A DNA stretch of 64,000 nucleotides from an uncultured Gemmatimonadaceae bacterium. Lineage in GTDB: Bacteria > Gemmatimonadota > Gemmatimonadetes > Gemmatimonadales > Gemmatimonadaceae. The notes below the pieces were generated by a model that made no database searches, was not told where the DNA came from, and was given only the letters and a program-made list of their open reading frames with translations. Shown one piece after another: positions 1-64,000 of the stretch. The position numbers and the translations under genes were made by a program. Position 1 is the first letter of the stretch, and each line of letters opens with the position of its first letter. The stretch spans positions 2,688,001-2,752,000 of the forward strand of contig CAVXGK010000002.1 in assembly GCA_963761305.1 (NCBI GenBank). The letters run 5' to 3'.

Positions 1-1
1 A

Positions 2-136
2 TACTATCTCGCCACCGCGGGTCTGGCCGGCATCGCCGGCGACCCCGCGACGACGTTCGCCAACACCTTCCCGCTGCCACAATCGGTCCTCGACGGCATC
101 TCCCGGCAGATCGACGTCGTGCTCGGCGGCATCTGA
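2..136 (+). CDS. C-terminal fragment of an unknown protein (truncated by window edge)
   Basis: Open frame from base 2, YYLATAGLAGIAGDPATTFANTFPLPQSVLDGISRQIDVVLGGI, ends at TGA 134-136; third codon positions strongly G/C. Confidence 0.65.
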   Translation, partial: YYLATAGLAGIAGDPATTFANTFPLPQSVLDGISRQIDVVLGGI

Positions 137-193
137 GTCGTGGGCTTCTTCCCCCGCTTCGCCGAGCGTCGTAGTCGGCAATCCGAGAGCCGC

Positions 194-330
194 GGGGGTA
201 CAAGACACAACGGATTGAACGGAAACAAACTGATCAACAACTCGGGGAACTGCGCGACTCGCTTGGTTGCGCAGTTCCCTTTTGACTTCTCCGTTCTTGT
301 CAGTTCGATCCGTCTGTGTCCTGTTCCCCC
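194..330. repeat. Long imperfect intergenic palindrome (REP/MITE-like) with an inner terminator-like hairpin
   Basis: Left arm GGGGGTACAAGACACAACGGATTGAAC pairs with right arm GTTCGATCCGTCTGTGTCCTGTTCCCCC; inner stem GGGAACTGCGCGAC/GTTGCGCAGTTCCC followed by a T run; arms resemble the element at 45073-45197. Confidence 0.7.
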
Positions 331-453
331 TGGTTATCCCGCCCGCGGCGGGAGGAACCTTCGGCGCCGACCGCCTGTTGTGGTATCTGAAACAGTCGAG
401 CGGGTTGGCCGGTAGAGCTGGATCATGACTCTGAAACATCGGTAACTTTCGGC

Positions 454-1302
454 ATGCCAGACGCACCGGCACCCCGCCCCCCTGCCCCTCAGCAACGCAT
501 CGACCGCGGCGCGCTCGAGCGCGTGCTCGCGCGCGCGGCTGAGCTTCAGGGACGCTCGGCGGACAGCGACCCGAGCGAGGAATTCACCGAAGAGCAGTTG
601 ATCGACCTCGGCAAAGAGGTCGGGCTCAATGCGCAGAATCTGCGGCAGGCGCTCGCCGAGGAGCGTACTCGGTCGGTGCTCCCCGAAGAGGAGCATGGAC
701 TCATCGCGCGGATCGTCGGCGCGTCGCGTGTGGCGGCGTCGCGGACGGTGGATGGAAAGCCGGCTGACGTGCTCCGCAACATCGACGCGTGGATGCAGCG
801 CGAAGAGCTCCTGATCGTGAAGCGGCATCACGGTGATCGCATCGTCTGGGAACCGCGCCGCGACTTCTTCGTCGGCTTGAAGCGCGCGCTCAAGGCGGGC
901 GGTCGCGACTACGCGTTGTCGCGCGCGTTCGAGGTGGCGGCCACGGCGATTGCCGTCGACGAAGCCAGAACGCACGTCGCGCTCGACGCCGATTTTCGCA
1001 CGCACCGTTCAGTAGCCGTCGGACAGATCGGCGCGAGCTCGTTCTTCGGCGTCGCGGCCACGGCGTCGCTGTTGGTGATGCACGTGTTCCCGCCGCTCGC
1101 GATCGTGCCGGTCGTCGTCGCGCCGGTGATGGGCGTGGCCGGCGCGCGGTCCGCGCACAACCGGGTGTTGCCGCGCGCGCAGCTCGCGCTCGAGCAACTG
1201 CTCGACCGGCTCGAGCGGGGCGAACCCGGACGACGCGGCGCGGATGCGCTGTTCGGTGCGATCGTCGCCGCGGCGACGGCACTGCCGAACCGCAGGATCT
1301 GA
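454..1302 (+). CDS. Hypothetical membrane protein
   Basis: 282-aa ORF with helical N-terminus and a C-terminal hydrophobic hairpin; codon usage typical of real genes. Confidence 0.75.
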   Translation: MPDAPAPRPPAPQQRIDRGALERVLARAAELQGRSADSDPSEEFTEEQLIDLGKEVGLNAQNLRQALAEERTRSVLPEEEHGLIARIVGASRVAASRTVDGKPADVLRNIDAWMQREELLIVKRHHGDRIVWEPRRDFFVGLKRALKAGGRDYALSRAFEVAATAIAVDEARTHVALDADFRTHRSVAVGQIGASSFFGVAATASLLVMHVFPPLAIVPVVVAPVMGVAGARSAHNRVLPRAQLALEQLLDRLERGEPGRRGADALFGAIVAAATALPNRRI

Positions 1303-1331
1303 TTTCCGCGCCGGGCACGGTACCGGCAGCC

Positions 1332-2957
1332 ATGCAACCACCGAACGGCTTCCGCGGCGTCTTCCGAAGCGACGACGACGCGCGAGGAGTCTACGCCGAG
1401 GCCGCCGGCATCGCCCGCAGCGTGCCGTTGGCCGTCGCCGTACCGCGTGACGCCGACGATCTCTCGCTGCTCGTGCGTTGGGCGCGCGAACACGCGGTAC
1501 CGCTGATCGCGCGCGGTTCCGGGAGCAGCATGCCGGGCGGCGCGATCGGAAGCGGCGTCGTCGTCGACGTCAGTCGATGGCGTTCGATGTCGGCGGTGAA
1601 TGCGGATGCGCGAACGATCAACGTCGAGCCGGGCGTGCTGCGCGGCGAAGTCGACGCCGCGGCACGATCTCAGAGTTTGCGATTCCCGGTCGATCCGTCG
1701 AGCGGCGCTTTTTGTACAATCGGCGGCATGACGGCGACGAACGCGGCCGGACCGCACTCGATGCATTTCGGCTCGATGCGACCCTGGGTTCGTGCGCTCG
1801 ACTGCGTGTTCGACGACGGTTCGCGTGCCGAAGTGCGGCGCGGAGCACCGTGGCCGACGGACGTTCCAGCAATCGCGCGCTTCGCCACCATCGCCGATCG
1901 ACTCGGGTCGGCTGAGCGCGCCGCGCCATCGATTCACAGTGGCGTGGCGAAGGATTCGTCGGGATACGGCATCGCGCGTTTCGCCGAAACGGGTGATCTG
2001 GTCGATCTGCTCGTCGGCAGCGAAGGGACGCTCGCCTTCTTCGCTCGCGTCGAGTTGTCGCTCACGCCGATCGCCGGTGCGACCAGCAGTGTGCTCGGCA
2101 CGTTCGCGTCTCTCGACGATGCCGTCACCGCCGCCGTGCGCGCGCGTGAGGCCGGCGCCGTCGCGTGCGAGCTGCTCGACCGCACGTTTCTCGACGTCGT
2201 CGCGTCCGGCGGCGGGTCGAGCGACGTTCCAGCCGGCACGGAAGCCGCCCTCTTGGCGGAAGTCGAAGGCGACAATGCCGAAACGGCGGGAAACGCGGCG
2301 CGAGACGTCGAGCGACTGTTCCGAGAATCGGGTGCGACCGTCGTACGAGTCGCGCTCGACCGTCCGACCGAAACCGAATTGTGGGAGTTGCGGCACGCCG
2401 CGAGCCCGATTCTCAACCGACTCGATCCCGATCTGAAGTCGATGCAGTTCATCGAGGATTGCGCCGTGCCGCCCGACGCGCTTCCTGCTTATGTGCGCGG
2501 CGTGCGTCGAATCCTCGCCGCGAACGACACGCGCGTGGTGATCTTCGGGCACGCCGGCGACGCGCACGTGCACGTGAATCCGCTCGTGGACGTGCGACGG
2601 GCCGATTGGCGAGCGCGGGTGACGCGAATTCTCGATGAAGTCACCGCATTGACCGCGTCGCTCGGGGGAACGCTCACCGGAGAACACGGCGACGGCCGGC
2701 TGCGGACGCCATTGCTTCCGCGAGTCTGGTCGGAGTCGGCGCGCGAGCACTTCGCCGAGGTCAAGCACGCGTTCGATCCCACGAACATGCTGAACCCGGG
2801 CGTGAAGGTGGCTGTCGCCGGTGAGTCGCCGCTCGGCGACATCAAGTACGATCGCGGCCTCGCACCGCTCACTCGGCGCGCGCGCGCCGCGCTCGATCAG
2901 GTCGAAGGGCGGCGGGCGTACGCGCGATCGCGTCTCGATCTTCTGGACGGCGCGTAG
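1332..2957 (+). CDS. FAD-binding oxidoreductase (GlcD/D-lactate dehydrogenase-like, FAD_binding_4 + FAD-oxidase_C)
   Basis: RGSGSSMPGG, DPSS..CTIGGM, GSEGTL, GHAGDAHVH, GEHGDG and FDP..MLNPG motifs. Confidence 0.9.
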   Translation: MQPPNGFRGVFRSDDDARGVYAEAAGIARSVPLAVAVPRDADDLSLLVRWAREHAVPLIARGSGSSMPGGAIGSGVVVDVSRWRSMSAVNADARTINVEPGVLRGEVDAAARSQSLRFPVDPSSGAFCTIGGMTATNAAGPHSMHFGSMRPWVRALDCVFDDGSRAEVRRGAPWPTDVPAIARFATIADRLGSAERAAPSIHSGVAKDSSGYGIARFAETGDLVDLLVGSEGTLAFFARVELSLTPIAGATSSVLGTFASLDDAVTAAVRAREAGAVACELLDRTFLDVVASGGGSSDVPAGTEAALLAEVEGDNAETAGNAARDVERLFRESGATVVRVALDRPTETELWELRHAASPILNRLDPDLKSMQFIEDCAVPPDALPAYVRGVRRILAANDTRVVIFGHAGDAHVHVNPLVDVRRADWRARVTRILDEVTALTASLGGTLTGEHGDGRLRTPLLPRVWSESAREHFAEVKHAFDPTNMLNPGVKVAVAGESPLGDIKYDRGLAPLTRRARAALDQVEGRRAYARSRLDLLDGA

Positions 2958-3020
2958 GACTCACGCGGCGAAGTCGCGGCTTGTTTCGAGCGACGCGAGC
3001 CCGTTGATTTCCGGCTCATC

Positions 3021-3779
3021 ATGTCGACTCGCTACTACGTCGAGCCCGTAGTCACGCTCCTCGCGCGTCCGGCCTTCACCACGCCGGCGCATCTTCCCGT
3101 GAACTGGATCGGCGACAGTACGGGCGGAGAACAGCTCGCCGAGTTCGCCGGGCGGCTCTGTTACATGAGCCAACACAATCCGGCCAAGCGAGAGACGCGC
3201 GAGTACCTCGAGAACATCAAGAAGCAGGGACACGGGAGCGTCCTCGAGCACGCGAACTACTCGATTCTCCTCGAGGGCGTGAGCCGTTCGCTCACCCACG
3301 AGCTGGTGCGCCATCGCGCCGGATTCGCCTACTCGCAGCTCTCGCAGCGGTACGTGGACGAGTCGGAAGCGAACTTCGTGTTGCCGCCGGCGATCATCGG
3401 GGACGAGGCGCTGGAGGGCGCGTGGCGGGCGCAGATGGATGGCGCGCAGAAGCAATACGTCGCGCTCGTCGCCGATCTGATGGAGCGATACGGCTGGGTC
3501 GCCGACAAGGTGCACCGTCGCAAAATGGCGCGTGAAGCGGCGCGCTCGGTGCTGCCCAACGCGACGGAAACGAAGATCGTCGTCACCGGAAACGCACGCG
3601 CGTGGCGCACGATGCTCGAGCTGCGGTCGAGTGAAGGCGCCGAGTTGGAGATTCGCCGGTGCGCCGTCACCCTGCTGCGATTGCTGCGGACCGAAGCGCC
3701 CGGATTCTTCTCCGATTTCGAGATCTACGTCGCCGACGATCGGCGAGAAGCGGCGCGAATCGGGTATCACAAGGTCTGA
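3021..3779 (+). CDS. thyX: FAD-dependent thymidylate synthase
   Basis: GHGSVLEH, ThyX signature HELVRHR..AYSQLSQRY, EAARSVLPN, AELEIR. Confidence 0.95.
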   Translation: MSTRYYVEPVVTLLARPAFTTPAHLPVNWIGDSTGGEQLAEFAGRLCYMSQHNPAKRETREYLENIKKQGHGSVLEHANYSILLEGVSRSLTHELVRHRAGFAYSQLSQRYVDESEANFVLPPAIIGDEALEGAWRAQMDGAQKQYVALVADLMERYGWVADKVHRRKMAREAARSVLPNATETKIVVTGNARAWRTMLELRSSEGAELEIRRCAVTLLRLLRTEAPGFFSDFEIYVADDRREAARIGYHKV

Positions 3780-3952
3780 TCTCGAAGAAAATCATTGCGC
3801 GAAAAAAAATGTGTTCCTATTTTCATTGTCGAGGAATCGTCGGCATTCGTTTTGCGCCCTCGCGTCGGTCGATGAACTGAACACACACGACGCACTTCTC
3901 GCCGGTCGAGAGTCTGGTAGCGGGACGCCAGAGGACGACAACCAGGGACGGG

Positions 3953-5119
3953 ATGACGCGCATCGGGTTCGCGTACAACCAAAAACCTGAGAAGGCAACT
4001 GTGGGAGGAAGGATCGCCGGCACGGCTCGTCACGAGTCGCGCTCGGGCGACGACCCTCCCAGTCCCATTTCCGCACACGATGACGTCTATGCGGAATGGG
4101 ACTCCGCAGAGACCATCGACGCCGTCGCCGCCGCCCTCTCTCCATTTGGCGACGTGATCCGCATCGAGGCGAACGACGACCTCCCTCTCCGCCTTCGCAC
4201 CGAACGCCCCGACATCGTCTTCAACATCGCGGAGGGACTCTACGGTCCCAACCGCGAAGCGCACGTCCCCGCGATCTGCGAGTTCTACGGCATTCCCTAC
4301 TCGGGCAGCGATCCGTTCACGCTGTCGCTCTGCCTGCACAAGGCGCGGACGAAGGATCTGCTCCGCGCGCACGGCGTCCCCACGGCGCCCTTCGTCCTCG
4401 TCGAATCGGAAAGCGACATCGCATCCCTGCTTTCCAATGAGTCGGCGTTGGCACCTAGACCCACCTTCAGCGCGCCGATCTTCGTCAAACCGGTCCAGGA
4501 GGGTTCGTCGAAAGGAATCACCGAACGGAACTTCGTCCGGTCGCGCGCCGAGCTCGAAGCGACGGTGCGATTCCTCCTCGCGACCTACCAGCAACCGGTC
4601 ATCGCCGAGGCATTTCTGCCCGGCGCTGAATTCACGTGCGGCGTTCTCGGCAACGGCCGATCGGCGCGCGTGCTGCCGCTGGTCGGGATGAACTTCGCCT
4701 CCCTGCCCTCCGGGGCGCTCCCCATCTATGGATACGAGGCGAAGTGGGTGTGGGACTCGATCGAGCGTCCGCTGGACATCTTCGAGTGTCCGGCGCGGGT
4801 CGACCTGCGCCTGCAGCACGCCATCGACGAGGTCGTGCTGCACGCCTACCGGGTCCTCGGCTGCCGCGATTGGTCGCGCATCGACGTCCGACTCGACGAG
4901 CACGGCGCTCCGAACATCGTCGAAGTGAATCCGCTCCCCGGCATCCTGCCCAATCCCGCCGACAACTCGTGCCTGCCCAAGGCGGCGCGCGCGGCGGGGA
5001 TGAGCTATGACGCGCTCATTCAAAGCGCGCTGCTCGCCGCGGCAGGCCGGACCGGCGTCCACCTCGACGCAGCGTCGTTGGTCCGGACGACGATGCGAAC
5101 CGCAACCCTGGTCGCATGA
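3953..5119 (+). CDS. D-alanine--D-alanine ligase-like ATP-grasp protein 1
   Basis: VFNIAEG, PYSGSD, FVKPVQEGSSKGI, YGYEAK, RIDVR, EVNPLPG motifs. Confidence 0.88.
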   Translation: MTRIGFAYNQKPEKATVGGRIAGTARHESRSGDDPPSPISAHDDVYAEWDSAETIDAVAAALSPFGDVIRIEANDDLPLRLRTERPDIVFNIAEGLYGPNREAHVPAICEFYGIPYSGSDPFTLSLCLHKARTKDLLRAHGVPTAPFVLVESESDIASLLSNESALAPRPTFSAPIFVKPVQEGSSKGITERNFVRSRAELEATVRFLLATYQQPVIAEAFLPGAEFTCGVLGNGRSARVLPLVGMNFASLPSGALPIYGYEAKWVWDSIERPLDIFECPARVDLRLQHAIDEVVLHAYRVLGCRDWSRIDVRLDEHGAPNIVEVNPLPGILPNPADNSCLPKAARAAGMSYDALIQSALLAAAGRTGVHLDAASLVRTTMRTATLVA

Positions 5120-6198
5120 AAGTCGCCCTCCTCCTCGACGGTGCATCGGCGTACGCGGCCAATCCTGACCGGCTGATCATCGGCACCGCCGAGGACATCG
5201 AGCGATCGCTCGTGGCCGAGGGCAACACCGTCACCTGGATTCCGGTCTACCAGGACGGCAAGTGGATCGACAAGGTGCGGCGCGGCAAGTTCGACCTCGC
5301 CTTCAACATGTGCGAAGGGATCGACGGGATCGCGACGCTCGAGTCGTCGGTGATCTCGGTGCTCGAGCTGTTCAAGGTGCCGTTCACCGGCGCGTCGAGC
5401 TACACGACGTCGATCTGCCTCCGCAAACCGGTCATCAACGCGATTCTGGAGAAGGCGGGGCTGCCGATTCCCAGGTTTGCCACGCTTCAGCGCGGCGATC
5501 CGCTCGTCAGCGTCGGATTCCCGGCCATCGTCAAGCCGGCGGCCGAAGACGCGTCGCTCGGCGTCGAACAGCGGTCGGTCGTGCGAAACAACCGGCAGCT
5601 CGCCGAGCGCGTCGAAGCGATGCTCGAGCTGTGGAGCGAGGTCATCGTCCAGCGATACGTCGACGGGCGCGAGGTGAACGTCGGCATTCTTGGCGATACG
5701 GTGCTGCCGATCTCGGAGATCGACTTCAAGAAGACGCCGGCCGGCCGCTGGCGCATCGTGACGTACAAATCGAAGTGGGTCACGGGGAGCGAGGACGACC
5801 TGTCGGCCATCCCGCGGTGCCCGGCGAAGTTGCCGGCCAAGGTCGCGAACGAGATTCGGCGAGTGGCGGGCGCAGCGTGGAAGCTGGTGGGCGGGTTCGG
5901 GTATGGACGCGTCGACATGCGCATCGACGGCGAGGGGCGCCCGTGGATCCTCGAGGTGAACGCGAACCCCGACATCATGCACAACGCCGGGTTCGCGACG
6001 ATGGCGCAGGTCGCTGGCATGGAATACGCCGCGCTCATCCGAAACATCTGCGAGTTGGGGCTAGAGCGTTCACGGGCGAAGGTCGCGCAGGAAAATTGGG
6101 CGCTGGTCAACCAGTTGTCGGGGCTCGAGCCGGAACCGACCGAGTTGGATCTCTTCGGCGACGTCGGCTCGGCATTCGTCGCGCCCGAGCCGACTTGA
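5116..6198 (+). CDS. D-alanine--D-alanine ligase-like ATP-grasp protein 2
   Basis: FNMCEG, PFTGA, IVKPAAEDASLG, YGRVDMR, LEVNANPD; ATGA overlap with upstream gene. Confidence 0.88.
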   Translation: MKVALLLDGASAYAANPDRLIIGTAEDIERSLVAEGNTVTWIPVYQDGKWIDKVRRGKFDLAFNMCEGIDGIATLESSVISVLELFKVPFTGASSYTTSICLRKPVINAILEKAGLPIPRFATLQRGDPLVSVGFPAIVKPAAEDASLGVEQRSVVRNNRQLAERVEAMLELWSEVIVQRYVDGREVNVGILGDTVLPISEIDFKKTPAGRWRIVTYKSKWVTGSEDDLSAIPRCPAKLPAKVANEIRRVAGAAWKLVGGFGYGRVDMRIDGEGRPWILEVNANPDIMHNAGFATMAQVAGMEYAALIRNICELGLERSRAKVAQENWALVNQLSGLEPEPTELDLFGDVGSAFVAPEPT

Positions 6199-6201
6199 CG
6201 C

Positions 6202-6783
6202 ATGCAAGTCAGACTTGGGGCCCTGCAACGGGGACATCGCACTCGTATTCGGGAGATTCTCGACGCGACGTCGGTGTTTCGTGAGGACGAAGTCGCCGTG
6301 GCGCTGGAGTTGTTCGACGAAACGTTCGCTGCGGGAGCGGGGCGCGCTCCGTACGATCCGGGCGACGGCGTCGCCGACTACGAATTCGTCGGATCGTTCG
6401 CGCCGGATGGACAGCTCATCGGCTATGTGTGCTACGGATCGACGCCGGGAACGGATCGCACGTACGACCTCTATTGGATCGCGATGCACCCGGATTTTCA
6501 GGGAACGGGCGCCGGATCTCAGTTACTCGACGAAGTGGAACGCCGTCTTCGTCAACGGGAAGCGCGATTGTTGGTCGTCGAGACGTCGTCCCGCGACGAC
6601 TATGCGCCTACTCGCCGCTTTTATGAGGTGCACGGTTACACGGTGGTCGCGGCGATCACCGACTTCTACGCACCGGGCGATTCGCGCGTGATCTACACGA
6701 AGCGTCTCGCTCAACGGCAGCACGAAGGAGAAGGAGCAGTGCACTTTCACGACCGAGCCTTGGAGTCGTCCCGCAATGAGTGA
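6202..6783 (+). CDS. GNAT family N-acetyltransferase
   Basis: YDLYWIAMHPDFQGTGAGSQLL acetyl-CoA motif A, VETSS, RRFYE..GY. Confidence 0.9.
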   Translation: MQVRLGALQRGHRTRIREILDATSVFREDEVAVALELFDETFAAGAGRAPYDPGDGVADYEFVGSFAPDGQLIGYVCYGSTPGTDRTYDLYWIAMHPDFQGTGAGSQLLDEVERRLRQREARLLVVETSSRDDYAPTRRFYEVHGYTVVAAITDFYAPGDSRVIYTKRLAQRQHEGEGAVHFHDRALESSRNE

Positions 6784-7966
6784 CTGGCAAAAAGTTCTTC
6801 ACGCAGGCGTGGATTCGCTCGACGCACTCGCCGAGCGATTCGGGAGCGACGTCATCGACGTCGAAGCCCTGAAGCCCGCCTTCGACAACTTCCAGATGCG
6901 GATCACGCCGAACTCGCTGGCGTCGATCCAGGAAGTCGGCGACCCGATGTGGCAACAGTACGTGCCCACGGTGGCGGAGCTCGACGTCGTCGACGGCGTC
7001 ATCGACTCCCTGGATGAAGACGGGGATTCGCCGGTTCCCAACATCACGCACCGCTATCCGGACCGCGTGCTGTTCCTGGTGAGCCCGGTCTGCGCGACCT
7101 ACTGCCGGTTCTGCACGCGGCGGCGAAAGGTCGGCGACCCCGAGAAGATCCCGCTCAACCAGTACGAGTCAGCGTTCGAATACATCCGCGCGCACCCCGA
7201 GATCCGAGACGTGATCATGTCGGGCGGCGACCCGATGATGTTGTCCGATCGGCGGCTCGAGTACCTGTTCCAGAAGCTGCGCGAGATCCCGCACGTCGAG
7301 ATCATCCGCATCGGCAGCCGGATCACGTCACACCTGCCGCAGCGCATCACGCCCGAGTTCTGCGAGATGGTGAAGAAGTACCATCCCGTGTACATGAACA
7401 CGCACTTCAATCATCCGGCCGAGCTGACGCCCGAGACCATCGCCGCGCTCGCGCGGTTGGCGGACGCCGGCGTTCCGCTTGGCTGCCAGACGGTGCTGCT
7501 CCGCGGCGTGAACGACGATCCGCAGATCATGAAGGAGCTGATGCAGAAGCTTCTCAAGGCGCGGGTCCGGCCGTACTACATCTACATGGCCGACCAGGTG
7601 GCCGGCGGCGAGCACTTCCGCACGACGGTCGAGAAGGGTCTGGAGATCGTGAAGGCGCTGCGCGGGTGGACGTCGGGCCTCGCCGTGCCGCACTTCGTGA
7701 TCGACGCGCCGGGTGGCGGCGGCAAGGTGCCGCTCCTGCCGGAGTACGTCGAGGAGATCAACGACGACGAGGTGATTTTCCGCAACTACGCCGGCGAGCG
7801 GTACGTCTACAAGCAACCGCGCCAGCCGGCGATCGCGGCGTCGGCGTGTGGCGACGCCGCGGCGGCGCAGTCGGACATCGTGTCGATCGCGACCGGAACG
7901 AAGAAGCGGAAGCACGCGGTCAAGCGCGTCGGCAAGATCGCGAGAAAACGAAGAACGGGGACCTGA
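6776..7966 (+). CDS. kamA: KamA-family radical SAM aminomutase (lysine 2,3-aminomutase-like)
   Basis: THRYPDRVL, CATYCRFCTR (CxxxCxxC), SGGDP, HFNHP, QTVLLRGVND, PLP-lysine motif DAPGGGGK; basic C-terminal tail. Confidence 0.9.
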   Translation: MSDWQKVLHAGVDSLDALAERFGSDVIDVEALKPAFDNFQMRITPNSLASIQEVGDPMWQQYVPTVAELDVVDGVIDSLDEDGDSPVPNITHRYPDRVLFLVSPVCATYCRFCTRRRKVGDPEKIPLNQYESAFEYIRAHPEIRDVIMSGGDPMMLSDRRLEYLFQKLREIPHVEIIRIGSRITSHLPQRITPEFCEMVKKYHPVYMNTHFNHPAELTPETIAALARLADAGVPLGCQTVLLRGVNDDPQIMKELMQKLLKARVRPYYIYMADQVAGGEHFRTTVEKGLEIVKALRGWTSGLAVPHFVIDAPGGGGKVPLLPEYVEEINDDEVIFRNYAGERYVYKQPRQPAIAASACGDAAAAQSDIVSIATGTKKRKHAVKRVGKIARKRRTGT

Positions 7967-7986
7967 TCTCGATCCTCAGAGAGACG

Positions 7987-8019
7987 AACGGACCGGCGAT
8001 CGCCGGTCCGTTTTTCTTT
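7987..8019 (+). terminator. Rho-independent terminator after kamA
   Basis: Perfect palindrome AACGGACCGGCGATCGCCGGTCCGTT followed by TTTCTTT. Confidence 0.85.
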
Positions 8020-8596
8020 AAGGCCGGACATCTGACGGGCGTTCACAGTTACTCCGGGGTAGCGACGAAGCCGACTGAAACGGAAATGCGTGCGTCCTAT
8101 GTGGGAGCACGTGCGCCTACATTGGATGTGGGTGCACAGACGCCCGTTCGGCAGAGGCGCCCCGAGGAAGTCGAAGCACGCGGGGGCGCAGTCGAGGCGT
8201 CGCTCGGTGATTCGCGTGGCGGCCGGAGCGGAGTGCGGTCGAGACAAAGGGGCGCCGGTGCTGTCCGTCGAGAAGGCCGGACGGCGACGAAGGCAGGGAG
8301 CAATCGCAAACGCGCCGTCGTGCTGGAAACAGAGGCGGGTGAGGGCGGATAGCAGGCGGCCAGTGCGCGCCTCTTCATAGGAGAGGCACTGCGACGTGGG
8401 AGCGCGCCGTGCTCGGACGGACGCCGCGCATGCTCCTTTGTAATGACGTTCGCGACGTCTCGCACATCGACGAATCACTCGAACACCCGACGCAAGTGAG
8501 CGGGCGGCGTGGGTCAGTCACCCCTCGCGAGGCAATGTGTCCCGCCGGTCGTGCAAAGTCGCCGGCGCTCCCGGGAAACTCAGGTGTCCGCGCTGG

Positions 8597-8652
8597 AAAG
8601 TCGGACGTCCGCCTTCCCAAATCGAACGTCCGCCGTCCCAAATCGAACGATC
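8597..8652. repeat. 7-bp-periodic tandem repeat (21-bp unit) in a long intergenic region
   Basis: AAAGTCG GACGTCC GCCTTCC CAAATCG AACGTCC GCCGTCC CAAATCG AACGATC. Confidence 0.6.
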
Positions 8653-9045
8653 TCGAGGGATTGGCGGGTGAACGCCGGCGAAAGCTCGATGGCGCCGCGG
8701 AGAGATACAGCGCCCGCAGTCCGAAGTCGCGTGTCTCGAGGCGAAGGTTCGCCGCTGCCCGTCGTAACCAAACGGACTTCCAACCGAAGTCCGGCGTCCG
8801 AACACGGAATTCCGATGAGCGCCGGTTCAACCGTGTTGAACTCGAGGAATTCAGACCCGTCTTCCGTCGTTACTGAGCTACGCGCGTTCGGAAGTCACGC
8901 GACTGCGATCTCATCTCCGACCAGCTTCTTCCCAAGTCGTCGATGGCTCAGCGACAGTCGCGTGGGCGGTGATGGCGGGCGCGATGACGTTCGGGCGAGT
9001 CGTCGAACGCGGTGGCGCCCCGGAGAATCCGACAACGAGGCCCAC

Positions 9046-9081
9046 AAAGACAACGGGCCGGCTCATCGCCGACCCGCTGTC
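9046..9081 (-). terminator. Probable terminator downstream of the EF-G paralogue
   Basis: On the minus strand GACAGCGGGTCGGC/GCCGGCCCGTTGTC stem (with G-U pairs) followed by TTT. Confidence 0.6.
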
Positions 9082-9102
9082 TCTTCGTCACCCGACCACC
9101 CG

Positions 9103-11211
9103 CTAGTGCGCGGTCGCCAACTCCTCGTCCTTCTCCTTCGCCGACTCCTCGATGATCTTCTGCTGCGTCTCGTGCGGCGCTTCCTCGTATCCCTTGAAGC
9201 GCCGCTTGAACGAGGCGCGCCCCTGCGTCATCGACGAGACCGCACTCGAATAGCCGAACAGCTCGGCCTGGGGGACGATCGCGCGAATCCTCGTGGCGCC
9301 GTCGGCCGGCTCCGTGCCGAGAATGTGTCCGCGTCGCGACGACAGGTCGCCGAGCACATCCCCCATGTAGTCGTCTGGCGTCTCGATCTCCAACTCGTCG
9401 AGTGGCTCGAGCAACGTCGGTTTGCATTTGACGGCGACCGCCTTGAACGCCTGGATGCCCGCCATCTTGAACGACATTTCGTTCGAGTCGACGGTGTGGT
9501 ACGAACCATCGAACACCTCGGCCTGGAAGTCGACCAGCGGGTATCCTGCGAGGATACCGCGCACCGCGGCTTCCTGAATTCCACGGTCCACGGCCGGGAT
9601 GTACTGCCGCGGAATCGAGCCGCCGACGATCTCGTCAACGAACTGATAGCCGGCGCCACGCGGGAGCGGCGCGAACCTCACCCAGCAGTCGCCGAACTGG
9701 CCACGGCCGCCGGACTGTTTCTTGTGACGGCCCTGCCCCTCGGCTTTGCCTTTGAGCGTTTCGCGATAGGCGATGCGCGGCTTGGACAGCTCCGCCGTCA
9801 CGCCGAATTTCCGCTTGAGCTTCGACATCCCGACCTCGAGATGCCGCTCGCCGAGGCCCGACACGATCGTCTCGTGCGTCTCGGCGTTGTAGTGCACCTC
9901 GAACGTCGGGTCTTCGTCGTGCAGCCGATGGACACCGGCTTGGAGCTTTTCCTCGTCGGCGCGGTTCGCGGCATGCACGGCCATCTGGATGGCGCCTTCG
10001 GGAAACGCGATGAGCGGCAGACGCACCGGATGCTGGCGCGTCGACAGCGTGTCGTTCGTGTGCGTGTTGCGCAGCTTCGCCACGCAGCCGATGTCGCCGG
10101 CGTGGAGCGACTGGATCTCGATGCGCTCCTTCCCCTGCGCGACGGACAGGTGGTTGAGCTTTTCCAGACCGCTGCGCGTGGCGTTGTACAGCTCGTCGCC
10201 GTTGTGGATCGTGCCGGCGAAGAGCCGGAAGAACGTCACGTCGCCGACGTGCGGTTCGGACATCGTCTTGAACACGTGCGCGACCGGCGACGCCGTGTCC
10301 GTCGCGTGGATCTCCACCGTCGCGTCGCCCTCGGCGCCCGTGAACGCGTGCAGCTCTTCCATCTCGAACGCGTTCGGCATCAGCTCGACGATCGTCGAGA
10401 GGATGGCCTGCATGCCGTAGTTCAACTCGCTGGAGACGACGAAAAGGGGAAAGAGCTCCATCTTCTTCATCGCTTCCTTCATCGCGGCGATCGCTTCGTC
10501 ACGCGAGATCTCGGCCCCCTCGAGGTAGTGCTCGAGGAGCGTGTCGTCGGTGGCGGAGATGGATTCGATCAGCTCCGCGTAGTAGCGATCGAACAACTCC
10601 TTGGATTCGTCGGGAATCTCGGTCTCTTCGTACTCCCCGGTCTTGACGCCCTTCTTGTACTGGTGCGCCTTCTTGGTGAAGAGGTTGACGACGCCGTGGA
10701 AGCTGTGCGCCTGGCCGACGGGCACCTCGACCGGAATGACTTTGTTCGAGAGGCGCGTCTTGATCTGTTGATAGATGCGATCGAAGTCCGCGTGCTCCTT
10801 GTCCATCATCGAGACGACGAACAGCACCGGGTCGCGCCGCGCGACCGCTTCGCGGAACATCTTTTCGGTGCCGACCTCGACGCCCGCCGTCGCGGAGACG
10901 ACGACCAGCGCGCCGTCGGCGGCGGCGAGCCCCGCGACCGCATCGCCGTGGAAGTCGAGATATCCTGGCGTGTCGATGAGGTTGATCTTGTTGTCCTGCC
11001 ATTCGGCGAAGGCCGGACCCAGGTTGATCGAGTACCCGCGCTCGATCTCTTCCGCGGCGTGATCGGTGAGGGCGGTGCCGTCCTTCACCGATCCGTGCCG
11101 CTTGGAGCTTCCTGATACGAAGGCGAGCGCATCGACCAGACTGGTCTTGCCGCTCGCCCCGTGTCCCACCACCGCGATGTTGCGGATCTCCGACCCTTTG
11201 TATTCCCTCAT
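9103..11211 (-). CDS. fusA: Elongation factor G paralogue (EF-G2 type)
   Basis: 702 aa; GHGASGKT P-loop, RGYSI effector (canonical RGITI), DTPGY.DF, GLGERHL, KQSGGRGQFG, DGSYHTVDS; not within an str operon. Confidence 0.93.
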   Translation of the reverse strand: MREYKGSEIRNIAVVGHGASGKTSLVDALAFVSGSSKRHGSVKDGTALTDHAAEEIERGYSINLGPAFAEWQDNKINLIDTPGYLDFHGDAVAGLAAADGALVVVSATAGVEVGTEKMFREAVARRDPVLFVVSMMDKEHADFDRIYQQIKTRLSNKVIPVEVPVGQAHSFHGVVNLFTKKAHQYKKGVKTGEYEETEIPDESKELFDRYYAELIESISATDDTLLEHYLEGAEISRDEAIAAMKEAMKKMELFPLFVVSSELNYGMQAILSTIVELMPNAFEMEELHAFTGAEGDATVEIHATDTASPVAHVFKTMSEPHVGDVTFFRLFAGTIHNGDELYNATRSGLEKLNHLSVAQGKERIEIQSLHAGDIGCVAKLRNTHTNDTLSTRQHPVRLPLIAFPEGAIQMAVHAANRADEEKLQAGVHRLHDEDPTFEVHYNAETHETIVSGLGERHLEVGMSKLKRKFGVTAELSKPRIAYRETLKGKAEGQGRHKKQSGGRGQFGDCWVRFAPLPRGAGYQFVDEIVGGSIPRQYIPAVDRGIQEAAVRGILAGYPLVDFQAEVFDGSYHTVDSNEMSFKMAGIQAFKAVAVKCKPTLLEPLDELEIETPDDYMGDVLGDLSSRRGHILGTEPADGATRIRAIVPQAELFGYSSAVSSMTQGRASFKRRFKGYEEAPHETQQKIIEESAKEKDEELATAH

Positions 11212-11247
11212 ACGCGTCGAGTCTCCTGCCCGCCGCAGCGCGGCGGG

Positions 11248-11496
11248 CTACAACAATGTTCCGATGCGCGGGGCTTCCTCCAGCCACGCTCGCAGGGCGT
11301 CGTCGCTGACCGAGTCGTCGAGCGTCGTGAGCTCAACCGCGATTGCTCGAGCCGCCTGCCGCATCTCGGTGGCGCAGTTGAAGACGAGGACTCCGCCGCT
11401 CGCGGCAGCGCTCCACAGTCTTCCAATCGCGTCGGCGAACACGCGGACGTTGGTACTCGGGCCCTGGGCGGCGCTCTTGGCGGACAGCCTGGTCAT
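11248..11496 (-). CDS. Small hypothetical protein
   Basis: 82-aa ORF directly upstream of and co-oriented with the EF-G gene. Confidence 0.55.
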   Translation of the reverse strand: MTRLSAKSAAQGPSTNVRVFADAIGRLWSAAASGGVLVFNCATEMRQAARAIAVELTTLDDSVSDDALRAWLEEAPRIGTLL

Positions 11497-11661
11497 TCGT
11501 GACGCACCTGTTTCCGAGAGACTGTCTCTCGGAGACCGGGCGCGTCAAGGGGGCGGTCCCCCAACGGCGCACTCAACTGTCAACTTCTGGCCTGCCGAGT
11601 CGGGCATGAACCGCCGAGATTCCGCGGTCACCCCCACCGTTCATACTTTGGGTACCCCGCA

Positions 11662-12072
11662 ATGCACCGATCGATCGGGTTGGTCGCGCTGGTTGTCCGA
11701 GACTACGACGAGGCGATCGCCTTCTATGTAGGGGTGCTCGGCTTCTCCGTGGTCGAAGACCGGCCGGTCCCCGAACAGAACAAGCGGTGGGTCGTGGTCG
11801 CTCCGCCGGGCGCGACGGAATCGCGCCTGCTGTTGGCCCGCGCCGTCGGCCCGGAGCAATCGTCGCGCATCGGCAACCAGACAGGCGGACGGGTCTTTCT
11901 CTTCCTCCGCACCGACGATTTCTGGCGCGACTTTCACGCGTACGAGGCGAACGGCGTGATATTCGTCAGGTCGCCGAAGGAAGAGAGCTATGGAACGGTG
12001 GCCGTCTTTCAGGACCTGTACGGCAACCTGTGGGACCTGGTTCAGATGAAAGCCGAGAGGTCTGACGTCTGA
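11662..12072 (+). CDS. VOC/glyoxalase family protein
   Basis: VALVVRDYDEAIAFY, RWVVVAPPG, YGTVAVFQDLYGNLWDL. Confidence 0.92.
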   Translation: MHRSIGLVALVVRDYDEAIAFYVGVLGFSVVEDRPVPEQNKRWVVVAPPGATESRLLLARAVGPEQSSRIGNQTGGRVFLFLRTDDFWRDFHAYEANGVIFVRSPKEESYGTVAVFQDLYGNLWDLVQMKAERSDV

Positions 12073-12098
12073 AGTCAGATATCTGACGTCAGATGTCT
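12057..12098. repeat. Six heptamer repeats GANNTC(T/A) overlapping the VOC stop codon
   Basis: GAGGTCT GACGTCT GAAGTCA GATATCT GACGTCA GATGTCT. Confidence 0.75.
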
Positions 12099-12127
12099 CC
12101 GGCGGATTCCGAGTCCGAAATGCGAAA

Positions 12128-12154
12128 CGGGGGCGGCCCATTGGGCCGCCCCCG
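12128..12154. terminator. GC-rich hairpin between convergent genes
   Basis: CGGGGGCGGCCCA T TGGGCCGCCCCCG perfect inverted repeat. Confidence 0.7.
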
Positions 12155-12184
12155 CTTCATTCTGACAAGGTAGGGTTCTCTATC

Positions 12185-12724
12185 TCAATCTCCTTCGGTC
12201 TCGAACGCCAGCGCGTCTGCCAATCGCAGGCGTTCAATCATGGACTCGAGCGGCGTGAACACCGGTCCTGTGACTCCAACGATCGGCCCGATCGAGATAC
12301 TGATCGCCCGTCGGGCGCCTTCCGGCCAATCCGGCATCGACAACCCTGCCACCAACCGCCGGATCAACTGACCGCATTCCGCCAACAACTGCCTTGCTGT
12401 CGAGTGGAGCGTCTCCAGTGGAATCTCGAGATCGCTCGTCACGAGTCTCCCCGAAGGGTCCCTCCACGCCGCATCTCCTACTGCTCCCCGCTCAGGCCAC
12501 ACGCCGAGATGGCGGACTGCGTCGACCTGTCCATCGCTCGTTCGGTGCGACTCGACTGCTGCCGCGAGAGCCAGCGCAAGCGACTCCGGATTTGGTTCCC
12601 CGTACAGCGTCACGATGTCCCGGGACGGCCGTTCAGACGAATGCAACGGCGACGGAACGGAATTCACGTGCGCCAATACCGGCGAGTGATCGGGGTTCTC
12701 CTCGAGCATTACGAGGATGTCCAT
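12185..12724 (-). CDS. Hypothetical protein
   Basis: Start re-assigned to MDILV (AGGAGGGGG Shine-Dalgarno-like sequence just upstream); no family recognised. Confidence 0.55.
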   Translation of the reverse strand: MDILVMLEENPDHSPVLAHVNSVPSPLHSSERPSRDIVTLYGEPNPESLALALAAAVESHRTSDGQVDAVRHLGVWPERGAVGDAAWRDPSGRLVTSDLEIPLETLHSTARQLLAECGQLIRRLVAGLSMPDWPEGARRAISISIGPIVGVTGPVFTPLESMIERLRLADALAFETEGD

Positions 12725-12918
12725 TTCCCCCTCCTGGTATTGGTACTTCGGATACTGCGCAACTGCCCCGCTGTCCTGCCCTTCCACCGCGCTCTCCTCC
12801 CTTCTCCCTATGGCTCGAAACGTTGCCGAGTTTCAAACGAGGCCATCGGGCGCTTCACGAAATCCAACCCGATTCACGATCCAATGTTCCTTCTACAACT
12901 GCCTCGTACCACTGGTGG

Positions 12919-13419
12919 TCACATTCGCGTTTCGCCATGCGACGATTCGTGCATTGCGCCTGAATCCGGAACGTTCTGCGACGGCGCGACAGACAGCCAA
13001 ACTCCCACCGCGCACGACGCCGCGATCACCACCGCCAGCACGATTCGATCGCCCAACGCCAACACCGAGGCGAGTCCGTGGCCCGTCGACGTCGCGACCA
13101 CCCACGACAGCGCAAACTCGGCAATGCCTACGGCGAGGCCGGCGCTCGCCAACCGCCAACCACGTGTGACCAAGAACACAAAAGCCACGGCCCACATGAA
13201 GCTCAGCAAGACGTGGCAAACGAAACCGACCAACACCAACGCCGTCGTCTCGCTTGAACTAGTAGCATGAGCAAGCGTCGCGCCGATGGCGGCAAACGGT
13301 AGACGGATGCTCCCGAGGCGACGCCCCATGGCGATGAGCGCGCCGGTCGACGCCGACGCGACGATGCCACCCGCTACGACCACGGGCGCGACGCCACGGC
13401 GGGACACGGATTTCGGCAT
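12919..13419 (-). CDS. Hypothetical membrane protein (about 4 TM segments)
   Basis: Several long hydrophobic stretches; start taken at MPKS (alternative 13443). Confidence 0.65.
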   Translation of the reverse strand: MPKSVSRRGVAPVVVAGGIVASASTGALIAMGRRLGSIRLPFAAIGATLAHATSSSETTALVLVGFVCHVLLSFMWAVAFVFLVTRGWRLASAGLAVGIAEFALSWVVATSTGHGLASVLALGDRIVLAVVIAASCAVGVWLSVAPSQNVPDSGAMHESSHGETRM

Positions 13420-13524
13420 CGCGTGCGGGTCGGTCACACCCAAAGCAAATGATGCCCCCTCGCCGACTCAAGTGCCCGCGAAACGCTTGCTCCCGCCAAG
13501 CACCGCGCTGATCTTAGCCGAACG

Positions 13525-14232
13525 ATGCCGGGCTCGGCTCCGCGCCAATCGATTCTGATCATCGAGGACAACTCACGCCTCGTCGCCATGCTCGACCGCG
13601 CCCTGCGCGAGCAGGGTTACGGCGTGCGCTCGGCGCGCGACGGCGACGCAGGCCTGGTCAGCGCTCTCGACAACGAACCCGACCTCGTCATCCTCGACGT
13701 CGGTCTTCCGCGGCGAAACGGCTTTGACGTGGTCCGCGAGCTCCGCCGCGGCGGACTTCGCACCCCGACACTCATGCTCACCGCGAGGCGCGAGGTCGCT
13801 GACCGCGTGACCGGCCTCGAGGCGGGGGCCGACGACTACCTCGTCAAACCGTTCGACGTGGACGAGCTGGTCGCACGCGTACGAGCCCTGCTGCGCCGCG
13901 CGGCGACGCCGGAGCGCTCTCCGATTCTCGGCGTCGGCGACCTCGTTCTCGACCCCGTGGCCCGCACGGCTCGCCGCGGCGACCGCCAGCTGGCGCTGAC
14001 GCAGCGTGAGTTCGACTTGCTCGAATGCTTCATGCGGCATCCGGGCGAAGCGCTCGGACGCAACGCGATCGCACGCTACGTGTGGCACGAGATCGTCGAC
14101 GGCGGCGACAGCAACATCGTCGACGTGTACGTCGCCTACCTTCGCCGAAAGCTCGACGCCGAAGAGGAGACGCCGATGCTGCACACGCTGCGCGGCGTGG
14201 GCTACATGCTGCGCGCTCCGTCCGAAGACTGA
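13525..14232 (+). CDS. OmpR-family response regulator (no adjacent kinase)
   Basis: ILIIED, LVILDVGLP, LMLTAR, GADDYLVKPF, LTQREFDLL, NIVDVYVAYLRRK, TLRGVGY. Confidence 0.95.
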   Translation: MPGSAPRQSILIIEDNSRLVAMLDRALREQGYGVRSARDGDAGLVSALDNEPDLVILDVGLPRRNGFDVVRELRRGGLRTPTLMLTARREVADRVTGLEAGADDYLVKPFDVDELVARVRALLRRAATPERSPILGVGDLVLDPVARTARRGDRQLALTQREFDLLECFMRHPGEALGRNAIARYVWHEIVDGGDSNIVDVYVAYLRRKLDAEEETPMLHTLRGVGYMLRAPSED

Positions 14233-14268
14233 CGATCGTCGATACGACTCGCTGCGAGGACGTTCGAA

Positions 14269-14307
14269 AAGACGACGGCCCCGGCGAGATGCCGGGGCCG
14301 TCGTCTT
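14269..14307. terminator. Bidirectional terminator-like hairpin
   Basis: AAGACGACGGCCCCGGC GAGAT GCCGGGGCCGTCGTCTT, 17-bp perfect stem between convergent genes. Confidence 0.8.
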
Positions 14308-14329
14308 GTGTCGTCAACCGTCGGTCAGA

Positions 14330-15061
14330 TCAATGTCCGCCGCCGCCGTCGACAACCGGACCGCCGTCGTCGACGCAATCGGGATCATCGGGCGATGGAT
14401 CGCAGGGAAGTCCGCTGTAGACGTTGTAGCCGCTGAAGTGCTTGATGCGGCGCCACACGAGCCCGGTCGACAGATTCACGTGCGTCACGAGACTCGGATC
14501 GCGGCCGGCGTCCGTCTGTCCCGCGCCGCCGAGCGACGGCTCGTAGTAAATGCCGAGGAAGTGCAACGCCCCGGGGTTCGCCGCGAAGAAGTTCGAGAAC
14601 GTCGTGAGCGACAGCGCGTACGCGCTCGTCGAGATCGTGACGTTCGTGTTCGGATTGAATCGCAGAGCCGGCGAAAAATCCACCGAAAAACCGGAGCTCG
14701 TGAATCCGTAGGTCGCGGTGATCGTCACCGACTGACCGTCGGCGAGCGTCGCACACGGATCATCCCACGTGCCGGGGCCGTAGCTGCTCGCGGCCGGATC
14801 GCAGATCGAGTTCGCCGGGAAATTTAGAGAATACAAAGCGCCGACGGCGAACGAACCGCCAGCGGGCGTCACGGTGAACGAGGTCGATCGAAGGCCGCTG
14901 AAGAGCGCGCCAGAATTCCAATCGAGCGAGGGCGTACCGTTCGCCGGGGCGCGCCGGACTTCTGTTCCGCTCGGCGCAAGAGTCGATTCGCCGCAGCTCA
15001 TCGACAAGACTGCCAACATCGCCGCTCCGACAACAGGGAGGGCACTCGAAAAGCGCCGCAT
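14330..15061 (-). CDS. Hypothetical lipoprotein
   Basis: Signal peptide with lipobox-like SMSC; C-terminal IKHFSGY motif and Cys pairs. Confidence 0.8.
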   Translation of the reverse strand: MRRFSSALPVVGAAMLAVLSMSCGESTLAPSGTEVRRAPANGTPSLDWNSGALFSGLRSTSFTVTPAGGSFAVGALYSLNFPANSICDPAASSYGPGTWDDPCATLADGQSVTITATYGFTSSGFSVDFSPALRFNPNTNVTISTSAYALSLTTFSNFFAANPGALHFLGIYYEPSLGGAGQTDAGRDPSLVTHVNLSTGLVWRRIKHFSGYNVYSGLPCDPSPDDPDCVDDGGPVVDGGGGH

Positions 15062-15160
15062 GATTCACCAGCCATTTCTAAAGAACAACCAGCAAACACG
15101 TCCGTCGGCGGAGCGTAGATCGAAGCTAAGCTCGCTCCCACGGTTGTGCTAGCGTCAACT

Positions 15161-18100
15161 CTACGGCTGTGGTCGCTCTCTCGAAGACTCCAATGCGTCA
15201 AATCGTCTTGTCATCTCTGGATAGCCGAGCTTTTTGACTCGTACGGCGTACGCACGTACCAGTTCGGTGACACGCGGTCGGTCGATTCGGCCGACCGTTT
15301 CCGCGCACGCAGAGATGAGCCAGGCGGCGCAATAGACATCCGTTGATTCGGCCAGCTCAACCGAGCGGGCTAACCGTTGAACCGCATGTTGGCGCCTTTC
15401 GCCATCACCGGCGTCGGTCCGAATCTGCAGCGCTTCGACCACCTCTCGGCCAAGATACCAGTCAGTGCGATCCTTGGTCCGGCTCTCCAGCGACTGGATC
15501 GCCGCCAACGCGGCGTCGGCGTGCCCCAACTCGAGTGCGCACAACCCCGCGCCGGCCATGGCGCCCGCCTCGATGTCCGCTTGCCCGATGCGCTGCGCCA
15601 GGGAGATGGTTGTCTCGTACAGCTGCGTCGCCGATTCCCAGCGCCCGACTTCGCGCTCGACGTGCGCCATGTTGAACAGCGCCGCGAGCTGATATTCGCT
15701 GTGCTTCACGGCGACGAAGAGACCCAGCGCCTCGCCGAACAGATCGCGCGCCCTGTCATAGTCGCCGCACCGCTGCGACAGTACGCCGAGGTTGAGCGCC
15801 GCGAGTCCCCACATGTCGGGCATCCCGCCGGCGCGCCCCACCGTCATGCCGCGCGTGTACGCCTCGAAGGCCGCGTCGAGCCGCGACTCGAATTGCGCCA
15901 TGATGCCCATGTTGCTGTACGTCCTCGCCTGTCCGCGCGCGTCGCCGACGCTCTCGTACAGCGACAGCGCGCGCTCGAGAATCGAGTACGCGCGATTCGG
16001 CGCCTCGCTGAACATCGCGCCGCCGAGTCGCGTGACCGCGTCGGCCAGGAGCAGCGTGTCGCCGACTTGTTCCGCCATCGCCACGCCTTCCGCGGCGATG
16101 CGCTCCGAGGTTCGGCGATCGCCGAGCCGGCCATACGTCTGGGACATCATGAGCAACACGGCGACGCTCTCGTGGTCGAAGCCGAGCCGCTTGGCCTCGG
16201 CCTCGAGGACCTTGAGCGCCTCGAGCGTGACGAGCGCCGGCTGGCCGAGCTCCATCCGGGCTCGCTCGCGCAAGCGGCGCAGCGTGAGGGAACGCCGCTC
16301 GTCGCCCTGGCCGTCGAACCACTCGATGGCGAGATCGCAGAGCTCTTCGACTTCGTCGAAGCGTCCGCCCGTCTCGGACACGTGCGCGAGCGCGACGCGA
16401 ATCTCCGCCAGCTCGCCGGGACTCGTCGCGTTTCGAGCGGCGAGTTGCAGATACGCGCTCGCCGCGCCGAACGCGTGCACGCGCTCGGCCGCTTTCGCCG
16501 CGAGCTGCCCCCAGCGGTACGCGTCGGCTGATTCGCCCGCGGCGTCGTAGTGCAGCGCGATGTCGTCGGCGGAATCGGGACGCAGTTTTTCGAGCGCCTG
16601 CGCCACGCGCAGATGCAGCTGCCTTTGTTGCTGCTTGGGCAGGCCGTCGATCAACACCTCGGCGACGTCGTCGTGCGTGAACGCGAAGCTGCCGCGTTTG
16701 CGCTCACGCGTCGGACGCAGCAGTCCGGCGCTGGCCGCCTCCGACAACGCCAGACGCACGGCGAGCTCGCTGCCCGCGCCCGCGCCGACGAGAAGGTGCA
16801 CGTCGAATTCGCGACCGACGACTGCCGCCGTCCACAGCACGGCGTGTGTGCTGGCCGAAAAACGTTCGAGCCGGTGCGCGATGAGCGCCGTCCGCCCGGC
16901 GGAAATGCGCAGCTCGGAGACGGGCGTCCATTCCCACCGCGTCCCGTTGTGCCAGATGGAGCCGTCTTCCACCAATGCGCGAAGCAGGTGCCCGATGAAG
17001 AGCGGATTTCCCTCCGTGTGACGATAGATGAACGCGAGCAGCTCGCGTCCCACTTGCTGCCGGTGAAACGCGGCCTCGAGCCACTGCTTCACCTCGTCGC
17101 GCGTCAGGTTCGCGATCGTGATCTGGCGCGTGAGCTCCGGACGCGACGTCACGCGACGCATCCACCCGGCGTCGTTCGGGCCGTCCGTGCGGTACGTCAT
17201 GCAAATCATGATGCGGTCGCGATCCAGCTGTCCGATCAAGTGCTCGAGCGCGTCCCACGACGTGGAGTCGGCCCACTGCATCTCGTCGAGCACGAGAACG
17301 AGCGGCCGCCCCGACGCGAGCGATCGCACGTAGTCCGTCAGCTCCCCCAACAGCCGGAACTGGCTTCCGGTGCGCGGCACGGCGAGCGACTCCCCGAGCG
17401 CCGGCTCGAGGTGTTGCAGCTCGGCCCACTCGCGCTCGGGAGACGGCTGGAACACGTGCGTCGCGCGAAGGAGCGCGCGCCACACGCCGTACGGCTTGGG
17501 CAGCTGACGCTTGGGAGACGCAACGACGGCGAACAAGCCACCGCGGAGACGCGCTTCCGATTCGAGCTGCTGGAGGAGCGTCGCGGTTCCAGTCCCCGCC
17601 GCGCCCGACACGCTCACGACCCGCGGTTGACCGCCATTCGCTTCGTCGAGCCATTGCGTGAGCGACGCGAACTCCTGTCCGCGCCCGGCGAATCGGTCGA
17701 TCGACAGCGGACGGCGCAGCGCGTCGTGATGCGCGAGCGGCATCGCGGCGGCGCCGTCGCGGCCCTGCGCCTGAATTCTGGCGAGCGCGTCGACGGCCGC
17801 GTCGAGCACCGCTTCGTACGACTGGCCGTGATCCGGCGCCGCGGCCGCGCCTACCGAGAGCGTCCTCGCCCCGAATCCGTTGGCGAACCGATGCACCCGA
17901 ATGGCGGCACACAGACGGTCGCCGACCGCACGGCCATCGTCGGCGGTCGTGTTCGCCAGGACCATCACGACTCGCCCGCCGACGCGCCCGACCAGGTCGC
18001 CGCCGCGGAGCGAGGCTCCGATCATCTTGGCGACGGCCGTGTTGAGTACGTCGGCGTACTCGGCCTCTTCCGCGGGTTGCCAGTCAGCGGTTCCCGGCGG

Positions 18101-18229
18101 GGTCGAGGCCCGGCCGTCGACCTCGGCCACGACGACCGCGATCGGCCCGTGTCCCTTCCGGCCAGCCTCGGCCACCGCCGCCCTCGCGGCAGCGTCGAGC
18201 TCGTTTGCGTCCAAAAAGAGGTGCGACAT
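15161..18229 (-). CDS. Degenerate GGDEF + AAA/STAND-like ATPase + TPR signalling protein
   Basis: LRGGDLVGRVGG and LSVGAA..P.HG GGDEF-like fold; FAGRGQE, GAAGTGTA, VLVLDEMQWAD, TEGNPLF; C-terminal TPR-like repeats. Confidence 0.8.
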   Translation of the reverse strand: MSHLFLDANELDAAARAAVAEAGRKGHGPIAVVVAEVDGRASTPPGTADWQPAEEAEYADVLNTAVAKMIGASLRGGDLVGRVGGRVVMVLANTTADDGRAVGDRLCAAIRVHRFANGFGARTLSVGAAAAPDHGQSYEAVLDAAVDALARIQAQGRDGAAAMPLAHHDALRRPLSIDRFAGRGQEFASLTQWLDEANGGQPRVVSVSGAAGTGTATLLQQLESEARLRGGLFAVVASPKRQLPKPYGVWRALLRATHVFQPSPEREWAELQHLEPALGESLAVPRTGSQFRLLGELTDYVRSLASGRPLVLVLDEMQWADSTSWDALEHLIGQLDRDRIMICMTYRTDGPNDAGWMRRVTSRPELTRQITIANLTRDEVKQWLEAAFHRQQVGRELLAFIYRHTEGNPLFIGHLLRALVEDGSIWHNGTRWEWTPVSELRISAGRTALIAHRLERFSASTHAVLWTAAVVGREFDVHLLVGAGAGSELAVRLALSEAASAGLLRPTRERKRGSFAFTHDDVAEVLIDGLPKQQQRQLHLRVAQALEKLRPDSADDIALHYDAAGESADAYRWGQLAAKAAERVHAFGAASAYLQLAARNATSPGELAEIRVALAHVSETGGRFDEVEELCDLAIEWFDGQGDERRSLTLRRLRERARMELGQPALVTLEALKVLEAEAKRLGFDHESVAVLLMMSQTYGRLGDRRTSERIAAEGVAMAEQVGDTLLLADAVTRLGGAMFSEAPNRAYSILERALSLYESVGDARGQARTYSNMGIMAQFESRLDAAFEAYTRGMTVGRAGGMPDMWGLAALNLGVLSQRCGDYDRARDLFGEALGLFVAVKHSEYQLAALFNMAHVEREVGRWESATQLYETTISLAQRIGQADIEAGAMAGAGLCALELGHADAALAAIQSLESRTKDRTDWYLGREVVEALQIRTDAGDGERRQHAVQRLARSVELAESTDVYCAAWLISACAETVGRIDRPRVTELVRAYAVRVKKLGYPEMTRRFDALESSRERPQP

Positions 18230-18410
18230 TCCTTTACTTCGCCGTTGGGAGGACCGATATGCGGGTTCACTACCGTAGGAAACGACCGCGAACCCCGCAA
18301 GATCTTTTTACGACGACATTTGCGGCCCTCCCGGGGCTCACGGGTATGGTTAACGAGGCAGGCCGGCGGGCGTCTACCTAGACGGCACCTTCGGTCATCG
18401 GAACCCTTCC

Positions 18411-20300
18411 ATGCGCCAACTCGCTTTCCTGACGTCCGCGCTCGTCTCCGCCGCGTGCAGCGCCCAGGCCCCGCGCCCGCAGGCGACGCCCGTCGCGCCG
18501 GCGTCGCAAACGCCGCTTCAGCCGTCGGCTTCTGCCGCCGCCCCGGTGATGCCCGGCGAGCTGCTGCCCGACGAACAAGTTCAGCAAGTTCTCAATCGCC
18601 TCACGTTCGGCGCCCGCCCCGGCGACGCCGAGAAGGTCCGCGCGATGGGCATCGACAAGTGGATCGATCTCCAGCTGAATCCGGATCGCATTTCGGATCC
18701 CGCGGGCGACGACATCATCAAGAACTACTCCGTCTTCTCGACGCCCACCGGCGACATCGTGGGGCAGTTCGAGGAGTTGCAGCGTTTGCAGCGGCAGGCC
18801 AAGCGCAACGCGAGCGACACGACGATGTCGAAGCCGGAAGAGCGGCAGGAAGTCCTTGCTCGGAATCCGCAGCTCGCGCAGGCCGCGCAGCGCAATCAGC
18901 AGATGGTCGGCCAGGTCCAATCGGCGCAGCTCGCCCGCGCGGTGACGAGCGAGCGGCAGCTCAACGAAGTGATGGTCGACTTCTGGGAAAACCATTTCAG
19001 CGTGTTCGCTGGCAAGGGGCAGACGCGTTTGTATCTCGCGCAGTACGATCGCGACGTGATCCGTCCGCACGCGATGGGAAAATTCCGCGATCTGCTCGGC
19101 GCGGTGGCGCACAGCCCGGCGATGCTCTTCTTCCTCGACAACTGGGAAAGCGCCGCCGACAGCGTTCATCCCACGCTCGCGCAGGCGCGCCGGCCGGCGT
19201 TTCGCCGCGGGGCGTTCGGCACGCTCATCCCGATTCGGCCCGGACCGCAACAGCAGCAGCGCGCCAAGCGCGGCTTGAACGAGAACTACGCGCGTGAGCT
19301 CATGGAGCTGCACACGCTCGGCGTCGACGGCGGCTACTCACAGAAGGACGTACAGGAAGTCGCGCGGGCGCTCACGGGATGGACGTTCAACCGCCAGAAT
19401 GGCGAGTTCGTCTTCAACCCGAACATTCACGACGCCGGCGAGAAGCTGATTCTCGGCCAGCGCTTCCCCGCCGGCCACGGCGAGGACGAAGGCGAGCGCG
19501 TGCTGGACATGGTGGCGCGCCATCCTTCCACGGCCCATTTCATCGTCACCAAGCTCGCGCGTCACTTCGTGAGCGACGATCCGCCGAAACCCCTCGTCGA
19601 CCGCTGCGCGAGTACGTTCACCAAGACTGACGGCGACATCCGCGAGACGCTGCGCTGCGTCGTCACGAGCCCCGAGTTCTTCAGCCGCGCGGCCTATCGC
19701 GCCAAGGTGAAGACGCCGTTCGAGGTCGTGGCCAGCGCGCTGCGCGCGGTCAATGCGAGTCCGGATGCATCGCCTCGCTCGGCGCAGATCGTCGCGCGGC
19801 TCGGCCAGCCGATCTTCGGCCGGCAGACGCCGGACGGTTGGCCCGATCGCGGCGACGCGTGGATGAACACCGGGGCGATCCTCAACCGTATCAACTTCGG
19901 TCTGAGTCTCGCGGCGGGTCAGGTTCCGGGTGCGCAGCTCGCGAACTGGACTGACTTCTCGACGCTTCGTAGCGAGCCGCGCACGCAGCAGGTGGATGCG
20001 GTCGTGAAGTCGATGTTGGGCGGACAGGTGTCGCCCGAGACGCGTCAGGTGCTGATGAGCGGTGAGAATCCGATGCTCGCGGCCAACGACGCGAACGGCA
20101 TGGTCGACAGCTCGTCCATGGATCCAGGCGGCGGACGCCGTGGCGGCCGCGGCGCTCAGCAGCAGCAGAAACCGGACGGCAAGGGATTCCCGCGCGGACC
20201 GGCGGCGCAGATCCCGGGCTTTGGACGGCCGGTGAACCTTCAGGGACTTCCGCAGGTAGTGGGTCTGGCGCTGGGCGCTCCCGAATTTCAACGACGGTGA
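18411..20300 (+). CDS. DUF1800 family lipoprotein
   Basis: Lipobox SAAC; LNRLTFG, QLNEVMVDFWENHF, PAMLFFLDN, NENYARELMELHTLG, LGAPEFQRR. Confidence 0.92.
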   Translation: MRQLAFLTSALVSAACSAQAPRPQATPVAPASQTPLQPSASAAAPVMPGELLPDEQVQQVLNRLTFGARPGDAEKVRAMGIDKWIDLQLNPDRISDPAGDDIIKNYSVFSTPTGDIVGQFEELQRLQRQAKRNASDTTMSKPEERQEVLARNPQLAQAAQRNQQMVGQVQSAQLARAVTSERQLNEVMVDFWENHFSVFAGKGQTRLYLAQYDRDVIRPHAMGKFRDLLGAVAHSPAMLFFLDNWESAADSVHPTLAQARRPAFRRGAFGTLIPIRPGPQQQQRAKRGLNENYARELMELHTLGVDGGYSQKDVQEVARALTGWTFNRQNGEFVFNPNIHDAGEKLILGQRFPAGHGEDEGERVLDMVARHPSTAHFIVTKLARHFVSDDPPKPLVDRCASTFTKTDGDIRETLRCVVTSPEFFSRAAYRAKVKTPFEVVASALRAVNASPDASPRSAQIVARLGQPIFGRQTPDGWPDRGDAWMNTGAILNRINFGLSLAAGQVPGAQLANWTDFSTLRSEPRTQQVDAVVKSMLGGQVSPETRQVLMSGENPMLAANDANGMVDSSSMDPGGGRRGGRGAQQQQKPDGKGFPRGPAAQIPGFGRPVNLQGLPQVVGLALGAPEFQRR

Positions 20301-20333
20301 GCCCGGCCGTAAATAGGACAAAGGGATAGCGAT

Positions 20334-21641
20334 ATGAATCGTCGAGTATTCATGAAGTCGGGCGCGATGGCGCTGGCCACGATGGGGCTCAACCCCACCT
20401 TCCTCCGCCGCACTGTGTTCGCGCAGGATCTGCTCAAAGGAGCGGCGCTCAAGGGGAACGGACGCGGCAAGGTGCTCGTCGTCCTCTTCCAGCGCGGCGC
20501 GGCCGACGCCCTGAACGTCGTCGTGCCGCACGGTGAGCGGAACTACTACGCGATGCGTCCGTCGATCGCGATTCCGCGGCCGGTCTCCGGCACGGCGAAC
20601 ACGGCGATCGATCTCGACGGATTCTTCGGGCTTCACCCGTCGCTCTCGCCGTTCAAGAAGCTGTGGGACGACGGGATCCTCGCGCCGGTTCACGCCGTCG
20701 GATCGCCGAGCAATTCGCGGTCGCACTTCGACGCGCAGGACTACATGGAAAGCGGCACGCCCGACAACAAGGGCACGCGCGACGGTTGGTTGAATCGCTA
20801 TCTCGCCGTGAAGGGCACCTGCGACGAATGCAAGTTGCACGACGCGAGCGGTGCGACGGCGACCGGCGCGAAGGCGGCGCCGTTCCAAGCCGTGTCGATG
20901 ACGCCGCAGACGCCGCGCATTCTCGAGGGCGACTCGCCGACGGTGGCGATGAACAGCATCGACGAGTTCACCATCCGAACCAACGGTACGCAAGCGGAAC
21001 GCATCGAGGCGCTCTATCGCACGGGCAACGCCGACGTCGTGCACGCCGCCGGCGGCGAGATGTTCGAGGCGATGAAGATCCTCAAGGCGGCGAACCCGCA
21101 GCAATACACCCCGGAGAATGCCGCCGACTACCCGCGGACACCGTTCGGCCAGCATCTGAAGCAGATCGCGCAGCTCATCAAGGCGGACGTGGGTCTCGAG
21201 ATCGCGTTCGCCGACGTCGGCGGCTGGGACACGCACGTGAATCAGGGCGGCGCGACTGGTCAGCTCGCGCAGCGCCTCGACGATTTCTCCAAGTCGATCG
21301 GGGCGATGGTGCAGGACCTCGGCAACCGCGTGGCCGACGTCACGATCCTCACGATGTCCGAGTTTGGCCGTACGGCGCGCCAGAACGGCAACGGTGGCAC
21401 CGACCACGGCCACGCGACGTCGATGTTCGTGATCGGCGGCGACGTGAAGGGCAAGAAGGTCCACGGCAAGTGGCCGGGCCTCGAACCCGAGCAGTTGAAC
21501 GAAGGCCGCGACCTCGCGCTGACGACCGACTTCCGGTCAGTCTTCTCGGAAGTGGCGTTCAAGCATCTCGGCGCCGCCAAGATGGACGCCGTGTTCCCGG
21601 GTTTCCACGGCGACGAGTCGAAGTGGGTCGGCGTGCTCTAG
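20334..21641 (+). CDS. DUF1501 family protein (Tat-exported)
   Basis: MNRRVFMK Tat signal; FQRGAADALN, SRSHFDAQ, GGWDTH, SEFGRT, GTDHG. Confidence 0.92.
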   Translation: MNRRVFMKSGAMALATMGLNPTFLRRTVFAQDLLKGAALKGNGRGKVLVVLFQRGAADALNVVVPHGERNYYAMRPSIAIPRPVSGTANTAIDLDGFFGLHPSLSPFKKLWDDGILAPVHAVGSPSNSRSHFDAQDYMESGTPDNKGTRDGWLNRYLAVKGTCDECKLHDASGATATGAKAAPFQAVSMTPQTPRILEGDSPTVAMNSIDEFTIRTNGTQAERIEALYRTGNADVVHAAGGEMFEAMKILKAANPQQYTPENAADYPRTPFGQHLKQIAQLIKADVGLEIAFADVGGWDTHVNQGGATGQLAQRLDDFSKSIGAMVQDLGNRVADVTILTMSEFGRTARQNGNGGTDHGHATSMFVIGGDVKGKKVHGKWPGLEPEQLNEGRDLALTTDFRSVFSEVAFKHLGAAKMDAVFPGFHGDESKWVGVL

Positions 21642-21666
21642 CCGCAGAAGCCTAGTGGTGCTCGAA

Positions 21667-21705
21667 AAATCGGACGTCTGATATCTGACATCAGACGTCC
21701 GATTT
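21667..21705. terminator. Hairpin built from heptamer repeats between convergent operons
   Basis: AAATCGGACGTCTGAT / ATCAGACGTCCGATTT 16-bp perfect stem; same GANNTC(T/A) units as 12057-12098. Confidence 0.8.
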
Positions 21706-21710
21706 CTCTT

Positions 21711-24380
21711 TCAGCTCTGCGGCTTCCACCCGGTGAATACGTTCATCCAGCTGCGCACAACGCGTGGCAAAAAGCGCTGTGGCCGCACGCGATCGATCAT
21801 CGCGTAGAACGAGATGCGATCCACGAGGAGCTCACAGAGCGCGGCCCTGAATCCGGCGTCCCACTCCTCTTGGTAGAGGTCGACGCTGCCGGCCGACGCG
21901 AGCAGCGATCGGTAGCGCTCCACCCACGACGCGATCGTTTCGCCGGACGCGTTCGGCGGCAGCACGAACACGAGGAACTCGGCGAGGTCGCGCTGCGGCG
22001 CGCCGATCGTCGCCAGCTCCCAATCGAACGCGCACAGATGGAGTCCGGTCGCGCCACGCCGAAGCGCCACGTTGCGCGGATTGAAATCGTTGTGAAGCAG
22101 CGTGCGCGGCGACGCGTCGAGCACGTTCGCCCACGAGGCGATGTCGCTCACCAATCGCGCGTGGATGCGTCGGAGCGCCGGATCGCGGAATGCCGTCGAC
22201 CGCTCGTGGGCGTGCTCGGCCAGCGCGCGCCAGAGAGGCGCCATCGCGACGTACTTCACCGAATCGCGGCGCGGCGGCAGCCACGATGTGGTCGCCAGCG
22301 ATTCGTCGCCGAGTCCGACCGCGTGAATGTCTGCCAGGCCGGTGAGCGCCGCGTCGATCGCGGCGGCGTTCCAGCGCGCCGGATCGTTGGCGTTGATCAG
22401 CACGGCGTCGTCGATCCGCTCGAGGGCAATCAGCCATCGACGTCGGGCGTCGTCGCGCTCGATGAGTATCGGACGCGGCGTGTGCGAACGAAGGCGCGGA
22501 TCGCGAAGCGCGTAGACCGCCAGCTCGCGCACCTGCGAGCGCGTGATGCCGAGGTCGTCTCTGAATTTCGTGACGGACTCGCCCAATGCAGGCGAGACGA
22601 GGCCCGCGAGCGCTACCGCCACGTCGACCGAGTGCGTGTCGGCCGCCTTGGATTTCACGAACAGGCGCGCATCGCGACTCGCACCATGCTCGTCATGGAC
22701 GGAGACCACGGCGTCGAACAAGCCGGCCTGCGTTCCCTCCCCCGCCCGCCACGCCGTCAACTCGGCGACGATGCTCTCGTCGCTGGCGATCGGCGTCAAG
22801 TCCACTCGGTCGAGGTACAGCGGACCGGCACCGAGCCAATCACTCAGCCCGGCGGCCAGCGCATCGCTCGGCTCGAGGAGCGGACGTCGTTCCTTTCGAG
22901 CGGGACAAGCCACCGCGGCGCCAATATCCGGCACGATGCCCTGACGAACGAAATCGTCGAAGTACCGTGATAGAAGGTGCGAGTCTACGTCGCCGACGCG
23001 CACGCCGAGCGCGTCGAGCGCACGCAGTGACACGGCGCCGTTCACGCTCGACCGCCGCGACTCTTCGAGCAGCTCGGGCAGCGTGAGCGCGTTCTCCGCC
23101 GCAATGCGTCGGAGAAAGAACGATCGCAGCGGGAACAACGGATTGTTCGCGTCGGCCGTCGCTTTCAGCCGCTCCGCCCACTCGGCGTACGGCAGTAATG
23201 CGACGTCGTAGCCGCGCAGGCGCATCCAGAGCGCGCACTCGCGCCAGTGCCGCGGCCGCGCGGCGATCACGTGATGAACGCTCGAGCCCACGTCGTGCGC
23301 GAGTGCAAGCCGCACGATCGCCCGCGCCGCGTCGTCCACCGGCACGCAGTCCATTCGCCAATCGAGATCGGGAGCGGCGCGCATGCCAATGCATCCGGCG
23401 ATGAACCGCGACGTGAGGTCGTCCACGTTCGACCGTCCGCGCGCGTCGCCACTGATGAGCGACGGCCGCACGATCGTCACCGGAAGCCCGCGCGCGCCAG
23501 CTTCGCGCACCAGCGCTTCGGCCACGCATTTACTCTGGGCGTAACCGAGCCACAGTCCGTGTACGCTGTCGAAGACGTCGGTGCGCTCGTCGACGCTCCG
23601 CCGGTTCGACGTGGAGTGGCAGACGCTGGTGCTCGACACGAAGTGCAGCGGCTTGGGCGTGCCCACGCACGCGAGCCGCAGCAACTCGCGCGTGCCGAGC
23701 ACGTTCGCGTCGCGCAGGCGTTCGTACGAGTGCACCCAATTGACGTCGGCCGCCGCATGGTAGATGGCTTCGATCTCGGCGGCCAACGCCGAAAACGCGC
23801 CCGCGTCGCGACCCAAGCGCGGCCGGGAAAGATCGCCGTCCACGACGCGAATGCGGTCCACGTCCGCGTCGTGCCAGAGCCCGTACGCGGTCAGGTTGCG
23901 ACGCACGCGCGCGAATCCATCGCCGCGCCCCGCTCGAACCAGACAATGCACCGTTGCCGTCGTTTCGTCGAGCAACGTGCGCAAGAGATACGCGCCGAGG
24001 AAACCCGTCGCCCCGGTGAGCAGCACGCGGCGTGCGGCGCGAGTGGGGGGCGCGATGCCGCGAGGCGCGATCTCGGGCGGCAGCGCGGCATCGACGCGCA
24101 TCTGTCTGATTTGTCGCTCGCGAGCACCGTCGGTGTTTCCGTCCTCGATGAAGCGGCACAGCGAATCGATATCCGGATGTTCGTGCACGGCGGTGAGCGG
24201 CAGCTCGATTCCCAGGTCGTCCTCGATCGCCGCGGTGAGCTCGACCGCGGCCAACGAATCCATTCCGAGCGAGGCGAACGTGTCGAACGGTCCGACGCGG
24301 GCGACACTCACGCGGAGTGTCGCGCCGACGACCGCCGCCAGGCGATCGCGAAGCCCCTCGCGAGTCGCGACGCTCGTCAC
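21711..24380 (-). CDS. Acyl carrier protein - thioester reductase (NAD_binding_4) - APH/choline-kinase-like phosphotransferase fusion
   Basis: ACP motif LGMDSLAAVEL; reductase LLTGATGFLG and GYAQSK; kinase motifs LLHNDFNPRNV and FDWE. Confidence 0.88.
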   Translation of the reverse strand: MTSVATREGLRDRLAAVVGATLRVSVARVGPFDTFASLGMDSLAAVELTAAIEDDLGIELPLTAVHEHPDIDSLCRFIEDGNTDGARERQIRQMRVDAALPPEIAPRGIAPPTRAARRVLLTGATGFLGAYLLRTLLDETTATVHCLVRAGRGDGFARVRRNLTAYGLWHDADVDRIRVVDGDLSRPRLGRDAGAFSALAAEIEAIYHAAADVNWVHSYERLRDANVLGTRELLRLACVGTPKPLHFVSSTSVCHSTSNRRSVDERTDVFDSVHGLWLGYAQSKCVAEALVREAGARGLPVTIVRPSLISGDARGRSNVDDLTSRFIAGCIGMRAAPDLDWRMDCVPVDDAARAIVRLALAHDVGSSVHHVIAARPRHWRECALWMRLRGYDVALLPYAEWAERLKATADANNPLFPLRSFFLRRIAAENALTLPELLEESRRSSVNGAVSLRALDALGVRVGDVDSHLLSRYFDDFVRQGIVPDIGAAVACPARKERRPLLEPSDALAAGLSDWLGAGPLYLDRVDLTPIASDESIVAELTAWRAGEGTQAGLFDAVVSVHDEHGASRDARLFVKSKAADTHSVDVAVALAGLVSPALGESVTKFRDDLGITRSQVRELAVYALRDPRLRSHTPRPILIERDDARRRWLIALERIDDAVLINANDPARWNAAAIDAALTGLADIHAVGLGDESLATTSWLPPRRDSVKYVAMAPLWRALAEHAHERSTAFRDPALRRIHARLVSDIASWANVLDASPRTLLHNDFNPRNVALRRGATGLHLCAFDWELATIGAPQRDLAEFLVFVLPPNASGETIASWVERYRSLLASAGSVDLYQEEWDAGFRAALCELLVDRISFYAMIDRVRPQRFLPRVVRSWMNVFTGWKPQS

Positions 24381-26170
24381 GTGCCGGTGCCGAGTGCGAC
24401 GGCGAATTCGGGATCCGCCACCCAGCGCGCCACTTCGTCGAGCGAGCGGTCACCGAATGCGTCGCGACACGCACGGCGGCGCAGCTTCCCGCTCGACGTC
24501 TTCGGCATCGTGCCGTGACGGAGCACGCTCACGGCCGAGAGCACGATGCCGTGGTGATCGACGACCGCCTCGCGCACACGTTGGATCAGTTCAGCCAGGA
24601 ACGCGTCGCAGATGGCGGTATCGTCGAGCTCCGGTGCGTGCCGGCGGTCGACTTCCACGGCAAGGGCCACTGCTTCGCCGCCTTCGCCGTCGATCGAAAA
24701 CGCAGCCGAGCATCCGGGCCTGATCGCCGCGTGCTGTCGCTCGGCGGTGCGCTCGACGTCCTGCGGGTAGTGCTTGAAGCCGCGCACGATGAGCACGTCT
24801 TTCAAGCGCCCCGCGATGAACAGCTCTCCGTCGTGCAGCGCGCCCAAGTCGCCCGTACGCAGGAACGGACCTTCACCGCCGGCGAGGCGCGCCTGGAACG
24901 TCTCTCGCGTCTCGTCGTCACGACGCCAGTAGCCGCGCGCCACGCTCGGCGACTCGACCCAGATCTCTCCGATGCGCCCGTCGGCGCATCGGAGACGCGT
25001 GTGCGGATCGACGATCAGCGCTCGTGTCCCGAACGACACCGGACCGCTCGACACGAGCGGACGCGTGCCCGAGTTCGACGCGCGCGCGATGCGGAGCCGG
25101 CCGCGCGTCAGGGCATCGGTGGAGACGTCGTGAATCACTGGCTCGTAGTGGCGCCCGCCGGTGGAGACGAGCAGCGTGGACTCGGCGAGGCCGTACACGG
25201 GATAGAACGAGCGCCATTCGAAGCCAACGCCTTGGAATCGCGCGTGAAACGCTTCGAGCGTCTCGGCGCGGATCGGTTCGGCGCCGTTGTACGCGGTGCG
25301 CCACGAGCTGAGATCCAGCGCGTCGCGTTGCGCGTCGGTGACTTTGCGAACGCAGAGATCGTAGGCGAAGTTCGGCCCGCCGCTCGTCGAAGCGCGATAA
25401 CGCGTGATCGCGCGCAGCCACCGAATCGGCCGGTGGAGGAACGACGCCGGCGCCATGAGAAATGCCGGATAGCCGCCGAAGATCGGACCGAGCACGCCCT
25501 CGATGAGTCCCATGTCATGAATCACCGGGAGCCACGACACGGATCGCGTCGAGCGGTCGCGGTCCGCGGCGCTGCTGGCGTAGGCGAGGTTGTGGAGCAG
25601 GTTCGCGTGCGACACCATGACGCCGCGCGGCGACGCCGTCGAGCCGGACGTGTACTGAAGAAACGCGAGATCGTGCGTGTCGATCGGCACGTCGTGCCAC
25701 TCGCCCGTGTCATGCTCGAACAGCGTGTCGGTGGCGAGCCACGGAATCGAGGCGAGCGCCGGCGCGTCGATCGACATGCGCGTCGCGGCGTCGGCGACGC
25801 TCGCGTTGGCGAGAACGATCGCGACGTCGGCGTCGGCGACGATGCTCAGCAAGCGCGGCAGCGTGCGCGACGCCTGTGACGGTTGCGGCGGATACGCCGG
25901 CACGGCGATCACGCCCGCGTACAGGCAGCCGAAGAACGCGGGGATGAAGTCGAGCCCGGGCGGATACAGCAGCAGGGCTCGATCGCCCGGGCTGACGCCG
26001 CGCTCGCGCAGCGCGCGGGCCACGCTTCGTGCGCGCTCGTCCAACTCGGCGTACGTGAGACGCGGACCTTCGCGCTCGCCGTCGATGAGGAACGTGAAAG
26101 CGGTGTCGCCTCCCTGCTCCGCCGCGCGGGATGCGAGCAGATCGACGAGCGTCGAATGCGGCGCGCTCAT
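24377..26170 (-). CDS. Fatty acyl-AMP ligase (FAAL)
   Basis: AFLQYTSGST, SWLPVIHDMGLI, NGAEPI, YGLAESTL, LRTGDLG, GRLKD, PKTSSGKLRR. Confidence 0.93.
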   Translation of the reverse strand: MSAPHSTLVDLLASRAAEQGGDTAFTFLIDGEREGPRLTYAELDERARSVARALRERGVSPGDRALLLYPPGLDFIPAFFGCLYAGVIAVPAYPPQPSQASRTLPRLLSIVADADVAIVLANASVADAATRMSIDAPALASIPWLATDTLFEHDTGEWHDVPIDTHDLAFLQYTSGSTASPRGVMVSHANLLHNLAYASSAADRDRSTRSVSWLPVIHDMGLIEGVLGPIFGGYPAFLMAPASFLHRPIRWLRAITRYRASTSGGPNFAYDLCVRKVTDAQRDALDLSSWRTAYNGAEPIRAETLEAFHARFQGVGFEWRSFYPVYGLAESTLLVSTGGRHYEPVIHDVSTDALTRGRLRIARASNSGTRPLVSSGPVSFGTRALIVDPHTRLRCADGRIGEIWVESPSVARGYWRRDDETRETFQARLAGGEGPFLRTGDLGALHDGELFIAGRLKDVLIVRGFKHYPQDVERTAERQHAAIRPGCSAAFSIDGEGGEAVALAVEVDRRHAPELDDTAICDAFLAELIQRVREAVVDHHGIVLSAVSVLRHGTMPKTSSGKLRRRACRDAFGDRSLDEVARWVADPEFAVALGTGT

Positions 26171-26961
26171 ACGAGCACCTCGACGGGAGCGGACGAAGGG
26201 AGCACGTCGATGGTGAGCGAGTCCGGCAGTCGGCCGGTGGATCGCATCGACTCGTGGACGCGAACGAACAGGTCGTGCACGGCGTCGCGGTTGCGTTCCA
26301 GGTCGGCGACGACCCAGTAGCTCGTATCGATCGGCGGGAGAAAGTAGACGTCGATCATACCAGGTTTGGCGTCGTATCCCATACCGGGGTTCATCTCGTT
26401 CGGGATCGCGAAGTAGATGGGCACGATCCGCGCGTGGAGACTCGTGGCGAGATGGAACGAGCCTTTGTTGAAGTGCCCGATCTCGCCGGTGGTGATGCGC
26501 ATGCCCTCGGGACTCAGATACACCGAGTCACCCGTCTCGCGAAGAATGCGGTCGGCGCGCTTGAAGATCTCGACACGCTTCGTCGGATATTCCTGCGGCA
26601 CGGTCCAGAAGATCCGGATGAGCGTGCCGATGATTCCCGTCGGCGGCATCCACTTGAGGAAGCCGCTGAGGAAGAACCGCGTGCGCGGCAGTCCCAGCGC
26701 GATCAGGACGAAGAGATCGAGCGTCGACGTGTGGTTCGAGACGTAGATCGTCTGGATGTTCGCGGGCTGCGGGGCGCCGTGCACGCGATAGCGCACGCCC
26801 CAGATGCGAAGCGCGGCTTCGCCCAACCAGCGCGCCATGACCTCGGAGTAGAATCGGCGCGCCAGAGAACACGTCGGGATCGCGACGATCAGCATGGCGA
26901 TCGCGCCGAACGTGAGGAAGATGAACGTCGCCGCGAGACGAACACGCATGCCGGAGCTCAT
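26167..26961 (-). CDS. Lysophospholipid acyltransferase (PlsC family)
   Basis: NHTSTLD (HxxxxD) and SPEGMR motifs; start at MSSGM gives an ATGA overlap with the upstream gene. Confidence 0.9.
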   Translation of the reverse strand: MSSGMRVRLAATFIFLTFGAIAMLIVAIPTCSLARRFYSEVMARWLGEAALRIWGVRYRVHGAPQPANIQTIYVSNHTSTLDLFVLIALGLPRTRFFLSGFLKWMPPTGIIGTLIRIFWTVPQEYPTKRVEIFKRADRILRETGDSVYLSPEGMRITTGEIGHFNKGSFHLATSLHARIVPIYFAIPNEMNPGMGYDAKPGMIDVYFLPPIDTSYWVVADLERNRDAVHDLFVRVHESMRSTGRLPDSLTIDVLPSSAPVEVLV

Positions 26962-27944
26962 ACGCGTCTCCGGCAGATCACGGTCTGCATCGCGAAGTTG
27001 AGCTGCTTCTCGAACGCCAGCACGGGCGAGAACAGGATCTGGCCCAGGAAGTACGGGTAGATCGCGCGCGAGAGGTTGAGCCCTTTGCCGCGGAGCAGCT
27101 TGAAAGCCGCGCCGGCAAAGATGTAGAAAAAGGCCGGGAACGCGCCGTACGGCAGATAATCCACCACCTCGAGGCCCGCCTTGTCCATCGCCAACAGGAA
27201 TGTCGTGCGGTCGTAGAGTACCGTGTGCTGCGGCGCCTGTAGTCCGGGCCACCGATCGCCGTAAAGGCGGAACGTGGTGCTATCGAGCCTCGGCACCTCA
27301 ATGATCAGGCGGCCGTCGGGCTTCAACAGACGGCGCGCCGTGGCCAGCGTGCGCATCGGATCGTAATCGTGCTCGAGGAAGTGCCACATCGTCACGAGGT
27401 CGAAGGGCTTCTCGCCGAACTCCTGCTCGTAGAAGAGTCCACAACGAAAATCGACGCCGTCGAGCGACGGGCTCGCGCTCAGATCCTTGAAGTCCACCCC
27501 GGTCGCGCGCGCGCCGTAGCGCGAGCGCATCTTCTGGAGGAACGTGCCGACCGCGCAGCCGACGTCGAGGACGTCGCTGTGCGAGTCGAGCGCGACGTAC
27601 CGGCTGACGATCTTGTCCTTCTGCCGGTCGTGCCGGTCCATCGCCCAATTGAAGAAACCGGTGAGCACGCCCCAATCCTTCTTCTTGCGGTGCGCGATGT
27701 ACTCGTCGTCGTAGTATGACTTGATGTGCTCGACGGTGAGCCGCGGGTTCTGGTAGCGCAGGCCGCAGCGCGCGCACGTGACGAAGGTGAATCGTCCCGG
27801 TTTGCCGCTGAGATCGTCTTGGGCGGTGATGAAGGGTGAGGACTCGGAGCCGCCGCACAGATAACAGCACACGGTCTCGAACTGGCTGGCGACGGGCGCC
27901 TCGAGCGCGCGCGACGTGTCGGGCGGAATGGCAATCGCGGTCAT
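26958..27944 (-). CDS. Class I SAM-dependent methyltransferase with N-terminal CxxC...CxxC
   Basis: CYLC and CARC; VLDVGCAVG, FDLVTMWHFLEH, LKPDGRLIIEVP; start MTAIA with ATGA overlap. Confidence 0.9.
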   Translation of the reverse strand: MTAIAIPPDTSRALEAPVASQFETVCCYLCGGSESSPFITAQDDLSGKPGRFTFVTCARCGLRYQNPRLTVEHIKSYYDDEYIAHRKKKDWGVLTGFFNWAMDRHDRQKDKIVSRYVALDSHSDVLDVGCAVGTFLQKMRSRYGARATGVDFKDLSASPSLDGVDFRCGLFYEQEFGEKPFDLVTMWHFLEHDYDPMRTLATARRLLKPDGRLIIEVPRLDSTTFRLYGDRWPGLQAPQHTVLYDRTTFLLAMDKAGLEVVDYLPYGAFPAFFYIFAGAAFKLLRGKGLNLSRAIYPYFLGQILFSPVLAFEKQLNFAMQTVICRRRV

Positions 27945-28603
27945 GGGAGCTTCCCTCCGAGAAGGGTTGCGGTAGCGATGAGCATGGACACGAGCGCGCA
28001 TTCCGAGATCGCGATCCGGCGCGCGACCAGAGACGCACGGAGCGAAGGATCGTCGACGACCTCGTAGACGCAGAGAACGAGGTACAGCGCCGCGAGCGCG
28101 GCGAGCGGCGGCGCCGCCGGCGATACGGCGAAGGCCAGCGCCGGGTACTTGAGCAGCACGATGTGGCCATTGATCACGCCGCGTGTGACGACGGGTCGAA
28201 GCCGGTACCACGCGCCGAGAACGGCGACGGCCCCACCGACCACCCCGAGCCGTGCCGCGGCGCGCGGTCCAAGCGCGATGAGCGCCAACCCTGCCACGGC
28301 GAGGGCGATCGCCACCGCAATCAGCGGCGCGATCGACTCCGCGACGACCGTAACCCGGTTCGGATGCTCGCGCGCATCTCTCGAGCGATCCTCGATGTCG
28401 TCCCAGACGCGGAACGCGAGCATCAAAACGAGTCCCGTCACGGTCGCGCGCGCGAACTCGCTCACCGAGCGGCCGCCGTTCCACCCGTTCACCTGTCCAC
28501 CCGTCCACCCGTCCACCGCCGCCACAACCAGCGCCAGCGGCACGAACACGCGCAGCCGCGCGCGCTCGGCGAGGTATCGTACGATCAGCTCACGCGACGA
28601 CAT
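27941..28603 (-). CDS. UbiA prenyltransferase-like membrane protein (short)
   Basis: Multiple TM segments; Asp-rich motif RVWDDIEDRSRDAREHPNR matching the first UbiA motif; second acidic motif YEVVDD. Confidence 0.65.
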   Translation of the reverse strand: MSSRELIVRYLAERARLRVFVPLALVVAAVDGWTGGQVNGWNGGRSVSEFARATVTGLVLMLAFRVWDDIEDRSRDAREHPNRVTVVAESIAPLIAVAIALAVAGLALIALGPRAAARLGVVGGAVAVLGAWYRLRPVVTRGVINGHIVLLKYPALAFAVSPAAPPLAALAALYLVLCVYEVVDDPSLRASLVARRIAISECALVSMLIATATLLGGKLP

Positions 28604-31232
28604 GCACCTCTCCGCGATCGCCGTCCACCGTGACCGTCGTGCCGGATGGAATGCGCACCATGGCGTTCTTCACGCCCACCACGCACGGAATGCCGAACTC
28701 CCGGGCGATGATCGCGCCGTGCGACAACATCCCACCGCGCTCGATGACCAGTCCGGAAATGAGGAAGAACGCCGGCCCCCATCCGGGATCCGTCTGCTTG
28801 GTGACGAGCACGTCACCGCGCGCGAGGAGCGCCGTCTGCGTCACACTGTCGAGCACCGTCGCACGTCCGGTGACACGTCCGCCGCACGCGCTCGTCCCCG
28901 TCAACACACCGCTCGAAGTCGCCGCCGCCGATGTTTGCCAGTCCACCGGTCCATCGGTCCGCCGGTCCGCCGGCATTTCCAAGTACTCGCCTTCAGGCAG
29001 CGTGAACGAATCGGGCGGATTCGTCGCCGAGAGTCGCGCGTGATCGGTCTTGCGCGTAGCGATCAACGTGCGAGTCGCGCCGGGGAACATCGCGCTGCCG
29101 CCAGTCAGCTCGAGCAGCTCCTGCCACGTCAGGAAGAACACGTCGTCACGCTCGGCGATCGTTCCGCGGCGCGTCAGCTCGGTGCCGATCGCAAGAGCGA
29201 TTCGCCGGCACCGGCTGTAGAGCAGCGCCTGTTTGAGCCGCGCGCGTTCGCGATATCGAATCGCGGCGTGCACGCGCGGCACGAGAAGCTCGAGCAGCAT
29301 GGCGCGGGCCGTCGTGAGACGCTCGCCGACGCGCCCCGTCTCCTCCTCTCGCGCAGCAGCCTGCGCACGCAACGCATCGCGCGGCGAGTCTGCGTCGAGC
29401 CTGGCATAGGCGCGGAGCACGTCGATCAGCGGCGCCGGATCCTCCTGGAAGCTCGGCGTCGTGAGCATCAGCTCTTCGGAGCACCGAAAGCCCCAATCAT
29501 CCAGGTACCGCTGAAACGCCACGCGGAACTCGGCGTAGAGCGCGTCGACGCGAATTGCGTTCAACACCGCGTTCGGGTCCGCGTTCTCGAACAACGCGTT
29601 CAACGCGCCGTCGCGACGCACCAGTCGAGAGAGATCCCACAGTCGCAGCACCGGCTCACCGCTCACCACGTTCGGAATCGCCTTGAGCAGCGACGTGTGC
29701 GTCGCTTCGCCGAGTCCGGCGCCGCGCAGCAGGCGCTCGAGCGCGCCATAGCTGATCATCGCCGCGCCGTCGGCGAGTGAGGCATCGAGCCATTTGTGGC
29801 ACCGAATGTCGATGAAGCCGGCCAGCGTGTCGCGTAGCTCGGCAAGCGACATCGTGTCCAGAAGTGAGGGTTGTGTGCGCGCCGCGAACTCGTCCACCGA
29901 GCGCTCGAACCGCGCCACGCGACGCTCGAGCTGGACGAGAAGCGCCGTCGCTTTCGCCAGGATCACGGACACTTCGGCGATCTGCCGGACCTTGCTGCGG
30001 CGAGCAACCGGATTCGGCTCGACCTCGTTACCGTCGGCGCCGACGAACGTGTCGAAGCTCCGCGTCAGCGCGCTGCCGAAAGGTGCGAGGCGAAGCACCG
30101 AATGAATCGCCGAGAGATTGTAGTATATCCGGGCGCCGTGCACGCCGATGATGCGCTGGAACTCTGACTCCATCGCGCGCACTCGGGCGGCCGAGACGCC
30201 GCAGGCGACGGCGAGGTTGCGGAAGTAGTGCGTGTATCCCGCCGCGGCGATCGAGTACAGCAGCGGCGAAATCGGCCGCGGAAAATTCTCGTTGACGTTC
30301 GCGTTCGACCACGTGATGAGTCGTCGCGGTGACGCGACGCTCGCCGGCGGCATCGACACCGGCGCGGTGATCGGCCGCGACTGCACGACGTAGAGCGCGC
30401 CGCTCTGATCGATCGCCCATTCGACGTCCTGCGGCGCGCCGAACTCCCCTTCGAGTGCAAGGCCGGCGGCTCTGAGCTGCTCGGTCTCGCGATCACTCAG
30501 CGAACACGCAACGTGTCGATCGAGATGACGAGCCGTGCCACTCCGGCGATCGAGCGCCAGGCGGCCGGGATCCACAGCGCCGGCGACGAGCTTGTCGGCG
30601 AGACCCGGTCCGTACTCGACGAGGATCTCCCCGCTCGACGTCGTCGTGAACGACACGCCTGCTGCCCGCGCGTCGACCTGCCGCTGAATCACCACGCCCA
30701 TGCCACGCATCGGCGCGCCGCGCGCCCTCCTATAGAAGGCCGCGCGCTCCGACCACAGCGAGGCCCACACGTCGCGCACGGCTTGCTCGAGCATCGCCTG
30801 GTCGGTCACGTGCAGAATCGAGTCGAGTTGGCCGGCAAACGACTCGGCCGCTCCATCTTCCCCCACCGCCGAGCTTCGCACGACCACGGGGCCACGGGCG
30901 AGGAACGGCGCCGCATAGATCGCCAGCTGTTCTCGCAGCGTTCGGGGCAAGGCCGCGGTTCGCACGAACGACGGCCAGTCGGATGTGACGGCGCCGGCCG
31001 ACGCAACGTGAGCGTCGAGCGCGTGCACGGTGAGCACGAAGCCCTCCGGCACCGGCAATCCCGCACGCAGCATTCGGCCGAGTGCGTACGCTTTGCCACC
31101 GACGAGACTCGGATCGGCCGCCGCTACGAGCGGAGCGCAGAAAATGTTCGTGGACTCGGCCAACACGGTCGCCGGATCAGCGACGATCGGCGATGCGTCC
31201 GGCGGAGTGAGCGAGACTTCGACGGTCGTCAT
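28590..31232 (-). CDS. PEP-utilising enzyme / small-molecule dikinase (ATP-grasp - substrate domain - His swivel; rifampicin-phosphotransferase-like architecture)
   Basis: VGGKA, VVRSSAVGEDG..SFAGQ, PQDVEWA, QSRPIT; C-terminal TDPGW and GGMLSHGAIIAREFGIP (phospho-His); start MTTVEV with ATGA overlap. Confidence 0.9.
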   Translation of the reverse strand: MTTVEVSLTPPDASPIVADPATVLAESTNIFCAPLVAAADPSLVGGKAYALGRMLRAGLPVPEGFVLTVHALDAHVASAGAVTSDWPSFVRTAALPRTLREQLAIYAAPFLARGPVVVRSSAVGEDGAAESFAGQLDSILHVTDQAMLEQAVRDVWASLWSERAAFYRRARGAPMRGMGVVIQRQVDARAAGVSFTTTSSGEILVEYGPGLADKLVAGAVDPGRLALDRRSGTARHLDRHVACSLSDRETEQLRAAGLALEGEFGAPQDVEWAIDQSGALYVVQSRPITAPVSMPPASVASPRRLITWSNANVNENFPRPISPLLYSIAAAGYTHYFRNLAVACGVSAARVRAMESEFQRIIGVHGARIYYNLSAIHSVLRLAPFGSALTRSFDTFVGADGNEVEPNPVARRSKVRQIAEVSVILAKATALLVQLERRVARFERSVDEFAARTQPSLLDTMSLAELRDTLAGFIDIRCHKWLDASLADGAAMISYGALERLLRGAGLGEATHTSLLKAIPNVVSGEPVLRLWDLSRLVRRDGALNALFENADPNAVLNAIRVDALYAEFRVAFQRYLDDWGFRCSEELMLTTPSFQEDPAPLIDVLRAYARLDADSPRDALRAQAAAREEETGRVGERLTTARAMLLELLVPRVHAAIRYRERARLKQALLYSRCRRIALAIGTELTRRGTIAERDDVFFLTWQELLELTGGSAMFPGATRTLIATRKTDHARLSATNPPDSFTLPEGEYLEMPADRRTDGPVDWQTSAAATSSGVLTGTSACGGRVTGRATVLDSVTQTALLARGDVLVTKQTDPGWGPAFFLISGLVIERGGMLSHGAIIAREFGIPCVVGVKNAMVRIPSGTTVTVDGDRGEVHVVA

Positions 31233-31813
31233 GCCGGTCGCGCCTTCACGCCGATCCGGTACAGCAGCACGCTGAACGCCAAGTGAATTCCCGGTCCGAT
31301 CACCAGCACGTACAGCCACAGCATCCATGGCGTCGGCACGACCAGTGACATCGCGATGAGCATTCCGAGGATGGAATCGACGCGATCGACGATGAACGTC
31401 ACCGCCGCGCCTACGCGGCCTGGCGCCGCCATCCCGGGCGCGACGTCGAACTGCCGTTTGACGAACGAATTCGGCAACTCACCGAGCATGAACCCAAGCC
31501 CGGCGACCGCGCCGAGGATCGCGTAGCCCGATGCGTCGAGTCGCCAGAGCTCACCGGCGATCGATGGCGAAACGCGTGAGACGATCGCGTGAAGCGCCGC
31601 GAACGCCGCCGCCGCCGCGGGAACCATCACGACAAACCCCCGCACCGTCTTGTTCTCGCCGAAAAGTCGCTTGCCGCGAACGTGCGCGCCGCCGTCGAGC
31701 GGCACGAGCAGACGTCGCGATGCCGGCATGCGAAGCCACGCGGAGTGCGCGAGCCCGGCGAGGATGAACGCGACCGTGAGAAACAGCGCGCACGCGAGCG
31801 GATCGAGAGTCAT
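31229..31813 (-). CDS. CDP-archaeol synthase (CarS/DUF46)-like cytidylyltransferase
   Basis: PLDGG..RGKRLFGENKTVRG, GELPNSFVKRQ..VAPG and DRVDS motifs; hydrophobic, 194 aa. Confidence 0.82.
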   Translation of the reverse strand: MTLDPLACALFLTVAFILAGLAHSAWLRMPASRRLLVPLDGGAHVRGKRLFGENKTVRGFVVMVPAAAAAFAALHAIVSRVSPSIAGELWRLDASGYAILGAVAGLGFMLGELPNSFVKRQFDVAPGMAAPGRVGAAVTFIVDRVDSILGMLIAMSLVVPTPWMLWLYVLVIGPGIHLAFSVLLYRIGVKARPA

Positions 31814-31821
31814 GTCGCGGC

Positions 31822-32811
31822 TCAGATGTCCGCGCCGGTCTCGAGGCGGTTGTGAAAGAGAAACAGCTCGCCTCGGAGCCCGCGTGCGCCCCGAATCCAC
31901 GCCCACAATCCGATCTCGTTTTCGGTTTCGTACCGCACCTCGCCGAGTCGATAGCCGGGCACGTAGGGGTACATGTGATGCAGTTCGTGCGCGTCTATGT
32001 GGAGCAGCATCGCCGACAGCCAGCGCGGGAGCACCAACGACCGCGTGAACACCTCCTGCTCGATCGTCGGGAACGGCCGGACGGGTTCGCCGTGGCTGAG
32101 GCGTTGCGGGATGTGCGTGTGCTGGCTGAGGAGCAGCAAATCCTCGGCGACGAGCGTGAGGAGGAGCGCGACGCCGACGAGACGGAGCGTCGTCATCGGC
32201 CCGATCACGACGATGATCGCGACATAGGCGAGCAGCAGCGCGAGCGAGCTGACGGCGAGCCTTCGCCGATCGTCGCGCTTTGGAAACAGCTCGAGCAAGC
32301 GCGGCCAATTCCAGAAATTGTTCACGCGATACAGCACCGAGAACAACGGAATCCAGAGACGCCAGCAGACGTTGACCAGCACGCGTTCGAGCGTGCCCAA
32401 CTCGCGCGGCACCAGCGCCGCCGTGGTCGGATCCACGTCCTGCCAGCCGGTCCACTTGTGGTGACGGCCGTGGATGCGTTTCCAGTTGTAGAACGGGATG
32501 ATCGAGAAGAACCCCGCGACCTGGCCGAACAGCGCGTGCAGTCGCTTGGTGCGGAACATCGTCTCGTGCCCGCACTCGTGCAGCACGGCGAACCACTGCA
32601 CGAACGCCAGCGCGAGCACGACCTGACCCGCGAACCAGATCCACACGGACGCGTTTCGCGACAACCAGAAGCCGGCCCCGGTGACCCCGGCGCATTCGGC
32701 GACGCACAGCGCGCCGGCGACGTTGGACGGCCGCAAGTGCGCCAGCTCGCTCGGCTTGGGCGGGAGCGGTGGTGGTGATGCGTCAGCAGTTGTGGCTGGG
32801 GTTTGCTGCAC
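31822..32811 (-). CDS. Membrane fatty acid desaturase family protein
   Basis: His boxes HECGH, HGRHH, HELHH; GTG start with GGAGG 5 nt upstream. Confidence 0.88.
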   Translation of the reverse strand: MQQTPATTADASPPPLPPKPSELAHLRPSNVAGALCVAECAGVTGAGFWLSRNASVWIWFAGQVVLALAFVQWFAVLHECGHETMFRTKRLHALFGQVAGFFSIIPFYNWKRIHGRHHKWTGWQDVDPTTAALVPRELGTLERVLVNVCWRLWIPLFSVLYRVNNFWNWPRLLELFPKRDDRRRLAVSSLALLLAYVAIIVVIGPMTTLRLVGVALLLTLVAEDLLLLSQHTHIPQRLSHGEPVRPFPTIEQEVFTRSLVLPRWLSAMLLHIDAHELHHMYPYVPGYRLGEVRYETENEIGLWAWIRGARGLRGELFLFHNRLETGADI

Positions 32812-33033
32812 AGCGGCCTCCGGCGTGCGGGATTCCCGCGTCGGATCCAACGGGTGGATGAGGCGCTTCTGCTGCAGGTTCCGGCGGCGCGCGTCACGGC
32901 TCAGGATAGGCCGGGACGGCGGGCGGGCGAATACGTCAACTAACGTATCCGTGCGGGGGTCGCGCGCAATCTTTGCCAGCCAAACGGTGATGGGGGGCAC
33001 GGACCAAACCGCCGGAATCTGCGAGCGTTCTGC

Positions 33034-34023
33034 ATGGCGCGCCTCCTCCGCAAGTCACGCTTCGTGGCCGCGCTTCTCGTCGTCGCGTGCAGCGCCTCTG
33101 ATACCGCGGCGACCACGAGTTCCACCGATCCGGGAGGCTCGCAGTCGCAGCCCGGCGGTACGCAGTCGCCACCGGCGAGCGGGGGCGAGTCACTCGGCGG
33201 GCGACGTCCGTTCCCCGATGACAATCCGTGGAACACGGTGATCACGGGCGCACAGGTGGATCCGAACTCGTCGACGTTGATCGCGTCGTGCGGCGTGCGG
33301 AATCTCCATCCGGATTTTGGAACCGTCTGGGACGGCGCCCCGAACGGAATTCCGTACATCGTCGTCCACTCGGGACAGGCGAAGGTCCCCGTCTCGTTCG
33401 ACTACGACGACGAGAGCGACCCGGGTCCGTACCCGATTCCGCCCGACGCGCCGATCGAAGGCGGCGCGTCGTCTGACGGCGACCGTCACGTGCTGGTCGT
33501 CGATGTCGACGCGTGGAAGCTGTACGAGCTCTTCGACGCGCATCCAGTGAACGGCGGCAAGAGCTGGACAGCCGGATCGGGCGCGATCTTCGATCTCGGC
33601 TCCGACGCGCTGCGTCCCGCCGGCCGGACATCGGCCGACGCCGCCGGGCTTCCGATTTTTCCCGGTCTCGTGCGCTACGACGAGGCGGTCACGCAGGGAC
33701 ACATCGACCACGCGCTGCGCTTCACCTGCCCGAGCACGCGGAAAGCCTACGTCTCACCGGCGCGGCACTACGCGAGCAGCGACACGAGCAGCGCGCTTCC
33801 GGCGATGGGCATGCGGGTGCGCCTCAAGGCGAACTTCGACACGACGTCGTTCTCGCCGACGGTCCGCGCGATCCTGCGCGCGATGATGCGTTACGGGATG
33901 CTGGTCGCCGACAACGGCTCGGGATGGTACGTGAGCGGCGCGCCCGACTCGCGCTGGAGCGACGACGATCTCGCAACGCTGTCGCGCGTTCCGTCGAGCG
34001 CGTTCGAGGTAATCAAGCAGTAA
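33034..34023 (+). CDS. Conserved hypothetical lipoprotein
   Basis: Lipobox VVAC, Ser/Gly linker, DRHVLVVD, SADAAGLPIFPGL, YGMLVADNG. Confidence 0.85.
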   Translation: MARLLRKSRFVAALLVVACSASDTAATTSSTDPGGSQSQPGGTQSPPASGGESLGGRRPFPDDNPWNTVITGAQVDPNSSTLIASCGVRNLHPDFGTVWDGAPNGIPYIVVHSGQAKVPVSFDYDDESDPGPYPIPPDAPIEGGASSDGDRHVLVVDVDAWKLYELFDAHPVNGGKSWTAGSGAIFDLGSDALRPAGRTSADAAGLPIFPGLVRYDEAVTQGHIDHALRFTCPSTRKAYVSPARHYASSDTSSALPAMGMRVRLKANFDTTSFSPTVRAILRAMMRYGMLVADNGSGWYVSGAPDSRWSDDDLATLSRVPSSAFEVIKQ

Positions 34024-34030
34024 GCTTGGA

Positions 34031-36205
34031 CTACCAGCGAATGATGCGTTTCAACAGATTCGCGAGGCTTCGCCCAGCCTGAGCAATCGGGTTGTTGTCG
34101 GGCGGATTGATGATGTTGCCGTTCGCGTCGATCGCGATTTGTCCCGGCGGCGGACCTGTGTGCACCGTGCACGATTCCGCCGGCTCCGCGCCGATCTTGA
34201 ACCACTGCGTCGTGCGCACCGGGCACCACGGCGTGGCCAGCTGACCCGTCGACGGATCGACGACCTTCGAGATCATCCCCGGCGGGATCGCGAAATCTCC
34301 GCCGTGCGGCTCCTTCCAACCCGCCTGATAGAATTCCGCCCACGCCGGCGCGGCGAGGCGTCCACCGCTCGCGTTCACCGCGATCTGCTGCGGCATGTCG
34401 TAGCCGAACCACACGCCGGCGACGAGCGTCGGTGTGTAGCCGACGAACCACACGTCATTGCCGTCGTTTGTCGTGCCGGTCTTGCCGGCGATCGGGCCGG
34501 TGATGCCGTAGTCGCGGATCCCCTTCCCCGTGCCGTAGTTCACGACGCCTTCGAGCATCTCCGTCAACTCATACGCGTCGCGCGCGTCCATCGCCGGAAT
34601 CGTCTGCGCCGTTTCCTGGGTCCAGAGCAGCGTGCCGTCCGGCGCTTCGATGCGCGTCACCAACCTCGGCGTCACGCGATTTCCGCCGTTGGCGAACGGC
34701 GCGTACGACGTCACCAGCTCGAGTGGCGTCACGCCTTCGGCGCCGAGCGCGATCGCCGGCACCGGCGTGAGCGGACTCACGATGCCGTTTCGCCGCGCCG
34801 CCGCGATCACCGCGCTCTCGCCGACCGCGCGGCTCACCCGCACCGTCGCCGCGTTCGCCGAGAGCATCAGCGCCCGCGCGAACGTGATGCGTCCGTTGTA
34901 TTCCAGATTGTAGTTCGCCGGCTGCCAGATGGTGCGTCCGATCTGTACCTGTACCGGGTCGTCGTCGACGTCTTCAGAAGTCTTGTATCCCGCGCCCAGC
35001 GCCGCCGCGTAGACGAACGGCTTGAACGCAGACCCCGGTTGCCGCTTCGCGTAGAATGCGCGATTGAATCCGCCCCGCTGCGTGCGGCGCCCCGGCACGA
35101 GCGCGCGAATGTCGCCGTTCGTCGGATCGATCGCCACGAGCGCGCCTTGCACGTCGTCCGGTACGTGGCCGAACGTCTCGCGCGTCTCCGCGGTGATCGC
35201 CGTGAAGTGTTTGAGCATGGTGCGATCGGCCGAGCGCTGGAGTGTGAAGTCGACCGTCGTGTAGACGTTGACGTCGCCTTCCTTCAGCACGTCGGGCAGC
35301 ACCGAGTCCACCAGGGCGCGAACGGCGTCGAGCGCGCTCGGCTCCTGGGTGATCGACGGGTGCCATTCGTTCTCCGCGATTTGCAGCGGGGCTCTCTCGG
35401 CAATCGCCGCTTGCGGTTTCGTGATGTAGCCCTGCTCCGCCATCAGCGTGAGCACGACGTTGCGCCGCTGCACGGAGCGACTCGGATTGCGGCGCGGCGT
35501 GTACGTCGACGGCGCCTTGGGCAATCCGGCGAGCAACGCGCCTTCCGGCAGCGTGAGCTTGCTCGCGTCCTTGCTGAACAGGTCGAGGCTCGCCGCCTCG
35601 ATGCCGTTCACGCCGTTGCCGAGGTAGATGACGTTGAGATAATGCTCGAGGATCTGGTCCTTCGTGAGCTCCGACTCGAGCAGTCGCGAGATGCGCAGCT
35701 CGATCAGCTTGCGGCGTAGAGAGCGTCCGTGATAGCGGTCTTGCAGGAAGCTGTTGTGCGCCACCTGCATCGTGATCGTGCTGAAGCCCTGGCGGATTCC
35801 GCCGGCGCTGAAGTTCCGGGCGACGGCGCGGACCACGCCGTGCCAATCGAGACCGTTGTGTTGATAGAAGCGTCGATCTTCGGTGGCGACGAACGCGTTG
35901 CGAACGTTCGCCGGCACTGCCGACAACGGCACATTCACGCGGCGCACGTTCTCGAGATGACCGAGGAGCTTGCCGTCCCGGTCGTAGACATTGCCGCCTT
36001 CGCTCGGGTGAAATGCGCGGATGTCGGCGCGGCTGGGGCAGCCGTAAAAACCACAGGTCGCCAGCCAGGCGTCGAACGCGATCACACCGGCGCAGGCGAG
36101 GACGAGCAGGCTCAGCCACGGCCAGTGGACGCGCGAGCCTTTCGCTCGATTTGTCGGATCGCGGCGCAGGCGTTGCGCCAATCGCGTCAGTCGAGTCGTT
36201 GCCAT
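34031..36205 (-). CDS. Class A penicillin-binding protein (PBP1A family)
   Basis: EDRRFYQH, GFSTITMQ, YLNVIYLG; transpeptidase SAFK, SAN and KTGT motifs. Confidence 0.95.
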   Translation of the reverse strand: MATTRLTRLAQRLRRDPTNRAKGSRVHWPWLSLLVLACAGVIAFDAWLATCGFYGCPSRADIRAFHPSEGGNVYDRDGKLLGHLENVRRVNVPLSAVPANVRNAFVATEDRRFYQHNGLDWHGVVRAVARNFSAGGIRQGFSTITMQVAHNSFLQDRYHGRSLRRKLIELRISRLLESELTKDQILEHYLNVIYLGNGVNGIEAASLDLFSKDASKLTLPEGALLAGLPKAPSTYTPRRNPSRSVQRRNVVLTLMAEQGYITKPQAAIAERAPLQIAENEWHPSITQEPSALDAVRALVDSVLPDVLKEGDVNVYTTVDFTLQRSADRTMLKHFTAITAETRETFGHVPDDVQGALVAIDPTNGDIRALVPGRRTQRGGFNRAFYAKRQPGSAFKPFVYAAALGAGYKTSEDVDDDPVQVQIGRTIWQPANYNLEYNGRITFARALMLSANAATVRVSRAVGESAVIAAARRNGIVSPLTPVPAIALGAEGVTPLELVTSYAPFANGGNRVTPRLVTRIEAPDGTLLWTQETAQTIPAMDARDAYELTEMLEGVVNYGTGKGIRDYGITGPIAGKTGTTNDGNDVWFVGYTPTLVAGVWFGYDMPQQIAVNASGGRLAAPAWAEFYQAGWKEPHGGDFAIPPGMISKVVDPSTGQLATPWCPVRTTQWFKIGAEPAESCTVHTGPPPGQIAIDANGNIINPPDNNPIAQAGRSLANLLKRIIRW

Positions 36206-36330
36206 TGCGGGGACAGGAGAATGAACCTGGACATGCTACTATAGATATGGTACGCCTATCCCTAACGCATGTTTCCGGCCTGAGCGTCGGCGCCCGAAAA
36301 ACGCACTTCCAACCGAGCAAACACCAAGTT

Positions 36331-37332
36331 ATGTCGCCGTTGGCACGTGTATCCGTGATGTTGGTTGCACTCGCCGTCCTGGCCTGCATCGACCGAGGCG
36401 CCCGCGATGGTCACGCGGCCCAGACGAATCGCCCCGATTCGGTCGGCGGGGCAGTCGCGGCGAGCGGCGCGGCGGCTGACAGCGTCAAACTGCCCGCCAA
36501 TCACGCGGGGCGCATCCCGGTCCTCGAGTATCATGTGATCGAGGGCACAAAAAATTCGTTGTATACGCGCACCGCCGATAGCTTCAAGGCCGATTTAGAA
36601 GATGTATACAAGCGCGGCTACCGTCCGATCACGATCGCCCAACTTCTCGACAAGGACTTCTCGGATGTTCCGGCGGGAATGTCGCCGGTCGTCTTCGTAT
36701 TCGACGACGCATCGCCGTCGCAGTTTCGCTATACCCAGGGAGCCGACGGCAAGTTGACGATCGACCCGACGAGCGGCGTGGGGATCTGGCTCGATTTCGC
36801 CAAGACGCACCCCGGGTGGAAGAATCGCGGGACGTTCTGCATTCTGAACGGCGCGTCGGCCGGCCATAACTTCTTCGGCGACAGCCCGAAGTTCGAAGGG
36901 CAGAAAAAGGAGTGGCGCTTTCAAAAAGTGAAATGGCTGGCCGACCAGGGGTTCGAACTCTGCGATCACACGATCTGGCACGCCCGGCTCGACAAGTTCT
37001 CCGACGCGATCGTGCAGCAGCAGATCGCCGGAAACGCGCTGGCGATCGACTCGGCGGCGCCCGGTTACAAAGTGCGCACGATGGCGCTGCCGTACGGAAT
37101 CTGGCCGAAGAACAAACAGCTCGCGTGGGAAGGCACGTGGACCGATCCCAAGACGAAGCAGGCGCACCCGTACAAGTTCGACGCGGTGCTCGAGGTGGCG
37201 GGCGGTCCGACGCGCAGTCCGTTCGACCCCGCCTTCAATCCGCATTCGATCACACGCGTGCAGGCGGTCGGCAACGACATTCACAAGACGCTCGATCAGC
37301 TCGACGCCTCGAAATCGCGTTTCGTGAAGTAG
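36331..37332 (+). CDS. Polysaccharide deacetylase-like lipoprotein
   Basis: Lipobox LAC; IPVLEYH, VFVFDDA, ELCDHTIWH, ALPYG (NodB-like motifs). Confidence 0.8.
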   Translation: MSPLARVSVMLVALAVLACIDRGARDGHAAQTNRPDSVGGAVAASGAAADSVKLPANHAGRIPVLEYHVIEGTKNSLYTRTADSFKADLEDVYKRGYRPITIAQLLDKDFSDVPAGMSPVVFVFDDASPSQFRYTQGADGKLTIDPTSGVGIWLDFAKTHPGWKNRGTFCILNGASAGHNFFGDSPKFEGQKKEWRFQKVKWLADQGFELCDHTIWHARLDKFSDAIVQQQIAGNALAIDSAAPGYKVRTMALPYGIWPKNKQLAWEGTWTDPKTKQAHPYKFDAVLEVAGGPTRSPFDPAFNPHSITRVQAVGNDIHKTLDQLDASKSRFVK

Positions 37333-37388
37333 CGCGGTAGGATTACGGGCGTCGGCTCTTCGACGCCCGTCTCTCCCACCCGCCCCTC

Positions 37389-38891
37389 TTGCTCTCGTCC
37401 AAGCAGTGGACGCTCGTCGCGTCGATCCTCGCGTCGAGCCTGACGTTCATCGACGGCACCGCGGTCAACGTCGCACTGCCGGCGCTCCAGTCGAGCCTCG
37501 GCGCCACGGTCACCGACGTGCAGTGGGTGCTCGAGGCGTACACGCTGCTTTACGGATCGCTCATTCTCGTGGGCGGATCGCTCGGCGATCAGCTCGGGCG
37601 AAAGCGAGTCTTCCTCGTCGGCGTGTATGTCTTCGCGATCGCGTCGGTGCTGTGCGGCATCGCGCCAACTCCCACGCTGCTCATCGCCGCACGCGCGTTT
37701 CAGGGAGTCGGCGCGGCATTGCTCGCGCCGGGCAGTCTCGCACTCGTGAGCGCCGCGTACGACGACAAAGAGCGTGGCCTCGCGATCGGCACGTGGTCGG
37801 CGTTCAGCGCGATGACGACGGCGATCGGACCCGTGGGCGGCGGTTGGCTGATCGAGCACGTGGGCTGGCGTGCCATCTTCTTCGTCAACATTCCGCTGGC
37901 GGCGATCGTCGTGTTTCTCTCGCTGCGCCACGTGGATGAATCGAGCGACCCGTCGCGCCACGGCGCCATCGATTGGCTCGGCGCCGCGCTCACCGTCGTC
38001 GGCCTGAGCGCGCTCACCTACGGCTTTCTGTCCTGGCCGGCGCTCGGCGGCGGACGCTTTCTCACGTCGGGGATGATCGCGATCGGGGTATTCGCGCTCG
38101 TCGCCTTTGTTCTCGTCGAGCGAGCCGTGGTGAACCCGATGCTCCCGCTCGGCCTCTTCTCGTCGCCAACCTTTTCCCTCACGAACGTCCTCACGTTCCT
38201 GCTCTACGGCGCGCTGTCGACGATGCTCTTCGTCGTGCCGCTCGTAATGATTCAAGTCGACGGCTACTCGGCGACGGTCGCCGGCGCGTCGCTGCTGCCG
38301 TTTACCGTCATTCTCTTCGTCATGTCACGGTGGGCCGGCGGCCTGGTCGCACGCGTCGGACATCGGCCGCCGTTGACGATCGGTCCAGCGGTCGCGGCGC
38401 TTGGCCTCGCGGCGTTCGCGTTGCGATCGACCGCCACCGGTGCGTCCTACTGGACGTCGTTCTTCATTCCGATCGTCGTCCTCGCCATCGGCATGGGAAT
38501 CACCGTCGCGCCGCTCACGACGACGGTCATGACCGCCGCCGGCCGAGAGCACGCGGGCGTCGCGTCGGGGGTGAACAACGCGGTCGCGCGAATTGGCGGA
38601 CTGATGGCGATCGCGGTGTTCGGCGTCGTACTCGCTCGTTCGTTCGCGTCACGCGTCGAGCCGCGTCTCGAACACATGGCCATCTCGTCATCCGCGCGAG
38701 CGTCGGTGCAGCGCGAGCTGCCGAAGATGGCCGGGATCAAACTTGATTCGATCCCGTCGCTTCGGCCCGACGAGCGCGCGCTGGTGCGCTGGGCGGTCGA
38801 CGGTTCGTTCGTGTCCGCCTATCGGGTCGTGATGCTGTGCGTCGCGGCCATCGCGCTGGCGGCGGCGATCATTGGTTTGATGATTGCGTGA
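37389..38891 (+). CDS. MFS drug:H+ antiporter (DHA2, EmrB/QacA-like)
   Basis: IDGTAVNVALP, GSLGDQLGRKR, ARAFQGVGAA, GWRAIFFVNIP; about 14 TM segments. Confidence 0.92.
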   Translation: MLSSKQWTLVASILASSLTFIDGTAVNVALPALQSSLGATVTDVQWVLEAYTLLYGSLILVGGSLGDQLGRKRVFLVGVYVFAIASVLCGIAPTPTLLIAARAFQGVGAALLAPGSLALVSAAYDDKERGLAIGTWSAFSAMTTAIGPVGGGWLIEHVGWRAIFFVNIPLAAIVVFLSLRHVDESSDPSRHGAIDWLGAALTVVGLSALTYGFLSWPALGGGRFLTSGMIAIGVFALVAFVLVERAVVNPMLPLGLFSSPTFSLTNVLTFLLYGALSTMLFVVPLVMIQVDGYSATVAGASLLPFTVILFVMSRWAGGLVARVGHRPPLTIGPAVAALGLAAFALRSTATGASYWTSFFIPIVVLAIGMGITVAPLTTTVMTAAGREHAGVASGVNNAVARIGGLMAIAVFGVVLARSFASRVEPRLEHMAISSSARASVQRELPKMAGIKLDSIPSLRPDERALVRWAVDGSFVSAYRVVMLCVAAIALAAAIIGLMIA

Positions 38892-38906
38892 GCGAAACGG
38901 TGCGGA

Positions 38907-39617
38907 CTACGACTCGGTGATCGGGCCTTCGGTTCCCAGAGACGACGACGCGAGCGAGTCGCGGTCGCTCCGTAGGAGTTCGTAGGCGCGCATGCCGGCC
39001 ATCGCTCCCAATACCGGCGCAACCCAGTACAGCCAGTGCGCCGTCCAGATGCCACCGACAACCGCTGGGCCCAATGTGCGGGCGGGATTGAAGCTGCCGC
39101 CGGTGAGCGGACCAGTGATGAGCGCGCCCGCGAAGATTGTCGCGCCGATGGCGAACGGTGCCACGCTCGGCGGCGTCCGCGGGTCGCTTGCTACTCCCAT
39201 GATCACGAAGCCGAGGATGGCCGTGTAGCCCGCTTCGACGGCGAATGCTCGGATCGTCGAAATCGCGGGGATGGTCGCGCCATAGTTGCCGACCGGACCG
39301 ACGATCCAGGCCAGTACCAGCGACGCCACGATCGCGCCGGCGCACTGCGCCACGACATACGGAAACACGTCGCGCCCCTCGAATCGGCGAACTGACCAAA
39401 GTCCGATAGTCACGGCCGGGTTGATGTGTGCACCGCCTATGTGGCCTGTCGACGCGACGACGAGCGTCACGGCGAGACCGAAGGCGAGTGCGACCGCGGG
39501 CGCTCCGAACGCGTGCGTGGACGCGGACACCATCACCGCGCCTGGCCCAATGGCAACCAGAACGAACGTGCCGATGAATTCCGCGGCGTATCGGCGTGCG
39601 GCCGGGCGGAGCCTCAT
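38907..39617 (-). CDS. MIP family aquaporin/aquaglyceroporin (probable arsenite channel)
   Basis: AEFIGTF, HINPAVT and SFNPART (two NPA boxes); last gene of the ars operon. Confidence 0.92.
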   Translation of the reverse strand: MRLRPAARRYAAEFIGTFVLVAIGPGAVMVSASTHAFGAPAVALAFGLAVTLVVASTGHIGGAHINPAVTIGLWSVRRFEGRDVFPYVVAQCAGAIVASLVLAWIVGPVGNYGATIPAISTIRAFAVEAGYTAILGFVIMGVASDPRTPPSVAPFAIGATIFAGALITGPLTGGSFNPARTLGPAVVGGIWTAHWLYWVAPVLGAMAGMRAYELLRSDRDSLASSSLGTEGPITES

Positions 39618-40378
39618 GCCGAAGCAGGGACCTTGCCGCCGAGTCGCAGGTACTCCGCGAAGTCGTCCGGCAGATCACTTCGACGAATCGCGTCGACGGC
39701 CGCCTCTATGTCATACGCGACGCGGACGAACTCCACGTCGATCGAACCCTCTCGGGTGGTCGAGACGACGACGTAGCCGGCGCGCCAATCGCCGTCCTTC
39801 GGGCGCCCCACGCTGCCGGTGTTCACGAAGTGCACGCCGCCAACCGAGCGATGCCACGGAAGATGGGTGTGGCCGAACGCGATCAGATCGCCCGCCCCGG
39901 CGCCGACCACCTCCGCCATCTTCGTGCAGAACGTGTCGGGGCGATCCTCGGTCCAATACGTCACGTTGTTGAGCGGCGTGCCGTGGACGAGTGTGAGCGT
40001 CGGACCCGCGACGTGACCACCCAGCGGCCGAACGTCCAACCGAAACGGCAGCGTTCCGAGAGCCGCTTTTGTTTCCGCAGACACGTGCGCTCGCGTCCAA
40101 GCGTAGCTCACGTGCGACAGCTCTTCCTGTTTCGGATCCTCGTACCGACACCCGCAATGCTTGTAGTCTGTCGCAACCGTGGAGTCGTAGTTGCCCGAGA
40201 CACCCTCGATGTGATCGTCGCGCAGTCGCTGCACGACCTCGTTCGGCCACGGCGCGTATCCGACGAGATCGCCGAGGTGACAGATCGCGTCGACATCGGT
40301 TCGCCTTTGGATATCCGCGAGGACCGCATCGAGCGCCGGTAGGTTCGCGTGAATGTCTGAAAGAAGGGCGTATCGCAC
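39614..40378 (-). CDS. Calcineurin-like metallophosphoesterase
   Basis: SDIHAN, GDLVGY, GNYD, VHGTP, FGHTH, NTGSVG; contains HCGC. Confidence 0.92.
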   Translation of the reverse strand: MRYALLSDIHANLPALDAVLADIQRRTDVDAICHLGDLVGYAPWPNEVVQRLRDDHIEGVSGNYDSTVATDYKHCGCRYEDPKQEELSHVSYAWTRAHVSAETKAALGTLPFRLDVRPLGGHVAGPTLTLVHGTPLNNVTYWTEDRPDTFCTKMAEVVGAGAGDLIAFGHTHLPWHRSVGGVHFVNTGSVGRPKDGDWRAGYVVVSTTREGSIDVEFVRVAYDIEAAVDAIRRSDLPDDFAEYLRLGGKVPASA

Positions 40379-40927
40379 TTATGTCTGTGTTGACTGGATT
40401 TCGGTCCGCCCAGGGATGGGTGCCTCCACATTTGCGATGCGCTGGACGCGCGCCGCCAATGCGGCGCGTTCGAGCGCCTCGAAACGCAGGGATAGCAACA
40501 GATCGATTCGCCGCGACAGATGCGTTATCGTCTCGCGGAATGCGCGTCGTCGTGCATCGTCATCGCCGAACACATCTGCAGGATCGTCCATTCCCCAATG
40601 CGCGAACGCGGGCTGACCAGGAAACACCGGGCAGGTTTCCTTCGCGCGATCACAGACGGTGATGATCAGGTCCCAGTTATGGTCTTGGACGGCATCGATT
40701 CCTTTCGGGTGCCGTTTGGTCCAATCGATGCCGAACAGCCCGAGTGCCTCGACCGCCAAGGGATGGACGCTGTCCCCCGGAGACGATCCCGCGCTGGCGA
40801 CCTCGAATCTCGGCGCTCGATCCTTGGCTAGTCGGCTCGTCATCACGGCCTCCGCAATCTGACTCCGGGCCGAATTTCGCGTGCAGAGAAACAGCACGCG
40901 AAGCCGTGCATCTTCAGGTCGAACCAT
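40379..40927 (-). CDS. arsC: Arsenate reductase (LMW-PTP/thioredoxin type)
   Basis: CTRNSARS P-loop; TVCDRAKETCP; HWGMDDP. Confidence 0.92.
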   Translation of the reverse strand: MVRPEDARLRVLFLCTRNSARSQIAEAVMTSRLAKDRAPRFEVASAGSSPGDSVHPLAVEALGLFGIDWTKRHPKGIDAVQDHNWDLIITVCDRAKETCPVFPGQPAFAHWGMDDPADVFGDDDARRRAFRETITHLSRRIDLLLSLRFEALERAALAARVQRIANVEAPIPGRTEIQSTQT

Positions 40928-40971
40928 GGGTTCCTCGCCTCCAAAGTGTAGAGGCTTCTAGGGAAACGGGG

Positions 40972-41445
40972 CTAGTCGAGCAGGCGCATCATCACCGTTG
41001 CTGTCGACGGACACGCCGATTTGAACTCGACCGTCTCGCCAATCTCCGGCGGGACCGTATCTCTCTCGACTCGGACAAAGCCGAAGCGGGGGAAGTAGCG
41101 CTCGGCGGTGAGCGTCAGCAGGTACAGGGCGTGGATGCCACGCGACTCGGTCTCTGACACGATCCGTGAAACCAGCTCTTGGCCCACGCCGTGGCTTCGC
41201 CACTCGGGTCGAACCGCGACCGAGCGCAGCAGGGCGTTGTCGCCCCGAACCTCGAGGCCTGCCACTCCGACGAGTTCCCGCGCGCCACTACTTGTTTCCG
41301 CCACGAGAAAGCTTGACGCATTCGCCGTGAGCAACTCGCCGATTCCCGCGGTTGGAAGACCGGCGTCGACGAGCAGTGCCTCGATCGCGTGCCGGTCGGC
41401 AATTGTCGAGCGGCGAATCGAAGCAACGGCGGATTTGCTGGACAT
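40972..41445 (-). CDS. arsN2: Arsenic-resistance GNAT acetyltransferase (ArsN2-like)
   Basis: ALLRSVAV, LYLLTLTAERYFPRFGF, EFKSACPSTA; position within ars operon. Confidence 0.82.
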   Translation of the reverse strand: MSSKSAVASIRRSTIADRHAIEALLVDAGLPTAGIGELLTANASSFLVAETSSGARELVGVAGLEVRGDNALLRSVAVRPEWRSHGVGQELVSRIVSETESRGIHALYLLTLTAERYFPRFGFVRVERDTVPPEIGETVEFKSACPSTATVMMRLLD

Positions 41446-41465
41446 CGTCACTGATCCTTCCTCGC

Positions 41466-42434
41466 TCAAGTGCAGCAGTCGGGATCGCATCCACATTCCC
41501 TCTTATTCGACGTGGTGCTTGTGCCCAACTCGGCCAGTTGGAGCCGGGGCTTCGCCGCGCGCGGAATACCGGGTTTGGTGGCGCGAATGAATCCGCTCAT
41601 GATCTTTCCCTCCACCTGCTCCGCCAGCCCGACGTCCACTCCCGTGCCCGTGAGCAGCGCAACTGCGTCGTCGCGAGAATAGACGCGTGTCGGCTCAACG
41701 CTCGCGCGTTCGAATCCGACCGCGCCGAGCAGTTCGACGAATTCGTTTTCTTCGAGCGCGCCGGCGACGCAACCTGTCCAGAGTGGCATGCTCGCCTTGA
41801 CGGCGTCGGGCAGGTTTCCGCGAACGACGACGTCGCTCACGGCGAAGCGGCCGCCCGGCTTGAGAACGCGAAACGCCTCAGCGAGCACGCGCCGTTTGTC
41901 GCCGGACAGGTTGACGACGCAATTCGAGATGATGACGTCCACCGTGTTCGATGGCAGCGGGATCGCTTCGATGTGTCCTTTGAGAAACTCGACGTTCGTC
42001 GCGCCGGCTTTCGCTTTGTTGTCGAGCGCCAATGCGAGCATTTCGTCGGTCATGTCGAGTCCATACGCCTTGCCCGTCGGGCCAACGCGCTTCGCCGAGA
42101 GGAGAACGTCGATGCCACCGCCTGAGCCGAGGTCGAGGACTGTTTCCCCTTCGTGCAGTTCCGCGAGCGCCGTCGGGTTGCCGCATCCGAGCGACGCCAG
42201 CAGGGCCGCGGTGGGAAGTCCGGCGATTTCACCTGTCTCGTAGAGGTCGGCGGTGATCGGATCCCACGTCTCGGTCGTCGAGCCACAGCAGCCGCTTGAT
42301 TCGCCGCCGCAGCACGAGACAGTCGCGTTTCCGTCGGCGATCCGTTGCGCGATTGCGCCGTAGCGCTCGCGCACGGTTCCACGGATTTCCTCGAGCGGAG
42401 AGACGACTCCGCCAGACCTGTCTGCATCGCTCAT
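41466..42434 (-). CDS. arsM: Arsenite S-adenosylmethionine methyltransferase
   Basis: SLGCGNP, VLDLGSGGGID, IISNCVVNL, WTGCVAGA; Cys-rich termini (CC..CC, CGCDPDCC). Confidence 0.94.
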   Translation of the reverse strand: MSDADRSGGVVSPLEEIRGTVRERYGAIAQRIADGNATVSCCGGESSGCCGSTTETWDPITADLYETGEIAGLPTAALLASLGCGNPTALAELHEGETVLDLGSGGGIDVLLSAKRVGPTGKAYGLDMTDEMLALALDNKAKAGATNVEFLKGHIEAIPLPSNTVDVIISNCVVNLSGDKRRVLAEAFRVLKPGGRFAVSDVVVRGNLPDAVKASMPLWTGCVAGALEENEFVELLGAVGFERASVEPTRVYSRDDAVALLTGTGVDVGLAEQVEGKIMSGFIRATKPGIPRAAKPRLQLAELGTSTTSNKRECGCDPDCCT

Positions 42435-42452
42435 CGGGTTTCTCTCACGTTG

Positions 42453-42468
42453 ATCAAGAATCGTTGAT
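42453..42468. promoter_or_regulatory. ArsR-type operator upstream of arsM
   Basis: ATCAA-GAATCG-TTGAT inverted repeat. Confidence 0.75.
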
Positions 42469-42489
42469 ATGTCGGCCAACAAAAACCGC

Positions 42490-42816
42490 TCAGTCACAGC
42501 ACGCCGAGGCGCTCCGAACCGCGAGCGCCCGGCGTGACGGCTTGAATCCGGCGACGGCGTCAGCGATCTCGGCGAGGGCGTCCGGATCTAGGGAGTAATA
42601 GACCCATCGGCCCTCTTTCCGATCGTTGACGAGTCCGGCGTCCTTGAGAACTCTCAGATGGAACGACAGTCGCGACTGGGCCGCGCGCAGCTCGTCCTGC
42701 AATTCGCAGACACACCGTTCGCCGTCGCGGAGCATGTCCACGATCTCGAGCCGGGTGTTGTCGGACAGCGCGTGAAAGAGCTGCGCCGTGCGCTGGAGAG
42801 CGGCGGTGGCGGTCAT
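42490..42816 (-). CDS. arsR: ArsR/SmtB family As(III)-responsive repressor
   Basis: FHALSDNTRL, ERCVCEL, LSFHLRVLKDAGLV, GRWVYYSL, C-terminal CC. Confidence 0.95.
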   Translation of the reverse strand: MTATAALQRTAQLFHALSDNTRLEIVDMLRDGERCVCELQDELRAAQSRLSFHLRVLKDAGLVNDRKEGRWVYYSLDPDALAEIADAVAGFKPSRRALAVRSASACCD

Positions 42817-42827
42817 GTCGAGAATAT

Positions 42828-42843
42828 ATCAACCGTTTTTGAT
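42828..42843. promoter_or_regulatory. ArsR-type operator upstream of arsR
   Basis: ATCAA-CCGTTT-TTGAT inverted repeat, 11 bp before the arsR start. Confidence 0.78.
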
Positions 42844-42928
42844 CTGACAAGACGGGCAACCGACACGCCGTGACGGCCAAACCCCGCGCCGCTGGCGACG
42901 TGCCTCGCCGGAACTCGAGCGCGCCCTC

Positions 42929-42991
42929 CTACTAAGCCCATAGTTGACAACGCACCTGTGTTGTCGTATTATCTACTACGCACATAGTAGA
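42929..42991 (+). promoter_or_regulatory. Sigma70 promoter with overlapping BlaI-type operator palindromes
   Basis: TTGACA (42944-42949) - 17 bp - TATTAT (42967-42972); palindromes CTACTA-N6-TAGTTG, GACAAC-N8-GTTGTC, TCTACTA-N6-TAGTAGA. Confidence 0.8.
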
Positions 42992-42998
42992 GGAACCC

Positions 42999-43385
42999 AT
43001 GGATGACTTCGTGCTCGGCGACCGCGAGTTGGATGTGATGGGCGTTCTCTGGGACCTGGGATCGGGGACGGTCTCGGAGGTGCGCGGCAAACTGCCCGTC
43101 GACCTCGCGTACACGACGGTGCTGACGATCCTTCGCAATCTCGAGGCGAAGGAACTCGTGACGCACACCGCCGAGGGCAAGGCGCATCGGTACGTGCCGC
43201 GGGTGGCGCGAACGGTCGCTCGGAAAAACGCGCTCAGTCGAGTCCTCGACAAGCTGTTCCATGGCTCTCCTGAGCAGCTCGTTGCACAGCTCGTCGAAGA
43301 CGAGACGCTGTCGGCCGCGGATCTCAAGAGGCTTCGTGCCCTGCTCAAGCCGCGCGGGAAGAAGCGCGGAGGGAGCAAATCATGA
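42999..43385 (+). CDS. BlaI/MecI/CopY family repressor
   Basis: LGDRELDVMGVLW, LAYTTVLTILRNLEAK, KLFHGS..LVAQLV. Confidence 0.93.
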   Translation: MDDFVLGDRELDVMGVLWDLGSGTVSEVRGKLPVDLAYTTVLTILRNLEAKELVTHTAEGKAHRYVPRVARTVARKNALSRVLDKLFHGSPEQLVAQLVEDETLSAADLKRLRALLKPRGKKRGGSKS

Positions 43386-45025
43386 TCGCCTCGTGGATGC
43401 TGTACGCAGCGCTTGTCGGCACCCTGCTCACGGTGGCGGCGGTCGCCGGCGATCGCGTCGCCGTCGCCCGCCGCCGACCGACGCGCATCATCTGGTTCGC
43501 GGCCGTGCTGCTGTCGGTCCTTTGGCCCGTGGGCCGCGCGGCCGCGCGACTCGCGCCGAATCCGACCGCTGCGGCGCGTCTCGTCCCGTTCACCGTCACG
43601 GTTCAATCTCCGGCCATCATCACGCGCGACAACGGGTTGAATCGCGAGACAGTCGACCGGGCGCTCGTGTTCGTCTGGTGCGGATTGAGCGCGATGCTCC
43701 TGTTTCGTTTGGCGCGCGCCGTGTTGACGCTGCGGCGGACGCGCGACACGTGGCAATCGGCGCAGCTCGACGGCACGCCCGTTCGACTTTCCAAGAACGT
43801 CGGTCCGGCGGTGATCGGATTGCGCACGATGGACGTGGTGCTTCCGGAGTGGATTCTGTCGCTCGACACGCCGCTGCGCGCGATCGTGCTCCGGCACGAG
43901 GAGGAACACCGAAGCGCGCGCGACCCGTATCTGCTATTCGGCGCGGCGCTCGCTGTCGCCCTGATGCCGTGGAATCCGGCCCTCTGGTTTCAGGCCAGGC
44001 GACTGCGCTTGGCCATCGAGCTCGATTGCGACGCGCGCGTGCTGCGGACGCATCCGTCCACCGAGCGGTACGGCATGCTGATGTTGACGATCGCGCAACG
44101 CCGCTCGGTCGGTCCGACGCTGTTCTCGCCGATGCTCACCGAACCAACGTCCCTACTCGAACGGAGAATTCTCGCCATGCGCCCCACGACACGACGGTTG
44201 GCGCGAGTGACTGTGTACGGCGGCAGCGCGCTGGCCGTCGCGGCATTCGCGTTTGCATGCTCGCTGCAATCCGACACGACGGGCCCCAAGCCGGCGCCCC
44301 AGCGGGTCACCGACAATCAGATATTCCATGAGTTCCAGATCGAGAAGCAGGCGCAGCTCCTGCCGAATAATCCGGCTCCCGCATATCCCGGTCAGCTACG
44401 GAGCACGAACACGGAAGGAACCGTGTTGACGCAATTCGTCGTCGACACGAGCGGCCAACCGATGATCGAGACGTTCCGAGTACTCGAAAGCACCGACATC
44501 GGCTTTACGGCAGCCGTACGCGCGGCGATCCCGGCGTTGCGCTTCTCGCCGGCAGATGTCGGTGGAAAGAAGGTCAAGCAGCTCGTGCAAATGCCGTTCA
44601 ACTTCAGCGTGTCGAAGGACGCCGCCGGTGGTTCCAGCGGCTCGGTGAAGTTCGGTCAGACGCCGCTGCAGCCGCGTGGATCGTCGAATGGCCGCGGCGT
44701 GAAACCCGCGACGGTCCCGAACGGCGTCTACCTCGAGTATCAGGTCGAGAAGGCGGTCACGCCGCGGCCGGACAACGTCGGACCGCGGTATCCCACCGAG
44801 TTGCGGGCCGCGAACGTCGAGGGTGAGGTGCTGGCCCAGTTCATCGTTGACGAAGCGGGCCGCGCCGATTCAGCGTCGTTTCTCGTGGTGCGTTCCACCA
44901 ACGAGCAGTTCACGAACACCGTTCGCGCCTCGCTCTCGTCGTTCCGGTTCTACCCCGCGCAAGTCGGCGGCCGACCGGTGAAGCAGCTCGTCCAGATGCC
45001 TTTCACGTTCAGTCTCGCCAAGTAG
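43382..45025 (+). CDS. M56 (BlaR1-like) metallopeptidase with two C-terminal TonB_C domains
   Basis: HEEEH zinc motif, PWNPALW, ELDCDARVL, LERRI; two repeats of YP..LR..N.EG.VL.QF.VD..G...VKQLVQMPF.F. Confidence 0.9.
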   Translation: MIASWMLYAALVGTLLTVAAVAGDRVAVARRRPTRIIWFAAVLLSVLWPVGRAAARLAPNPTAAARLVPFTVTVQSPAIITRDNGLNRETVDRALVFVWCGLSAMLLFRLARAVLTLRRTRDTWQSAQLDGTPVRLSKNVGPAVIGLRTMDVVLPEWILSLDTPLRAIVLRHEEEHRSARDPYLLFGAALAVALMPWNPALWFQARRLRLAIELDCDARVLRTHPSTERYGMLMLTIAQRRSVGPTLFSPMLTEPTSLLERRILAMRPTTRRLARVTVYGGSALAVAAFAFACSLQSDTTGPKPAPQRVTDNQIFHEFQIEKQAQLLPNNPAPAYPGQLRSTNTEGTVLTQFVVDTSGQPMIETFRVLESTDIGFTAAVRAAIPALRFSPADVGGKKVKQLVQMPFNFSVSKDAAGGSSGSVKFGQTPLQPRGSSNGRGVKPATVPNGVYLEYQVEKAVTPRPDNVGPRYPTELRAANVEGEVLAQFIVDEAGRADSASFLVVRSTNEQFTNTVRASLSSFRFYPAQVGGRPVKQLVQMPFTFSLAK

Positions 45026-45072
45026 AAAGCCCCAAAGTCCTCTTGGTGCCCGGGCCTCCAATTGCAATCCGA

Positions 45073-45197
45073 CATCAACGGGGGGAACACGGACACGAAC
45101 GGATGGGACGGACACAAACAGAGACAACAAGAACCAGGTTGTTGTCTCCGTTTGTGTCCGTTGAATCCGTTCGTGTCCGTGTCACCACTCGTTGATG
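45073..45197. repeat. Long intergenic palindrome (about 58-bp arms)
   Basis: CATCAACGGGGGGAACACGGACACGAACGGATGGGACGGACACAAACAGAGACAACAA pairs with TTGTTGTCTCCGTTTGTGTCCGTTGAATCCGTTCGTGTCCGTGTCACCACTCGTTGATG around an 8-nt loop. Confidence 0.85.
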
Positions 45198-45241
45198 CTC
45201 GGCTGCCCGGAACGGCAAAGGGTAGCGCGCCACGCCGAGTC

Positions 45242-47913
45242 CTATTTCTTTCGCGGAGCCGGCTTCTCCCGCCGATCCTCATCCGCCACGTCCACACTGA
45301 GACGGGAACACCATCGCGTGCTTCACCGCGGGATACGCCGTGCTCCACCCGCGCGCGTCGTGCCAGAGAATCCGATTGAGCAGCTCCGTCGGCGCCTCGT
45401 CCGGACTGTCGAGGTTCATGCGCGCCGACGCCAGCGCCGCGGTGCGACGTTCGCGCGCATTCTTGCCCTGAATGGACGCCGGCTTCGGATTCTCGTCGAG
45501 CAGTGAGATCGTCGGAGCGATCGCCGTATATGCTCCGAGATTCGGCGACTCCCCCGGCGCGATGAAGCTCGCCCGCATGTCGGTCGCCACGAGATCGAAG
45601 ATCGACATCGACGGCAGTCCGAGCATCAGCTCGATCGTCTTCACCATGCTCGGTTGCGTGTACATCGTCGAGTCGACGGTGCCGCGCTTGATGTAGGGCG
45701 AGATCGCGAGCGCCACCGTGCGGTGTCCGTCGACGTGGTCGACGCCGTCCTGCGCGTCGTCTTCGACGACGAAGATCGCCATGTCCTTCCAGAACGACGA
45801 CCGGCTCAACCCTTCGACGATTTTGCCGAGCGCGTAGTCGTTGTCGGCGACGCACGCGCGCGGCGTGCACCAGCCGGCTGCCGTTCCCTCCGTGTGATCG
45901 TTCGGCAGGATGATCATCACGAGATTCGGCATCGTGTGCGCCGATTCCCAATCGCCGAGATGCGCCAGGATGTCGCCCGCTTTCACGACGTCGGGGACTT
46001 CCTGCGTCCAACCCGGATACTCGCGCACCAGCGCGCGGTCGAGCGACGGAATCTCGGAGTGCGTGTCGTAGTGGGCCTTGAGCATGTCGCGATGCGCCGC
46101 GACGTCGTCCGGATGCGCGTTGTACTGCGCGAACATCGCGCGCCGCACCGAGTCCTTCGAGTCGGGGATCGACGGCGCGTATTCGCCGAACACGGAGACC
46201 GATTGGTTCTTGTTCTGCGCCGCCTCCCACAGGAATCCGCCCGACGAATACGCCATCGCGTCGATCCCCTCCGACGGATAGCTCCTTCCAAAGTAGAGCG
46301 GCCACATCGGATACTCGGTCTCGTTCGCCTGCGTCAGCCACTGATGCCCGTCCGCCGAGTTGCCGCCGTTGGCGAAGAAGTGGTCGAGCGTGACGAACTC
46401 GCGCGACAGTGCGTGCGCGTTGGGCGTGACGTCCTTGCCGTACATCACGAGCGAGCTGTCGTGCGAGCCCATCTCGTGGTCGCCAAGGACCTGGTCGTAT
46501 GTGCGGTTCTCGCGCACGATGAACACCACGTGGCTCACGAGCGACGAGTCGCCGGGCCGCTCAGGCACCGCGCGCGCCGCGGCGACTCCGATGTTCGCCG
46601 GCGGCGCTTGCGTCGCCGAGAGTGCCAGCTTGTCGTTCTCGGCCACCGCCGTGGTGTAGGCGAGCAGCTCGGCGTCGGTCGGCGTGGGAATCACGTTCAC
46701 CGCGCCGCGCGTCGCGAATACGTAGCGAGCCGTCTTCCCGTGCAGCGTCCCGGTGCCGGCGCCCGGTCCGAACAGCGATCCGACGGCGATGTAGCGACCG
46801 TCGCCGCTCACGTCCAGGCTGGACGGATACCACGACGTCGGGATCAGCCCGCGGAGTGTCGGCGTGTTGCGCACGTCGTACACCGCGACCGCGTTGATGC
46901 CGCCGAGTGCGACGTACAGCGTGGTGCGATCGGGCGAGAGCGCGAGCGCGGTGGGAGCAAGTCCGATCTTGCGGTCGCGGAACGGGGCGATCTCGATGTT
47001 CGTGACGACGCGATTCTCGCGCGTGTCGATCACGGCGATCGAGTCGGAGTTGCCCGCGGCCACGTAGAGTCGCGCGCCGGTTTCGTCCCACGCGAGCGCC
47101 GTCGGGTGGCGCCCGACGGGAATGTCGATGACCGAATCCGTCGTGAGGTCCACGCGCGCCACGCTCCCCGGCGCCGCGATGCCGCGCTCGTCGACGCGAA
47201 TCGCCTCGGCGCGCGGATCGCAGCATTGGGTCGAGGCGCGCTGGCCCGGTTTCGGCTTGGCGCCGCCGAGAATCGAGGCATAGGCGACGCGCGAATCCGC
47301 CGAGATGACGGCGGCGATGGGTTCGACGCCGAGCGAGATCTTGCGAATGAGCGATCCGGAATCGGCATCGATGACGGCCAGCGAATCGTTGGCCGGGAGC
47401 GGAAGCACGGCGAGACGTTTGCCGTTCGGTCCGGCGCGGAGCGCGACGGCAGGCGCACCGGCCATGAAGTCGCCGAGCGCACCCGAGTTCGTGGCGGCGA
47501 CGACCGAGTCGCCGCTGGCATCGCCATCGAAGATCTGGAGCTGTGCGACCGACGGACTGCCGTCGCGCGTTTGCTCCGGTTATGACGAGCCGCCCGACGG
47601 AGGACGAGAGGACGCGATGCGTGACGGGATCGACCGCGAGCGCGTAAACGCCGGGGCGGCCGTCGACGCGTGCGCGTGAGATAACTCGATTGTCGCGCCA
47701 CGCGACGTGCTGGATGGATCCTGGCACGGCGACGACGATGTCTTGCGACGATGCGCCGAATCGCACGCCACCGACTTTTCCGTTGAAAACGCTTTGCACG
47801 CCGGCGGGCGTGATGCGTTGTCCGGTGGCGATGACGCCTGGGTCGCGGATCTCGCGCGCCGGGGTCTGCGCAGGGACTTGGAGAAGGGCGGCGATGAGAA
47901 GAACAGCAGACAT
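45242..47913 (-). pseudogene. YncE-like beta-propeller + phosphoesterase (alkaline phosphatase-like) protein with two apparent frameshifts
   Basis: Signal peptide MSAVLLIAALLQ in one frame; frame switch near 47580 into PEQTRDG...; ENRTYDQVLGD, SADGHQW, EDDAQDGVDHVDGHR; a second shift near 45303 restores the tail LSVDVADEDRREKPAPRKK. Confidence 0.75.
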
Positions 47914-47924
47914 ATAGGATGGAC

Positions 47925-51078
<3,154 letters not shown>

Positions 51079-51202
51079 TCATCGAGGCTCTGAGGGGGAA
51101 CGACGATTTGATCTCGCCGCAGAGATTACCACACGCCAAACGCTTTCGCGATATCGGCCGCGCAATGAAACAGCAAGAATTGCTCGCGCTTGTAGAGTGA
51201 TC

Positions 51203-51653
51203 GTGAGCATCGCGTTGCATGACGACTCCCCGCCGACCGCAACCATCGAACGGACCTTCCGCGGGCCGGTGGAACGTGTCTGGGCGATGTGGACGACCAA
51301 GGAGGGACTCGAAGCGTGGTACTGGCCCGCGCCGCTCGTCGCCAAAGTGATTCACCTGGACGTCCGTCCCGGCGGCAGCTACGAAAATCGCCGGCGTCGG
51401 CCTGCCGCACACATCGCGCGGCGTCTACACCGAGGTGGTGGAGAACCGGCTCCTCGGTAGCCGCGCGATGATCGACTTCATCCCTGACACCGCGCCGTAC
51501 GAGCGTATCGACCGCGTTGAATTCCACACGGTCCCCGGCGGCACGCGCATGGTCTACACGTTCACCAGAACGCACAACGCGATGTGGGAGGAGCTCGCGA
51601 TCAAGGGATGGAACGGTTCGCTCGACAAACTCGCCCGGGCGCTCGAAGAATGA
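51203..51653 (+). pseudogene. SRPBCC/AHSA1 domain protein, one frameshift
   Basis: IERTFRGPVERVWAMWT..LEAWYWP, LDVRPGGSY; removing one A at 51384-51387 continues into GVYTEVVENR...GWNGSLDKL. Confidence 0.8.
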
Positions 51654-51733
51654 AGACGCGAACGCTCCTCACCGGTGGCGCGGTTGCCGGTCCACACTCG
51701 CCATGCACTTGCGCGACACACTCTGACGTCGCT

Positions 51734-51955
51734 TCATGCGCGGCTCTTGGCTCGCCTGGCACGGTGACGAAGCACCGCCCCGATCACGGCGAGGATCAGG
51801 CCCGGGACGATGAAGACTACTACGTCGAGCAGCAGCCCGAACGCCGCCATGCCGTCGGACGGAGCGTTTGCACCGGTCAGTAGTGAAATCCTGACCAGGT
51901 GTGCGGCGCCAATCAGCGCCCAGCCCAGACCACATATCGCGAGCACAGTACCCAT
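51734..51955 (-). CDS. Small membrane protein
   Basis: 73 aa with two hydrophobic helices and a basic C-terminus. Confidence 0.55.
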   Translation of the reverse strand: MGTVLAICGLGWALIGAAHLVRISLLTGANAPSDGMAAFGLLLDVVVFIVPGLILAVIGAVLRHRARRAKSRA

Positions 51956-52206
51956 TGGTGGATTCCGCGGTGGCGAACGAGCAATTGTGGTGGCTCACGG
52001 AACCCGGCGGTAGGCCCCTTCGCCGACAGCGGCTGCGTTCCAACGGTTCGCGCCAGGACCGCCTCTTGGGCTAACGTTTCCGCGCCGAGGGGCGTCCCAC
52101 TCCGATCCCGGCCTCTTTCATCGGCGATTTGCACGAGCACGCCGCTCGTCCTCGTCGTCGCCACGCCGTTTCCGATCTTCGAACGTCGAATCGAGTGGGG
52201 AATACC

Positions 52207-53706
52207 GTGACGCGGTCTACGCCTCTCGTCATTGCCGTTCTCGCCGCCTGCTCGTCGTCGGACAACAGCAGCGGCACGACACAGCCGCCGCCGCCCGACA
52301 ACAATCCGCTGCCGTCGGTGACGAGCGCCATACCAGCCACGGTCCTCGCGGGAGGACCAGCGTTCACGCTGACGGTGAACGGAACAAACTTCATCGCGAG
52401 CTCGGTGATTCGGTGGAATGGCCAGGCGCGCCCCACGACGTTCGTGAGCAGCACCATGGAGACCGCGCAGATCGCCGCCACCGACATCGCCACCGCGGGC
52501 GCGGCGCAATTGACCGTCTTCACGCCGACGCCCGGAGGCGGTACGTCCGCCGCGATCGGGGATGTCATCGTCACCGCGAACGGAAACGTCGTCTACGACA
52601 AGATCAACAACATCAGTTGGCTCGCTGATTTCGATTTGCCGGCGAGCAACAGATTCGGATTGCCGCTGTGCGACGGTACCGTCAATACCAAGACGTGCGT
52701 CAACTCGAGCGGCTCGATGAGCTACCAGGCAGCGGCGGCATGGGTGGCGGCGATGAATGCCGCCGACTATCTGGGACGCAGCGCGTGGCAGATTCCCACG
52801 AGCCCCATCCGCGATTCCACCTGTGGATTCATCGGCCCGCAAGACAATTCGTTCGGGTGGGGCTGCTCGGCCAGTGCGTTCGGTTCGCTGTACAACGCGC
52901 TGGGATTGAGCGCACCAGCGACGGCCGTTCCCGTCCCGAACATGCCGGTCGGCCCGTTCAGCAACTTCCAGCCGGCGCTCTACTGGTCGGGCACGTCGTT
53001 GTTGCAGCCGACCGGTGACACAGCCTGCTGCGGCACGTTCTCCTTCAACAGCGGCTGGCAGGGATCCAACATCACGTCGAATTTCCTGTTCCTGATCCCG
53101 ATGATCCCGGGCAAGATTCCGGGAACGCCAGCTTCGTCGGGCACCGGCCTGCAGGTGAACCCCGGGGGCCAGACAGTGTACGATCCGATTGCCAACGTGA
53201 CCTGGTTGGCGGACGCGAATCTGCCGGCCAGCAACACCTTTGGCATGGCGCGGTGTGCGACGCCGAGCCCGCAGAAATGCGTCAGCCAGGACGGCGCGCT
53301 GAACTTCAATTCGGCCGCCCAGTTCGTCACGGACATGAATGCTGCCGCCTATCTGGGGCAGTCGAACTGGCAAATGCCGCCGACGGACGGCAACTGCGCC
53401 GCGGGGTATCTCTGCTCTGTGACAACGGCGCCATTTCAAAGCCTGTTCTACAACCAGTTGGGCCTGACCCCGGGAAAACCGGTAGTGACCGCGCCCAACA
53501 TCACTGTCGGTTCGTTCACCAACATCCGCCCCTATCTCTATTGGACGTGTCAGGGGAACACGATTCACGACCCGTGCGACGGTTCTCCGGCGCCGGGATT
53601 CCAATGGAGCTTCTGGTTCGACAACGGATTTCAGGGGACTGACGTGCTGGCGCACGACATGTACGTCACGGCGTACTTTGTCGGCTCGCCTTCCGGCCAG
53701 CCCTGA
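52207..53706 (+). CDS. Lipoprotein with IPT/TIG-like domain and two DUF1566 (Lcl-C)-like repeats
   Basis: Lipobox [21 protein letters not shown]; duplicated VYD....WLAD..LPASN.FG...YLG.S.WQ.P modules. Confidence 0.75.
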
Positions 53707-53777
53707 GGCCCGGACACATTCTAACGGCTACGACTTCGGCTTCCGCCGATCAGTTCACTCTGACAACGAGATTCTCT

Positions 53778-55559
53778 GTGATCCACCGTTCTTTCCTGCG
53801 CGCCGCGCTGCCGGCGACGCTTGCCTTGGTCGCGACTTCGCCGCGACTGTTTGCCCAGCAGACCTGCCCCGCCACGACACCGGGCGCGACGTTGCCGCTC
53901 ACGTACCACGGTGGTCCGACCGTCGCCGCCATCACGGCGTGCGATCTCATGACGCGCCTCTACATATATGCGGCCGATTCCATGCGCGGCCGAGAAGCCG
54001 GGACGCCCGATGCCATTCGCGCCACGGCCTGGATCGAGAGCGAGGTTCGCCGCCTCGGACTGCGGCCCGCCGGCGACAACGGCACCTACTTCCAGAACAT
54101 GCCCGTTTCGGCGCGCGTCGTGTCCAACGCGTCGACGATCGTAAGCGGTGGGCAGACCTTCCACGTGAACGTGGACTTCTCTGCTGGTGGTGCTGTCGCC
54201 GACCGGAAGATCACGGGCGACGTCGTCTTCGGCGGCTCACTGACCGATACCGCCAGCATGCTCAGGCCTGACGATGCGCGCGGCAAGATCGTCATCCTCA
54301 TGGCGCCGACGGGGGGCGGACGCGGCTTTCGCGGTTTTCCCGCGGGCCTCGGCGAAGCGCAAGCGATCGCGCTCGTCAGTCCGATAACTCGGCCGCGGCT
54401 GCAATACGTTCTAAATGACACGGTGCAGAACGAAGGGCGTGCGGCTTATGCGGCGGCCAACCCGGCCGCCGGAGGCGGACGTGGTGGCCGCGGCGGTGGA
54501 CGCGGTGGTCAAGGCGGCGGCCCGCTCACGTTGACGGTGTCTTCGTCGACCGCCGCGGCGATGCTCGGCAAGCCGGCCGAAAACGCGCAGCCGGGCGACA
54601 AGGGCGGATCCGCCACGATCGACGTGAAGGTGGAGAACACGCCGGAGCCCACGCGCAGCGTCGTCGCCATCCTCGACGGGAGCGATCCAAAGCTCAAGAA
54701 TGAGTATATCGTGATCGGCGCGCACTCCGATCACATCGGCGTGGCGAACGCCGTCGTCGAGCACGATTCGATCAAGGCGTACAACATGGTCGCACGCGTG
54801 GAAGGCGCGGATTCGCGCCCCGTCACGCCGACTGCCGACCAGTGGACGCGCATCAACGCCATCAAGGATTCACTGCGCCGCGTCTATCCCGCGCGGCTCG
54901 ATTCGATCAGCAACGGCGCCGACGACGATGGTTCGGGCTCCGTCTCCATACTGGAAATCGCCGAGGCGTTCGCCAAGGGACCGGTCAAGCCGAAGCGCTC
55001 GTTGATCTTCATCTGGCAGACCGGCGAGGAGAAAGGGCTGTGGGGCTCACAGTGGTTCACGAACCATCCCACCGTGCCGCGCGACTCGATCGTCGCGGAC
55101 CTCAACCTGGACATGGTCGGTCGCGGCGCGGCGACCGACGTCACTGGCAGGAGCAAGGACGAACAGGAGTTGTTCGGTGCCGACAACTATCTGCAGCTCG
55201 TCGGTTCACGGCGTCTCTCGACGGAGCTCGGTGACATCGTGGAGCAGGTGAACACGACGGAGAAGACGCCGTTCAAGTTCGACTACTCGATGGACGCGAA
55301 CGGGCATCCGCAGAACATCTACTGCCGCAGCGATCACGCCAACTATGCGCGATACGGCATTCCTGTCGTCTTCTTCACTACGGGCGGACACGCGGACTAC
55401 CACCAGGTCACGGACGAGCCGGAATACATCCAGTACGATCACATGGCTCGCGTCGACCAGCTGGTGTACGACATCGCGCTGAAGGTCGGGAACCTCGAGC
55501 ACCGCGTCGTGGTCGACAAGACCAAGCCGGACAGCCCGTTCGCGCGCTGTCAGCAGTAG
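53778..55559 (+). CDS. M28 family aminopeptidase (secreted)
   Basis: IGAHSDHIG, NGADDDGSG, GEEKGLWGS, LNLDMVGR, RSDH, DYHQVTD. Confidence 0.93.
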   Translation: MIHRSFLRAALPATLALVATSPRLFAQQTCPATTPGATLPLTYHGGPTVAAITACDLMTRLYIYAADSMRGREAGTPDAIRATAWIESEVRRLGLRPAGDNGTYFQNMPVSARVVSNASTIVSGGQTFHVNVDFSAGGAVADRKITGDVVFGGSLTDTASMLRPDDARGKIVILMAPTGGGRGFRGFPAGLGEAQAIALVSPITRPRLQYVLNDTVQNEGRAAYAAANPAAGGGRGGRGGGRGGQGGGPLTLTVSSSTAAAMLGKPAENAQPGDKGGSATIDVKVENTPEPTRSVVAILDGSDPKLKNEYIVIGAHSDHIGVANAVVEHDSIKAYNMVARVEGADSRPVTPTADQWTRINAIKDSLRRVYPARLDSISNGADDDGSGSVSILEIAEAFAKGPVKPKRSLIFIWQTGEEKGLWGSQWFTNHPTVPRDSIVADLNLDMVGRGAATDVTGRSKDEQELFGADNYLQLVGSRRLSTELGDIVEQVNTTEKTPFKFDYSMDANGHPQNIYCRSDHANYARYGIPVVFFTTGGHADYHQVTDEPEYIQYDHMARVDQLVYDIALKVGNLEHRVVVDKTKPDSPFARCQQ

Positions 55560-55602
55560 TTCGCCGACCAGCTGCGCGCTGCTCACGCGCTAAGGAATAG
55601 GA

Positions 55603-56115
55603 ATGGCAGCCTGGCAGGTCGACTTTTATATCATTCCACGGCGCGCACTGTCGTCACATGGAGTGTTGGACTCCTCAGCGCTGAATGCCGGGGCCTGGTG
55701 GGCAACACACGCTTTGCCGACTGACTATCAGAAGCGGCTCAACGCGGTCGCGCCGCTCGCGCCGTCGTCGAACGCGGAATTCGAGACCTGGGGATCCCGG
55801 GACGCCAATCGCATCGCCGTCCGGTCCAAGGACGGTCGCCCGAGCACGATCATGGCGCGCGTCGACGTTCGGCGACTCGATTCCAAGTTTGGCGCCGCGC
55901 TGCTCCAGTTCGTTCGAGCGGCCGACGCGGTGCTGGTGCGGAGCGACGGCCTCGTCGTTCAACCGCAAATCAGCGCCTACGCCGCCGCGCTGCGGAGTTC
56001 ACCGGCGTGGAAATTTGCCAGCGATGCAGCCGCGTTCCTCAGAGACTACTCCGACGCGGACGACGACGGCGACGATCAGGCCCGGGACGATGAGGACCAC
56101 GACGTCGAGCAGTAG
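55603..56115 (+). CDS. Hypothetical protein
   Basis: 170-aa ORF with AGGA upstream; acidic C-terminal tail. Confidence 0.7.
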   Translation: MAAWQVDFYIIPRRALSSHGVLDSSALNAGAWWATHALPTDYQKRLNAVAPLAPSSNAEFETWGSRDANRIAVRSKDGRPSTIMARVDVRRLDSKFGAALLQFVRAADAVLVRSDGLVVQPQISAYAAALRSSPAWKFASDAAAFLRDYSDADDDGDDQARDDEDHDVEQ

Positions 56116-56119
56116 CGCG

Positions 56120-57334
56120 TCACTTGAAGAATCGCCCCACCACGCACGCTGCGACGATCAGCAGGCCCGTGACTCCGGCCAGCACGATGTCGTTCCCGAA
56201 CGTTTCGCTGTTCGGGTAGTCGACCGGCCGGAGCGCGCGTTCAACGCTCGGCGCCCAACCGGCGCCGAGCGCGAAGCACAGGACGATGAGCCAGGAGAAG
56301 ATGTACTCCGACCGTTGGTCGGATCTCCAGATCGCGAGCGAACGGCTTATCGGTGAGATCTTGGGGGGCGTCGCGAGCAGGCTGTCCATTTCCGGACCCA
56401 TTCCCGTCGTGCCCCGCGCCGCGTGCCCGGACGCACGAGCGGCCGCGATCGAATCCGAGCGAATTCTCGCCGCCTGCGCGCGTTTGGCGGTGAGCTCCAT
56501 CTCCTGTTGGATCGAGAACGGGCCCGGAAGCCCCGGCGCCGCCGGAACCTCCGCCGCCATCGTCCTGACGATCGCGGGAATCACTCCGAACGCACCGAGT
56601 TTGGTGTAGGTCGCCTGATCGATCGGCAGCAAGTTGACGAGAAACGTCCCCACGAACACGATCACGACCGCGGCGATGGGACGTCCAATGCTCACCGCAT
56701 TGCGCTCGTGAGGTGTCGCGAAGTGGATGCCGAGTCCGATCAATCCCCACCACGCCAGGAGACCGGGCCATGGCGTGTTGTCGGGCCCAATCATCCAGAT
56801 GATCCCCGTCACGACGGCGATCGCGAGACCGATCGACAGCCCTTTGGCGAAGAACTGAAAGAGATTCTCGTCCTGGCTGCGGCCCCGGCTCATCGTCCAA
56901 CCGAAGATCGCGCCTGCGGGCACGAGCGACGCCAGCGACGCGAGGAGCAGGCTGAAGTAGCGGCCGACCGTTTCTATGACGAGGTGCTCGGCTGCGAGCG
57001 CAATGAGCCCGACGCTTCCCGCCCAGCTGAGCGCGATGAGGCCACGACGCGCGCCGCGATGCCCCATGGTTTCGCCGTTCCGCTCGCGAATTGCCACGCG
57101 GACATAGTGCTGGAGCCAATGCACGGCGAAGCCGATCGTCACGCCTACCGCGACGGTGACGAGTAGCCACGGGTCATGCGCCTTGATCGCCACATAGATG
57201 AGCCACGCGAGCGATGCCCCGCCGCTGCCGAGTATCGCGGTCGCCAGCGCGACTCGAGCGTTCGTGTATTCAACGACGGATGCCTTGAGCCTGTCGCTCG
57301 TCGACGGGGGGTCGATCAACGTTGGTGCGGTCAT
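56120..57334 (-). CDS. Hypothetical multi-pass membrane protein
   Basis: Start re-assigned to MTAPT (ATGA overlap with upstream ORF); many TM segments. Confidence 0.72.
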   Translation of the reverse strand: MTAPTLIDPPSTSDRLKASVVEYTNARVALATAILGSGGASLAWLIYVAIKAHDPWLLVTVAVGVTIGFAVHWLQHYVRVAIRERNGETMGHRGARRGLIALSWAGSVGLIALAAEHLVIETVGRYFSLLLASLASLVPAGAIFGWTMSRGRSQDENLFQFFAKGLSIGLAIAVVTGIIWMIGPDNTPWPGLLAWWGLIGLGIHFATPHERNAVSIGRPIAAVVIVFVGTFLVNLLPIDQATYTKLGAFGVIPAIVRTMAAEVPAAPGLPGPFSIQQEMELTAKRAQAARIRSDSIAAARASGHAARGTTGMGPEMDSLLATPPKISPISRSLAIWRSDQRSEYIFSWLIVLCFALGAGWAPSVERALRPVDYPNSETFGNDIVLAGVTGLLIVAACVVGRFFK

Positions 57335-57741
57335 GGGAGGTTGCCCGTGCAGAGGAAGCCCTTTTGGTCCGGCCCGCATACGGGGTACCGCGTGGGATGA
57401 CGGATCGCCGCGATCTGCGAGCGCACCAATTCTATCTCTCCATCGACCGATTGCATGAAGGCTTCCAGCCAATGGGCGCGGCCCATGCGGTCCCAGTCGT
57501 GGTAGATCGTTCCGCCGAGCTCCGGTCCGCCCGGCCCGCTCCGGTGAATGACCGGCACGCGGAATTTGATGCGCTTTCCGAGGTACAGCGCATGGTCGCG
57601 ATCGCGAAAGATTCGCACGACGCGCGTAGTGGCGAGGACCGACCCCTCGTCGCGAGCTTGGTCCGTGCCGCGAAACTGCCACAGCTGAACGTGGATCGGC
57701 GCGTTCGCGCGGGCCTGCTCGTAGACCTGCGGCGCCATCAT
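57331..57741 (-). CDS. Hypothetical protein
   Basis: Probable start MMAPQVY; coupled to the downstream membrane protein. Confidence 0.6.
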   Translation of the reverse strand: MMAPQVYEQARANAPIHVQLWQFRGTDQARDEGSVLATTRVVRIFRDRDHALYLGKRIKFRVPVIHRSGPGGPELGGTIYHDWDRMGRAHWLEAFMQSVDGEIELVRSQIAAIRHPTRYPVCGPDQKGFLCTGNLP

Positions 57742-57860
57742 AGCGATCGTTCGTTCGAGGAACGCCAAGGTACTCCCACGGTTCGCCCCCGGCAACGAGA
57801 CGGAAAACAGCGTCTTCGCTGTAGCTGTTCCTCACGTCGCGACGTATGTTCGTCGCACTG

Positions 57861-60503
57861 ATGAACCCGCTTCTGGCGAACGCCCTCGAGGGCCGTTACG
57901 TCGTCGACCGTGAAATCGGCCGCGGCGGAATGGCCACCGTCTACCTGGCGCGCGACGTCCGCCACAACCGCAAAGTCGCGCTCAAGGTGCTGAGCCCCGA
58001 GCTCGGCGCGGTGCTGGGCGCCGAGCGTTTCCTCGCCGAGATCGAGGTCACGGCCAACCTCCAGCACCCGAACCTGCTGCCCCTGTTCGACTCGGGCGAG
58101 GTGAATGGGCTGCTGTTTTACGTCATGCCGTACGTCGAAGGCGAGACGCTCCGAGCGCGCCTCGATCGCGAGAAACAACTCCCGGTCGATGAAGCAGTGC
58201 GCATCGCGTCGGCCATCGCCGGCGCGCTCGACTACGCGCACCGACACAAGGTGATTCATCGGGATCTCAAGCCCGAGAACATTCTCATGCATGAAGGCCA
58301 GCCGCTGATCGCCGACTTCGGCATCGCGCTGGCCGTGTCGAACGCCGGCGGCAGCCGCATCACGCAGACCGGGCTCTCGCTCGGCACACCACAGTACATG
58401 TCGCCCGAGCAAGCGACCGGTGACCGCATCGTCGACGGCCGCACTGATATCTATTCGCTCGGCGCGATGACCTACGAGATGCTCGTCGGCGATCCGCCGC
58501 ACGCGGCGAGCACGGCGCAAGCGATCATCGCGAAGGTGCTCACGGAAACGCCGCAGCACGTGCGCGTGAGCCGGCCGAGCGCGCCGCCGAACGTGGATCG
58601 CGCTGTGGCGCGCGCGCTGGAGAAGCTCGCCGCCGATCGGTTCGCGACCGCCAAAGAGTTCGCCGACGCGATCGAGGGACGCGGTGCCGTTGTCGCCGCC
58701 GAAGAGACGCCGGTGCCGGCGTCGGCGCGGGTGGGTCGACGCGTTCGCGTGAGTGAGTTAGCCGCATGGTCGTTCGCCGCCGTCCTCGCCGGTGCATTCG
58801 CATGGCGACAACTCGCGCCGCATGCGCCGATCGAAACGCCGGTGATTCGCGTCAACTTCGATCTGCCGGCAGGCATGCACATCAACGACGCGATCACGGG
58901 CACGACGATCGCCGTGTCGCCCAAAGGCGACATGATCGCGTTCACGAGCTTTGGCGTGTCCAGCTTTCACATTTATGTGCGGCGGGTGAGCGAGCTCGGG
59001 GCGCGCGAGGTGTCGGACGCGGCGGGGCGAAACCTCACCTTCTCGCCCGATGGCAAGTGGCTCGCGTTCACCGAGGGCAACGTGCTCAAGAAGGTTTCGG
59101 TCGACGGCGGGCCGACCGAGACGGTCGCGTCGACCGGCAGCGCGCTTCCATACGGAATCAGCTGGGGGCCCGCTGACACGGTGTACGTCGGATCGTTCAG
59201 CGGCATGTGGAAAGTTCCCGTGACCGGCGGCGCCGCGATACAAGTCGCCACCGCGGACTCCACTGTGAAACAGATGGGCCGACGCTGGCCGCTCGTGTTG
59301 CCCGGCGCCAAGGCAGTTGTCTACGTCAGCGGGAACACCTCAACGTCATCACCGCGGCTGTCCGTTCTCACGATCGCGTCGGGAAAAACCGTCGACTACG
59401 AGCAGTCCGTCGCCATGCCCCTCGGAATCTTGGGCGACCAGCTCGCGTACGTGTCGCCCTCCGGTGGCCTGATGGCGCTGCGCATCGACGCAAGCACGGG
59501 CAAGCCCCGTGGTGACCCGGTCCAGCTCGACGACGGCGTGCTTGTCGACTTCACCGCGGGAGCGAAAGCGTCGCTGTCCGCGTCCGGCACACTCGTCTAT
59601 CTACGCGGGCGCGCTCAGTTCCAACCGGTCCTCGTGAGCGCGGGCAGCACCGCGCCGACGCCGATGATTCGCGAGACGGGCGTGTATTCGTCGCCACGCT
59701 TCTCGCCTGACGGCAAAAAGATCGCCATCACGGTATTCAATACAACCGCGACCGATATCTACGTCTACGACATCGCCCGGAACACGTTCAACCGACTGAC
59801 GACCGAAGGGGTCAATCTCCGACCCGAGTGGACCTCGGACGGCAAGGATCTGATCTTCGTCTCGACGCGGGCGAACAAGACCGCAATCTGGCACGCACCG
59901 GCCGACGGAAGCGGACATGCCGAGGTCCTGTACGACCCGCCGTACGAAACGTTCGAGGCGATCATGTCGCCGGACATGAAGTGGCTCGTGTTCCGTACGG
60001 CGCCGGGCGCGGAGCACTCGCGCGACATTCTCGCGGTGCGGCTCGGCGATCCCAAGACCATCGTGCCGATCGCGACCGGCGCGACGACGACCGAGAGCAT
60101 GCCGCATCTGTCGCCGGACGGAAAATGGATCGTGTACATGTCGAACGAGACCGGCCGCTTCGAGATCTACGTCAAACCGTTCCCGGGCAACGGCGCGCGT
60201 GTGCCGGTGAGCGACAACGGCGGCACTGAACCGCTGTGGGGACGCTCCGGGCGATCGTTGTACTATCGCGGTCCCAATGGCGAGGTCGTCGAGGTCGCGG
60301 TGACGACGGGAGCGTCGTTCTCGATCGGCGAGCGTAAAGTGGTGCTGACCGGCGACTATCTCACCGACTCATCGCACCCGGACTACGACGTATCGCCCGA
60401 TGGACGTTTTCTCATGCTCGAGCGCATTGGCGCCGAATCGCAACCGATCGTCGTGCACAACTGGGGGCGCGAGCTCCGCGAGAAAACCGCGCCGAGGAAG
60501 TAG
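57861..60503 (+). CDS. Ser/Thr protein kinase with TM segment and TolB-like (PD40) beta-propeller
   Basis: IGRGGMATVY, VALK, HRDLKPEN, DFG, GTPQYMSPEQ; repeated FSPDGK motifs. Confidence 0.94.
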   Translation: MNPLLANALEGRYVVDREIGRGGMATVYLARDVRHNRKVALKVLSPELGAVLGAERFLAEIEVTANLQHPNLLPLFDSGEVNGLLFYVMPYVEGETLRARLDREKQLPVDEAVRIASAIAGALDYAHRHKVIHRDLKPENILMHEGQPLIADFGIALAVSNAGGSRITQTGLSLGTPQYMSPEQATGDRIVDGRTDIYSLGAMTYEMLVGDPPHAASTAQAIIAKVLTETPQHVRVSRPSAPPNVDRAVARALEKLAADRFATAKEFADAIEGRGAVVAAEETPVPASARVGRRVRVSELAAWSFAAVLAGAFAWRQLAPHAPIETPVIRVNFDLPAGMHINDAITGTTIAVSPKGDMIAFTSFGVSSFHIYVRRVSELGAREVSDAAGRNLTFSPDGKWLAFTEGNVLKKVSVDGGPTETVASTGSALPYGISWGPADTVYVGSFSGMWKVPVTGGAAIQVATADSTVKQMGRRWPLVLPGAKAVVYVSGNTSTSSPRLSVLTIASGKTVDYEQSVAMPLGILGDQLAYVSPSGGLMALRIDASTGKPRGDPVQLDDGVLVDFTAGAKASLSASGTLVYLRGRAQFQPVLVSAGSTAPTPMIRETGVYSSPRFSPDGKKIAITVFNTTATDIYVYDIARNTFNRLTTEGVNLRPEWTSDGKDLIFVSTRANKTAIWHAPADGSGHAEVLYDPPYETFEAIMSPDMKWLVFRTAPGAEHSRDILAVRLGDPKTIVPIATGATTTESMPHLSPDGKWIVYMSNETGRFEIYVKPFPGNGARVPVSDNGGTEPLWGRSGRSLYYRGPNGEVVEVAVTTGASFSIGERKVVLTGDYLTDSSHPDYDVSPDGRFLMLERIGAESQPIVVHNWGRELREKTAPRK

Positions 60504-60524
60504 GTTTCCGGTCGGGAGGCCAGC

Positions 60525-60950
60525 ATGACAACGACACAGGTCAGCCCGTACCTGAATTTCCAGGGTGACTGCGAGGCGGCATTTACGTTCTATGAACAGT
60601 CGCTCGGCGCGCGCATCGGCGCGATCTTCCGGTATACGGGAACGCCGCTCGCCGACACGGTGCCCCCGGACTGGTCGGACAAAGTGATGCACGGCAGCGT
60701 GTCGATCGGCGATCAGGTGCTGATGGGAGGCGACGTCGGCCCGGACCGGTACGAAGCCCCGAAGGGGTTCTCGCTGTGCCTCACGCTGGCGAGCGGGGAC
60801 GAGGCCGACCGCGTCTTTCAGGAGTTTTCGAGCGGCGGCCGAGTGCTGCTGCCGCTCGAGAAGACGTTCTGGGCGGAACGGTTCGGGATGATCGTCGATC
60901 GCTTCGGCATTCCGTGGATGGTCACCTGCGAGAGCGACGATCAACCCTGA
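60525..60950 (+). CDS. PhnB-like VOC family protein
   Basis: PYLNFQGDCEAAFTFY, VMHG, TFWAERFGMIVDRFGIPWMV. Confidence 0.9.
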   Translation: MTTTQVSPYLNFQGDCEAAFTFYEQSLGARIGAIFRYTGTPLADTVPPDWSDKVMHGSVSIGDQVLMGGDVGPDRYEAPKGFSLCLTLASGDEADRVFQEFSSGGRVLLPLEKTFWAERFGMIVDRFGIPWMVTCESDDQP

Positions 60951-60953
60951 AGG

Positions 60954-62114
60954 TCAGCCCCGTTCGGACCAGTCGGCGAATTCCGGCGAGACGCCCATGC
61001 TGCGGCACGCGGCGCCGATCGCCAGTACGAGTTGCTCGATGTCCTCGGGAAACAGCCGGCCGATGTTGCCGATCCGGAACGTGTTCACCTCGGTGAGCTT
61101 TCCCGGATAGATGATGAATCCGCGGTCGCTCAGCTCGTTGTAGAAGCGGGTGAAGTCGAACCCATCGACCGCTGGATACCCGAATGCGGTGATGATGCAA
61201 CTCTGAACGGCGGGGCTGAGGAACGGCTCGAAGCCGAGTCGCGCCATGCCGGCGACGAGCGCGGCGTGGTTGGCGGCATACCGGTCGTGACGTCCGCGCA
61301 CGCCGCCCTCCGCGCGCAGTTCGTCCAAGGCCTGGTCGAACGCCAACAGGACGTGCGTCGGCGGCGTGAATCGGAACTGTCCGTTCTTCTCGAATCCTTT
61401 GAGCTGCGCCAGCAGGTCGAGGCTCAAGCTTCGCGCGATTCCTTCGCAGGCCAACAACACGTCACGGCGGCAGATCACGAACGAGAAGCCCGGCACTCCC
61501 TCGATGCACTTGTTGGACGACGAGACCAGGAAGTCGATGCCGCACGCTTCGAAGTCGATCGGCATGCCGCCGAAGCTGCTCATCGCGTCGACGATGTACA
61601 CCGCGTTGCGTCGTTTGACGACATGTCCGATCTCGTCAATCGGATTGAGAATGCCCGTCGTGGTCTCGCAGTGTATCACGACGACGTGAGTGACGTCGCC
61701 GTTTTCGGCCAGGCACGCGTCGACCGTCGCGGCGTCGACGGGCACGTCCTCGGCCCAGCGCAGCACGAGATGCGGAATTCTGGCGTGAACCAGCATCTGC
61801 ACCGTGCGCTCGCCGTAGGCGCCGTTCGCCAGCACGAGCACCTTGCCCGACGGCGGAACGCACGTCTGGAACACGGCGTCGACGCCGAACGTGCCGCTTC
61901 CCTGAAGTAGAACCGCCTCCCACCCCGTCGCGCGCGACACACCCGCGACGTCGAGCAGCCGGTCGCGGATGCGCCGAACGACTTCGTTGAACTCGAAGTG
62001 CCACGAGCCGGCGTCGTGCAGCATTGCCGTCTTGACCGTGGCGCTCGTGGTGAGCGGGCCTGGCGTGAACAGCAGCTTGTCCCGGGCCGAGCCCGCCCCT
62101 CGCCGCTCGGTCAT
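60954..62114 (-). CDS. phnW: 2-aminoethylphosphonate--pyruvate transaminase
   Basis: LLFTPGPLTTS, LQGSGT, HCETTTGILNP, DAMSSFGG, SSNKCIEGVPG, QFRFTPPTH, IYPGKLT. Confidence 0.93.
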   Translation of the reverse strand: MTERRGAGSARDKLLFTPGPLTTSATVKTAMLHDAGSWHFEFNEVVRRIRDRLLDVAGVSRATGWEAVLLQGSGTFGVDAVFQTCVPPSGKVLVLANGAYGERTVQMLVHARIPHLVLRWAEDVPVDAATVDACLAENGDVTHVVVIHCETTTGILNPIDEIGHVVKRRNAVYIVDAMSSFGGMPIDFEACGIDFLVSSSNKCIEGVPGFSFVICRRDVLLACEGIARSLSLDLLAQLKGFEKNGQFRFTPPTHVLLAFDQALDELRAEGGVRGRHDRYAANHAALVAGMARLGFEPFLSPAVQSCIITAFGYPAVDGFDFTRFYNELSDRGFIIYPGKLTEVNTFRIGNIGRLFPEDIEQLVLAIGAACRSMGVSPEFADWSERG

Positions 62115-62830
62115 CGCGCCGGAGTCAGTCCCTGCGTCAACACCACCTTCGGGAGGAGCCCGAGGTGCGAGATGAGGTGTGTGTGGGGATGGCGTCGCAA
62201 CTCTTCACCGGTGTGCGAGCCGTTCATCACGCCGACGACGAGTCCGCAACGAGCCGCTGCACCTTCCTCGAGATCGGCCGGCGTATCGCCAACCTTGGCG
62301 ACGGCGGCGGGATTCGTGACCCCCGTGAGCTCCATCGCCTTGAGAACGAGATCGGGGTGCGGGCGACCGCGCGCGACCTCGTCGCTCGCCACGGTCGCGT
62401 CGAGAAGCGAAGCGTTTTTCCAACGCAGGCGATCGAGAATCGTATCGAGGATCACCCGGCTGAACCCGGTATCGAGCGCCACGCGAACACCCGCGCGACG
62501 CAGCTCGGTGAGCGTCTCCTCGGCGTGCGGCATCGGCTCGACTCCCGCGCCTTGCCGGTAATGCGTGATCATGCGCTGAAGAAAATCGGCGTGGATTTCG
62601 TGGACCTGGCTCGTGGTCGCTCGCGTCGGTCCACCGTAGCGGTCGAGTAGCTTACCGATCGCCACCGGCTTGGCGATTCCCATCACCTGGTTCACTTCGT
62701 CGCGCGTCACCGCCACGCCGGCGCCGGCGAGCGCTTGGCGCAAGCAGTCGTTCACCGCGTCGTCGTCGCGGACGGTCGTGCCCGCAACGTCGAACACAAC
62801 CAATTCGATTCTCACGTCGCTGGAGTCCAT
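62111..62830 (-). CDS. HAD-superfamily phosphonatase-like hydrolase (PhnX-like)
   Basis: FDVAGTTV, MGIAK, TGF, GRPHPD, KVGDTPAD; coupled to phnW. Confidence 0.85.
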   Translation of the reverse strand: MDSSDVRIELVVFDVAGTTVRDDDAVNDCLRQALAGAGVAVTRDEVNQVMGIAKPVAIGKLLDRYGGPTRATTSQVHEIHADFLQRMITHYRQGAGVEPMPHAEETLTELRRAGVRVALDTGFSRVILDTILDRLRWKNASLLDATVASDEVARGRPHPDLVLKAMELTGVTNPAAVAKVGDTPADLEEGAAARCGLVVGVMNGSHTGEELRRHPHTHLISHLGLLPKVVLTQGLTPAR

Positions 62831-64000
62831 AGGCCCTCGTTCTTGAGTAAGCTGGCTGAGGATGTCGTGCGGTCGTACAGGAAAAGACAGAGGACCGCCG
62901 ACAGCCCCGCAAGCAACGCCAGTGAATCGAAGCCGAGCTGATACCCGCCGATGTCGAGCATGCGACCAAACGCCTGGCCGGACAAGATGGCGGCGAAGTA
63001 CCCAACTCCGTCCAGGATCCCGGCCACGGTCGCGACGTGCTCTTTGCCCTTGATCTCCACGGCGAACACCCCGGCGAGCAGACTGTACGGACCGTAGGCG
63101 AGAAATCCGATCGCGCCGACGACCGACGTGGCGAGCACGACGTTGCGCGCGGCGAGCGACGGAAGGACCACGATCGCGACGGCGAGCAACGACAGGAGCG
63201 TGAACAGCACCGACATCCGCCGGCGCTCACCGATCCGTCCGAATAGCCAGCCCAGCGTGACGATGCCGATCGCACCGCACGCGTCGAACGGCGTCGAGAG
63301 GAACGCGGCCATGCCGCTCGACATGGTCGGGCCCGCCGTCTTGAAGAAGTCGACGGTCCACGTGTTGAACGTCTCGCGCAACAGAGTGAGCGTGAAGCTG
63401 AGCGCGCAGACGATCCAGAATCGTCGCGCCGTCGACACGGCAACGACGCCTCGCCAGTCGATGCGAAGCGCGTCGCGCAGCGATCGGCGCTCTCGCTTCT
63501 CCGGGGCGCGCCCGCGCGGGAGAGCGATCCAGCAGATCGCCAGGATGAGCACCACGACGATCGACGGTCCGCTCATCACCCATCGCCAGTCGTTGCCGCT
63601 CCAGCGCGCGATGAAGCCGGCGAGGATCGTGGCGAGCACGCCGCCGAACACGAAGCTCAGCGACAGAATCCCCATCGCCAGCGCGATCGACCGCGACGAA
63701 AACCAGTCGGGGACTTGCTTGACCATCGCTCCCCAACCGGCCGAGCCGGCGAGGCGATTCAGGCTGTAGAACAACGTGAGCGTGCCCAACGAGCCCGCCA
63801 TTCCACCGAGCGCGCCAAACAGGCCCACGGCGCCGAGCGAGAGAAGGAATGCGACCCGCCCGCCGGCGCGGTCGATGAGCGGCCCGAAGATGAACTTTCC
63901 GACCATGTAAGCGGCCGTGCTGTAGCTGGCGATCGCGCCGATCTGGGCCTTGTTCAGCCGAAAAGCCTCGCCGATGAGCGGGTTCGCCACCGCGAAATTT
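62812..64000 (-). CDS. MFS transporter, organophosphate:Pi antiporter (GlpT/UhpC-like); 5' end outside window
   Basis: AYMVGKFIFGPLIDRAGGR, GWGAMVK...WF, GILDGVGYF; multiple TM segments. Confidence 0.8.
   Translation of the reverse strand, partial: NFAVANPLIGEAFRLNKAQIGAIASYSTAAYMVGKFIFGPLIDRAGGRVAFLLSLGAVGLFGALGGMAGSLGTLTLFYSLNRLAGSAGWGAMVKQVPDWFSSRSIALAMGILSLSFVFGGVLATILAGFIARWSGNDWRWVMSGPSIVVVLILAICWIALPRGRAPEKRERRSLRDALRIDWRGVVAVSTARRFWIVCALSFTLTLLRETFNTWTVDFFKTAGPTMSSGMAAFLSTPFDACGAIGIVTLGWLFGRIGERRRMSVLFTLLSLLAVAIVVLPSLAARNVVLATSVVGAIGFLAYGPYSLLAGVFAVEIKGKEHVATVAGILDGVGYFAAILSGQAFGRMLDIGGYQLGFDSLALLAGLSAVLCLFLYDRTTSSASLLKNEGLWTPAT

Follow-up and report, generated by a model that had tools for sequence, protein, structure and literature searches.

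What is a kinase doing behind a thioester reductase in one polypeptide? The question is raised by a gene on the reverse strand of the window, the whole 64,000-nucleotide stretch of Gemmatimonadaceae DNA analysed here, which a first-pass annotation had described as a tri-domain fusion of an acyl carrier protein (ACP), a thioester reductase and an APH-type kinase. Domain profiles and alignment bore this description out. The gene (21711–24380) is one uninterrupted open reading frame (ORF) of 889 aa without an internal stop, and its GTG start overlaps the stop codon of an upstream fatty acyl-AMP ligase (FAAL) gene (GTGA). An acyl carrier domain occupies residues 12–78 (24147–24347; PF00550, PP-binding, E 2e-14) and contains the phosphopantetheine serine, Ser42 (24255–24257), kept in 104/104 alignment rows spanning that position. 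It precedes an SDR-type thioester reductase (residues 119–481; 22938–24026) that scored 298.6 bits against a TIGR01746 cut-off of 213.35, matched NAD_binding_4 over residues 121–355 (E 7e-61) and carries the Rossmann (GATGFLG) and YxxxK (YAQSK) motifs, with Y280/K284 kept in 108/108 alignment rows. The reductase is not C-terminal, being followed by a kinase of about 390 aa (residues 501–889; 21714–22880) that matched APH (618–824, E 9e-12) and EcKL (647–828, E 2e-6); these Pfam matches were all above cut-offs. A terminator-like hairpin (21673–21692, reverse strand) lies immediately 3' of the gene as a consensus match only, in a region where the promoter and terminator scan was at chance level (7 terminator-like sites versus 6.7 expected).

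The catalytic motifs of the kinase had been described as intact, and conservation agrees. The domain carries the beta3 Lys, alphaC Glu, HxDxxxxN loop and DxE metal motif of the APH/choline kinase-like superfamily, the latter two as HNDFNPRN (residues 763–770; 22071–22094) and, within FDWE, DWE (residues 786–788; 22017–22025). In an alignment of 120 listed homologues K576, N770 and D786 were kept in 120/120 and E619 and D765 in 119/120. An AlphaFold2 model of residues 501–889 (pLDDT 95.2) took the APH/choline-kinase fold, with its best match to corramycin phosphotransferase (8agy; Z 18.9, rmsd 3.7 over 288 residues), and the top 50 rows of the fold search were all kinase-fold entries as judged by title. 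The ESM Atlas returned APH/EcKL clusters only. Searched by profile against solved structures, the domain matched the ACAD11 kinase (E 7e-8) and 9o56 best.

Of 66 reductase-type GTDB loci, 63 encode reductase and kinase in a single ORF, and the remaining three (L026, L037 and L045) lie in assemblies with numerous frame breaks. This count together with 580 homologues rules out chance or an assembly artefact as the source of the fusion, which is real and a family trait. A database protein of 362 aa (P0122) is identical to residues 528–889, meaning that some assembly or gene call splits the fusion ORF that is intact in the window. An apparent dikinase-kinase fusion (P0306) has no catalytic His region and runs abruptly into the tail of the reductase, and was left unused as a deletion or chimera.

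The architecture had also been called unusual. The kinase does follow the reductase. ElbD, a Myxococcus ether-lipid enzyme, already offers a case of a fatty acyl reductase away from the C-terminus, its FAR-like domain being N-terminal according to the available part of PMC9131029. In that account ElbD combines FAR, ACS, ACP and AGPAT activities in one chain; here ligase, ACP, fatty acyl reductase and AGPAT-like acyltransferase also occur together, but on three genes, with a kinase present and a reductase of another family than the FAR1-like domain of ElbD, for which the same part describes no kinase, dikinase, UbiA or CarS partner. Like the terminal thioester reductases of NRPS/CAR-type proteins (TIGR01746; MxcG, Lys2, CAR), the fusion places a carrier before an SDR-type R domain with intact Rossmann and YxxxK motifs, and loading would fall to a separate adenylating enzyme. 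Unlike these proteins, its R domain precedes a kinase, condensation domains are absent and the operon is of phospholipid type.

The fusion is the last gene of a tightly coupled eight-gene operon of 11.3 kb on the reverse strand. The first gene encodes a membrane fatty-acid desaturase family protein with three kept His boxes (31822–32811; PF00487, E 4e-23), its start being set at GTG 32811 while the longest ORF starts at 33000. Next are a CarS-like (CDP-archaeol synthase family) membrane cytidylyltransferase of 194 aa (31229–31813), which scored 46 bits against a PF01864 cut-off of 22 and 61 against the NF003114 equivalog cut-off of 148, and an RPH/PigC-type dikinase of 880 aa (28590–31232). 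The latter has the order PPDK_N, middle domain and His swivel domain with SHG but scored below the equivalog cut-offs for rifamycin phosphotransferase (RPH), PigC and RedH. A short UbiA-superfamily membrane protein of 220 aa follows (27941–28603), with invariant R65, D68, D76 and R83, the first Asp-rich motif kept and the second degenerate (YExxD). It scored 19.7 bits, below the Pfam cut-off of 34.2, and gave profile matches to chlorophyll synthase (E 2e-5) and DGGGP synthase (E 0.03); its fold matches to UbiA-family structures (Z 13.1–13.7) are in the helical-bundle range and graded borderline. The operon continues with a class I SAM methyltransferase of 328 aa with an N-terminal CxxC...CxxC segment (26958–27944; profiles and alignment), a PlsC/AGPAT-like acyltransferase of 264 aa (26167–26961; PF01553, E 1e-15, NHxxxxD motif kept) and the FAAL of 597 aa, assigned by profiles (24377–26170). 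Gene order was identical in 47/47 GTDB loci with sufficient flank, spread over several phyla, and the operon is common to many uncultured bacteria. FAAL and ACP were lost together in 6/6 FAAL-less loci at several places in the kinase tree, which fits a generic acyl donor that is also supplied by central metabolism.

The first-pass annotation proposed that a fatty alcohol is released by the reductase and phosphorylated in the same chain to an alkyl phosphate. This is the best-supported reading of the fusion and it is partly supported by two comparative observations described below, with one amendment: rather than a final product, the alkyl phosphate is more plausibly an intermediate that feeds the CarS-like, dikinase and UbiA-like genes. 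Also in favour of this reading are the conserved catalytic residues of the three domains, the fold of the kinase and its similarity to ACAD10/11-type kinases of lipid hydroxyls. The FAAL would load a fatty acyl chain onto the ACP, the reductase would take it to the fatty alcohol with NAD(P)H, and the kinase would phosphorylate the alcohol with ATP to an alkyl monophosphate that the rest of the operon builds into a phospholipid. We put the probability of this account at roughly 0.5.

The first comparative observation concerns the other fusion partner of the kinase. It also stands behind a homologue of HMG-CoA reductase (HMGR), unrelated to the SDR reductase, in a Streptomyces plasmid, in 9/80 GTDB loci, in 13 of the 150 top-ranking cluster representatives and, over all sources, in 29 loci (L082 and L088 are examples). 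An HMGR homologue named FcrA is proven to reduce fatty acyl-CoA to the alcohol and is inactive on HMG-CoA, and its signature is retention of the HMGR catalytic residues, S684 changed to Glu, loss of the HMG-binding Lys and a bulky residue at L862 (PMC11948995). The kinase-fused enzymes match this signature: E559/K691/D767/H866 were kept in 22/22 rows, position 684 was Glu in 23 and Asp in 2 of 25/25 readable rows, Lys was found at K735 in 0/22 and Phe at L862 in 27/27. As the fused partner bears the FcrA signature, reduction to an alcohol before phosphorylation gains support, and the four-electron reduction, as opposed to aldehyde release, is suggested for the window's own reductase by this alternative partner, although the two folds are unrelated. 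That the domain is a mevalonate kinase following a genuine HMG-CoA reductase was ruled out by these pocket residues and by five host genomes (MAG completeness not given; two Myxococcales hosts lie outside the count), in which HMG-CoA synthase was matched in 0/5 and DXR in 5/5. S684E is not unique to kinase-fused enzymes, since 16/45 other HMGR-like loci have it, and it marks FcrA-type enzymes broadly. In a quick tree that contains no assayed FcrA or canonical HMGR sequence the kinase-fused rows formed their own clade, and their separation from the HMGR-like enzymes beside wax synthase counts against the proposal. The words 'kinase' and 'phosphotransferase' do not occur in the main text of the FcrA paper (PMC11948995), outside which lie Fig. 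4B of fused domains and the supplements. The Lipocone paper, in its available part, pairs HMGR with a GHMP kinase and concerns another setting than the APH kinase fusion.

The second observation comes from a sister operon. Seven HMGR-like + DUF3419 loci without the APH kinase carry a membrane protein with an RKxxH motif near the first TM helix (R31, K32 and H35 invariant in 7/7); UbiA, dikinase and GNAT genes accompany it in six of the seven. The cultured Roseinatronobacter sp. S2 is among the carriers of the sister operon. The protein was absent from all kinase-bearing loci in the DNA fetched around each. RKxxH is described as the motif of CTP-dependent prenol kinases in the available part of 10.1101/2023.07.17.549440. 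Across seven scanned segments the protein gave one weak Pfam match (PF01148, CTP_transf_1, E 0.003) and no NCBIfam or PDB match. The same family also includes diacylglycerol kinases. A protein with a prenol-kinase motif in place of the APH kinase adds support to the alcohol-to-phosphate reading, and the motif and Pfam match make it a candidate prenol-type kinase standing in for the APH kinase. Counting against this, the swap was one lineage split rather than many events; the kinase and HMGR-like groupings rest on quick trees.

For the steps after the alkyl monophosphate we tentatively propose that the dikinase would convert it to the alkyl diphosphate, the UbiA-like protein would transfer the alkyl group onto glycerophosphate to form an ether, the PlsC-like enzyme would acylate the alkyl-glycerophosphate and the CarS-like enzyme would make the CDP-lipid. 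The head group would be added by CDP-alcohol transferases encoded elsewhere (the genome has 4, together with 2 PPTases), while the desaturase and methyltransferase may tailor the lipid. This downstream sequence is, as a whole, somewhat improbable. The order of alcohol, phosphate, diphosphate and UbiA transfer is that of prenol salvage (a VTE5/FOLK/PolK kinase, VTE6, then a UbiA-family transferase), and CarS-like and archaetidylserine-synthase-like genes in the same operons recall late archaeal lipid synthesis (DGGGP synthase, CarS, archaetidylserine synthase). Those routes handle allylic isoprenoids, whereas the chain here would be a fatty alkyl group produced within the fusion itself; in addition, a soluble enzyme of APH fold would act as the first kinase, and the RPH/PigC-type dikinase is proposed as the second. 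A still more doubtful generalization is that the operon makes non-isoprenoid ether phospholipids in bacteria by a new route on this archaeal/prenol logic, ending in CarS and PssA, with a front end built in at least three ways: SDR reductase with APH kinase, FcrA with APH kinase, and FcrA with a membrane prenol-type kinase. The product is possibly an ether-linked membrane lipid not yet described. The shortness of the UbiA-like protein, its score below the Pfam cut-off and its degenerate second motif count against the ether step. Saturated alkyl diphosphates are poor electrophiles, and it likewise counts against the route that just 2 HMGR-type loci show a desaturase among the neighbours scanned.

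The main rival to the alkyl phosphate reading, itself unlikely, is that phosphorylation comes later: the reductase product would first become a monoalkylglycerol or long-chain diol, on which the kinase would act to give a lyso-phosphatidate mimic that the acyltransferase and CarS-like enzyme complete; the diol version would lead to a glycerol-free lipid as in Thermomicrobium. PlsC-like and CarS-like enzymes do require both a free hydroxyl and a phosphate on their substrate. The ligases of the HMGR-type loci resemble OleC, an enzyme that acts on 3-hydroxy acids, and the HMGR-like partners keep R590/D690/K692. Since the HMGR-like enzymes next to wax synthase retain them too, however, these residues are no sign of a hydroxylated substrate. 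In the available part of PMC2615216 the 1,2-diol lipid route is unexplained. ACAD10-type kinase domains, which have a DWE motif, phosphorylate lipid hydroxyls including 1-O-alkylglycerol according to the available part of PMC13596139, and ACAD11 was the top PDB profile match. The fusion shares with ACAD10/ACAD11 the APH fold, DWE, a predicted lipid hydroxyl substrate and attachment to an acyl-thioester redox enzyme. It differs in its biosynthetic operon and in having HNDFNPRN and a beta3 Lys where the same part of that paper gives a HYDxK loop with an essential Lys and a beta3 Arg, and the similarity spans only ~85 profile positions. The kinase would thus fall outside the ACAD10/11 family, which serves as a comparison of how it may work only. 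The restriction of this similarity to the catalytic loop region, together with the absence of the HYDxK lysine and the beta3 arginine, counts against the main proposal as well. Against the later-acting kinase stand this missing loop lysine and the fusion to two unrelated reductases, which favours direct action on their product.

It is rather less probable that the alkyl phosphate is made by the same first three steps and then used directly, either by the CarS-like enzyme to give a CDP-alkanol and, with a PssA-like enzyme, a glycerol-free alkyl phosphodiester lipid, or by the UbiA-like protein as an acceptor in the manner of decaprenyl-phosphate phosphoribosyltransferase. The top fold match of the UbiA-like model was indeed a membrane PRTase (8j8j, Z 13.7), which is on a par with the match to DGGGP synthase (Z 13.1). 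In three related gammaproteobacterial genomes (L075, L081 and L082) the locus is a minimal cassette of reductase-kinase, GNAT and a PssA-CarS fusion, and the operon-type dikinase and UbiA-like genes were not found in these genomes with queries that recovered both in control G305, from which it follows that the ether step is not obligatory for the kinase. This cassette belongs to one MAG lineage of unstated completeness and may be a remnant, and dikinase and UbiA-like genes were present in 47/47 reductase-type loci with sufficient flank.

Gene content makes it improbable that the operon produces a secreted or toxic lipid natural product by PigC-type condensation, with the kinase as a self-protection or pro-drug step. 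Tambjamine/prodigiosin-like condensation by PigC-type enzymes offers a parallel, the dikinase scores against the PigC/RedH models (below cut-off), some HMGR-type loci carry MMPL, GH3 or ABC exporter genes, and the Streptomyces locus sits among PKS/NRPS genes. The eight-gene operon itself contains no pyrrole, aminotransferase or exporter gene, and the corramycin phosphotransferase match carries little weight, as fold Z values of 15–19 are common to many small-molecule kinases. The 29 HMGR-like + kinase loci held dikinase (19), UbiA-like (17), CarS-like (13), acyl-CoA ligase (13) and PssA-like (12) genes, and an uncharacterised gene of these operons matched only GNAT clusters in the ESM Atlas. 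CarS and PlsC genes, the PssA-like genes, CdsA in L093 and a phosphatidylserine decarboxylase in L104 point to a phospholipid product and to membrane chemistry.

Phosphorylation of a hydroxyl on a carrier- or CoA-bound acyl chain before or apart from reduction, for example to prime elimination, has precedent in the 4-hydroxyacyl-CoA activity of ACAD10/11 (cited in the available part of PMC13596139) and would suit an ACP in the same chain and the 25-hydroxysteroid kinase among the fold matches, but is very improbable: the kinase survives in loci that have shed both FAAL and ACP and in HMGR-like fusions of CoA type, and the operon has no conserved dehydrogenase or lyase gene.

No description of the fusion or operon was found in a targeted literature search of openly accessible text. 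The known bacterial routes to alkyl ether lipids are AGPS exchange, Ger/PlsAR ester reduction and ElbD, the chemistry of which is unresolved; an activated fatty-alcohol phosphate is not part of these published routes. The fusion is a soluble single-chain enzyme and directly assayable. If it makes alkyl phosphate, this would be a new activity for the APH kinase fold. The proposal, if true, would further give FcrA-type enzymes a role beyond wax synthesis, orphan bacterial CarS, UbiA and dikinase genes a function, and the unexplained ether lipids of soil bacteria, such as those of Acidobacteriota, a candidate pathway.

The fusion gene (window 21711–24380, minus strand) encodes 889 aa with zero internal stops. 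A phosphopantetheine carrier domain (residues 12–78), an SDR-type reductase (residues 121–355) and an APH/EcKL kinase region (residues 618–828) were all detected by Pfam, and the reductase scored above the cut-off of the NCBIfam thioester reductase model TIGR01746. The kinase motifs HNDFNPRN (763–770) and DWE (786–788) were both found behind the reductase in one uninterrupted reading frame, in line with the first-pass annotation that the reductase is not terminal. The kinase region as query matched 580 proteins among 8000 candidates. Across the 120 of these that were listed and aligned, β3 Lys and αC Glu of the kinase, together with its catalytic Asp, metal Asp and Asn, were kept in 119–120, the carrier Ser in 104/104 rows covering the site and the reductase Tyr/Lys in 108/108. 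An AlphaFold2 model of the C-terminal 389 residues (pLDDT 95.2) had a kinase fold, resembling APH, choline and homoserine kinases in structure comparison (best Z 18.9) and in Foldseek. The tri-domain fusion is confirmed as real and is no assembly accident. A 362-aa database homologue on a 1.03-Mb contig (P0122) is identical to residues 528–889 (window 21714–22799), from which the gene seems to be split in another assembly or gene call.

The fusion is preceded on the same strand by genes for a desaturase, a CarS-like protein, an RPH/PigC-type dikinase, a short UbiA-like protein, a SAM methyltransferase, a PlsC-like acyltransferase and a FAAL. Six of the seven junctions overlap, the remaining one being an 8-base gap, and every gene of the run has conserved catalytic motifs. 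The UbiA-like protein was modelled because it was the weakest family call in the operon. Its model (pLDDT 91.6) gave Z 13.1–13.7 against UbiA-family and other diphosphate-using transferases and zero Foldseek matches at E 0.001; its profile matches chlorophyll synthase and DGGGP synthase, and its second Asp-rich motif is degenerate. A CDP-alcohol transferase gene is absent from the operon, with four elsewhere in the same genome. A DUF1800–DUF1501 gene pair (18411–21641, plus strand) converges on the operon 3′ end and also flanks the operon in G131, a genome of the same genus, and a 329-aa probable lipoprotein gene with no Pfam match (33034–34023, plus strand) adjoins the 5′ end, a similar ORF lying beside the G131 operon. 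Similar short palindromes (GACGTCTGA core) 3′ of genes at 12061–12093 and 21672–21699 are possibly a small repeated terminator element. A 1022-aa protein (15161–18229, minus strand) was read by eye as putatively GGDEF-like with AAA ATPase and TPR repeats.

Scanning GTDB genomes matched at least 599 stretches, 439 of them encoding relatives. The best 80 loci comprised 66 with thioester reductase, 9 HMG-CoA-reductase-like and 5 untypable, in MAGs of Gemmatimonadota, Acidobacteriota, Planctomycetota, Pseudomonadota, Nitrospinota, Myxococcota and Verrucomicrobiota; of the 80, those from Gemmatimonadaceae were closest. The distribution is patchy, since 3 of 301 genomes of the phylum matched, the window's own included. 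Among these 80, the order of detected genes was identical in all 47 reductase-type loci whose upstream flank spans 9 kb or more. These 47 held dikinase, UbiA-like protein and methyltransferase in 47/47, CarS-like protein and acyltransferase in 46/47 each, desaturase and FAAL in 42/47 each and ACP in 40/47, some misses falling at the flank edge. ACP was missing in 6/6 FAAL-less loci, and the four such loci in the kinase tree form no common group. The best 150 of 1050 cluster representatives were ACP-reductase-kinase (39), reductase-kinase (44, 17 short), FAAL-fused (4), HMGR-like-kinase (13), kinase alone (49, many fragment-like) and a probable chimera (1). At L057, L058, L066 and L074 FAAL and reductase-kinase form a single chain of ~1,480–1,560 aa. 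A broken operon at L005 (G221:C4, 6296–10878) keeps desaturase and CarS-like genes intact, with a shortened dikinase, the middle genes gone and a fusion remnant of reductase tail and kinase matched over roughly its first half only. At L060 (1737–4183) a lone kinase-family member, without reductase upstream, lies immediately upstream of a radical SAM gene.

The reductase is replaced in some relatives. The sole plasmid match of the kinase was a Streptomyces protein in which it is C-terminal to an HMG-CoA-reductase domain. A metagenome scan with such HMGR-like-kinase fusions as queries, from which the best 80 of 592 relatives (76 loci) were kept, brought them to at least 29 loci from all sources combined. 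They retain E559, K691, D767 and H866 (human numbering; roles in HMGR as given in PMC9500038), with Ser684 changed to Glu or Asp, Lys735 lost and Leu862 changed to Phe. The same three changes are described in FcrA, which is homologous to HMGR and was demonstrated to convert long-chain acyl-CoA, and not HMG-CoA, to the alcohol (PMC11948995). HMG-CoA synthase was matched in 0/5 tested host genomes, and DXR was present in 5/5. The kinase therefore sits behind two unrelated enzymes that, judged from the FcrA-type changes and host gene content, probably share the chemistry acyl thioester to alcohol. These fusions form one clade in both kinase and reductase trees (the latter holding no assayed FcrA sequence), thus indicating a single reductase swap. 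HMGR-like genes lie directly beside wax ester synthase at L115, L117 and L141 (3/11 such loci with neighbours scanned), agreeing with the published FcrA context. The fusions of L073, L075, L079, L082, L083 and L086 carry an extra N-terminal ~140–250 aa, with no significant Pfam match in the three that were scanned, which may be the Lad domain of FcrA. On a plasmid of Streptomyces sp. NBC_01435 (L004, 12012–16924) a GH3 ligase, the fusion and a thymidylate-kinase-like (TMK-like) gene lie amid PKS/NRPS genes, dikinase and UbiA both being unmatched; an NMP-kinase could supply a second phosphate there. L094 has the same trio, and at L109 a TMK-like gene adjoins the dikinase.

The kinase is likewise substituted. 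Seven loci, including plasmid records of cultured Roseinatronobacter sp. S2 and Brevibacillus laterosporus B9, combine an HMGR-like gene with DUF3419 and lack the APH kinase. UbiA, dikinase and GNAT occur in 6/7, CoA ligase in 5/7, and a membrane protein with invariant RKxxH in 7/7. RKxxH is described as the clamp of CTP-dependent prenol kinases (10.1101/2023.07.17.549440), and the protein is a candidate member of that family, to which its library matches are weak. Its profile had zero matches in L004–L086, the kinase-fused metagenome loci (19 of the 29 fused loci being at least 10 kb long) and the window, and the exchange of APH kinase for RKxxH protein is one lineage split. In B. laterosporus B9 (L165, 12838–15910) a P450 is last in this operon, an ETX/MTX2-family gene following immediately downstream.

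We give a probability of roughly one half to the reading in which the FAAL would load a fatty acid onto the ACP, the reductase release it as fatty alcohol and the kinase phosphorylate this to alkyl phosphate. More tentatively, with the odds somewhat against it, the dikinase would then form alkyl diphosphate, from which the UbiA-like protein would transfer the chain into an ether, followed by acylation, CDP-activation and head-group addition. These later steps would resemble prenol salvage and archaeal late lipid steps. The neighbours of the 29 HMGR-like-kinase loci included dikinase (19), UbiA-like protein (17, homologous to the window's), CarS-like protein (13), CoA ligase (13), PssA/archaetidylserine-synthase-like protein (12) and GNAT (11), counts affected by flanks of 2 to 22 kb. 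L093 also has CdsA and L104 phosphatidylserine decarboxylase, and this gene content points to a phospholipid product. L104 (6335–11926) has the fullest archaeal-style lipid tail seen, a run of HMGR-like-kinase, dikinase, UbiA, PssA-like, phosphatidylserine decarboxylase and CarS-like genes. Three related gammaproteobacterial MAGs retain reductase-kinase, GNAT and a PssA-CarS fusion, operon-type dikinase and UbiA being unmatched with the queries used, which counts against an obligatory ether step.

The main rival, considered unlikely, is that the kinase acts on an alkylglycerol or diol. The best solved relative of its profile is the ACAD11 kinase, and ACAD10 is reported as a 1-O-alkylglycerol kinase (PMC13596139); however, the essential loop Lys of ACAD10 was not found in the fusion. 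Direct use of alkyl phosphate by the CarS-like or UbiA-like enzyme, distinctly unlikely, shares its first steps with the favoured fatty alcohol reading. A self-protection role of the kinase is improbable and phosphorylation of the carrier-bound chain very improbable, both fitting the data more poorly.

The front part of the fusion is functionally akin to NRPS/CAR reductases, here joined to a putative lipid-alcohol kinase. The protein belongs to the thioester-reductase and APH superfamilies and lies outside the ACAD10/11 and ElbD families; for ElbD, a fatty acyl reductase not necessarily C-terminal is reported (PMC9131029). No description of fusion or operon was found in targeted full-text searches, most subscription journals lying outside their coverage, and the architecture, real, conserved and composed of known families, is apparently undescribed. 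The bacterial ether-lipid routes listed in 10.64898/2026.06.23.733905 are without an alkyl-phosphate step, and Thermomicrobium diol lipids are described as still lacking a biosynthetic explanation (PMC2615216). It is possible, though doubtful, that the fusion and its operon mark a new bacterial ether-lipid route.
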